From: an uncultured Candidatus Saccharibacteria bacterium
GTDB taxonomy: Bacteria > Patescibacteriota > JABMPQ01 > JAGQLO01
Direction of reading: 5' to 3'
Length of the DNA: 25,849 nt
Assembly (NCBI GenBank): GCA_964371425.1
Contig: CAYJMK010000001.1
Span: forward strand, 2,454 to 28,302
A program made the translations under genes and the position numbers. This document shows positions 1-25,849 of this stretch, piece after piece (positions within the stretch are counted from its first letter, which is position 1; each line of letters begins with the position of its first letter). The notes beneath the pieces were generated by a model. The model was not told the origin of the DNA, made no database searches, and saw only the letters and a list, made by a program, of their open reading frames with translations.

Positions 1-1
1 G

Positions 2-349
2 TATACGTTCGTTCAAGGGCCTGCTTTCTGGACGAAGATGCTTGCGGTTGCTGTCTTATTCCTGAATGGACTTGTTTTGAGTGTGTGGGTTCAGCCGGTG
101 ATCGATGCAAGCGTTGGCAAGCCGTTTGGTCCGTTCATTCGGAAACAAAAACGTCAGGGCTTGGTATTGACGTGTGGGGCCATTTCGATGGCTTCGTGGT
201 ATACCGCTTTGATTATTGGTGCGTGGCGCTCGATTCCGTTGGAAGGTTGGCAGTTTCCTGCGGCGTACGCGGTCTTTCTGGTCGTCGCGTTGATCGGGTC
301 ACATCTTGTGCTCAGTCCGCGCTTACTCGGAACAGCTTCTTCTCGCTGA
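2..349 (+). CDS. Multi-pass membrane protein of unknown function, 5'-truncated by the window
   Basis: Frame is open from position 2 (YTFVQGPAFWTKMLAV...) to TGA at 347-349; about 3 hydrophobic segments; first of three tightly packed + strand genes. Confidence 0.7.
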   Translation, partial: YTFVQGPAFWTKMLAVAVLFLNGLVLSVWVQPVIDASVGKPFGPFIRKQKRQGLVLTCGAISMASWYTALIIGAWRSIPLEGWQFPAAYAVFLVVALIGSHLVLSPRLLGTASSR

Positions 350-358
350 TTCGCCTTT

Positions 359-811
359 ATGTCTCTCTCTTCACTTTTCCTCATCCTGCATGTTTTCGGA
401 GGCCTGGTCGGTGTTGCGGCGTCTGCAGCAACAGCGATTTTTTTGGCGAAAGGAAAAGCGGGTGTAGTCCGAGCTACGGCTTCTGCGTTATTAAGTGTCG
501 CGGCGTACATCTCTGCCTGGGTTCTTGGAGGTTGGTACTACTTGCAGACGTATGGTTCAGCGGTGAAGCCGGTTATTAAAGCTGGACGCTACATTCTGGC
601 TCATACGATTGTGATGGAAACAAAAGAACATCTCTTTTTGTTTCTTCCATTCCTTGCGCTGACCTTGTTTCTCACGGTTCGTTCTGTGCGGCGTGGAGCG
701 CATGAGCTCCTTGTTCCTGCTAAGACGCTCGCCCTTCTCTGTACCGTCTTCGGTCTGTTGATGCTGTTCGCCGGTCTGGCGATCTCTGCTGCGTACGAGC
801 TTTCTCGTTAA
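359..811 (+). CDS. 4-TM membrane protein with His residues (H11, H82, H91; GGWYY...AHTIVMETKEHLF motif), function unknown
   Basis: 150-aa ORF, 9 nt after the previous stop; four hydrophobic helices. Confidence 0.8.
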   Translation: MSLSSLFLILHVFGGLVGVAASAATAIFLAKGKAGVVRATASALLSVAAYISAWVLGGWYYLQTYGSAVKPVIKAGRYILAHTIVMETKEHLFLFLPFLALTLFLTVRSVRRGAHELLVPAKTLALLCTVFGLLMLFAGLAISAAYELSR

Positions 812-1149
812 TGTCTTGTATGGCTTCTTCTCCTGATGCATCCGCTCGCATGCTCCGTGCGAGTTCGTACGGAACCATGGCGGCGATTGTCACAGTCCTT
901 ACGTTGACGGTGCTTGCAGAGTTGTCCCAGCCTGTGAAAGACCTGCTGACGCAGACGTTTTTTCACCATTGGGTTGGGAAAAGTGTCTTGGCGGTTCTTG
1001 TCTGGTTAGGTGTGGGTACTCTCACGTGGGCCATTTTTGCACGCACAGATGTGCGTCAAGCGGCACAGACAGTTCGTGTCCTTGTCTCTGTTGCGATTCT
1101 TGGTGCACTCGTTTTAGTTCTGTTTCTTGTTTGGGAAGCGCTTACGTAG
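811..1149 (+). CDS. 3-TM small membrane protein with HHWVGKS motif, function unknown
   Basis: TAATG stop/start overlap at 809-813 (translational coupling; alternative ATG at 820); three hydrophobic helices; followed by a terminator. Confidence 0.75.
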   Translation: MSCMASSPDASARMLRASSYGTMAAIVTVLTLTVLAELSQPVKDLLTQTFFHHWVGKSVLAVLVWLGVGTLTWAIFARTDVRQAAQTVRVLVSVAILGALVLVLFLVWEALT

Positions 1150-1167
1150 CAATTTCTTTCGAGCCGG

Positions 1168-1204
1168 AACATCTCTTCCATGGTGGAAGAGATGTTTTCG
1201 TTTT
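1168..1204. terminator. Intrinsic terminator between convergent genes (clear U-tract on + strand)
   Basis: Perfect 13-bp inverted repeat aacatctcttcca-tgg-tggaagagatgtt (1168-1196) followed by ttcgtttt. Confidence 0.8.
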
Positions 1205-4200
1205 ACGGTTTTTCTGTGCGTGTAGCAGAGGAGAGGAGTGGCAGACTTCCGTCATTTTTGAGGAAGGTGAATTGCAGATGTTCCGGCAGATTTGTCACGT
1301 CTCCGGGGAAATAGAATGAGATCAGACTTTCTTTGTCTGTCTGGAGTGTTTCTGTTCCTTCACAACGCACGACCTTTCCTTGTTCTGAGAGATCACACTC
1401 CCATCCTTTGTAGTAGCCGCGTTCGTTGATGTTGCTCTTGCAGTTGTTTGCGGTCGGGAGCGCAGGTTCTTGCTGAGGCATACGGATTTCGACGCCTCGG
1501 ACGCTTTTCGCAAGGGCTGCGTCAGTGATCTTGAGTCGGATCGTTAAAGCCGTCGTCGTCCTTCCGTTTGCGGTGGTGGTTTCCTTTTTGTAGGACGTTT
1601 TGATGGGACCCTCTGTTGGTTCTGTGGCCTCTGTTGTTCGACGTGTGTCTTGAGGTTGTCTCTGATCCTCCTCTTTTTTCGTGTCTGTCGGTTCTGTCTT
1701 TTTTGGAGGCAGCGAGATTGAAAAGTCTTTCAGCATTTCAATCTCCTGAATCTCACTGAGATCTTTCGGATCAATCGTTGGGGTGCCTTTGTTGTGTTCA
1801 ATCAGGACGCGACATTCCGTAGCGTCTTCAAATGCGGGTTCGTCTGTGTCGTAACTCCATACGGGGAAGGAAAAGAGGGTGAGGTCTTCATTCTCGTGGA
1901 CTTGCAGTGACCGGAATCGTACTTGATTTGGGGCGACTTCTTCCAACATGACTTCCGGTGGATTCTTTTTAGAGAAATGCTTCGCGATTTGGTTTGGTAA
2001 ATACTTTCGATATGAAGGGCCAAGTTCGATTCGATTTGGATCTTTTTCAAAATTATCTGTTCTAACAATCGTAAAGATCACCGATTCTCCATGCCGGATG
2101 ATCGCTATCTCTGGCAAACAAACGGTGGCGGTTGGTTCATCTTCTTCATCCCATCCAAAGAGATCTTGCAACGCACCGATGAGTGTTTCTCCAAGACGAC
2201 GTGTATTTTCTCCATCTTTTGTTTTCTGCGCAGGCTCACCGTCTCCATGCAAAATATAGATGACACAATCCGCTTCTGCTTCGTGTGTTGGATCTGCGTA
2301 GGAAGCGCGAGCTCCTAGGTGGAACACTTCGTACGAATCGGAACCGAGATCATGGACCGTTTGTGATTTCACCGTGTATGTTCCCTTGCCATTTTCTTCA
2401 ACGATGACACTTGGATCTGAGTCATATCGTTCGACTTGTCCTTTGAGATACTGCTTGTAGAAGGGGACAAGATCGATCGATGTCGGTTTCTCTGTGGCTC
2501 CTGTCTTCGACACAAACGAAACCGTTGCTTCTTTGCCATGTTCGATCATGACAACGAGAGGTGAACAAACAAGTCCGTACGGTTTCTCCTCTTCTTTATC
2601 TGTTCCTTCTGCGTTTCCGCCTGTGCGAACCACATCACGATCTTCTCCGTCTGGGAGATCGGGTGGTGGACTGGTGGTACCTGCGTGTTCGATCCAAATC
2701 GTACATCCACCAAGGGCTTCACTGCCGTCTGGATAGGTAGCGATGAAATTCACTGCGTCCGTTTCGAGATGACCCGACCCGTGTATTTTATTCGAGGTGT
2801 AGGAGAATCCTGCTTCTTGTGCGTCTTTGTCGAACCACGTGGCATGCAATGTTCGGCTCTGGTTGAGGGACGCGTCGATTTCTGGGTGCTCTCCTGAAGG
2901 GTCTTCGTCTGCGAATCGGACGGTGTCGAAGTCGAGTGAACCTTTTCCTTTTTTAATCAGGAAATTGACGGTTTGTCCGTGTTTCATATGGACATTCCCA
3001 GGTTCACAGAGGATCACGTGTTGCGTATCTTCCGCTGGCTCTTTCGCGGCGTCATCTCCTGTGCCAGCTACACCCTCTTTTCCCGCTCCATCTTTTGGTC
3101 CGGTTGTATCCGTTGGTTCTTTCGGCGTTCCAGGTTCTTCTGTTATCTTCTCGCCTCCCGTCACGTCTGATTCTTTCTTGGTCCCGTCGTCTTTTGGTGG
3201 AGGAACGACACCATCTGTCCCTGTGTCAGCTACTCCTGTTTTATCCGTCCCAGCATCTTTTTTGATGGTATCCGTTGCTGTGTCTGGCGTTCGTTTTTCT
3301 GCTGCGCCTGAACCAGCGTCCACGGCTGGGGGTTCAATGCTTTCGTCTTTCTTGTCGCCGGTTTTGTCATCTGCGCCAGCTGTTTTTTTCTCCCCATCCT
3401 TCGTGTCTGTACTTGCATTTCCCGCTCCACTCTTTGTCTGAACCGTCGGCTCTTTCTCTTTTTCCGGTTTTCGTGGTGGTTCCTCCACGCTTTGCTCCTT
3501 ATGAACAATCCAAACCGTGCAATCTTTGATGATGCTGGCTTCTTTTCCGAATCGAACACGCATCGGAATTGTTTCTACGTCCACCTGTTTACTGGCATGT
3601 TTTACAAGCGAGACAACTTCGTAACTCATCGCACCTGTTTTTGTGATCGTTCTTTTCTTGTCTTTCTTTCGGAAACCGATCGGGAGTTCTGTGTCTGTGA
3701 TGGGTATCGAACCTTTTGCAGTAGAGATGGTAAAGGTTCCTTTTGTGCCATGTTGTATGACCAGCGGATCAGGTTCACAGATGGCGCCGAATGCTTTGTC
3801 CGTTGGTGTGTCTGGTGGGAGTGCATGATGCGGCCCGTAATCTTCGACTTCTCCAGATGCAAACGCTCCACTTCCGTCTTCGGCCTTTGCTTGTTCGTTC
3901 AGGCTGATCACGGCTCGATACCAGAGATCTTCCGTTTCTCCTCCAGCTCGGAATTGTAAGCCATAGAGCTGAATGTCTTGTTCTTGTTTGGAGAGATCAA
4001 TCGGGAAGTTGCGCACGACCCATTCAGGTGCACATTGATCTCTTCCTCCCCAACGACCGTTTTTATCCCAGTCGAAATAGAGGTTGAGATAGGCAGTTCC
4101 TGTGGTCTTTCCGGGATGACGTACATGGACTGCCACTTCTGCCGTACTTGTTTGACAACGCTGCAGGTCAACGGCAACACCATCGTCGTATTCATCTTTG

Positions 4201-4571
4201 TCTGTCATGTTTGGTTCCCCTTCCCGATTCACCTTTTCGCCGAGCCAAACCTCTGATGTCTTTTTTGTGCGAGCACCGTTTGAGGCTGTGGTCGTCTTAA
4301 ACGTTCCTTGCATCACGCCGACCAGATAGCCTGTTGGGCGTCCGTCTGGCGCGTCACCAAAATCGAACGGGTCTGTGAGGCTCTCCCAGGAGTTATAATC
4401 TGTCCCGAGGAAGGAAATAAATCTATTTCCGTCTCCAAAATTGTACGTATCTTCATCGTTATTCCCGGATGAGCAGCCCACACCGAGGAGTGATAGACCG
4501 CCAACAGCGATGAGAGCGAAGAAGATGCTTCTTGGTTGCATAGGGTTTTGTTTGCGCGATTCACGCGACAT
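1203..4571 (-). CDS. Large secreted, probably lipid-anchored surface protein: GEVED-type domain, 4 Cys/His repeat domains, charged low-complexity linker and C-terminal Ig-like domain
   Basis: 1122-aa ORF; N-terminal hydrophobic stretch ending LLGVG-C (alternative start MQPRS); DFGDAP at aa 70 and GEVEDY at aa 240; D/E/K/T/G/P-rich linker at about aa 358-520. Confidence 0.85.
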   Translation of the reverse strand: MSRESRKQNPMQPRSIFFALIAVGGLSLLGVGCSSGNNDEDTYNFGDGNRFISFLGTDYNSWESLTDPFDFGDAPDGRPTGYLVGVMQGTFKTTTASNGARTKKTSEVWLGEKVNREGEPNMTDKDEYDDGVAVDLQRCQTSTAEVAVHVRHPGKTTGTAYLNLYFDWDKNGRWGGRDQCAPEWVVRNFPIDLSKQEQDIQLYGLQFRAGGETEDLWYRAVISLNEQAKAEDGSGAFASGEVEDYGPHHALPPDTPTDKAFGAICEPDPLVIQHGTKGTFTISTAKGSIPITDTELPIGFRKKDKKRTITKTGAMSYEVVSLVKHASKQVDVETIPMRVRFGKEASIIKDCTVWIVHKEQSVEEPPRKPEKEKEPTVQTKSGAGNASTDTKDGEKKTAGADDKTGDKKDESIEPPAVDAGSGAAEKRTPDTATDTIKKDAGTDKTGVADTGTDGVVPPPKDDGTKKESDVTGGEKITEEPGTPKEPTDTTGPKDGAGKEGVAGTGDDAAKEPAEDTQHVILCEPGNVHMKHGQTVNFLIKKGKGSLDFDTVRFADEDPSGEHPEIDASLNQSRTLHATWFDKDAQEAGFSYTSNKIHGSGHLETDAVNFIATYPDGSEALGGCTIWIEHAGTTSPPPDLPDGEDRDVVRTGGNAEGTDKEEEKPYGLVCSPLVVMIEHGKEATVSFVSKTGATEKPTSIDLVPFYKQYLKGQVERYDSDPSVIVEENGKGTYTVKSQTVHDLGSDSYEVFHLGARASYADPTHEAEADCVIYILHGDGEPAQKTKDGENTRRLGETLIGALQDLFGWDEEDEPTATVCLPEIAIIRHGESVIFTIVRTDNFEKDPNRIELGPSYRKYLPNQIAKHFSKKNPPEVMLEEVAPNQVRFRSLQVHENEDLTLFSFPVWSYDTDEPAFEDATECRVLIEHNKGTPTIDPKDLSEIQEIEMLKDFSISLPPKKTEPTDTKKEEDQRQPQDTRRTTEATEPTEGPIKTSYKKETTTANGRTTTALTIRLKITDAALAKSVRGVEIRMPQQEPALPTANNCKSNINERGYYKGWECDLSEQGKVVRCEGTETLQTDKESLISFYFPGDVTNLPEHLQFTFLKNDGSLPLLSSATRTEKP
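1794..3779 (-). repeat. Four protein-level repeats of 93-109 aa inside the 1122-aa protein (nt 3501-3779, 2685-3008, 2247-2567, 1794-2120)
   Basis: Each copy has C-x-P-x6-H-G ... S-x3-H ... C-x5-H; alignment read by eye from the translation. Confidence 0.85.
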
Positions 4572-4604
4572 GTGTTCAGTCTACACCTGTCTCTCCTTTT
4601 TGTG

Positions 4605-4636
4605 AAAAACAACACGCCCGTTTGGGCGTGTTGTTT
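4605..4636 (-). terminator. Intrinsic terminator downstream of rpmB
   Basis: 13-bp inverted repeat aaacaacacgccc-gttt-gggcgtgttgttt (4607-4636); on the minus strand the GC stem is followed by a U5 tract. Confidence 0.8.
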
Positions 4637-4663
4637 GTATCGTATGCGATTTTCTCTTTCTGA

Positions 4664-4843
4664 CTAGGTGATTTTGCTCTTTACGTCTGATTTTAGGCAG
4701 CGAACGCAGATGCTTGTGATCTTGCCGCTGACGCGTCGGGTCTGCACATTCAAATGCTGGCGACGTTTGGTCGCAATATGGGAATGGCTTCGGGAAACCA
4801 TGTTGGCGGGTTTTCGGGCGCAGGTGTCGCAGCGGCGGGACAT
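4664..4843 (-). CDS. rpmB: 50S ribosomal protein bL28 (Zn-ribbon CxxC...CxxC form)
   Basis: MSRRCDTCARKP...VSRSHSHIATKRRQHLNVQ...ICVRCLKS is a typical L28; true ATG is at 4843 inside the longer tracked ORF. Confidence 0.93.
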   Translation of the reverse strand: MSRRCDTCARKPANMVSRSHSHIATKRRQHLNVQTRRVSGKITSICVRCLKSDVKSKIT

Positions 4844-4876
4844 AGACAGAGAATAAGTTGGCAGCAATGCCGCATC

Positions 4877-4905
4877 AAGATACGATAGCTTTCGATTCCT
4901 GGCAA
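4877..4905 (-). promoter_or_regulatory. sigma70-type promoter of rpmB
   Basis: Minus strand TTGCCA-17 nt-TATCTT; the -10 box ends about 33 nt upstream of the ATG. Confidence 0.6.
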
Positions 4906-4963
4906 GGCTCTCATTTACCTTTTCCTGTAGAAGCATCTCTTTGTCCTTCTTTTTCTTCCAGCC

Positions 4964-5593
4964 ATGATTCTTACCCTCCTGTTCTCTGATCCGCTCATTT
5001 TCTTTGCTTGGGCTGTTTCCATGATCCTGGCGATTAGTGTCCACGAATTTTCTCATGCCGCTGCCGCCACCTATTTAGGTGATCCAACCGCACGTTTGCA
5101 GGGTCGTTTCACGTTGAGCCCGTTTTCACATCTGGATCCTGTCGGCACGATTCTGATGCTGACAATTGGCTTTGGGTGGGGGAAACCAGTTCCATTCAAT
5201 CCCTACAACTTAAAGTATCCGCGCTTTGGTCCTGCGTTGGTTTCCCTTGCTGGACCTTTGTCGAACTTCTTGATGGCGACAGTCGCTGTGCTGTTCCTGA
5301 AATACGGCTATCCGCTCACGGGCCTGCCGGACACAAACGGTCTTCGACGCTTGGTAGAACTCTTGATCATGATCAATGCAGGATTGATGGTGTTCAACTT
5401 CTTCCCGTTGCCACCGCTCGACGGATCTAAGGCATTTTTTGCCATTCTTCCTGAGCGATTCGACAATGTGCGGATGTTTTTGGAGAAGTATGGGTTCTAT
5501 ATTCTGATTGGACTCATGGTTTTCTTTCCGGGACTCTTCGATGCGGTGTATGGTGGGGCTCTTTCGGTGATTGATGCGTTCATGGCGCTGTAG
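4964..5593 (+). CDS. Site-2 protease family (M50) intramembrane zinc metalloprotease, short form without PDZ/CBS
   Basis: HEFSH (HExxH), GWGKPV, AGPLSN and NFFPLPPLDG motifs; multiple TM helices. Confidence 0.92.
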   Translation: MILTLLFSDPLIFFAWAVSMILAISVHEFSHAAAATYLGDPTARLQGRFTLSPFSHLDPVGTILMLTIGFGWGKPVPFNPYNLKYPRFGPALVSLAGPLSNFLMATVAVLFLKYGYPLTGLPDTNGLRRLVELLIMINAGLMVFNFFPLPPLDGSKAFFAILPERFDNVRMFLEKYGFYILIGLMVFFPGLFDAVYGGALSVIDAFMAL

Positions 5594-5634
5594 AGCTTTT
5601 GCTCAACCACGGGCTGTTTTCTGTCCTGGGCTTC

Positions 5635-5663
5635 TTGACGCATTTGCGTGTCTCCCGTAAGAT
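5635..5663 (+). promoter_or_regulatory. sigma70-type promoter of rpsL-rpsG
   Basis: TTGACG-17 nt-TAAGAT; the -10 box ends 12 nt before the rpsL ATG. Confidence 0.75.
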
Positions 5664-5675
5664 TCTGACCTGACT

Positions 5676-6107
5676 ATGCCAACGATCCACCAACTCGTGC
5701 GACGCCCCCGTCGGTCGCTTCGCTCTAAGTCTAAGTCACCTGCGCTCATGCGCCGGTTTGATTCGTTGCACAAGAAGCCGAGTGTTCTCCGGAAAGGCTC
5801 TCCCTTCATGCGTGGTGTGTGTGTCCGTGTGACCACCACAACGCCAAAGAAGCCAAACTCTGCTCTCCGAAAGATTGCTCGTGTTCGTTTGACGAACGGC
5901 ATGGAAGTGACGGCTTATATTCCGGGTGAAGGTCACAACTTGCAGGAACACTCTATTGTCACCATCCGTGGTGGCCGTGTGAAAGACTTGCCAGGTGTGC
6001 GTTATCACATTGTCCGTGGTGTGTTGGACACGTCCGGCGTGGATGGTCGCAAACAGGGTCGTTCCCGTTACGGAGCGAAGAAGTCTTCTGGTGCCGGCAA
6101 GAAATAA
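5676..6107 (+). CDS. rpsL: 30S ribosomal protein uS12
   Basis: [22 protein letters not shown] and [13 protein letters not shown] motifs. Confidence 0.99.
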
Positions 6108-6113
6108 TCTCCT

Positions 6114-6584
6114 ATGGCTCGTCGCTCTCGTGCTATCCGTCGTCCAACCGTTGCTGATCCGCGCTTCCACAGCGAGTCTGTTGCACGTCTTATCAACTAC
6201 TTGATGGAAGGTGGCAAGAAGTCTGTTGCCTCCAGTGTCGTCTACGGTGCCATGGATATGGTTGCTGAAAAAACGAAGTCGGAACCGCTCGAAGTGTTCG
6301 ACAAAGCGATGCGGAATGTGGCACCAGCGCTTGAAGTGAAAGGTCGTCGTGTGGGTGGAGCCAACTACCAGGTTCCGTTTGAAGTGAAAGGTCACCGCCG
6401 TACGATGCTAGCCTTCCGTTGGATCTTGGATGCTGCTCGCAGCAAAAAAGGTGCCCCCATGGCAGAGCGTTTAGCGCGTGAATTGGTGGAAGCATCCCGT
6501 GGGGAAGGTGCTGCCATGAAGAAGCGTGAAGACGTTCAGAAGATGGCAGAAGCCAACCGAGCGTTTGCTCACTTCGCTCGCTGA
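6114..6584 (+). CDS. rpsG: 30S ribosomal protein uS7
   Basis: RRVGGANYQVP and KMAEANRAFAHF motifs; directly follows rpsL. Confidence 0.99.
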   Translation: MARRSRAIRRPTVADPRFHSESVARLINYLMEGGKKSVASSVVYGAMDMVAEKTKSEPLEVFDKAMRNVAPALEVKGRRVGGANYQVPFEVKGHRRTMLAFRWILDAARSKKGAPMAERLARELVEASRGEGAAMKKREDVQKMAEANRAFAHFAR

Positions 6585-6603
6585 TTCCATTTGATCTTGG
6601 TGT

Positions 6604-6634
6604 GAACGACGCGCTCTGGCGCGTCGTTCGTTTT
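6604..6634 (+). terminator. Intrinsic terminator after rpsG
   Basis: Perfect 11-bp stem gaacgacgcgc-tctg-gcgcgtcgttc followed by gtttt. Confidence 0.75.
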
Positions 6635-6699
6635 GCGTAGAGTCCGAATCTGTTTTGTGCTATCTTTTCTGTACGCATCACGCATCCAGAAATCAACAC

Positions 6700-8427
6700 A
6701 TGCCTCGTTCGTCTCCTGCCTCTGTCTCTGTATCCCATGCACTCCTTCCGCAAACGGAAGATGTCTTTGTGCAAGCCAAGGGTGGCATCTTAATCTCGCC
6801 TGATCAGCTTGCACACGTTGAGCGAGCCTACACAAAGGCGACGCGTTCGCGTGATCGTCGTGGTCCCGGTTCTCTTGCTGGACAGCGTCATGGTGTGTCA
6901 TGGCGTGTCGGTTTTATTGTATTCGGTGTTCTTTTTATGATCGGATTGGGCGGTGCTGGTTATTACATGCTTCAGCGCACCAAACCGCTTTCTTCATATG
7001 GTTCTCTCTTTCCGCAAAGCGACGACTTGGCGGTATCTTCAAAAAAACCTGAAGTCACGTTAGATGATTATTCTTCTGGTTTGAATGAGTTTTCGCGCAC
7101 CTTCCAGCAGCCTGATGCAGATCGCGATGGAGATGGTCTGACGGAAGAACAAGAAAATGAGCAAGGGACCGACCCTCTCAATGCTGATACCGATGATGAT
7201 GGATATACAGATGGGGAAGAAGTGAAGAATGGCTACCCACCGACAATACCTGCACCCATTGCAAAGTCCATGACAGTAAAAACGAATACTGATGCGGTCT
7301 ATGAACAGACAGAGACAGGACTTTCTTTTCACTATCCTGCAGGAACGAAACTTTCTGCGCCGGTGATTGTGGATGGCGAGATTGCTGAAGGAACCGACGT
7401 TCGTTTTCCTTATTTAAAAGTGTTTGAGATTTCAACGTTGACGGATCCCACCTCACCTTTTGGATTCATTCCGCTCGTATCATGGCAAGAAGCGCGTCAG
7501 CTTTTGGACGCTGTCGATGTTCCTTCGGCATCTTTGTCGACCGTGAAGGCTGTGATTCCGATTTATGGCGATTTTCTGGTTGGGGATGGTGCGAAGCCGG
7601 TGTTTTTAGAAGGTTCTGTCTTTACAGCGGCCTCGCGTGCTCGTGCGTACGAAGGGTATTACACGCTGGATGAGGGTGATCCACAGCCCACGCTTGCTCG
7701 CGTGACAACGTTTATTGAGAACGATCGTTTCTCGTATCAGTTTATTGCGTTCTTCCGTGGGAAAACGATTTCTCCCGCAGATCTTTTAGCGCAGTTACGT
7801 GCGGGTTCTGCTTCTTCGGATCTGCAAGCTGCGTATGATTTGTATGGAACGATCATTGCTTCTGTCGATATTGCGCGTGCGACAAAACCTGTTGCTCCTG
7901 TGGCGGCCACGGTTCCTACTGTTGAACCTTCTCAGCCGTCTTCTCCTTCCTCTATTCCTTCTTCTTCGGTCCTTTCAAGCGCTCAAGAGATTTTCGATAC
8001 GTTTCTTGCGAAACCAGATACAACGTCCTGGCAGAACTTTAAGCCGGCGCGTATGCCTCTTTCCTTCAAGCTTCCTCCTTCTTGGTATTACGCTGACTGT
8101 GGGGCGCGTGTTGGCCTACACTCCTCTTCGGTCAATGACTTCTGTACCGATCAAGATGCATCTCTTGTTATTGAGGTTTCGGATACAGCTCCAGATGTGA
8201 TTGCTGCACAACGTGTCTCTGTTCTCCAAATGCCTGTTTCTTCTTCTGTTGTCTTGTCTGGATTGTCCGCGCAACGTGTTCAAGGAAAAGAGCAAGGGAA
8301 TGATGTTGATTTGGTTGTGTTTGCTCGCGATCGTAAGACCTACGTTTTTTCGTTCACTGGTGCTTCTTCTGACGATCTTGCCCATGTGGATGTTTTTGCG
8401 GGACTTCTTGCCACCCTGCATTTTTAG
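6700..8427 (+). CDS. Single-pass membrane-anchored surface protein with a TSP3-like acidic Ca-binding motif and two PsbP-like segments
   Basis: ATG at 6700 preferred over the tracked 6655; TM VGFIVFGVLFMIGLGGAGYYML; DxDxDGL...GTDPLNADTDDDGYTDGEE; motifs YEQTETGLSFHYP and WQNFKPARMPLSFKLPPSW. Confidence 0.8.
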   Translation: MPRSSPASVSVSHALLPQTEDVFVQAKGGILISPDQLAHVERAYTKATRSRDRRGPGSLAGQRHGVSWRVGFIVFGVLFMIGLGGAGYYMLQRTKPLSSYGSLFPQSDDLAVSSKKPEVTLDDYSSGLNEFSRTFQQPDADRDGDGLTEEQENEQGTDPLNADTDDDGYTDGEEVKNGYPPTIPAPIAKSMTVKTNTDAVYEQTETGLSFHYPAGTKLSAPVIVDGEIAEGTDVRFPYLKVFEISTLTDPTSPFGFIPLVSWQEARQLLDAVDVPSASLSTVKAVIPIYGDFLVGDGAKPVFLEGSVFTAASRARAYEGYYTLDEGDPQPTLARVTTFIENDRFSYQFIAFFRGKTISPADLLAQLRAGSASSDLQAAYDLYGTIIASVDIARATKPVAPVAATVPTVEPSQPSSPSSIPSSSVLSSAQEIFDTFLAKPDTTSWQNFKPARMPLSFKLPPSWYYADCGARVGLHSSSVNDFCTDQDASLVIEVSDTAPDVIAAQRVSVLQMPVSSSVVLSGLSAQRVQGKEQGNDVDLVVFARDRKTYVFSFTGASSDDLAHVDVFAGLLATLHF

Positions 8428-8436
8428 AAGTGTGCG

Positions 8437-10191
8437 ATGAACGAAGATTCCAAACTGTCCCGACATACGTTCTTGTCTGGGCGTTTGGATACGCTTTCTG
8501 GATCGCTCATTGGAGCGTTGTTTACGCTCTTGACCGGTGTGCTCTTGTTTTACGCATGGCGCGCTTGGGATAATCCATCAGAATATGTGAGTACTGCTGC
8601 GCGTACGTCTATTCGTTCTGATGTTGCTTTAGCAGAAACTGTTCCACTGCCTGATCCCGCTGCGGGATGGAAAACGTATCGCAACGAGCACTACGGTTTC
8701 CAGGTGATGATTCCAGCTTATTGGGAGCCGAGTGATGCGGCTGCAACGGCTGAGGCGGTCTCCTTTGATACTCTCGAGCGGCAGGCGATCTTAACGCGTC
8801 TCCCTATTGAAGGATATATCGCTCCTGTCGAGGTTTATGTGTTTGATCGCGATGCATTGACTTTGCAAGCGACGAAAAATCCTGTTCAGTCCACACCACC
8901 GTCGTCTGCGTTTACAGAAGAACGGGATGTGATGATTGGAACGCAATTGTTTCGGCAGATGAAGTATGTCGGTTCTTCTACGCCGGGTGGTGGGCCACGT
9001 TGGTATTACATTCCTGCTGGTCAAAAGACAGAAACACCTCCGTACGCATTCTCCGCTCTTGAAGATGCTCAGTCCGTTTTATTGTCAATGTTGCGTTCGT
9101 TTGAACCGCTTTCCGCTGCAACGGCTTCTTCCACCCTTTTGAAAGCGGCATCGTTTAGGTATCTCAGGTCTTCGGTTGCAGGAGGGTCTGAAGTTGTTGG
9201 AAACGAACTGCGTGGTGCGATCGTTCGTGAGACGGTTCGTGTTCAATTACCTGTGATGAATGAAGCGATTGTTGCGGCCGATATCGATCCGACTCGTACA
9301 AAGCTTTTGTATAGCACTGCGAAGGTTGTACGTATGCGGGAGCTGGATGCTGGAACAGACTCTGTCTTGTTTTCGACGGGGACTGGAGATGCTCCCGATG
9401 GTTCTATTCCGCTGACTTCGCTGCAGTTTTCTCCAGATGGTTCTTTTGTTTCGTTTGTCTTTTCTGATCGTGTGCATACGCGGATCTCTATCATGAATCT
9501 CAAAACACATGCATTTTCTTGGAAGGATATTTCTGTTGGCCAGCCGCTGTTTTTGTGGGTTGATGCTCGACGGTTCTTGTTTGTTTCTGACGCGGGTTTG
9601 TTAACGCTTGCTGATGTTTCGCAAGATGGTATACGTTCTTTTCAATCGGATGTGCTTTCTGATGTAAAGGCGATGGTTCCCTATGCAGTCGCCTTCACAA
9701 CAGATCGGACGCGACTTGCTGTTTTAGCGGTGGGTCCTGCCGCAGCTTCAGAACAGGCATCGGCGGGGACCCGTCATGCCTTCCTGTTCTTGATCGATCC
9801 ACAGCTGGCGGACGTTGGGACGACTCGTTTACTGGAAACGGTAGATCTTGGGTTACCCATCACGGAGGCGGCTGAGCACCCTGCATCGTTTGGGTTGGCT
9901 TTCTCACCGGATGGGCAGCGTATCATTTTATCGGTTGAAGACCGTATTTGGGTTGCGGGTGCGGGTCGGCTCGAGACCTTTCGACCGGATCCATCTGTCA
10001 CACGGCAGGGACGTGTTTTAGGTACCCTGTCTTCTGGTGAATTGCTTATGAACCAATCTGCCCGTAATCCCGCGGGAGATGTGATTGGTGGACGTCTCTT
10101 ACTCCTTGACCCAGAGGGAGAGATACAACGTTTTGCTTCTTCTGTTGGTGCGAGCTCTGTTCTCCTTTCTTCTTTTGTTCTTTCACCTTGA
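8437..10191 (+). CDS. Single-pass membrane-anchored protein with a PsbP-like domain and a C-terminal TolB/WD40-like beta-propeller
   Basis: N-terminal TM; WKTYRNEHYGFQVMIPAYW motif; repeated FSPDG blade-like motifs (LQFSPDGSFV, LAFSPDGQRI). Confidence 0.75.
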   Translation: MNEDSKLSRHTFLSGRLDTLSGSLIGALFTLLTGVLLFYAWRAWDNPSEYVSTAARTSIRSDVALAETVPLPDPAAGWKTYRNEHYGFQVMIPAYWEPSDAAATAEAVSFDTLERQAILTRLPIEGYIAPVEVYVFDRDALTLQATKNPVQSTPPSSAFTEERDVMIGTQLFRQMKYVGSSTPGGGPRWYYIPAGQKTETPPYAFSALEDAQSVLLSMLRSFEPLSAATASSTLLKAASFRYLRSSVAGGSEVVGNELRGAIVRETVRVQLPVMNEAIVAADIDPTRTKLLYSTAKVVRMRELDAGTDSVLFSTGTGDAPDGSIPLTSLQFSPDGSFVSFVFSDRVHTRISIMNLKTHAFSWKDISVGQPLFLWVDARRFLFVSDAGLLTLADVSQDGIRSFQSDVLSDVKAMVPYAVAFTTDRTRLAVLAVGPAAASEQASAGTRHAFLFLIDPQLADVGTTRLLETVDLGLPITEAAEHPASFGLAFSPDGQRIILSVEDRIWVAGAGRLETFRPDPSVTRQGRVLGTLSSGELLMNQSARNPAGDVIGGRLLLLDPEGEIQRFASSVGASSVLLSSFVLSP

Positions 10192-10199
10192 GATCACGT

Positions 10200-10565
10200 A
10201 TGTCTTCTCATGATGCTGCATCTCTTTCGGTCCCAGTCCATTCGAAAAAACGATTCTGGATCCTCCTGGTGTTATTTCTTGTTGTCCTTGGTTACGGTGT
10301 TTTTCTTCAGATACGTGTTCGTCAAATGCAAAAACAACTTGTGCAGGAGGCCTCAAGTTCTGCTTCGCCACTCGGAGTGTGTCAGGCGATGCGTGATCGT
10401 GATGCAACTGAATTGAGCCGTCTGCGGAGAGATGTGACGGAAGCCCGTGATGGACGTATTGCTTCCGAACAAAAGGAAAGTGTGTGTTTGACACAACTTG
10501 GATTAGCACAGCAGCGTGCGGCGGCTGCGTCGCCCTCTTTTTCGACGGCTACGCCGACGCCGTAG
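10200..10565 (+). CDS. Small bitopic membrane protein with a C-terminal coiled coil
   Basis: ATG at 10200 (alternative TTG at 10188 overlaps the previous stop); KKR + TM helix, then Q/R/E-rich helical region. Confidence 0.7.
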   Translation: MSSHDAASLSVPVHSKKRFWILLVLFLVVLGYGVFLQIRVRQMQKQLVQEASSSASPLGVCQAMRDRDATELSRLRRDVTEARDGRIASEQKESVCLTQLGLAQQRAAAASPSFSTATPTP

Positions 10566-10680
10566 GATTGTTCTAGACGATGCTGTGTTTATGGCTTGGT
10601 GATTCTACGTGCGCCTTTTCGTTCTGTCGTATTAGCGATAGGGTTTCTTGGTCTCCGCTTCGTTTTCTTTTTTTCTCTGT

Positions 10681-12321
10681 GTGAAAGCCTCTGATCTCTT
10701 TGCGGCCTGCTTGAAGAACGAAGGTGTTTCGTGGGTGTTTGGCGTGCCCGGCGAAGAGAATTTGGATTTACTCGAGTCGTTGCGAGAGGTGGGCATTCCG
10801 TTTATCACGACACGTCATGAGCAAGGTGCGGGCTTCATGGCTGCCACGGTTGGTCGGTTGACCGGTAAGGCTGGGGTTGCGTTGTCGACGCTTGGTCCTG
10901 GGGCAACAAACTTAGTGACTGCTGCGGCGTATGCACAGTTGGGTGGAATGCCGGCTGTGTTTATCACGGGTCAGAAACCTGTGCGACGCAGCAAACAGGG
11001 CGCGTTTCAGATTGTAGATGCGAGTCATGTGTTGCGACCTGTCACAAAACACACAGAGTCTGTTTCGAGTGGTGATCGGATTCCTGCCTTGGTGCGGAAT
11101 GCGTTTCGGCTTGCGGAAGAAGAGCGGCCTGGTGCCACACATCTGGAATTACCAGAAGATATCGCCGCAGAATCGACGGAGGCCATTCCTTTTTTTGCAG
11201 AAAAAGTTCGGCGGCCTGTGGCGGAAGAAAAGGCTCTACGTTTAGCGTGTGAAATGATTCAAACAGCACGTAAACCATTGTTGTTGGTCGGTGCTGGAGC
11301 GAATCGGAAACGCACAGCGAAGATGCTGCGTGCGTTTATCGATAATACGCACATCCCGTTTTTGACGACGCAAATGGGGAAAGGTGTCTTGGATGAGCGA
11401 GATCCGTTGTATCTTGGGACAGCTGCACTCTCTACTTCTGATTATGTACATTGTGCGGTGGATGCAGCGGATTTAATCATCAATGTTGGACATGATGTTG
11501 TGGAGAAACCGCCGTTTTTGATGCGTCCGGATGGGCCCAAGGTTTTGCACGTGAATTTTTTTCCTGCACAGTTTGATGCCGTGTATTTCCCGCAGCGCGA
11601 AGTGATTGGAGATATTGCGAACGCACTTTGGCAGATCACGGAACAGATCACGGTGTCGAAGGAGTGGGATTTTGCCTATTTCTTGAAAGTCCGAGCGAAA
11701 ATCGCTGAGCGTTTTGCAGGGGTCGATACAGATGACCGGTTTCCCATGTCTCCGCAGCGGCTCGTTGCGGATGTGCGCGCAGCTGTCCCAGACGATGGGA
11801 TTGTTTCGCTCGACAACGGCATGTACAAACTCTGGTTTGCGCGACACTACAAGGCCTATCAGCCAAGTACGCTCTTGTTGGACAACGCGTTAGCTACCAT
11901 GGGTGCTGGGTTGTCTTCGGCTGTGGCTGCAAAGCTGGTTTTCCCGGATCGTCGTGTGGTGGCGGTGTGTGGCGATGGGGGATTCTTGATGGGCGGTCAG
12001 GAATTGGAGACAGCGGTTCGTTTGAAGCTCGATCTCCCAATTCTTGTCTTGAACGATGGTGCGTACGGCATGATTCGTTGGAAGCAGGATGCCATGGGGT
12101 TCCCAGGTCATGCGTTGTCGTTTGGGAATCCGGATTTTGTGAAGTATGCAGAGAGTTTTGGAGCACACGGGCATCGGGCTCAGACGGCTGGTGATGTGAA
12201 GTTGTTCCTTGAACGTGCGTTTGAAGAAGGCGGCATACATCTGATTGATGTTCCTATTGATTACGAAGACAATCGGCATGTGTTGACGAACGAATTGAAA
12301 TATAAGTCGTGTCCCGTTTAG
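10681..12321 (+). CDS. Thiamine-diphosphate enzyme of the acetolactate-synthase-like family; probable 2-oxoacid decarboxylase (OgdA-like)
   Basis: GTG start giving MKASDLF...FGVPGEEN; RHEQ catalytic Glu; LGPGATN; GDGGF-x-ND ThDP/Mg motif; no small regulatory subunit nearby. Confidence 0.88.
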   Translation: MKASDLFAACLKNEGVSWVFGVPGEENLDLLESLREVGIPFITTRHEQGAGFMAATVGRLTGKAGVALSTLGPGATNLVTAAAYAQLGGMPAVFITGQKPVRRSKQGAFQIVDASHVLRPVTKHTESVSSGDRIPALVRNAFRLAEEERPGATHLELPEDIAAESTEAIPFFAEKVRRPVAEEKALRLACEMIQTARKPLLLVGAGANRKRTAKMLRAFIDNTHIPFLTTQMGKGVLDERDPLYLGTAALSTSDYVHCAVDAADLIINVGHDVVEKPPFLMRPDGPKVLHVNFFPAQFDAVYFPQREVIGDIANALWQITEQITVSKEWDFAYFLKVRAKIAERFAGVDTDDRFPMSPQRLVADVRAAVPDDGIVSLDNGMYKLWFARHYKAYQPSTLLLDNALATMGAGLSSAVAAKLVFPDRRVVAVCGDGGFLMGGQELETAVRLKLDLPILVLNDGAYGMIRWKQDAMGFPGHALSFGNPDFVKYAESFGAHGHRAQTAGDVKLFLERAFEEGGIHLIDVPIDYEDNRHVLTNELKYKSCPV

Positions 12322-12339
12322 TGCCTTTTGCATTCTCTT

Positions 12340-13707
12340 ATGGCGATCCAGAGTTGTAATCCAGTGACAGGGGAGACACTTGCTTCGTTTGAGGAGTTCA
12401 CCCATGACGCATTAGAACATGCGCTGCATCAGGCGCATCAAACGTTTCTTATGTGGCGCGCTGTTCCGTTGGAAGATCGGCTGGTGCCGCTCCAGCGTTT
12501 AGCGGTGTTGTTTAAAGAGCGTGCGCCGCAGTTAGGTGCACTGGCCACAGCAGAAATGGGTAAGCCGATCACGCAAGCCATCGCGGAAGTGGAGAAGTGT
12601 GCCACCGCTTGTGAGCACTATGCTGAGCAAGCGGCTACCTATCTTGCTCCGGAAGAAATCGCTTCTGATGCTTCGCGTAGTTATATTCGTTTTGATCCTC
12701 TCGGTGTGGTGTTGGCGGTTATGCCATGGAACTTTCCGTACTGGCAGGCGGTCCGATTTCTCGCACCAGCGCTTGCGGCGGGGAATGTTGGGTTGTTGAA
12801 ACATGCGTCCAACGTGCCGCAGTGTGCAAAGGCACTTGAGCAGATTGTATTAGATGCTGGGTTCCCGAATGGCGCGTTCCAAAATCTGTTTTTGAGTTCT
12901 GCGCGTGTGGAAGGCGTGATTCGTGATCCGCGCGTTGTCGCAGTGACGCTGACGGGAAGTGAACCTGCGGGGAAATCCGTAGCTGCTACCGCAGGCAGTG
13001 AGATCAAGAGAACCGTCTTAGAACTTGGAGGGAGTGATCCGTTTCTGGTGTTTGCGGATGCCGATTTAGCGTTGGCGGCTCAGACGGCGGTGAAGGCTCG
13101 ATTTCAGAACGCGGGTCAAAGTTGTATTGCGGCTAAGCGATTTTTGGTCGAGCAGGCTGTTTACGAACCGTTTCTGGCAGCGTTCGTGAAAGAAACATTA
13201 ATGCTGAAGGTTGGCGATCCAGCTGATCCAGAAACCGCCATGGGTCCGGTTGCTTCTGAGCGGGCTTGTCACGAACTGGAACAGCAGGTTCATGCATCTT
13301 TAGCTCAAGGGGCCCGTCTTGTTTTAGGAGGGACACGGTTACCGCATTTAGGTCCTTCCTTTTTTGCGCCTACCATTTTGGCAGATGTGCCAACAGATGC
13401 TCCTGTTGCGTGTGATGAAACGTTTGGCCCTGTTGCTGCCGTTCTTCCGTTTCAAGACGAAGCCGAAGCGATCGCCTTAGCGAATGCGACGCCGTTTGGA
13501 TTGGGTTCTGTTGTCTTCACGCAACAGAAAGAACGTATTCAACGTCTTGCTGAAGGTCTTGAAGTTGGGTGTGTTTTTGTGAATGGCATGGTCAAATCTG
13601 ACCCGCGGTTGCCGTTTGGTGGGATCAAATGTTCCGGCTATGGCCGTGAACTTTCCAAAGAAGGCATGCGTGCATTTTGCAACATGAAAACGGTTTGGAT
13701 CGCTTAG
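12340..13707 (+). CDS. NAD(P)+-dependent aldehyde dehydrogenase, succinic-semialdehyde dehydrogenase (GabD1/Sad/SsaD-like) subfamily
   Basis: MPWNFP, LKHASNVPQ, TLTGSEPAG, LELGGSDP (catalytic Glu), GQSCIAAKR (catalytic Cys), ETFGP and SDPRLPFGG..SGYGREL motifs. Confidence 0.92.
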   Translation: MAIQSCNPVTGETLASFEEFTHDALEHALHQAHQTFLMWRAVPLEDRLVPLQRLAVLFKERAPQLGALATAEMGKPITQAIAEVEKCATACEHYAEQAATYLAPEEIASDASRSYIRFDPLGVVLAVMPWNFPYWQAVRFLAPALAAGNVGLLKHASNVPQCAKALEQIVLDAGFPNGAFQNLFLSSARVEGVIRDPRVVAVTLTGSEPAGKSVAATAGSEIKRTVLELGGSDPFLVFADADLALAAQTAVKARFQNAGQSCIAAKRFLVEQAVYEPFLAAFVKETLMLKVGDPADPETAMGPVASERACHELEQQVHASLAQGARLVLGGTRLPHLGPSFFAPTILADVPTDAPVACDETFGPVAAVLPFQDEAEAIALANATPFGLGSVVFTQQKERIQRLAEGLEVGCVFVNGMVKSDPRLPFGGIKCSGYGRELSKEGMRAFCNMKTVWIA

Positions 13708-13744
13708 AGCTCGGAATAAAAAAACAACGTCGGTCGTGGCGTCG

Positions 13745-13773
13745 TTGACGCCTTCCCTGACCTTCCGTATGCT
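13745..13773 (+). promoter_or_regulatory. sigma70-type promoter dedicated to fusA
   Basis: TTGACG-17 nt-TATGCT, 72 nt upstream of the fusA ATG. Confidence 0.75.
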
Positions 13774-13845
13774 CCCCGCGCACATCTCTGTGGGCGCGCC
13801 TTTTTCAGATCGGCGCGTCGTCATGCGTTACCAACCGAAATCGTT

Positions 13846-15960
13846 ATGCCTGCTGACTCCACCCTCGAAAAGACCCGCAATATCGGTATTATCGCCCACA
13901 TCGATGCGGGTAAGACGACGGTGACCGAACGCATTCTGTTCTTCACTGGTGTCTCGCATAAAATTGGTGAAGTGCACGAAGGCGACACGGTCATGGACTG
14001 GATGGAGCAGGAACGTGAACGTGGTATTACGATTACCTCCGCTGCAACCACCTGTTTCTGGAAGCCGATGTATGATCCGTCGCTCGGGGACTACCGGATC
14101 AACATCATCGACACACCGGGCCACGTGGACTTCACCGTAGAAGTGGAGCGTTCCTTGCGCGTGTTGGACGGCGCAGTCGTTGTCTTTGATGGAAAAATGG
14201 GTGTTGAGCCGCAATCCGAAACCGTTTGGCGGCAAGCGAACAAATACAACGTGCCGCGGGTCTGCTTCGCTAATAAAATCAACTTAGTGGGTGGATCGCT
14301 GGTCAACACGTTGAAATCGATTCACGAACGTCTCGATCCGAATGCGTTCCTTATTTGGTACCCCTACGGCGAAGGCGAAGAAAACAAAGGCGTCATCGAT
14401 CTGATCACGCGTCAGCTCTACACTTACGAAGGATCTGACGGACGTGAGCTGTCTGCGCCTCAAGATGTGCCTGCAGACTTTACGGATGTAGTGGAAAAAA
14501 CACGAGTTGAGATGATCGATCACATCGCCAACGGTGATGACGAGATCGCGGAGAAATATCTCGAAGGAACTGAATTATCCGTAGAGGAATTACGCGCAGC
14601 GCTGCGTCGTGGTGTCCTTTCTGGGAAATTGCACCCTGTCACTGGAGGAGATGGTCGCAAGGCGGTCATCAAACTTCTCCTTGACCAAGTCATTGCCTAC
14701 TTGCCGAGCCCACAAGACGTGGGTGCGGTGAAAGGAACGGATCCAAAATCAGGCGAAGAGCTTGAACGCAAACCAGAAGATAGCGAACCGTTTTCCGGCT
14801 TGGCTTTTAAGGTCGCTTCTGATCCCTTCGTTGGGAAATTGATTTTCGTGCGTGTCTACTCTGGCGTGTTGAAATCTGGTTCGTATTTGATGAACTCCAC
14901 GAAGCGTGAAAAAGAACGCGTGGGCCGCGTGCTCTTGATGCATGCGAACAAACGCGAAGAATGTGACGAAGTGCACGCGGGGAACATTGCCGCGGTGGTT
15001 GGTCTGAAGAGCACCACTACCGGTGACACGCTTTGTGATATCGACAAACCCATCATTCTTGAGCAGATCACCTTTCCAGAGCCGGTCATTTCTGTCGCCA
15101 TTGAACCCAAGACAAAAGCAGATCAAGAAAAATTAGGAAATGCTTTGAAGGCGATGGTCGAAGAAGATCCGACCTTCCGTGTTCGTACAGATCACGAAAC
15201 GATGCAGACCGTCATTTCTGGCATGGGGGAACTTCATCTCGAAATTATTGTCGACCGCATGAAGCGCGAGTACGGCGTTGAAGCCAACGTTGGTGCGCCT
15301 CAAGTGGCGTACAAAGAAACGATTCGTGGCACGGTGGAGGCCGAAGGGAAGTTCATCAAGCAGACCGGTGGTCGTGGTCAGTATGGCCACGTCTGGCTCA
15401 AGCTTGAGCCGTTGGAAGCGGGTAAGGGCTATGAATTTGCGAACGAAATTAAAGGCGGTTCTATTCCACAGGAATACATCAGCCCTGTCGACAAAGGTGT
15501 TCAAGAAGCGCTCGCAGGTGGTGTGATTGCTGGTTTCCCCGTGCTCGACGTGAAGGTGACCCTCTTCGACGGATCCTTCCACGATGTCGACTCCTCTGAA
15601 GCGGCGTTCAAGATTGCTGGTTCGATGGCGCTTAAAGAAGGTGTCCGGAAAGCGAACCCGGTTCTGCTTGAACCTCTGATGAAGGTTGAAGTCTTCACTC
15701 CGGAGAAATCCATGGGTGATGTGATTGGGGACCTCAATGCACGGCGCGGAACGATTGAAGAAATGTCAGACCAGAGCGGCGTGAAACTGGTAAAAGCCAA
15801 AGTACCGCTCGCGGCTATGTTTGGGTACGCCACACAGTTGCGCTCGCTTTCTCAGGGTCGTGCAAACTACGCCATGGAATTCGCAAACTACCAGGAAGTT
15901 CCTCGTAACGTTGCAGAAGAAATCATCGCGAAGCGATCAGGGATCTCTCGCCGCGGGTAA
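13846..15960 (+). CDS. fusA: Elongation factor G with non-canonical G4 and G5 motifs
   Basis: 704 aa; G1 [10 protein letters not shown]2 RGITI, G3 [24 protein letters not shown] and HDVDSSE all present; G4 reads NKIN and G5 reads GGDGRK. Confidence 0.98.
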
Positions 15961-15984
15961 AAAAAGGCCCAGCTTGAGCTGGGC
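15959..15984 (-). terminator. Intrinsic terminator for the minus-strand unit converging on fusA
   Basis: gcccagct/agctgggc inverted repeat (15967-15984) preceded on + by an A7 run, which is a U-tract on the minus strand. Confidence 0.7.
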
Positions 15985-16004
15985 AACGAAACGGATGCGT
16001 GGGG

Positions 16005-16027
16005 CGCCGATCCTCAGAGGATCGGCG
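16005..16027. repeat. Perfect 11-bp inverted repeat
   Basis: cgccgatcctc-a-gaggatcggcg; the stop codon of the minus-strand small ORF sits at its apex. Confidence 0.85.
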
Positions 16028-16253
16028 GATTGTTCCTGTGCGCGGTTGACCCGATGCCTTCCATGTCGGCGCGACTGAAGTCCGGGTGCTGACCGATCGC
16101 TTCAGGTGCCATCGCCGGCTCGGTCGGCCTTGTCACAGCCGTAGCTGCACGGCGCATGGCGATGCGCTCTGCACGCGCCATCGCGTACACTGTCTGGTCT
16201 AGTGCACTTCTGACGTTGATCAGACCTTTTCCCGGAATATGAACGAACGGCAT
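16014..16253 (-). CDS. Putative 79-aa small protein (MPFVHIPGKGLINVRSALDQ...); the transcript could instead be an sRNA
   Basis: GGAGG 4 nt before the ATG; flanked by its own promoter and terminator; no family recognised. Confidence 0.45.
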   Translation of the reverse strand: MPFVHIPGKGLINVRSALDQTVYAMARAERIAMRRAATAVTRPTEPAMAPEAIGQHPDFSRADMEGIGSTAHRNNPPIL

Positions 16254-16322
16254 GTCTCCTCCCATGAGAATGTACAGGGCCGGCACGTGTCGGCCGCGAA
16301 TGATCCATCACAGATGCAGGCG

Positions 16323-16350
16323 AGTCTATCTTCCGTGTTGTTCGTGTCAA
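16323..16350 (-). promoter_or_regulatory. sigma70-type promoter of the antisense unit
   Basis: Minus strand TTGACA-16 nt-TAGACT. Confidence 0.65.
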
Positions 16351-16412
16351 GCAGCAGAAGGTGCGATACACTCCGCAGTGTAAAAGAACAGCAAGATAAG
16401 AAATAACAGCCT

Positions 16413-17300
16413 ATGACTCCATCTGCCTTCTCTCCATCTCAGAGTCCAGCTTCCGTCACTCCTCCCATTGCTCCGTCTAAGAAAAAAAACACCCTTCTTT
16501 TCTGGATCGTCCTGTCCTCCTGCACCATTATTGGACTCCTTGTCGCGCTCGTTTTGTTCTTGTTGTTCCGTGGTCCGGCTCAGTCTCTGACGGCTGCGGA
16601 TTTGGCTGCTGTTGATCTGTCTGCATTGCCTTCCGAGGATATTTCATCACAAGACTCGGAACCTGCTGTTACAGACACAACAACAGACGCGGATACCGTT
16701 GTTTCTCCTCCTCAAAAGACGACGACCACTCCTGCGCATGCACGTTTTCAAAGTAAACTTCTTCCGTTTTCATTCGTTCCTCCCAAAGCGTGTGCTGCTG
16801 TTCCGCAGGAAGCACTGTTCACATCTGCTTCTGATGAAAATATCGTGCGTGGAACATCCTACAATGCGGTTCTGATGTCTGTTGGAGAAATTGCTGCGCA
16901 GAATTGTCCCATGGTGATTGGCAGCATGTCCGCGAATTTTTACTCAAAGATCGCACGGGGTGGGACGCCGCTTGATTTGATTGGATTTGAATATCGAAAA
17001 GCTCAGGACGAACTCTTCCTTCCTGTTTGGTGGGCAAAAGAGGATGTTTCTGGTTACACCATGAAACAAGTGAAAGCGATTAAAACTCTGACGGGCGAGA
17101 CTGCGTACACAGCACAAGCTCCAAGTGTCTTTGATGCGGAGAGTGGTGTTGATATTGTCGGTGTTGTGGCCTTGCCTGCAGGCACTTCTCCTTCTGTTCT
17201 TCTCTTCTATGCAGGTACTGAGCAGGGTCAAGCAGGTGCGATGCGTGAAGCGATTGAGTCTCTTGTTGCCAGCGTGAAAATCCAGTCGGAAAAGGAATAG
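16413..17300 (+). CDS. Single-pass membrane-anchored surface protein with a T/S/D linker and a PsbP-like C-terminal domain
   Basis: KKKN + TM helix; low-complexity linker; RFQSKLLPFSFVPP motif; C-terminal ESLVASVKI ending typical of PsbP-like folds. Confidence 0.75.
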   Translation: MTPSAFSPSQSPASVTPPIAPSKKKNTLLFWIVLSSCTIIGLLVALVLFLLFRGPAQSLTAADLAAVDLSALPSEDISSQDSEPAVTDTTTDADTVVSPPQKTTTTPAHARFQSKLLPFSFVPPKACAAVPQEALFTSASDENIVRGTSYNAVLMSVGEIAAQNCPMVIGSMSANFYSKIARGGTPLDLIGFEYRKAQDELFLPVWWAKEDVSGYTMKQVKAIKTLTGETAYTAQAPSVFDAESGVDIVGVVALPAGTSPSVLLFYAGTEQGQAGAMREAIESLVASVKIQSEKE

Positions 17301-17325
17301 AGGAATACCCCCGAGATGGGGGGCC

Positions 17326-17353
17326 TTGCGTGCTTCAAAAAGATTGCTATAGT
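17326..17353 (+). promoter_or_regulatory. Promoter of tuf-rpsJ (extended -10)
   Basis: TTGCGT-16 nt-TATAGT with a TGn extension. Confidence 0.65.
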
Positions 17354-17403
17354 AGCTAAGACGTTTGTGCAAACATTTTCTTCGTTTGTTTTGATCTATT
17401 CCT

Positions 17404-18591
17404 ATGGCCGAAAAGTTTGAACGCACCAAGCCACACGTGAACATCGGTACGATCGGTCACGTGGACCACGGCAAGACGACTCTTACAGCAGCTTTGTTGT
17501 CGGTTCTTGCTGGAGCTGGTCAGAAAGCGACAAAGAAGTCGGTTGATGAAATCGACAACGCCCCTGAAGAAAAGGAACGTGGGATTACGATCGCGACATC
17601 TCATTGTGAATACGAGTCTGACAAGCGTCACTACGCCCACGTTGACTGTCCAGGACACGCTGACTACATCAAGAACATGATCACGGGTGCTGCCCAGATG
17701 GACGGTGCCATCTTGGTGGTTGCGGCAACAGATGGCCCTATGCCACAGACACGTGAGCACATCTTGCTTGCACGTCAGGTTGGTGTGCCCAAGATCGTTG
17801 TCTTCCTGAATAAGGTAGACATGGTTGACGATGCGGAACTGATTGACCTCGTTGAAGAGGAAATCCGCGAATTGCTGACCAAGTACGAATTCGATGGTGC
17901 CAACACGCCGGTCATTCGTGGCTCTGCGTTGAAAGCTCTTGAGGACCCAACCGGTGAGGCAGGAAAGCCTGTCCTTGCGCTCGTTGAGGCTCTCGACACT
18001 TTTATTCCTGACCCAAAACGTGAGACAGACAAGCCATTCTTGATGCCGATCGAAGACATCTTCTCGATTGAAGGTCGTGGCACAGTGGTCACAGGTCGTA
18101 TCGAGCGTGGTGTTGTGAATATCAATGAAGAAGTCGAAATCATCGGCATTCACCCAACGGTGAAGACGGTTGTGACGGGTATCGAAATGTTCAACAAGAC
18201 CTTGGATCGTGGTGAAGCTGGTGACAACGCCGGTGTTCTCCTCCGCGGAACAAAGAAGGAGGACGTCATGCGTGGTCAGGTCTTGGCCAAACCAGGAACG
18301 ATTACGCCTCACACAGAATTCACAGCTGAGGTTTACATCTTGACGAAGGAAGAAGGTGGTCGCCACACAGCGTTCTCCAAAGGCTACAAACCTCAGTTCT
18401 ACGTTCGTACGACAGACGTGACAGGAGAAATCGAATTGGCAGCTGGGACAGAAATGGTCATGCCTGGTGACACAACCACGTTCACAGTGAAGTTGATGGT
18501 GCCCGTCGCCATGGAAGAAGGTATGCGCTTCGCCATCCGCGAAGGTGGACATACGGTTGGTGCCGGTGTCGTGACAAAGATCATTAAGTAA
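17404..18591 (+). CDS. tuf: Elongation factor Tu
   Basis: [23 protein letters not shown] and GSAL motifs all canonical; 395 aa. Confidence 0.99.
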
Positions 18592-18626
18592 ACGGATTCG
18601 TTCCGTTCTATCTCTTGTACCCTGGC

Positions 18627-19025
18627 ATGGCTCCTACAGCGAAAGGTAAGAAAGCTCCTGTTGCTCCAGCTCCAAAAGCTGGGAGTAAGAAACTTGTCGC
18701 TCGCAAGGGTGGTGCAGCTCCTGCTGCTCGCATCCGGATTCGTATTAAGGCTTACGACCACAAAGTGATCGATCAGTCGGCTGATCAGATTGTCCAGGCG
18801 GCTTTGCGCTCAGGCGCGAAAGTGGCTGGCCCTGTTCCGCTGCCAACAGAACGACATCGAGAAACCGTGATTCGTTCCCCGTTCGTCCATAAAGACTCAC
18901 GGGAACAGTATGAGATGCGCATCCACAAGCGTCTCATTGACATCCTTGAACCGACTCCAAAGACGATTGAGACGCTCTCGAGCTTGAATTTGCCCTCGGG
19001 CGTTGATATCGAGATCAAGATGTGA
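18627..19025 (+). CDS. rpsJ: 30S ribosomal protein uS10 with an N-terminal K/A/P-rich extension
   Basis: [30 protein letters not shown] and [10 protein letters not shown] motifs; ATG at 18627. Confidence 0.98.
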
Positions 19026-19029
19026 CGGA

Positions 19030-19081
19030 TCAACCCCTCGGTGCCGTACGCGCCCTCCCGCGTGCGGCACCGAGGGGTTGA
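19030..19081. repeat. 23-bp inverted repeat (22 Watson-Crick pairs + 1 G.U, 6-nt loop) after rpsJ
   Basis: tcaacccctcggtgccgtacgcg-ccctcc-cgcgtgcggcaccgaggggttga; no U-tract follows. Confidence 0.9.
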
Positions 19082-19106
19082 CGCATTGCGGTCTCTTCCT
19101 TATCCT
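19078..19106 (+). promoter_or_regulatory. Internal sigma70-type promoter of the rplC operon
   Basis: TTGACG-17 nt-TATCCT. Confidence 0.7.
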
Positions 19107-19112
19107 CCTCAT

Positions 19113-19251
19113 ACATCTGCGATCCGGCCCTGCGAGGCGAAAGCCTCCGTGCGGCCGATGCTGTTGTGTGCTTGAAACGGTTCCGGAACCCTTCCGGCCC
19201 TGTTGCAAGGACATCATCAGCTGTTCACGTAGATTCGACTTTTCCACCCGG
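19113..19251 (+). ncRNA. Candidate structured cis-regulatory 5' leader of rplC
   Basis: GAGGC-GAAA-GCCTC GNRA hairpin nested in a cggcc/ggccg helix; palindrome ggttccggaacc; alternative ccggaa/ttccgg hairpin; direct repeat tccggccctg x2. Confidence 0.5.
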
Positions 19252-19833
19252 ATGAAAGCCATTCTTGGACGAAAATTGCGCATGACCCGCCTCTACAATG
19301 AGGCTGGCGAAGCAGTCCCTGTGACCCTTATTGAAGCGGGTCCTTGTACGGTTTCCCGCGTCAAGACACAAGAAAAGGACGGTTACGTTGCGGCTCTGTT
19401 GACCTATGGTGAGCGCAAGAAGATGGGCCGAACAGCTCCGCGCGTGTTACGTGAAATTCGTTTTGAAGAAACAGCCGATGTAGAAGTGGGCCAAAACGTC
19501 ACTGTTTCGACCTTTGTGATTGGCGATAAAGTGAAAGTAACGGGAACGGTGAAAGGTCGTGGATACGCGGGTGTGGTGAAGCGCCATGGGTTCCATGGTT
19601 CTCCAAAGACACACGGACACAAGCACGACTTGCGCGCCCCTGGTTCGATTGGTTCTGGATGGCCACAGCATGTGTTGAAGGGGATTCGTATGTCTGGTCG
19701 TATGGGTGGCAATCTGAAGACGATTCATACACTGGATATTGTGGCCATTGACGAAAAAGCGAATCTGATCGGGATCCGGGGTTCTATTCCGGGTGCTCCT
19801 GGAACGCTCGTCATTATTCAGTCCGTCGCCTAG
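19252..19833 (+). CDS. rplC: 50S ribosomal protein uL3
   Basis: MKAILGRK start at 19252; VPVTLI, KGRGYAGVVKRH and PGSIG motifs. Confidence 0.98.
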   Translation: MKAILGRKLRMTRLYNEAGEAVPVTLIEAGPCTVSRVKTQEKDGYVAALLTYGERKKMGRTAPRVLREIRFEETADVEVGQNVTVSTFVIGDKVKVTGTVKGRGYAGVVKRHGFHGSPKTHGHKHDLRAPGSIGSGWPQHVLKGIRMSGRMGGNLKTIHTLDIVAIDEKANLIGIRGSIPGAPGTLVIIQSVA

Positions 19834-19838
19834 CTCTT

Positions 19839-20585
19839 ATGATTTCTGTTCCTGTCTACTCCCTGGAAGGTAAGCAAGTTGGCACACGTGACTTGCCAGA
19901 AGCACTCTTTGGCTTGAAGCCGAATGCGTCTCTCTTGCATCGTGCGGTGACCGTGGCAGCAAACAACAAACGCTACGCGATTGCACACACGAAGCGTCGT
20001 GGGGAAGTGACGGGTGGTGGACGTAAGCCGTGGGCTCAAAAAGGAACGGGACGTGCGCGTCAGGGATCCATTCGTTCTCCACAATGGAAGGGTGGTGGTG
20101 CCGTTTTCGGCCCACGTAGTGACCGGACTTTCGGTGGGAAAGTGAACCGCAAGGAACGTCGTTTGGCTCTTCTGATGGCGCTCTCTGACCGTGTCCACGA
20201 AGGAAAATTCTTCTTGGTTGAATCGTTTGAACTCTCTGCTCCAAAGACGGCATTGCTAGCGAAAGGCTTGGCAAAACTTCCCCTCTCTGGGAAAACGCTC
20301 TTGGTTTCCCGCGACCGTGATGAAATGCTACTCCGCGCAAGCCGGAACAACCCAGCTGTTTCGACGGCACACCTCTCTCTTTTGTCTCCAACCGTGGTTC
20401 TTTTCCATACATCGTGTGTGCTCAGCACGGATGCGCTCGACGCATTCATGACCGCGCGCGAAACGTCTAAGAAGACCACTGTTGGGACAAAGCCTGCTGT
20501 GAAGAAGACGCCTGTGAAAGTGGCTTCTCCGAAGAAGCCACGGACAGAACGTCGTCCGAAAAAGCAAATAGTATCTGGCGCTTAG
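19839..20585 (+). CDS. rplD: 50S ribosomal protein uL4 with a C-terminal K/P-rich extension
   Basis: TKRRGEVTGGGRKPWAQKGTGRARQGSIRSPQWKGGG motif. Confidence 0.98.
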   Translation: MISVPVYSLEGKQVGTRDLPEALFGLKPNASLLHRAVTVAANNKRYAIAHTKRRGEVTGGGRKPWAQKGTGRARQGSIRSPQWKGGGAVFGPRSDRTFGGKVNRKERRLALLMALSDRVHEGKFFLVESFELSAPKTALLAKGLAKLPLSGKTLLVSRDRDEMLLRASRNNPAVSTAHLSLLSPTVVLFHTSCVLSTDALDAFMTARETSKKTTVGTKPAVKKTPVKVASPKKPRTERRPKKQIVSGA

Positions 20586-20591
20586 ATTTTT

Positions 20592-20972
20592 ATGGCGATC
20601 CTCCCCTCCAAAAAAACGACGGCGAAGAAGGTTGAAGAGCCGAAGAAAAAGGCCGTGCATTCTTCGAAGCCAGTTGCCGCTGAGCAAGCGCTCGCACACA
20701 AAGTGTTGCGACGTGCCTTGATCACGGAAAAAGGAACATTGTTGTCTGCTCAGAACAAGGTCTTGTTCGAAGTCGCGCCACAGGCGAACCGCACGCAGAT
20801 TGCTCAGGCCGTGTTCGAAGCCTATGGCATTCATCCTTTGAAAGTTCGCACGATCAACTACCTCGGAAAGGTCCGTCGTACCAACTTCGGGATTGGACAG
20901 CGTTCCGATTGGAAGAAGGCGATTGTGACATTGCCGGAAGGTCAGTCGATTGCTGTTCACGATGCAGTCTAG
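20592..20972 (+). CDS. rplW: 50S ribosomal protein uL23 with an N-terminal extension
   Basis: LITEK and WKKAIVTL motifs; operon position. Confidence 0.97.
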   Translation: MAILPSKKTTAKKVEEPKKKAVHSSKPVAAEQALAHKVLRRALITEKGTLLSAQNKVLFEVAPQANRTQIAQAVFEAYGIHPLKVRTINYLGKVRRTNFGIGQRSDWKKAIVTLPEGQSIAVHDAV

Positions 20973-20981
20973 CGCCCTGGT

Positions 20982-21818
20982 ATGCCACTCAAGACCTACA
21001 AACCAACCACGCCGGGACGTCGTTACATGACGAACGTCGACACGTCGCATCTTTCGAAGGAAGGACGCAGCAAGCAGCTGACGAAGGGACGTAAGCGACA
21101 TGTTGGTCGCAGTAAGGGCCAAGTAACGGTTCGTCATAAGGGAGCTGGAGCAAAGCGTGTCTATCGTTTTGTCGATTTCAGAATGGAACCTCAGGTGGTT
21201 CCATTCAAAGTGATTCGTCTTGAATACGACCCAAATCGTACCTGTTGGATTGCTCTGGTACAGGCGGAAGGGTTGGAACAGTCCTACGTGATGGCATTGG
21301 ATGGTATGCAGCCAGGAGACACATTTGTTTCGACCCATGACCGTGTGGACCCAGCTCGGGGAAACCGTATTCCGATGCAGTTCATTCCTGAAGGTATGGA
21401 AATTTGCGCCCTTGAGTTTCAGCCAGGAAAGGGAGTGCAAGTGGTGAAATCTGCTGGTTCTGCTGCCGTGATTCTTTCGAAAGAGGATAAGAACGTTCAG
21501 GTTCGTCTTCCTTCCGGTGAAATTCGTCTGTTCCAGGGAACGTGCCGAGCCACGATTGGTCGTGTTTCTAACATCGACCATGGGAACCAGCGCATCGGAA
21601 CAGCTGGTCGTATGCGCAGGATGGGTGTGCGCCCAACCGTTCGTGGAAAGGTGATGAACCCTGTGGATCACCCGCACGGTGGTGGTGAAGCTCGTAACCC
21701 GATTGGTCTGACCCACCCGAAGACGCCGTGGGGTAAACATGCGCTTGGTGTTCCGACTCGGGACAAGAAGAAGCCAAGTAACCGTTGGATCGTTCGTCGG
21801 CGTCCGAAAAATCGCTAG
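20982..21818 (+). CDS. rplB: 50S ribosomal protein uL2
   Basis: EYDPNR, RLPSGE, MNPVDHPHGGGE and TPWGK motifs. Confidence 0.99.
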   Translation: MPLKTYKPTTPGRRYMTNVDTSHLSKEGRSKQLTKGRKRHVGRSKGQVTVRHKGAGAKRVYRFVDFRMEPQVVPFKVIRLEYDPNRTCWIALVQAEGLEQSYVMALDGMQPGDTFVSTHDRVDPARGNRIPMQFIPEGMEICALEFQPGKGVQVVKSAGSAAVILSKEDKNVQVRLPSGEIRLFQGTCRATIGRVSNIDHGNQRIGTAGRMRRMGVRPTVRGKVMNPVDHPHGGGEARNPIGLTHPKTPWGKHALGVPTRDKKKPSNRWIVRRRPKNR

Positions 21819-21827
21819 ACCACACTT

Positions 21828-22187
21828 ATGAGCCGCTCACTGAAGAAGGGACCTTACGTAGATCCCAAACTGATCAAGAAGATTTCTAAGCTCCGCCAGG
21901 GCGAAAAGACGGTGGTCAAAACCTGGGCGCGGCGGTCTTCCATTGCGCCTGAATTTGTTGGGTTCTGGTTTGGTGTTCACAACGGTCGTGAACACATCAA
22001 AGTGTTTGTGACGGAAGATATGGTAGGACACAAGCTTGGTGAATTTGCTCCAACTCGTTTGTTCCGCGTGCATGGTGGCAAGATGGCGAAGGAAGAAGAG
22101 CAAGCATCGCGTGCTCCAGCCCCTGGAGTAACGGCTGCAGCACCTGCACCAGCCGCTGCCGCTCCGGCTGCTAGGGGTAAGAAATAG
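21828..22187 (+). CDS. rpsS: 30S ribosomal protein uS19 with a C-terminal A/P-rich extension
   Basis: [11 protein letters not shown] and [13 protein letters not shown] motifs. Confidence 0.99.
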
Positions 22188-22190
22188 CCT

Positions 22191-22646
22191 ATGAACGTTT
22201 CTGCCACCCTCCGAAGTGCGCATGTTTCTTCCCGTAAGGCCGGTTTGGCTGCGGGACTTGTGCGTGGGCTCTCTGCTCAGGATGCTGTCAAGCAGCTCAA
22301 GTTTTCCACATTGAAAGCATCTCGTTTACTTGCCACGCTTTTGAGTTCGGCGGTGGCGAATGCGGAAAATGTTCATGGGCTTGATCCAGCCACGTTGAAA
22401 GTGAAAGAAGTGTTAGTTGGCTCTGCTGGCATGATCAAGCGTTTCCAGCCTCGCGCGTTTGGTCGCGCCTTCCCAATTCGGCACCGCTTGTGCCACATGA
22501 CTGTGACGTTGACTGGTGATCCCGTTGCGAAGAAGAAGCCCGCTGTTCTCAAGGCAGCTAAGGCGACTCAACCAGCGTCTGCGAAGAAAGCTCTTGCTTC
22601 CTCCGCTGCGGCCAAACGTAAAGATGCCGTCTCGGCATCTGCCTAG
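22191..22646 (+). CDS. rplV: 50S ribosomal protein uL22 with a C-terminal A/K-rich extension
   Basis: SSRKAGLAAGLVRG, SAVANAE and PRAFGRA motifs. Confidence 0.97.
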   Translation: MNVSATLRSAHVSSRKAGLAAGLVRGLSAQDAVKQLKFSTLKASRLLATLLSSAVANAENVHGLDPATLKVKEVLVGSAGMIKRFQPRAFGRAFPIRHRLCHMTVTLTGDPVAKKKPAVLKAAKATQPASAKKALASSAAAKRKDAVSASA

Positions 22647-22668
22647 TTTTCGTCCTTCCTCTTATCCT

Positions 22669-23472
22669 ATGGGCCAGAAAGTTGATCCACGCGCGTTTCG
22701 TCTCGGCATCCTTCGCGGATGGCGGTCTGTCTGGTTTTCGCCTGGCCGAACGTCTTACCGAACGCAACTTATTTCCGACTTGAAAATTCGCCGCATGCTT
22801 GAGAAGCGCGTCCGTACAGCGGGCGTGGCTAAGATCGACATCGATCGTCAGGCTGGTGTCATGAGTATCGTCATTCATACTTCTCGTCCGGGTATCATTA
22901 TTGGTCGAGGTGGACAAGGGATTGATCTGCTTCGTGCAGACATCGCCAAACTGCTTCCACAGGGAACACGTCTGGAACTCGATGTGCATGAGATTCGTAA
23001 CCCAGAACGCTATGCGGCGTTGGTTGCGCAGCAGGTTGCTGAGCAGCTTGAGAAGCGTATTTCTTTCCGACGTGTTCTTAAGAAGACGATTGAACGTGTG
23101 ACTGCTGCGCAGGGCGTTCAAGGTGTGAAGATCATGGTCTCTGGTCGTTTGGATGGGGCAGACATGTCCCGTCGCGAATGGCTTGTCTCTGGCAAAATTC
23201 CTCTTCATACGCTGCGTGCGGATATCGATTACGCGCAAGCAAATGCGTACACCACATACAGTGTGATTGGGGTTCAGGTCTGGCTGTACCGCGGTGACGT
23301 CTTCAAAACGGATGAGATGCTTGAGAAGGAGCGCCGTGAGGCTGAACGATCACAAGATCGTCGTCCGCGCGGGGCCCGTCCTCGTAGTAGCTCACGGCCT
23401 GCGGGATCTCCGTCTGGCACGGTTGTGCCACCAGCGGTTCCTGTGACTCCGTCTGAGTCCGCTACTGCCTAG
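22669..23472 (+). CDS. rpsC: 30S ribosomal protein uS3 with a C-terminal extension
   Basis: [13 protein letters not shown] start at 22669; [17 protein letters not shown] and [11 protein letters not shown] motifs. Confidence 0.99.
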
Positions 23473-23504
23473 TCTTTTTTCTCCGTCCGACCCATCCCCC
23501 TCGT

Positions 23505-23933
23505 ATGCTGATGCCTAAGAAAGTCAAGCACCGCAAGTGGCACAAAGGCCGTTCGATGTCTTCGTTTGAGACACGTGGTCACCGCTTAGCGTTCGGGACG
23601 ATGGGCCTGAAGTCACAAGAAGCGAACTGGTTGACAGGTCGTCAGATCGAAGCTGCTCGTCGTGCCATGACCCGTGCCTTCAAGCGCGGTGGCAAGATCT
23701 GGATTCGGGTATTCCCGGATCGTCCGCGCACACAGAAAGGTGCTGAAGTGCCGATGGGTAAAGGAAAAGGCTCTGTGGACCACTTTGTGGCTCCTGTGAA
23801 GCCAGGTCGTATTCTCTTTGAAATCGATGGTGTTTCTCCAGAAGTTGCTCGCGAAGCGTTGACGCTTGCGGCTCACAAACTTCCGGTAAAGACCGTGATT
23901 GTTTCCCGCACTGGACGCGGTGTCTCTTCCTAG
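23505..23933 (+). CDS. rplP: 50S ribosomal protein uL16
   Basis: [27 protein letters not shown] and MGKGKG motifs. Confidence 0.99.
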
Positions 23934-23937
23934 ACGT

Positions 23938-24186
23938 ATGGACCTCAAATCCCTTTCTGACCTCCGGAAGTTGTCTGCGGTTGAGCTGCGCAAGTTTGTT
24001 GCTCAACAGCGTGAGGCTCTCCGTGAGCTCTCGTTTCGTGTGGCGACGCTTGAGCATAAGAATGTGCATGAAGTCGCTGTCTTGCGAAAGTCTGTTGCTC
24101 AGGGGGAGACCCTGTTGCGGGAACAGATGATTGCGTCTGAGGCCGCTGATGACAAGCAGAAGAAGTCTGTTTCCTCCGCTTCCTAG
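23938..24186 (+). CDS. rpmC: 50S ribosomal protein uL29
   Basis: ATG at 23938; ELR...LSF...LRKSVAQGETLLRE pattern; position between rplP and rpsQ. Confidence 0.93.
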   Translation: MDLKSLSDLRKLSAVELRKFVAQQREALRELSFRVATLEHKNVHEVAVLRKSVAQGETLLREQMIASEAADDKQKKSVSSAS

Positions 24187-24191
24187 CCCCT

Positions 24192-24479
24192 ATGTCTGAC
24201 ATCACTCCTAAGAAGAAGATTGTTCGCACACTCCGTGGTGTTGTGATTAGCACAACCATGGATCAGACGGCTGTCGTGGCTGTGAACTCCATGAAGTCGC
24301 ACCCGAAATACCGCCAGTCCTTCCGCTCCACGACGAAGTACAAAGTTCACGATGCTCACAACGAAGCCAAAGTAGGTCAAGAAGTTTCTTTTATGGCGAC
24401 ACGACCGATGTCGCGAGGGAAGCGGTGGGTTCTCGCGCCGGTTTCTGGTGCCGAGAAGAAAAGTAAGAAGCACGTATGA
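24192..24479 (+). CDS. rpsQ: 30S ribosomal protein uS17
   Basis: [24 protein letters not shown] and [10 protein letters not shown] motifs. Confidence 0.98.
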
Positions 24480-24847
24480 TCCAGCAAGGAACCAACTTCA
24501 AGGTTGCGGATAACACGGGTGCAACAAGCATTCGTGCGATCCATGTGATGGGAAGTAGCCAAAAGCGCTACGGCCAGATTGGCGATGTCTTTGTTGCTTC
24601 TGTGAAAGAGGCTGTTCCGGGTGGCATTGTGAAGCGCAAGGAAGTTGTGAAGGCCGTGGTGGTTCGCACGGCCAAGGAATTGCGTCGAAAAGACGGTTCC
24701 TACATTCGCTTTGATGAGAATGCAGCTGTTATTTTAAACGCGGACACAAAAGACCCGCGAGGAACACGTATCTTTGGTCCTATTGCGCGCGAATTGCGCG
24801 CGCTCGGATACCAGAAGATTATTTCCCTGGCGCCTGAGGTCCTTTAA
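24476..24847 (+). CDS. rplN: 50S ribosomal protein uL14
   Basis: [20 protein letters not shown] and [13 protein letters not shown] motifs; ATGA overlap with rpsQ. Confidence 0.99.
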
Positions 24848-24855
24848 GCATATTT

Positions 24856-25185
24856 ATGGCTCGCATGCGCATCAAAACGGGAGATTCTGTCATTGTTATC
24901 TCTGGTAAGGACCGAGGTAAAAAAGGCAAGGTCACGCAGGTTTTTCCGAAGGAAGGCCGCTTGGTGGTTGACGGCGTGAACAAAATGGTTAAACATCTCA
25001 AGGCAGCTCGTCGTGGCCAGAGGGGCCAGCGGGTTGATTTCCATGGGCCGATCCATGCTTCGAACGTGATGTTGGCTGATCCGTCCACCGGAAAGCCGAG
25101 TCGCGTCCGTTTTGAACTTGAAGGGGAAGGGAAGGACCAGAAGAAGGTCCGGATCGCCTCGAAGAGTGGTTCTAAAGTCGCCTAG
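24856..25185 (+). CDS. rplX: 50S ribosomal protein uL24
   Basis: IKTGDSVIVISGKDRGKKG (KOW) and IHASNVML motifs. Confidence 0.99.
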   Translation: MARMRIKTGDSVIVISGKDRGKKGKVTQVFPKEGRLVVDGVNKMVKHLKAARRGQRGQRVDFHGPIHASNVMLADPSTGKPSRVRFELEGEGKDQKKVRIASKSGSKVA

Positions 25186-25202
25186 TATTCTTTCCTGATT
25201 CC

Positions 25203-25849
25203 ATGTCCCTCTTTTCCGACCAATACCGCGATGTCGCTATTCCGAAGCTTAAAGAGCGTTTCGGCTACACGAACGTGCACGAAGTGCCGCGCGTGACGAA
25301 AGTCACCGTGAATATTGGGACGGGCAAAGGTTTGAAAGATGCCAAATTGATGGAAGCCATGATGGCTACGCTTCGGCGCATCACCGGTCAGGAACCAGTT
25401 CAGCGCAAAGCGCGTAAATCGATTGCGAACTTTAACATCCGTGAGGATCAGATTGTTGGATTGTCTGTGACCCTTCGTGGCAATCGCATGCGCAATTTCT
25501 TGGAGAAGTTGGTTCGTGTTACGTTACCCCGCGTTCGTGACTTCCGTGGGATCCCTTCTGAAGCCTTTGATGGTCACGGCAACTACGCGTTCGGCATGAC
25601 GGAAAATACTGTGTTCCCTGAAATTCGTGCGGACGAAGTCGAATATTCTCATGGTCTTCAAATTTGCGTGACGACGACAGCTAAAAACGATGAAGAGGCT
25701 CGGTTGCTTCTCCAGTCCATGGGCTTTCCGTTCGCGAAGCAAGAAGAAGGTGAAAGCCGTTCTGAGCGGAAGAAGGCTCGTAAGGCTGCTCGTAAGCAAC
25801 AAAAAGCTGCCGAGAAAGCCGTCGTCGCTGTTGCATCTCCCTCACAAGC
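25203..25849 (+). CDS. rplE: 50S ribosomal protein uL5, 3'-truncated by the window, with a basic C-terminal extension
   Basis: Translated by hand from ATG 25203: VPRVTKVTVNIG, ITGQEP, VTLRG, LPRVRDFRG, FDGHGNY; no stop before the window end, so it is absent from the ORF track. Confidence 0.97.
   Translation, partial: MSLFSDQYRDVAIPKLKERFGYTNVHEVPRVTKVTVNIGTGKGLKDAKLMEAMMATLRRITGQEPVQRKARKSIANFNIREDQIVGLSVTLRGNRMRNFLEKLVRVTLPRVRDFRGIPSEAFDGHGNYAFGMTENTVFPEIRADEVEYSHGLQICVTTTAKNDEEARLLLQSMGFPFAKQEEGESRSERKKARKAARKQQKAAEKAVVAVASPSQ

Follow-up and report, generated by a model that had tools for sequence, protein, structure and literature searches.

A four-copy Ig-like domain with two invariant cysteines and a His/His/(His or Asp) triad in a secreted surface protein of a CPR-type bacterium

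The four units that recur in P0001, a secreted surface protein, are old copies of an unnamed Ig-like domain, very likely a stalk domain, in which a disulfide between the first and last strands (A and G) is a sound prediction. The binding of a metal ion at the His/His/(His or Asp) triad that accompanies the Cys pair is a finely balanced proposal, and the reading as a whole, an Ig-like stalk domain with both an A-G disulfide and a metal clamp, is favored tentatively.

Architecture of P0001

P0001 is encoded in the window, the whole stretch of 25,849 nucleotides that was analysed, and comprises a signal sequence, a head, four repeats separated by linkers and a C-terminal domain:

4578..4606, minus strand: promoter-like site TTCACA-17-TAGACT, with its 3' edge 6 nt upstream of the ATG (consensus match only)
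1203..4571, minus strand: whole gene of P0001, a 1122-aa secreted surface protein (ORF list and translation)
4473..4571, minus strand: N-terminal signal sequence, aa 1-33, ending in ...LLGVGC (read off the translation)
3831..4370, minus strand: N-terminal β-sandwich head, GEVED-type, aa 68-247, from GDAPDG to GEVEDYG, with its own Cys pair C139/C180
3492..3788, minus strand: repeat 1, aa 262-360 (C265, H274-G275, S321, H325, C351, H357)
3018..3491, minus strand: low-complexity linker, aa 361-518, rich in T/K/G/D/E/A/P (composition count)
2676..3017, minus strand: repeat 2, aa 519-632 (C522, H531-G532, S593, H597, C623, H629), with the F-G hairpin 'YPDGS'
2238..2576, minus strand: repeat 3, aa 666-778 (C669, H678-G679, S736, H740, C769, H775)
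1785..2129, minus strand: repeat 4, aa 815-929 (C818, H827-G828, S888, H892, C920, H926)
1206..1649, minus strand: C-terminal domain, aa ~975-1122, with a conserved Cys pair, W-x-C ... C-x-G (orthologue alignment)

The signal sequence may be that of a lipoprotein with a non-canonical lipobox, or else an ordinary signal peptide, the type present in orthologues of P0001. In the AlphaFold model, the strands of the head are confident from aa ~130 onward, and fold comparison finds GH2-type β-sandwich domains as its nearest folds, with Z about 8, a generic level of similarity. The C-terminal domain is common to P0001 and its single-repeat orthologues in the alignment, and the Atlas feature search returned weak, sub-threshold DUF11/CARDB-like leads for it.

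Conservation and divergence of the repeats

An earlier note on this DNA had placed four highly diverged copies of an extracellular domain at positions 1794-3779 of the window, coordinates that correspond exactly to aa 265-926 of P0001 on the minus strand; the twelve motif strings it listed are all found in the translation at the residues given there. In the MAFFT alignment of the four repeats, nine columns do not vary (C, P, H, G, S, H, C, I, H), at a pairwise identity of 18-30%, in agreement with the divergence claimed. All eight Cys residues of the repeats sit in two aligned columns, and repeat 1 contains three His residues in total, every one a motif His. Since the four units show no DNA-level repetition, the duplications are ancient rather than recent.

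In public data, the repeat family comprises 41 domain copies in 25 proteins, together with one divergent lipoprotein that has no GEVED domain and still carries the Cys/His signature. The family is rare, without a name and apparently restricted to CPR; the earlier suggestion that the signature belongs to no named family stands, the repeat falling under no Pfam or NCBIfam model. The Atlas feature search with the repeat yielded sub-threshold Ig-like leads only, and a word-based search for homologues of aa 250-940 retrieved P0001 itself as its sole match, the linkers having probably swamped the word index. The number of repeats per protein is four in P0001 and ranges from one to seven in its relatives, with the maximum in P0005 and single-copy orthologues as the most frequent form.

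At an identity of 15-30% among the 41 copies, both Cys, the HG motif and the last His (C, H, G, C, H) make up the full set of invariant columns, with P nearly invariant. Judged on the sequences, the motif pattern is far beyond chance, these columns being unchanged in 41/41 independently found copies. The spacing between Cys2 and His2 is constant at 6, with the pattern C-x-[VI]-x-[IV]-x-H at the last strand, whereas that between Cys1 and His1, a stretch that includes the conserved Pro, is 7, 9, or 12; a fixed and a variable spacing are expected if G holds both ends of A/A' with a bulge of varying size in between. The middle His position is occupied by His in 24 copies and by Asp in 17, and by no other residue. 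The Asp-type copies nearly all read D-[PG]-P-x-R, and D-P-P-x-R in 16/17, placing an Arg four residues after the Asp. On the best tree of the 41 copies, the His/Asp switch requires eight changes, but the four well-supported branches force just one; the tree is too poorly supported for repeated switching to be claimed.

Fold and placement of the conserved residues

Two independent AlphaFold models, of repeat 1 (mean pLDDT of the whole model 77, about 80-94 across most of the repeat) and of repeat 3 (m57939d2c74b3; pLDDT 86.9, pTM 0.80), both display the β-sandwich that had been anticipated, here of the Ig-like type. According to DSSP, the strand order A/A'-B-C-D-E-F-G in two sheets is equal in both models, and the best fold matches of the repeats are Ig-like domains throughout. 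As modeled, the repeat is of I-set topology and distantly RibLong-like.

In the model of repeat 1, the two Cys fall in strand A (C265) and midway along strand G (C351); of the His residues, H274 follows A', H325 belongs to the E-F loop, and H357 ends G. The Ser of the S-x3-[HD] motif ends strand E, and the placement of these residues is identical in repeats 1 and 3. The proposal that the Cys pair staples the first and last strands therefore holds as to location, with Cys1 in A and Cys2 in G in both models, and the bond itself stays a prediction. An Ig fold brings the A'-B turn and the E-F loop to the same pole as the end of G. The gathering of three His positions at this C-terminal pole likewise agrees with the earlier note; its strict 3-His site is revised, since Asp occupies the middle position in 17/41 copies.

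Genomic context

The agreement with an episymbiont extends to its genome, which is small and CPR-type, with the P0001 locus as the sole repeat-bearing place in its 886 kb. The analysis of gene neighborhoods found no conserved partner gene across seven homologue loci, and an island with copper and VKOR/DsbA genes is limited to one lineage (P0031/G295). Two DsbA-like CxxC proteins are encoded by the genome that carries P0001, in which VKOR and DsbB were not found; this genome is 87% complete, so the absence of both from the organism is not established.

A possible doubly braced stalk domain and its alternatives

In the favored reading, P0001 would be a GEVED-type surface protein that is secreted, perhaps with a lipid anchor, and probably an adhesin; the four repeats would build its stalk, with each domain braced at two places along the A/A'-G strand pairing. 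The first brace would most likely be the disulfide from Cys1 in strand A to Cys2 in the middle of G. Every domain of the family contains its own Cys pair, and that of the N-terminal domain (i, i+41) has been lost jointly in three proteins. The second brace would be the triad at the C-terminal pole, comprising (i) the His of the HG motif, (ii) the His at the end of G, and (iii) the S-x3-[HD] residue of the E-F loop, which would most likely chelate a single divalent ion of a transition metal (Zn, Cu, or Ni) and link the C-terminal end to the E-F loop and the A'-B turn. The role we infer is to stiffen, both thermodynamically and mechanically, a stalk that would have to hold the epibiont to another surface. 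The RibLong/I-set-like nature of the domain within a GEVED-type, adhesin-like protein favors a structural or mechanical role over that of an enzyme or a scavenger. The adhesin role is an architectural analogy only, since no cell-wall anchor was found.

The alternation of His and Asp fits a putative metal triad, and also a non-metal polar cluster. A less probable alternative builds on the latter, keeping the same Ig-like stalk domain and disulfide and treating the triad as a metal-free, semi-buried network of hydrogen bonds or salt bridges, capping the hydrophobic core at the C-terminal pole and fixing the E-F loop, akin to the conserved Arg-Asp bridge and the tyrosine corner that V/I-set Ig domains have at the corresponding pole. 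Both strand-end His share a face with conserved core Ile/Val and are thus likely semi-buried, the metal genes have no conserved link to the family loci, and the Asp of the D-type copies co-varies with the Arg four residues on (D-P-P-x-R, 16/17), a pairing that would be more in keeping with a salt-bridge network than with metal binding. However, packing usually tolerates more than is seen here: two His are invariant in all 41 copies despite an identity of 15-30%, the third position accepts only His or Asp, both classical ligands, and never N, Y, Q, or E, and two or three adjacent, uncompensated His would be an odd stabilizer of a core. Against the favored clamp speak the rarity of three-ligand sites for a purely structural metal and the unconserved gene neighborhoods. 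If a metal is bound, it could also be functional rather than structural, in line with the earlier adhesin or scavenger idea. A new kind of extracellular mononuclear metal module on the Ig scaffold, with two His plus His/Asp and an open coordination position, could serve CPR epibionts for the capture of scarce transition metals, or for 'zinc-zipper'-like bridging to a ligand on the host surface or to a second copy, which we regard as improbable. The three protein ligands would leave one position free, the domain occurs up to seven times in one protein (P0005), one homologue lies within a CsoR/multicopper oxidase/CopA island and another 8 kb from a ZIP transporter, and CPR genomes are reduced and host-dependent; on the other hand, the site lies where the core ends and is probably poorly exposed, metal genes are absent at most homologue loci, with none near P0001 within the window, and single-copy orthologues are the commonest.

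Two further readings concern the Cys residues as well. The repeats might form a catalytic Cys/His/Asp center, either small and hydrolase-like or an autocatalytic cross-linker of the ester/isopeptide type, given that these are classic catalytic residues and that ester-bond domains put His and acidic residues beside the bond between their first and last strands (PMC10619420). This is very improbable: the alignment contains no invariant Thr/Gln, Lys/Asn, or Glu partner, both Cys are distant from the His cluster in the models, and an Ig domain of 100 aa without a cleft is an unlikely enzyme. Scarcely credible is a cupredoxin-like domain with a type-1-like redox copper site formed by Cys2 and His, although Pfam Cupredoxin_1 gives weak partial matches (P0005, a sum of 32.8 bits over seven repeats; P0003, E 9e-4) and the succession H...C-x5-H is loosely reminiscent of H...C-x(2-4)-H-x(2-5)-M. 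These matches are confined to profile positions 29-56(75), which cover N-terminal strands, with no single stretch significant, and just one of 28 isolated copies matches (E 0.17). Moreover, C2 and H2 are six residues apart in one confident β-strand with alternating core residues, about 20 Å, the conserved Met is absent, 41% of copies have Asp as the upstream 'ligand', the second invariant Cys is left without explanation, and the fold matches are to Ig/Rib domains instead. On ligand spacing, strand location and fold matches, the Pfam lead to cupredoxins (PF13473) is rejected.

Significance

CPR/Patescibacteria live on other microbes, and hardly any of the proteins by which they stay attached have been characterised. 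The repeat offers a compact, well-folding domain of 100 residues with five absolutely conserved positions. Engineered bi-His metal clamps are used in protein mechanics; if the disulfide and the metal clamp are true, the repeat would be their natural counterpart and would represent a new route to force-resistant adhesin stalks beside isopeptide, ester and Ca clamps. With a functional metal site instead, the repeat would constitute a new surface metal-binding module, and if neither holds, the unnamed Ig-like domain is still worth a Pfam entry.

Comparison with RibLong and Ig-like domains

RibLong/Rib domains (PF18957, PF08428) are the stalk repeats of Gram-positive surface 'periscope' proteins and, like the repeats of P0001, are tandem and extracellular. 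They are the top structural matches: superposition with the RibLong structures 6s5w_B and 9avk_A gives Z 9.4 each for repeat 1 (rmsd 2.3-2.8 Å over 86-92 residues) and Z 7.5-7.7 for repeat 3, a range not far above that of generic Ig matches. Further fold matches are intimin D00 (Z 9.0) and NCAM Ig1 (Z 8.9). At the sequence level, the repeat HMM retrieves genuine RibLong proteins via the F-G hairpin 'Y-P-D-G-[ST]', but the Pfam RibLong cut-off of 27 bits is not reached, with 3/28 copies at E<=1 (best E 0.0055) and P0012, an orthologue with one repeat, at 16.3 bits. Whole-domain homology was not found by hhalign against ten RibLong copies, the alignment being one of 26 F-G hairpin columns (P 4e-4, probability 34%). 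In addition, the RibLong copies compared have neither Cys nor counterparts of HG, [HD] and H, and they are near-identical tandem copies, whereas P0001 carries ancient, divergent repeats with long linkers between them.

The sandwich topology and the Pro at the A/A' switch are shared with I-set/Big_2-type domains (NCAM Ig1, 5aea; intimin D00-D0, 6tqd; Z 8-9), and the sole PDB profile match of the repeat is 6v3p (streptococcal IgI3/BIgI), with E 0.03. Unlike the classical Ig disulfide, which links strands B and F, the Cys residues of the repeats are located in A and G, and we know of no His cluster in I-set/Big_2-type Ig domains.

Comparison with adhesins and cross-linked stalks

GEVED domains mark the tips of adhesins, with stalk domains beginning 12-17 residues past the motif (PMC10952558). 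P0001 scores 21 bits against the GEVED model (PF20009), below the Pfam cut-off of 24.4 bits, with the exact GEVEDYG motif present, and six homologues pass at 25-35 bits (P0003, P0005, P0012, P0015, P0016, and P0018). Like the CshA-type GEVED fibrillar adhesins, P0001 is secreted, multidomain and repetitive, with its first stalk-type domain ~17 residues past the motif; by analogy, the order of signal, GEVED-type head, repeats and C-terminal domain resembles that of a fibrillar adhesin stalk, and the repeated stalk domains that characterize fibrillar adhesins are found in P0001. On the other hand, the CshA_NR2 ligand-binding domain and an LPXTG anchor were not detected and the stalk domain is of a new type; the Pfam search of P0001 and its homologues disclosed no adhesive or anchor domain, the sole anchor candidate being the possible lipobox VGC at aa 31-33. 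Besides, the repeats are spaced by long disordered linkers, whereas classical fibrillar adhesins display rigid tandem stalks.

The stalk domains of adhesins are stabilized by cross-links between the first and last strands and by metal clamps (PMC10619420; PMC5380327). The residue sets of the isopeptide and ester systems (Lys + Asn/Asp + Glu; Thr + Gln + His/Asp, HxDxxDxxQ) are not invariant in the repeat alignment. The stabilizing logic of the isopeptide/ester domains (PMC10619420) and of the Ca-clamped RII extender of MpAFP/MhLap (PMC5380327) is nevertheless like that proposed for the repeats of P0001, with a different chemistry: Lys-Asn, Thr-Gln, or Asp/Glu-Ca2+ in the known systems, and a predicted disulfide plus a putative His/His/(His or Asp) clamp here.

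Architecture of P0001 and its gene

The repeat-bearing protein P0001 comprises a signal sequence, an N-terminal head, four copies of an unnamed Ig-like domain of about 100 residues, and a C-terminal domain, arranged as follows:

Window 1203..4571, minus strand: single ORF encoding P0001 (1122 aa by translation)
N-terminal signal sequence, ending in LLGVGC: possibly a lipoprotein signal
N-terminal beta-sandwich head: bounded by the motifs GDAPDG and GEVEDYG, the latter exact
aa 262-360, 519-632, 666-778 and 815-929: the four repeats
Inter-repeat linkers: 33-158 residues each, rich in T/K/D/E/P/G
aa 975-1122, window 1206-1649, minus strand: C-terminal domain of ~150 aa

Window 1794-3779, where the earlier note had described a four-copy extracellular domain, corresponds exactly to aa 265-926 of P0001, and every motif string quoted there is found in the translation. 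The description of diverged units with a common Cys/His signature is borne out by their alignment, in which nine columns are invariant (C, P, H, G, S, H, C, I and H) at a pairwise identity of just 18-30%. All eight Cys of the repeat region fall in the two Cys columns, and the three His of repeat 1 are each a motif His. No DNA-level repeats were found among the four units, indicating that the copies are old. The head scores 21 bits against the Pfam GEVED domain (PF20009), slightly below the 24.4-bit cut-off. The C-terminal domain (W-x-C ... C-x-G) is kept across the repeat family, with no family match and only weak DUF11/CARDB-like leads; it may serve either to anchor the protein or to bind.

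The P0001 gene has a promoter-like site of its own downstream of the apparent rpmB terminator (window 4571-4640, minus strand). The terminator-like element comprises a 12-bp GC-rich hairpin and a T-run at ~4605-4635, directly followed by TTCACA-17-TAGACT. Just 6 nt separate the end of the -10 box from the ATG at 4571, so that the transcript may have no leader, or almost none; no Shine-Dalgarno sequence is visible. Upstream, a 130-aa ORF (window 4664-5056, minus strand) matches ribosomal protein L28 in its last 50 residues alone, reflecting either a true start far downstream or an unusual N-terminal extension of L28. In addition, window 6655-10191 (plus strand) encodes two more large secreted-looking proteins, one of 590 aa with a bacterial TSP3 (Ca-binding) repeat and one of 584 aa with no family match, forming with P0001 a small surface-protein neighbourhood.

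Distribution and conservation of the repeat

A profile built from the four P0001 copies, searched against 1.84 billion representative proteins (E<=1e-3), returned 19 proteins, with the full domain in 11 plus P0001. The remaining matches cover just part of the profile, including (i) P0008, P0010 and P0014, true RibLong proteins matched via the F-G hairpin, and (ii) P0009, an InlB-B-repeat protein matched via the first strand. A second search with single-repeat orthologues as queries added 13 family members, their source names being Candidatus Kerfeldbacteria, Levybacteria, 'Patescibacteria group' and 'cell surface protein'. In the source genome (886 kb, 157 contigs, 87% complete) the domain is confined to the P0001 gene, and among 401 genomes sampled from the phylum just 5 have it; its distribution is thus sparse and patchy, CPR bacteria being the only group in which it has been seen to date.

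The usual family architecture comprises a signal, a GEVED head, one to seven repeats and a C-terminal domain. P0003, the closest relative of P0001, likewise carries four repeats, and repeats 1, 2 and 4 of P0001 share 40-46% identity with their respective P0003 counterparts, a pairing that places the four-domain stalk before the split of the two proteins. In P0007, P0017 and P0020, which form a subfamily, a GEVED head and two repeats occur together with long spacers rich in Pro, a middle region containing Cys, and He_PIG Ig domains at the C-terminus, a layout implying that the repeat has been shuffled among differing surface-protein architectures. A divergent 301-aa lipoprotein from another genome, without the GEVED head, retains C-x-P-x6-HG, S-x3-D-G-P-P-R and C-x5-H.

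Conserved residues of the repeat: occurrence among 41 domain copies from 25 proteins, and placement common to both structural models
C1: 41/41; within strand A
P: 39/41; A/A' switch
H-G (H1): 41/41; H1 directly after A', Gly forming the A'-B turn
S: 36/41; final residue of strand E
Middle position: H 24, D 17, no other residue; E-F loop
C2: 41/41; mid-strand G
Last H (H2): 41/41; end of strand G

Fold and placement of the invariant residues

The beta-sandwich anticipated by the earlier note is recovered in two AlphaFold2 models, one of repeat 3 (pLDDT 86.9, pTM 0.80) and a second, independent one of the head plus repeat 1 (23-sequence alignment; pLDDT 77 overall, ~80-94 across most of the repeat), with Ig-like strand order and equal residue placement in both. 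The Cys are accordingly modelled in the first and last strands, A and G, as had been proposed. The C-terminal end of G shares a pole of the Ig fold with the A'-B turn and the E-F loop, and A' pairs with G in parallel. The three putative ligand positions are therefore predicted to converge at one pole, with the Cys pair further up the same A/G interface; this topology would allow the expected clustering of the triad, but its composition is not strictly three His, the middle residue being Asp in 17 of the 41 copies.

The spacing of the motifs is consistent with this arrangement. C2 and H2 are six residues apart in every copy, core residues occupying alternate positions between them (C-x-[VI]-x-[IV]-x-H), and the distance from C1 to H1 takes values of 7, 9 or 12, varying around the Pro. 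This pattern is expected if A/A' is pinned at both ends to a rigid G with a variable bulge between, and it supports such pinning at the sequence level. Cys2His2 and type-1-copper-like sites are both ruled out by the modelled geometry, the strand-G Cys and His lying ~20 Å apart.

Foldseek and VIA-align searches with the repeat models retrieved Ig-like domains exclusively, the structural matches including RibLong (6s5w, 9avk; Z 9.4), intimin D00-D0 (Z 9.0) and NCAM Ig1 (Z 8.9); AFDB and Atlas matches fall in Big_2, cadherin-like and Ig-like clusters. The signature lies outside named families, as the earlier note had supposed: isolated copies have no significant Pfam match, and an NCBIfam search of P0001 gave none. 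RibLong is the commonest sub-threshold Pfam match (3 of 28 isolated copies, best E 0.0055), and hhalign aligns the repeat with RibLong copies over the F-G hairpin only (26 columns, P 4e-4). The sole PDB profile match is a streptococcal BIgI domain (E 0.03), and weak Cupredoxin_1 matches cover the first strands, not the copper-ligand region. The repeat, which fails sequence tests for Rib/RibLong membership, is Ig-like and probably a distant relative of these domains.

Probable disulfide bonding and genomic context

Every domain of the family proteins has a Cys pair of its own. The head pair (i, i+41; aa 139/180 of P0001, window ~4032-4157) is present in 19 of 25 proteins and missing together in P0007, P0016 and P0033, which retain a GEVED-type head; the remaining three proteins are headless or truncated. 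Such joint loss is clean pair covariation of the kind that disulfides give, and would fit a disulfide in the head. Two DsbA-like proteins, with the motifs CPFC and CPAC, are encoded in the source genome; one is membrane-anchored and the other adjoins a DoxX/MauE-like membrane protein. Searches of the assembly, which is 87% complete, recovered neither VKOR nor DsbB. At locus L006 (3..1174; contig C85), the CPAC protein is directly followed by the DoxX/MauE-like protein, which carries a C-G-C motif and is a possible DsbB/VKOR substitute.

No conserved neighbourhood was found among seven homologue loci. At the locus of the family member P0031 (L016) and at G295:C12:16.7-21.6 kb, VKOR, two DsbA-like genes and a cupin lie on one side of the family gene, and CsoR, a multicopper oxidase and a CopA-type ATPase on the other. 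The arrangement resembles an island of copper and oxidative-folding genes in one lineage alone, a single case suggestive of both disulfides and copper.

Interpretation of the triad

The repeats are tentatively read, at somewhat short of an even chance, as forming the stalk of an adhesin-like surface protein of a CPR bacterium, in which an A-G disulfide would staple each domain and a metal ion bound by His/His/(His|Asp) would clamp its C-terminal pole. The strongest argument for metal chemistry is the strict H-or-D alternation at the middle position, given that N, Y, Q and E are equally reachable by one step and none is observed. The main rival, a metal-free polar network, is somewhat less likely; it draws on the D...R co-variation, with D-[PG]-P-x-R in nearly all D-type copies, and on the His being likely semi-buried. 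That the triad's metal site is functional, serving either metal capture or adhesion bridged by a metal, is improbable; a catalytic centre is very improbable, and a cupredoxin-like site slightly more so.

Relation to known adhesin domains

GEVED domains occur at fibrillar adhesin tips, with stalk domains beginning 12-17 residues past the motif (PMC10952558); the first repeat of P0001 starts ~17 residues past GEVED. Bonds between first and last strands, isopeptide or ester, are a common reinforcement of Ig-like adhesin stalk domains (PMC10619420). Metal clamps likewise stabilise such domains, examples being the Ca2+ clamps of MpAFP/MhLap and engineered bi-His Ni2+ sites, which raise the unfolding force (PMC5380327). 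Neither Pfam, NCBIfam nor the literature searched describes this domain family, its signature of five residues or the proposed bracing by a disulfide plus a triad; its fold class, like its architectural logic, is already known.

Follow-up and report, generated by a model that had tools for sequence, protein, structure and literature searches.

A candidate 2-oxoacid decarboxylase and semialdehyde dehydrogenase gene pair inserted in the str ribosomal locus of a CPR genome

The closest described counterparts of the gene pair reported here are the cyanobacterial OgdA/SsaD systems, which include SynPCC7002_A2770/A2771, Sll1981 and Microcystis MaKGD (PMC5160925, PMC10418658, PMC7510979). The ogdA-ssaD operon of Synechococcus 7002 functions in vivo in the conversion of 2-oxoglutarate to succinate (PMC5160925). 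In the succinic-semialdehyde dehydrogenase (SSADH) of this organism, Cys262 and Glu228 are catalytic, Trp135, Arg139 and Ser419 contact the substrate carboxylate, and Lys154 and Ser157 are the NADP+ determinants (PMC7510979). Residues for 2-oxoglutarate and ThDP binding have been reported for the assayed Microcystis KGD (MaKGD); its substrate contacts, including two lysines, were proposed from docking on a model (PMC10418658).

Two other groups are relevant for comparison. Modules in Pseudomonadota, Bacteroidota, Planctomycetota, Myxococcota and others combine a ThDP enzyme of the NF006187 type with an aldehyde dehydrogenase (ALDH) that resembles lactaldehyde dehydrogenase or GapN. These are annotated as ‘acetolactate synthase large subunit’ and ‘aldehyde dehydrogenase family protein’. 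AlsS and AHAS (IlvB/IlvI/IlvG) share the three-domain ThDP fold and the cofactor motifs with the enzyme described below. Nothing that combines CPR or Patescibacteria with these enzymes was found in the literature.

The pair lies in a 25,849-nucleotide stretch of DNA (the window), in which the following features are arranged in the same orientation.

6655..10565, + strand: family-specific insertion between rpsG and fusA, with a 590-aa TSP3-repeat protein, a 584-aa protein and a 125-aa ORF
10681..12321, + strand: ThDP-dependent 2-oxoacid decarboxylase candidate, 546 aa, of the NF006187/PRK08322 family, core N-x-M-Y-K clade
12322..12339, + strand: intergenic spacer of 18 nt, sequence read directly, consistent with co-transcription
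12340..13707, + strand: NADP+-type succinic-semialdehyde dehydrogenase candidate of the GabD1/SsaD type, 455 aa, Pfam Aldedh, full length
13846..15960, + strand: fusA (EF-G), TIGR00484 1064.6 bits, immediately 3′ of the pair

The ThDP reading frame has a GTG start and begins M-K-A-S-D-L-F as in its homologues, and the ALDH frame has an ATG start and encodes an Aldedh protein of full length. Since the stop codon of the first gene ends at 12321 and the ATG of the second is at 12340, the spacer is 18 nt. A promoter/terminator scan of the window, whose site counts were not above chance, revealed no terminator-like site between the two genes. A promoter-like site is present at 13745-13773, but such sites are no more numerous than chance predicts. 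An earlier note on this DNA had described an ALS-like ThDP gene 18 nt upstream of a GabD1/Sad-type ALDH, and coordinates and domains confirm this arrangement. The gene order and tight linkage are like those of the cyanobacterial systems. The best-supported reading, to which we assign a probability of about 0.6, is that the pair forms a co-transcribed two-step route, independent of CoA and lipoate, that most probably converts 2-oxoglutarate to succinate and yields NADPH.

The three ORFs of the insertion have homologues in identical order in a sister genome (G090) that does not carry the ThDP-ALDH pair. In genomes of the same order and in a Uhrbacteria genome, rpsL, rpsG and fusA are contiguous. 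The pair has been added behind the insertion and ahead of fusA. Both genes arrived together by horizontal transfer, and the pair is rare in CPR (7/401 genomes). As a rare transferred unit it is unlike the cyanobacterial systems, and it is an example of such a module transferred into the str ribosomal locus. The possibility that linkage of the pair to CPR genes is a binning or assembly artefact was rejected because contig continuity is seen in two studies: a single Logan contig from run X1 covers 10077-14015, and separate contigs from the second study bridge each junction (10440-10735, 10560-10800 and 13391-13882).

Assignment of the host genome to CPR, already suspected in the earlier note, holds. 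Among EF-Tu neighbours at 80-84% identity, every named one belongs to Candidatus Doudnabacteria, Moranbacteria, Parcubacteria or Patescibacteria. The assembly, 87% complete, measures 886 kb (0.89 Mb), and no ribosomal protein L30 was found in it; genomes in the phylum sample range from 0.5 to 2.1 Mb.

Members of the ThDP decarboxylase/carboligase superfamily were recognized by three domains, a catalytic Glu for N1′ of ThDP, and a GDG...(N/D) diphosphate-Mg motif. The first enzyme of the pair carries the Pfam domains TPP_enzyme_N, TPP_enzyme_M and TPP_enzyme_C, together with E47, G431-D432-G433-G434 and D459. Its NF006187 score is 828.8 bits (cut-off 509), and the alignment takes in positions 3-546 of the 548 in the model. 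The name of this family, ‘acetolactate synthase large subunit’, is also the database label of the protein, where it is most likely a mislabel. Scores fall below the curated cut-offs of the AlsS models (NF006378, 435.6 bits versus 510; TIGR02418, 399 versus 551) and of the IlvB model (TIGR00118, 344 bits versus 538), and ancestral AlsS structures match with 340 bits. The active-site signature comprises E47, K383, G431-D432-G433, D459, Y462 and K468. In contrast, the positions of K383 and K468 are occupied by Tyr and Gln in AlsS and by Gln and Trp in AHAS, and in bona fide IlvB proteins of CPR the equivalent residues are Q383, N459 and W468. By the curated cut-offs, the enzyme is thus neither AlsS nor IlvB, in line with the earlier note.

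We compared the enzyme with MaKGD at E50, Q254, V382, A384, H385, K386, A408, M410, G434-G437, D462, Y465, L467, K471 and Y531. Twelve of these 17 reported residues are identical at a constant offset of -3 (E47, K383, A405, M407, GDGG, D459, Y462, K468 and Y528), including both lysines proposed for the distal carboxylate of 2-oxoglutarate (K386 to K383, K471 to K468). The five differences are Q254 to S251, V382 to N379, A384 to M381, H385 to Y382, and L467 to M464. These five positions are invariant within the clade of the CPR enzyme, which has the signature S251, N379, M/V381, Y382 and M464. The MaKGD motif (V-x-A-H-K) is found in sister clades whose proteins also fall in NF006187 but are only 35-46% identical to the CPR enzyme; in the tree, OgdA is represented only by motif-bearing stand-ins. 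The N-x-M-Y-K clade is the dominant one in NF006187, and the literature that we found apparently contains no assayed member of it; production of the cyanobacterial enzymes required co-expressed chaperones. Since the CPR enzyme belongs to a sister clade of the one with the assayed motif, its substrate, most probably 2-oxoglutarate, is an inference, as are aldehyde release by the clade and the physiological role of the pair.

The best PDB matches of the second enzyme are 3vz1 and 4it9, both the Synechococcus 7002 SSADH, with 466 bits and a near-gapless alignment, which places it in the same subfamily as the cyanobacterial ALDH. Its best NCBIfam match is NF006915, at 587.7 bits, yet this is under the cut-off of 730. 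Conserved residues are W130, N131, W135, R139, K154, S157, E228, C262 and S420, where numbering from the ATG equals that of Synechococcus 7002 up to a 1-residue insertion. All catalytic, succinic-semialdehyde-contact and NADP+ residues reported for the Synechococcus enzyme are kept. The motif K154-H-A-S157 is present, with the serine that the earlier note had associated with NADP+ preference, and the SSADH-like character proposed there is supported. An operon with an SsaD-type ALDH, as in OgdA/KGD systems, is therefore found here.

Comparison with the modules of other phyla gives a different pattern. Their ThDP enzymes form one clade with the CPR enzyme, share 57-63% identity with it and have the same 18-position active-site signature, and an ALDH likewise lies directly 3′ in the same orientation. 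However, their ALDHs are only 26-34% identical to that of the CPR pair, and at positions 130, 131, 135 and 139 they carry F, N, N and H. Judged from the sequences, the second enzyme seems to have undergone non-orthologous replacement. Partners in most other phyla come from a different subfamily without R139 and W135; the usual partner lies closest to the dehydrogenases of lactaldehyde, sulfoacetaldehyde and phosphonoacetaldehyde, and in every case scores under their cut-offs.

The association of the two enzymes is widespread. The ThDP gene is followed directly by an ALDH gene at about 55/80 loci from many phyla (about 80-85 loci were examined) and in 6/6 other CPR genomes that have the ThDP family. 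Natural ThDP-ALDH fusions exist as single ORFs of 1016 and 1019 aa. A tally of 105 flanking ORFs gave no conserved third gene. The constant ALDH partner and the fusions add to the evidence that the very large NF006187 family may consist of aldehyde-releasing decarboxylases.

Several observations link the pair to glutamate. Glutamate dehydrogenase (GDH) is encoded on another contig of the same genome. GDH is present in 7/7 CPR genomes with the pair versus 183/401 overall, a co-occurrence that rests on ∼6 independent genera. Elsewhere, a GDH gene adjoins the pair in five proteobacterial loci, and Glu_synthase-family genes are neighbors in four loci and on a Leisingera plasmid. In the proposed route, GDH would convert glutamate to 2-oxoglutarate. 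From an anionic 2-oxoacid, which is most probably 2-oxoglutarate, the ThDP enzyme would split off CO2 to give succinic semialdehyde, which the ALDH would then oxidize to succinate with reduction of NADP+. The route would supply NAD(P)H to an organism whose genome yielded neither G6PDH nor any other oxidative pentose-phosphate enzyme.

An inventory of TCA, PDH, PFOR and ilv genes agrees with the earlier note's expectation that a TCA cycle is probably lacking. IDH, citrate synthase, SDH and SCS were not found in the genome, nor were PFOR and OGDH/PDH E1. The absence of ilvH, ilvC and ilvD claimed for the window extends to the genome, where no full ilv pathway, small subunit or alsD (AAL_decarboxy match) was found. 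These absences are provisional because the genome is 87% complete. A GABA shunt was considered as the source of succinic semialdehyde and rejected because no GABA aminotransferase (class-III aminotransferase) was found in the genome.

Because the genome is without a TCA cycle, the pair would be a stand-alone linear route rather than the oxoacid bypass that had been proposed. The decarboxylase/ALDH part of that proposal is supported, but there is no cycle to bypass, and with GDH the route would lead linearly from glutamate to succinate. In this the CPR host differs from cyanobacteria, in which the route closes the cycle. A pathway of this type is already described for cyanobacteria; what is new here is only the host and the sub-branch of the enzyme. 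Through the pair, a minimal organism that has no TCA cycle could rid itself of glutamate carbon and obtain NADPH with no need for CoA, lipoate or the oxidative pentose-phosphate pathway, a route that is open to testing.

The strongest competing explanation, although we consider it rather unlikely, is that the same decarboxylase-then-ALDH logic applies to another anionic 2-oxoacid. Candidates are oxaloacetate (via malonate semialdehyde to malonate), 2-oxoadipate (via glutarate semialdehyde to glutarate), and hydroxy-, sulfo- or phosphono-pyruvate. The five active-site positions that differ from the assayed Microcystis enzyme and do not vary within the clade are consistent with this explanation, as is the affinity of the usual partner ALDHs elsewhere to dehydrogenases of other aldehydes; an acidic substrate of any kind would fit the basic pocket residues K383, K/R466 and K468. 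However, the residues with which the crystallized SSADH binds succinic semialdehyde are all unchanged in the CPR ALDH. Moreover, GDH is a source of 2-oxoglutarate in the genome, where a source of the other acids was not identified, and the recurring metabolic neighbors elsewhere are glutamate/2-oxoglutarate enzymes. A broader form of this idea is that the N-x-(M/V)-Y-K clade, which spans many phyla, some archaea and CPR and almost always has an ALDH next to it or fused, could decarboxylate a different central anionic 2-oxoacid. We regard this as doubtful; if true, a widespread two-step pathway would be hidden under the ‘acetolactate synthase’ label.

The earlier note had left the choice between 2-oxoglutarate to succinate and pyruvate to acetate undecided. 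Pyruvate decarboxylase followed by acetaldehyde dehydrogenase would provide an oxidative outlet for pyruvate, which has no evident one since neither PFOR nor PDH E1 was found. Nevertheless, this scheme is improbable. R139, W135 and S419 of the ALDH correspond to residues that hold the carboxylate of succinic semialdehyde (PMC7510979), which argues against acetaldehyde as its substrate. In addition, assayed relatives of the ThDP enzyme released no aldehyde from pyruvate (PMC10418658), and the enzyme has two or three basic residues in its pocket. The conversion of 2-oxoglutarate to succinate is thus the favored alternative. Least likely of all is that the ThDP enzyme is a true acetolactate synthase, or a carboligase of another kind, with an unrelated ALDH as neighbor: the NF006187 name, the rank of AlsS as next-best model (436 bits) and the best PDB relative (13bb, deposited as ‘acetolactate synthase’) point in this direction, but the scores short of the cut-offs for IlvB and the two AlsS models, the failure to find alsD, ilvH, ilvC and ilvD in the genome, K rather than the AHAS Trp or AlsS Gln at position 468, and the ALDH pairing conserved across phyla, with natural fusions, all argue against it.

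Relatives of the ThDP enzyme were also sought by plasmid tblastn with two queries, cluster look-ups, a motif-representative profile search and the ESM Atlas. No named cyanobacterial protein was among the matches. The same searches recovered relatives in Methanoperedens, Methanolobus, Methanomethylovorans, Woesearchaeota and haloarchaea, and some of the haloarchaeal relatives adjoin an annotated SSADH.

Both the str and the S10 ribosomal loci lie within the window, and the pair formed by a ThDP enzyme (546 aa) and an aldehyde dehydrogenase (ALDH, 455 aa) belongs to the following gene order (window positions).

5676-6107, rpsL, first in the order
6114-6584, rpsG, after rpsL
6655-8427, +, TSP3-repeat protein of 590 aa
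8437-10191, +, protein of 584 aa
10188-10565, +, ORF of 125 aa
10681-12321, +, ThDP enzyme gene, GTG start at 10681
12340-13707, +, ALDH gene, ATG start at 12340
13846-15960, +, fusA, directly after the pair
16413-17300, ORF of 295 aa between fusA and tuf
After the 295-aa ORF, tuf, rpsJ, rplC and onward to rplE

The ThDP stop codon is separated from the ALDH ATG by 18 nt. The N terminus of the ThDP enzyme is M-K-A-S-D-L-F, its homologues begin likewise, and the G+C content of the region is flat (0.51-0.52). Both junctions are bridged by independently assembled contigs from public runs of two studies. The named neighbors of EF-Tu (Candidatus Doudnabacteria, Moranbacteria, Parcubacteria and Patescibacteria) are all CPR groups, so the genome is CPR, which bears out the origin that the earlier note had considered probable.

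Three ThDP-enzyme domains are found in the ThDP enzyme. Its score on NF006187/PRK08322 is 828.8 bits (cut-off 509), and it falls under the cut-offs for AlsS (435.6 vs 510 and 399 vs 551 bits) and biosynthetic ALS (344 vs 538 bits). Judged from its sequence, it shares its NCBIfam family with proteins bearing the Microcystis KGD motif, and it is neither an AHAS nor an AlsS. The genes of genuine CPR IlvB proteins lie beside ilvD in same-order genomes; these proteins carry Q383, N459 and W468, whereas the ThDP enzyme has K383, D459 and K468.

Strict specificity for 2-oxoglutarate is reported for the Microcystis KGD, and 17 of its residues are given as contacting cofactor or substrate (PMC10418658). 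With a constant offset of -3 to the numbering of the ThDP enzyme, 12 of the 17 are identical (E47, K383, A405, M407, G431-D432-G433-G434, D459, Y462, K468 and Y528), whereas five are changed (Microcystis KGD to ThDP enzyme: Q254 to S251, V382 to N379, A384 to M381, H385 to Y382 and L467 to M464). In an alignment of ∼190 relatives, the signature of the ThDP enzyme is invariant through a large clade of proteins 57%-69% identical to it, and it is in sister clades (35%-46% identical) that the V-x-A-H-K...L motif of Microcystis KGD is found. FastTree splits this core clade (N-x-(M/V)-Y-K; local support 100%) from the sister clades, although core and sister groups alike exceed the NF006187 cut-off; CPR members are scattered in the tree. 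We know of no member of the enzyme's own branch with a measured activity. The closest solved structure, PDB 13bb_A (512 bits), was deposited simply as 'acetolactate synthase'; its motif, N-x-I-H-M, is a third variant, and K at 468 is kept.

The top NCBIfam match of the ALDH is NF006915, the GabD1-type NADP+ succinic semialdehyde dehydrogenase (SSADH), at 587.7 bits and under the cut-off of 730. Its best solved relatives, 3vz1 and 4it9 (Synechococcus PCC 7002 SSADH), align nearly without gaps at 466 bits. Numbered from the ATG, the ALDH keeps W130, N131, W135, R139, K154, S157, E228, C262 and S420 (=S419). In SSADH, C262 and E228 carry out catalysis, W135, R139 and S419 contact the carboxylate of succinic semialdehyde, and K154 and S157 confer NADP+ preference (PMC7510979). 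With K154 and S157 both kept, the earlier note was correct in linking the 'KHAS' Ser to NADP+.

Across many phyla, an ALDH gene lies directly downstream from the ThDP gene in ∼55 of 80 loci (57%-63% identity), and most remaining loci are truncated contigs. A tally of neighbors across the compared loci found no other conserved gene around the pair. The usual partner elsewhere differs from the window's ALDH in being of another, lactaldehyde-DH/GapN-like subfamily (26%-34% identical), and the ThDP active-site signature is constant regardless of ALDH type. Two representative proteins (1016 and 1019 aa) are natural fusions, each a single ORF joining an NF006187-type ThDP enzyme to a type-A ALDH: P0123 (L121:3001-6051), on a 128-kb contig, and P0128 (L122:1849-4908 and L123:813-3872), beside a eukaryote-type RRP12 gene. 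These comparisons speak for an aldehyde as the product of the ThDP enzyme, and we place high confidence (∼0.85) in a decarboxylase-plus-ALDH route for the pair.

The RRP12/HEAT gene adjoining P0128 makes its contig look eukaryotic. Other relatives of the ThDP enzyme carry a C-terminal cyclic-nucleotide-binding domain (P0141, 677 aa) or an N-terminal NAD-dependent epimerase/dehydratase domain (P0212, 907 aa). On solvent-tolerance plasmids of Pseudomonas sp. VLB120 (pSTY 36947-38590, locus L082) and P. putida S12, a same-clade enzyme (60% identical) occurs without an ALDH; its gene has an FAD-dependent monooxygenase gene on one side and the srp solvent-efflux genes on the other.

Most likely, the pair converts 2-oxoglutarate to succinate. 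Glutamate dehydrogenase (GDH) would supply 2-oxoglutarate, the ThDP enzyme would convert it to succinic semialdehyde, and the ALDH would oxidize this to succinate with reduction of NADP+. Because the active-site motif of the core clade is distinct, 2-oxoglutarate itself is favored as substrate with only moderate confidence. The OgdA/SsaD pair of Synechococcus 7002, to which the earlier note had likened these genes, runs the same kind of two-step route (PMC5160925). Unlike it, the route here would be linear, catabolic or NADPH-yielding, since there is no cycle to close.

A GDH gene (418 aa) is present on contig C9 of the window's genome; every best NCBIfam match is a glutamate dehydrogenase, each under its cut-off. 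GDH occurs in 183 of 401 sampled genomes and in all seven that carry the pair, and this co-occurrence over ∼6 independent genera is no more than suggestive of a link to glutamate/2-oxoglutarate. In five alphaproteobacterial loci a GDH gene lies ≤1.5 kb upstream of the pair, and Glu_synthase-family genes flank it at four loci and also on a plasmid of Leisingera. GDH matches in a dozen CPR genomes (G041:C4:163547-164236, for example, and G068, G281, G223, G396, G370, G284, G138, G265, G288, G173 and G092) contain one in-frame TAA or TAG, and those of two genomes contain TGA plus TAA; these stops could reflect a match running past the gene end, a pseudogene or recoding.

The inventory of TCA, PDH, PFOR and ilv genes proposed earlier covered the genome (886 kb, 87% complete), with controls behaving as expected, and none of the genes sought was found: ilvC, ilvD, ilvH, alsD, PFOR, 2-oxoacid dehydrogenase E1, isocitrate dehydrogenase, citrate synthase, SDH/FRD flavoprotein, succinyl-CoA synthetase, class-III aminotransferase or G6PDH. 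Three same-order genomes (G220, G250 and G205; loci L092, L095 and L098) encode a genuine IlvB-type AHAS, with W at the acceptor position, adjoining a gene that resembles dihydroxy-acid dehydratase; the order therefore has part of the branched-chain amino-acid pathway, but the window's genome does not. In the same-family genome G090, adjacent Ligase_CoA and C-terminal citrate-synthase matches (G090:C2:21373-22540) may represent a citryl-CoA or ATP-citrate-lyase-like gene; in the window's genome, Ligase_CoA gives just a weak match, at the end of a contig (C12:385-564).

Only seven of the 401 sampled genomes of the phylum have an NF006187 member above cut-off. In all six besides the window's, an ALDH gene lies directly downstream, five of the six ALDHs being GabD1/SsaD type (45%-53% identity), as is that of a Candidatus Uhrbacteria locus (57%). 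When CPR loci are ranked by identity to the window, the order is the same for both genes, which fits a pair inherited or transferred as a unit.

In same-order genomes, as in that of the Uhrbacteria, rpsL-rpsG-fusA are contiguous. In G090 the order is rpsG, two large proteins, a small ORF, ∼1 kb, fusA and tuf, with no ThDP or ALDH gene anywhere in that genome. We therefore take the pair for a lineage-specific insertion; its loss from G090 is less likely. The 295-aa ORF has no family match and does not occur in G090. Within 6585-17403, the str operon is split after rpsG by the 590-aa and 584-aa proteins, both probably secreted, and the 125-aa ORF; this insertion is absent from same-order genomes and is common to the Doudnabacteria-like G090 (L120, G090:C43:11000-28000).

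Follow-up and report, generated by a model that had tools for sequence, protein, structure and literature searches.

The elongation factor G (EF-G) encoded in the window, which is the whole stretch of 25,849 nucleotides analyzed here, lacks the near-universal aspartate of the G4 motif and carries an aspartate on the neighboring G5 loop, as do the EF-Gs of about one-third of the phylum Patescibacteria; judged from sequence comparison, it probably still uses GTP. The motif NKxD usually counts as a fingerprint shared by nearly all GTPases, and it is listed as invariant in published surveys of EF-G. A very large bacterial radiation runs its ribosomes on an EF-G without this fingerprint aspartate. 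Among the carriers are TM7 bacteria of the human mouth, for which coculture with their hosts is feasible, and the bacterium harboring the EF-G of the window is ultra-small. If GTP is still used, this would be a natural, selected example of a specificity pocket rebuilt from a neighboring loop, from which both motif-based annotation and the engineering of GTPases could profit. If GTP is not used, this would mean a changed energy currency of translation. The exchange of a module within a core translation gene, as described below, also matters for the use of fusA as a phylogenetic marker in the CPR.

The fusA gene and its two guanine-specificity loops

Judged from its reading frame and domain content (Table 1), fusA is an intact housekeeping EF-G gene and the sole EF-G gene found in its genome, that of a Paceibacteria-like Patescibacterium. 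Its product scored 1064.6 bits with TIGR00484, compared to a curated cut-off of 659.4, and the Pfam domains GTP_EFTU, GTP_EFTU_D2/EF-G_D2, EFG_III, EFG_IV, and EFG_C were all far above their cut-offs. The models for EF-G2, Tet-protection proteins, RF3, LepA, and BipA each scored below their own cut-offs. The original prediction had described canonical motifs G1 to G3 and canonical later domains, and this agreed with the motifs as read directly, including RGITI as G2, and with the presence of EFG_III, EFG_IV, and EFG_C. The codons for NKIN and GGDGRK were likewise found in the intact frame as claimed, and the neighboring EF-Tu with its NKVD and GSAL motifs could serve as the proposed internal control. 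All other GTPases checked in the genome, IF-2, LepA, BipA, and both domains of Der, keep NKxD as EF-Tu does. The placement of fusA in the str locus holds only loosely: tuf and the S10 operon are close (rpsJ at position 18615, near tuf), but rpsL (5676 to 6107) and rpsG (6114 to 6584) are positioned 7.2 kb upstream of fusA with four unrelated genes in between; moreover, an open reading frame of 295 codons separates fusA from tuf.

Table 1. Features of the window that are discussed in the text
Feature	Residues	Position	Strand	Remarks
rpsL and rpsG, upstream str cluster genes, displaced		5676–6584	+	Pfam S12, S7
fusA (EF-G)	704 aa	13846–15960	+	Intact ORF; TIGR00484; five EF-G Pfam domains
G1/P-loop AHIDAGKT	17–24	13894–13917	+	Canonical; identical in 30/30 relatives
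F33, end of helix alpha1	33	13942–13944	+	Not within the exchanged module; canonical EF-G has Tyr
G3 DTPGH with catalytic His	89–93	14110–14124	+	Canonical; same in relatives
Exchanged G4-G'-G5 module	~135–310	14248–14775	+	Boundaries approximate; from identity contrasts, trees, AU tests
G4 motif NKIN	143–146	14272–14283	+	aat aaa atc aac; guanine-reading Asp changed to Asn
L147	147	14284–14286	+	Basic residue (R/K) after the canonical G4 Asp lost
G' subdomain within the module	~160–258	14323–14619	+	Acidic DDxxxEKYLEG helix kept
G5 motif GGDGRK	267–272	14644–14661	+	gga gga gat ggt cgc aag; replaces CGSALK
tuf (EF-Tu), internal control		17404–18591	+	Canonical NKVD at 136, GSAL at 173

The gene might have been an assembly artifact or an inactive paralogue, with a canonical EF-G encoded elsewhere doing the work, and the fact that the genome is just 87% complete would agree with this. 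Nevertheless, this explanation is extremely improbable. The reading frame is intact, the TIGR00484 score is far over the cut-off, and the variant design is conserved over about 36% of the phylum. A search of the 87% complete genome returned one match of EF-G length and no second, canonical EF-G, and among 40 relatives, the 39 that gave a match each possess a single EF-G, 34 of these genomes being at least 90% complete. Independent contigs were identical at both motifs: contigs of run X1 span positions 13986 to 15074 with 0 differences from the window, and contigs of another study cover both motif sites, again with 0 differences (X2, 14181 to 14388 and 14548 to 14717; X3, 14623 to 14816). Since the contigs from this second study match at both sites, the codons are not assembly errors, a possibility the original prediction had raised.

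The changes at both loops were followed in an EF-G alignment with 31 variant and 41 canonical rows. Position 146 is N in 31/31 variant and D in 41/41 canonical rows. The following position 147 is R (23/41) or K (13/41) in canonical rows and L (17/31), Q (11/31), or I (2/31) in the variants. In G5, position 269 is D in 31/31 variant rows versus S or T in 40/41 canonical rows, and an arginine at position 271, two residues after D269, is present in all variants where canonical EF-G has Leu, Phe, or Tyr. The G5 region of the window EF-G is one residue shorter after the motif, with N273/K274 lost. The charge inventory is kept but relocated, with D146N and R/K147 to L/Q/I on one side versus S/T269D and L/F/Y271R on the other. 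Outside the two loops, Tyr at position 33 occurs in 40/41 canonical rows versus 1/31 variant rows, and this position switches together with the EF-G form in three within-family contrasts. No member of the variant clade deviates at N146, D269, or R271, and no mixed forms occurred among approximately 280 EF-Gs, which supports the earlier view that both loops changed in a coordinated manner under selection.

In the AlphaFold2 (AF2) model of the window EF-G (pTM 0.83; pLDDT of at least 90 over residues 110 to 290, G' included), NKIN is located at the end of strand 138–143, GGDGRK at the end of strand 263–267 ahead of helix 274–285, and F33 closes helix 23–33. The G/G' fold reached TMq values of 0.80 to 0.86 to solved EF-Gs in Foldseek. 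As modeled, the G/G' scaffold is unchanged, and the motifs are situated at the ends of canonical strands.

Distribution of the variant design and probable exchange of the G4-G'-G5 module

The variant design, NK[ILV]N at G4 paired with [GA]DxR at G5, was mapped across the Patescibacteria, as the original prediction had proposed. Among the approximately 280 EF-Gs read directly, some of them possibly counted twice via two tools, 172 contained NKxN plus [GA]DxR and 110 contained NKxD plus G[ST][AS][LFY], with 0 mixed forms. This pairing of G4 and G5 is far beyond chance. The perfect co-occurrence is partly linkage, because both loops travel in one block. An independent-contrast test of G4 versus G5 yielded 3/3 concordant pairs on well-supported branches, which are too few for significance and concern linked sites. 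In an even sample of the phylum, Saccharibacteria/TM7 included, variant carriers accounted for about 142 of 392 genomes (36%), an estimate in which 45 sequences were read directly and the others assigned by the variant-profile score plus family, and which counts one unpublished genome, G162 (141/391 without it). The variant-profile score alone was rejected as a classifier in the 400-genome sample, as divergent variants overlapped canonical blocks at 1e-83 to 1e-92. A locus search with the variant-block alignment, which involved generic patterns (ETVW.QA.), had an EF-G from Bacilli, L172, among the matches listed. A literature search for any description of an EF-G with NKxN and [GA]DxR, which covered papers outside subscription-only access, found none, in agreement with the earlier statement that no biochemical description of such a housekeeping EF-G was known.

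Absent from the original prediction was the observation that G4, G', and G5 together constitute a module that has a separate phylogeny and moves between EF-G genes. Canonical and variant EF-Gs paired within families share 80 to 100% identity outside the module and 10 to 55% inside, and the window EF-G is closer to distant variants than to a canonical EF-G of the same order only inside the module span. Both forms were read directly in the families f8, f17, and f20, and f50 also holds both on the basis of one variant sequence read plus canonical-like scores for the others. An apparent 33-aa insertion in the EF-G L023 of the same family as the window turned out to be a stretch of undetermined bases (N) in the assembly and was discarded. 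Both the variant and the canonical block consensus retain ...DDxLxEKYL.G in G', and this acidic region is the L7/L12 contact region in canonical EF-G (PMC3150367).

The variant module had one origin. With the motif columns removed, the block tree unites all 31 variants (97/87; 98% of the bootstrap trees). For the remainder of the gene, the tree agrees with taxonomy and requires 9 to 11 switches of form, at least 5 of them forced by starred branches, and none of its bootstrap trees groups the variants as one. AU tests reject congruence in both directions (p = 1e-4 and 2e-5). From this tree conflict, we infer that homologous recombination carries the module, a block of about 180 codons, from one fusA gene to another among the Patescibacteria. 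The lack of half-and-half products would fit two loops that work only as a matched pair.

A history without recombination, in which the variants descend vertically as one lineage or converged several times and the tree conflict is a reconstruction artifact, is very improbable. The shortness of the block (134 columns) and the evolution of G', faster than that of any other part of EF-G, would fit it, and selection on the pocket could pull neighboring columns along. The GC3 value of the block in the window, 0.52 versus 0.65 and 0.57 for the flanks, shows a modest difference, which would be compatible with such a history. The history without recombination does not agree, however, with the union of the variants after the motif columns had been taken out, the rejection of congruence in both directions, the absence of any rest-of-gene bootstrap tree uniting the variants, or the three families with both forms at 80 to 100% identity outside the block.

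Base recognition by the rebuilt pocket

It is reasonably probable, from the comparison of sequences, that the rebuilt pocket still reads guanine and that EF-G remains a translocase driven by guanine nucleotides. In canonical G domains, the side chains of the G4 Asp and the G5 Ser probably touch, as in Ras and EF-Tu structures, and the Leu or Phe at G5 position 271 packs on the purine. A paper stating a hydrogen bond between these G4 Asp and G5 Ser side chains in Ras was looked for and not found. In the proposed mechanism, the G4 loop (NKxD-R/K to NKxN-L/Q) would lose both the carboxylate by which the N1-H/N2-H2 edge of guanine is read and the adjacent basic residue, and the G5 loop, two strands away, would supply both groups (G-S-A-L/F to G-D-x-R). 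The O-delta of Asn146 and the carboxylate of Asp269 may jointly accept the hydrogen bonds from N1-H and N2-H2, the N-delta of Asn146 may donate to Asp269 and thereby fix the orientation of the amide, and Arg271 may stand in for the purine-packing Leu/Phe. With P-loop, switches, catalytic His, acidic helix of G', and domains II to V unchanged, EF-G would stay activated by the ribosome.

This model is suggested because the acidic and basic side chains lost at G4 reappear at G5, because the independent Bacilli EF-G, whose G4 Asp is also gone, acquired an Asp at the same position of G5, and because canonical and variant modules interchange within families without other visible change. Of the three options in the original prediction, a compensatory Asn/Asp swap that keeps GTP use is the one favored by this comparative evidence. 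As a counterpoint to the relocation, the EF-Tus of two CPR genomes, G105 and G212, have neither the G4 Asp nor a G5 Asp, so relocation is not the sole route in the phylum.

Alternatively, the rebuilt pocket may have altered or relaxed base specificity, so that translocation could be driven by XTP- or ITP-like nucleotides, ATP, or any purine NTP. An Asp-to-Asn exchange at G4 is the classic switch to XTP specificity in engineered GTPases such as EF-Tu D138N and Ras D119N. The G5 backbone contacts O6 of guanine, and the residue at this contact becomes G, N, S, T, or F in the variants, with one residue deleted after G5. EF-Tu lacks the G4 Asp in some CPR families, too, which indicates a drift of the pocket beyond EF-G. 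Co-folding of the G domain plus Mg scored ATP (0.86) above CTP (0.74), SAM (0.68), and GTP (0.66), but by the tool's own calibration these scores are uninformative on the ligand. Altered specificity is nevertheless unlikely. The invariance of N146, D269, and R271 speaks for a defined ligand rather than relaxed recognition; the base edge, where adenine has no donors, still has an acidic group beside it; the independent EF-G of Bacilli retains the G5 Asp alone; canonical and variant modules swap within families; and NKxD persists in EF-Tu, IF-2, LepA, BipA, and Der of this cell. Two guanylate kinases (Gmk) and a nucleoside diphosphate kinase (NDK) are encoded in the genome and the presence of Gmk is not tied to the EF-G form within the order, which also speaks against a drive by ATP or another NTP as one of the original options; no evidence in favor of its "non-GTP" headline was obtained. 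The most far-reaching version, in which the essential translocase of about one-third of the Patescibacteria, with human-associated Saccharibacteria among them, is not strictly dependent on GTP, the N/D/R pocket accepts ATP, ITP, or XTP or several of these, and EF-Tu followed in some classes, is rather doubtful. It would mean that part of the elongation cycle is uncoupled from the guanine-nucleotide pool.

A further possibility is that guanine is still read but that the module was selected for altered affinity or regulation, with weaker binding of GDP or (p)ppGpp or a faster exchange, which would tune translation in slow-growing epibionts or evade inhibition of EF-G by the stringent response. 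A carboxylate about one residue-layer farther from the base would plausibly change the affinity, and a long RelA/SpoT is encoded in the genome of the window and in 14/16 genomes of the order. This explanation is quite unlikely, since RelA/SpoT accompanies both forms equally (8/9 variant versus 5/6 canonical), and since ppGpp, GDP, and GTP share the same base, so that a change in the base pocket cannot separate ppGpp from GTP; an escape from (p)ppGpp or GDP inhibition, as originally suggested, is not supported by these data. A link within the order between the EF-G form and the Gmk or RelA/SpoT content was sought and not found.

Comparison with known systems

The window EF-G resembles canonical EF-G (EFG I; Thermus thermophilus 1DAR/2BV3, Staphylococcus aureus 2XEX, Escherichia coli 7N2C) in its five-domain architecture, with about 60% overall identity and 880 bits to the solved proteins. 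Motifs G1 to G3, the catalytic His, the acidic helix of G', the single gene copy, and the proximity to tuf are shared. It differs in NKxN-L/Q at G4 instead of NKxD-R/K, in the loss of Tyr33, and in a G5 of the form GGDxR, with one residue fewer, instead of (C/A/T)G(S/T)A(L/F)KNK. Both NKxD and gSAx are conserved in EFG I and EFG II according to published surveys (PMC3150367).

The substitution at G4 is the same, at the same position, as in the engineered XTP-specific mutants EF-Tu D138N, Ras D119N, and their Ypt1 and Ran equivalents. Those are laboratory point mutants with an unchanged G5 and no compensation, whereas the variant described here occurs naturally, has become fixed in a large clade, and is in every case accompanied by a rewritten G5 with a new Asp and Arg. 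The closest natural parallel outside the CPR is L172, the sole EF-G of a Bacilli gut MAG of about 1 Mb, which shares 76% identity with a canonical relative. Its G4 Asp is likewise missing and an Asp occupies the same position in G5, but it reads NKMG at G4, so that no side chain is left there, and C-A-D-A-L at G5, without an Arg at G5+2 and with the remaining G5 (ALANKG) canonical. Judged from these sequences, the change in L172 arose independently in a non-CPR lineage. In a similar way, the EF-Tu of another genome, G031, reads NKFG with GDAL.

About one-fifth of the solved GTP-binding proteins lack NKxD, and N1/N2 is read in these by an Asp or Glu from elsewhere (PMC11594714). A guanine-edge carboxylate from outside G4, as in these "D/E plus" proteins, is proposed here as well, but they belong to other families, and in EF-G the alternative emerged within a family in which NKxD is otherwise invariant. 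YchF/Ola1 and SpoIVA are proteins of the TRAFAC GTPase fold that turned into ATPases with a degenerate G4, and their ATP use has been measured (PMC3583859, PMC7952092). They share with the window EF-G a natural alteration of G4 in a translation-associated or GTPase-derived P-loop protein. In contrast, YchF contains NxxE and no relocated Asp, SpoIVA lost NKxD altogether, and neither is an essential elongation factor. A YchF/Ola1-type ATPase identity of the window protein was rejected on account of its NKIN, which is not NxxE, and its EF-G architecture.

An EF-G with two altered base-reading motifs

The product of fusA was an elongation factor G by every test except at the two motifs that read the base. 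A domain search found the complete set of five EF-G domains, the score against the EF-G equivalog model TIGR00484 was 1064.6 bits versus a cut-off of 659, and the protein remained below the cut-offs of the models for EF-G2, Tet-protection proteins, RF3, LepA, and BipA. Solved EF-Gs aligned with it over the full length with about 870 to 880 bits. G1 (AHIDAGKT), G2 (RGITI), and G3 (DTPGH) were canonical, as was the neighboring EF-Tu with NKVD and GSAL, and direct reading of the codons returned NKIN at G4 and GGDGRK at G5, so that the original prediction was correct on all of these points. Elsewhere in the same genome, G4 was canonical in IF-2 (NKMD), LepA (NKID), BipA (NKID), and both Der domains (NKAD and NKWD). 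A second, canonical fusA that might do the work was not found; this was the sole EF-G found in the genome (886 kb, 157 contigs, 87% complete).

Reading errors as the source of the altered codons were contradicted by assembled contigs from public sequencing runs aligned onto fusA. A contig from run X1, probably the source sample, covered positions 13986 to 15074 with no differences, and contigs from a different study covered both motif sites, again with no differences (X2, 14181 to 14388 and 14548 to 14717; X3, 14623 to 14816). No alternative letters were reported at the G4 or G5 motif in the run contigs.

The assignment of fusA to the str locus held only loosely: the cluster is split, with four unrelated genes between rpsG and fusA and a further open reading frame before tuf.

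Features of the window and residues that distinguish the two EF-G forms
Feature	Residues	Window position	Strand	Remarks
1,122-aa ORF		1203-4571	minus	
rpsG-fusA interval		6585-13845		590-aa TSP3-repeat protein; 584-aa ORF, no family; acetolactate-synthase-like TPP enzyme (NF006187, 829 bits); aldehyde/succinate-semialdehyde dehydrogenase
fusA (P0001)	704 aa	13846-15960	+	ORF
R29	29	13930-13932		Gly in Saccharibacteria-type form; outside exchanged module
F33	33	13942-13944		canonical Y, variant F/I/R/E/N; final residue of helix alpha1 in the AlphaFold2 model; outside exchanged module
Exchanged module	~135-310	14248-14775		G4-G'-G5
G4 motif NKIN	143-146	14272-14283		
Position 146	146			canonical D (100%), variant N (100%)
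Position 147	147			canonical R/K, variant L/Q/I
G5 motif GGDGRK	267-272	14644-14661		
Position 267	267			canonical C/A/T, variant G
Position 269	269			canonical S/T, variant D
Position 271	271			canonical L/F/Y, variant R
Positions 273-274	273-274			canonical N273 and K274 lost in variants; one-residue deletion
fusA-tuf interval		15961-17403		295-aa ORF at 16413-17300, no family match

Distribution and history of the G4-G'-G5 module

Both motifs were read directly in about 280 EF-Gs, some possibly counted twice, from 40 genomes of relatives, 80 named GTDB loci among the matches listed, 120 database proteins, and 45 further Patescibacteria genomes. The variant form, NK[ILV]N with [GA]-D-x-R (x being G, N, S, T, or F), accounted for 172 of them and the canonical form, NKxD with G-[ST]-[AS]-[LFY], for 110, and none of the about 280 combined the G4 of one form with the G5 of the other. 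The two changes are thus a single design and not two mutations. In addition to the window's own sub-type, defined by 15 residues, sub-types occurred in sequences named as Saccharibacteria (NKINQ[TI]GGDF/GGDGRGVIVE) and Woesebacteria (NKLNLIGADF/GGDNR), and TGDGR, ADGR, and GGDFR were rare G5 forms. Each relative's genome with a match had a single EF-G.

Of 401 Patescibacteria genomes sampled evenly across the phylum, 392 matched the EF-G block, and approximately 142 of these (36%) encoded the variant, a count that rests partly on score and family: 111 by score (E <= 2.5e-94 with the variant profile) plus families f24 (19 genomes), f9 (5), and f11 (5) and genomes G001 and G345. Without the unpublished genome G162, it was 141 of 391. 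A spot check by reading confirmed 20 of 20 of the 111, from 19 families, as variant, and the low-scoring families f63, f60, f108, and f122 were canonical but divergent. The 71 nonvariant EF-Gs of other phyla among the matches listed were all canonical with one exception from the Bacilli, treated below.

When residues 130 to 290 were omitted, the grouping of EF-Gs broadly followed taxonomy (sets that were Paceibacteria-like, Saccharibacteria, and Microgenomatia-like), and the variant state needed nine changes on this tree. A careful tree without residues 130 to 310 needed 10, at least five of them forced by well-supported branches, and none of its bootstrap trees had a single change of state (range, 9 to 11). 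After removal of the motif columns of G4 and G5, a tree built only from the block had all 31 variants on the same side of one branch (support 97/87), and 98% of the bootstrap trees showed one change of state. In approximately unbiased tests, the rest of the gene rejected monophyly of the variants (delta lnL 171, p = 1e-4), and the block rejected a clade of 12 rows that only the rest-of-gene tree defines (delta lnL 63, p = 2e-5).

Both forms were read within the families f8, f17, and f20, and f50 contained both as judged by one variant sequence and canonical-like scores for the rest. Canonical/variant pairs within a family were 80 to 100% identical outside residues ~135 to 310 versus 10 to 55% inside. 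At residues ~100 to 200 and ~250 to 290, the window EF-G was nearer to variants of distant lineages; elsewhere in the gene, it was nearer to canonical EF-Gs of its own order. The GC3 value of the block, 0.52 versus 0.65 in the upstream and 0.57 in the downstream part of fusA, differs modestly, which is consistent with a foreign origin but no proof of it. These sequence data are most simply read as a single origin of the variant module and, after that, recurrent homologous replacement of either form by the other. The absence of half-and-half products over a G4-G5 spacing of 120 codons fits selection against mismatched loops and is partly due to linkage too; independent contrasts on well-supported branches numbered only three. 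An apparent 33-residue insertion in the fusA of a same-family relative (L023, G001:C43), after matched position q106, was discarded as not real: the 33 unknown residues are an N run in its assembly.

Relocation of an acidic/basic pair and recurrence of the G5 Asp

In a 72-row alignment (31 variant and 41 canonical), only a few columns separated the forms cleanly. Loss of D146 and R/K147, the side chains of the G4 loop on either side of the base, with gain of D269 and R271 at G5 means that an acidic/basic pair was relocated between the loops, and G5 carried the carboxylate and the guanidinium in every case in which G4 was without them. Leu is at 147 in the window's sub-type and at 271 in canonical EF-G. 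The side-chain inventory around the base is thus conserved, with the loop assignment exchanged. Tyr33 was present in 40 of 41 canonical rows versus 1 of 31 variant rows, and residue 33 changed along with the module in three contrasts within families, as did residue 29 (R29G) in the Saccharibacteria-type form (loci L008, L017, L025, L027, L127 to L130, and L132). Either the end of alpha1 is coupled to the G4/G5 pocket, structurally or by compensation, or a second, very short tract was exchanged.

The Bacilli exception (L104/L172, the same place, G401:C11:3740-5800) was the only EF-G of an uncultured gut MAG of ~1 Mb and shared 76% identity with a canonical relative. Its G4 was NKMG and its G5 C-A-D-A-L, with the Asp exactly at the G5 Ser position; in this unrelated lineage, the G4 Asp was thus lost a second time, independently, and its Gly leaves no G4 side chain for the base edge. 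EF-Tu genes without the G4 Asp occurred in the Patescibacteria families f24 and f98, two of three being also without a G5 Asp. The EF-Tu of G031 (L180, f24), with NKFG and GDAL, shows the same Asp move in another translational GTPase, whereas those of G105 (L179, NKFP and GSAL) and G212 (L178, NVFG and GSAL), lacking both Asp residues, do not fit a simple relocation. Relocation is therefore a repeated solution, although not the sole state seen in Patescibacteria.

Base reading and the nucleotide used

An AlphaFold2 model of residues 1 to 300 from a 41-row alignment (pTM 0.83; pLDDT of at least 90 for residues 110 to 290; disorder in switch I only) resembled the G and G' domains of solved EF-Gs with TMq values of 0.80 to 0.86. 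Strand 138 to 143 ended at NKIN and strand 263 to 267 at GGDGR, followed by helix 274 to 285, so that both motifs occupy the canonical G4 and G5 positions in the model. The acidic G' helix, the L7/L12 contact in canonical EF-G (PMC3150367), was present in both forms. The window EF-G thus keeps the scaffold, the catalytic machinery, and the elements that contact the ribosome as they are in canonical EF-G.

The original prediction had listed, among its options, translocation driven by ATP or another NTP in an energy-parasitic cell, and escape from (p)ppGpp. Genes for two guanylate kinases, NDK, and a long RelA/SpoT protein are present in the genome, and within the order neither Gmk (2 of 9 variant versus 3 of 6 canonical genomes) nor Rel (8 of 9 versus 5 of 6) tracked the EF-G form, leaving both ideas without support. 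Moreover, a change in the base pocket could not distinguish ppGpp from GTP. Of the 16 genomes of the order, 11 (G002, G005, G006, and G008 to G015), several of them 97 to 100% complete, gave no match to guanylate kinase (PF00625), whatever the EF-G form.

The textbook switch to XTP is an Asn at G4, the changed G5 residue is one whose backbone reads O6, and degenerate G4 motifs occur also in some CPR EF-Tu proteins; for these reasons, altered or relaxed base specificity is kept as an unlikely outcome that deserves some weight. According to a survey of the EF-G family, both EF-G subfamilies conserve NKxD and gSAx (PMC3150367), and the literature searched held no description of an EF-G that lacks the NKxD Asp, in agreement with the original prediction.

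Guanine N1-H and N2-H2 form hydrogen bonds to the G4 Asp of canonical G domains, the G5 Ser hydroxyl holds this Asp in Ras and EF-Tu structures, and a Leu or Phe at position 271 packs on the purine; a paper confirming the Asp-Ser contact was not found in the literature search. In the variant pocket, the polarity of the G4-G5 contact would be inverted: Asn146 may donate to Asp269, which would fix the Asn146 carbonyl oxygen towards N1-H, while Asp269 would reach N2-H2 and Arg271 stand in for the purine-packing Leu/Phe. On this reading, the window EF-G would probably still be a GTP-driven translocase. Such a pocket has precedent, since in about a fifth of the GTP-binding proteins with solved complexes N1/N2 is read by an Asp or Glu outside an NKxD motif (PMC11594714).
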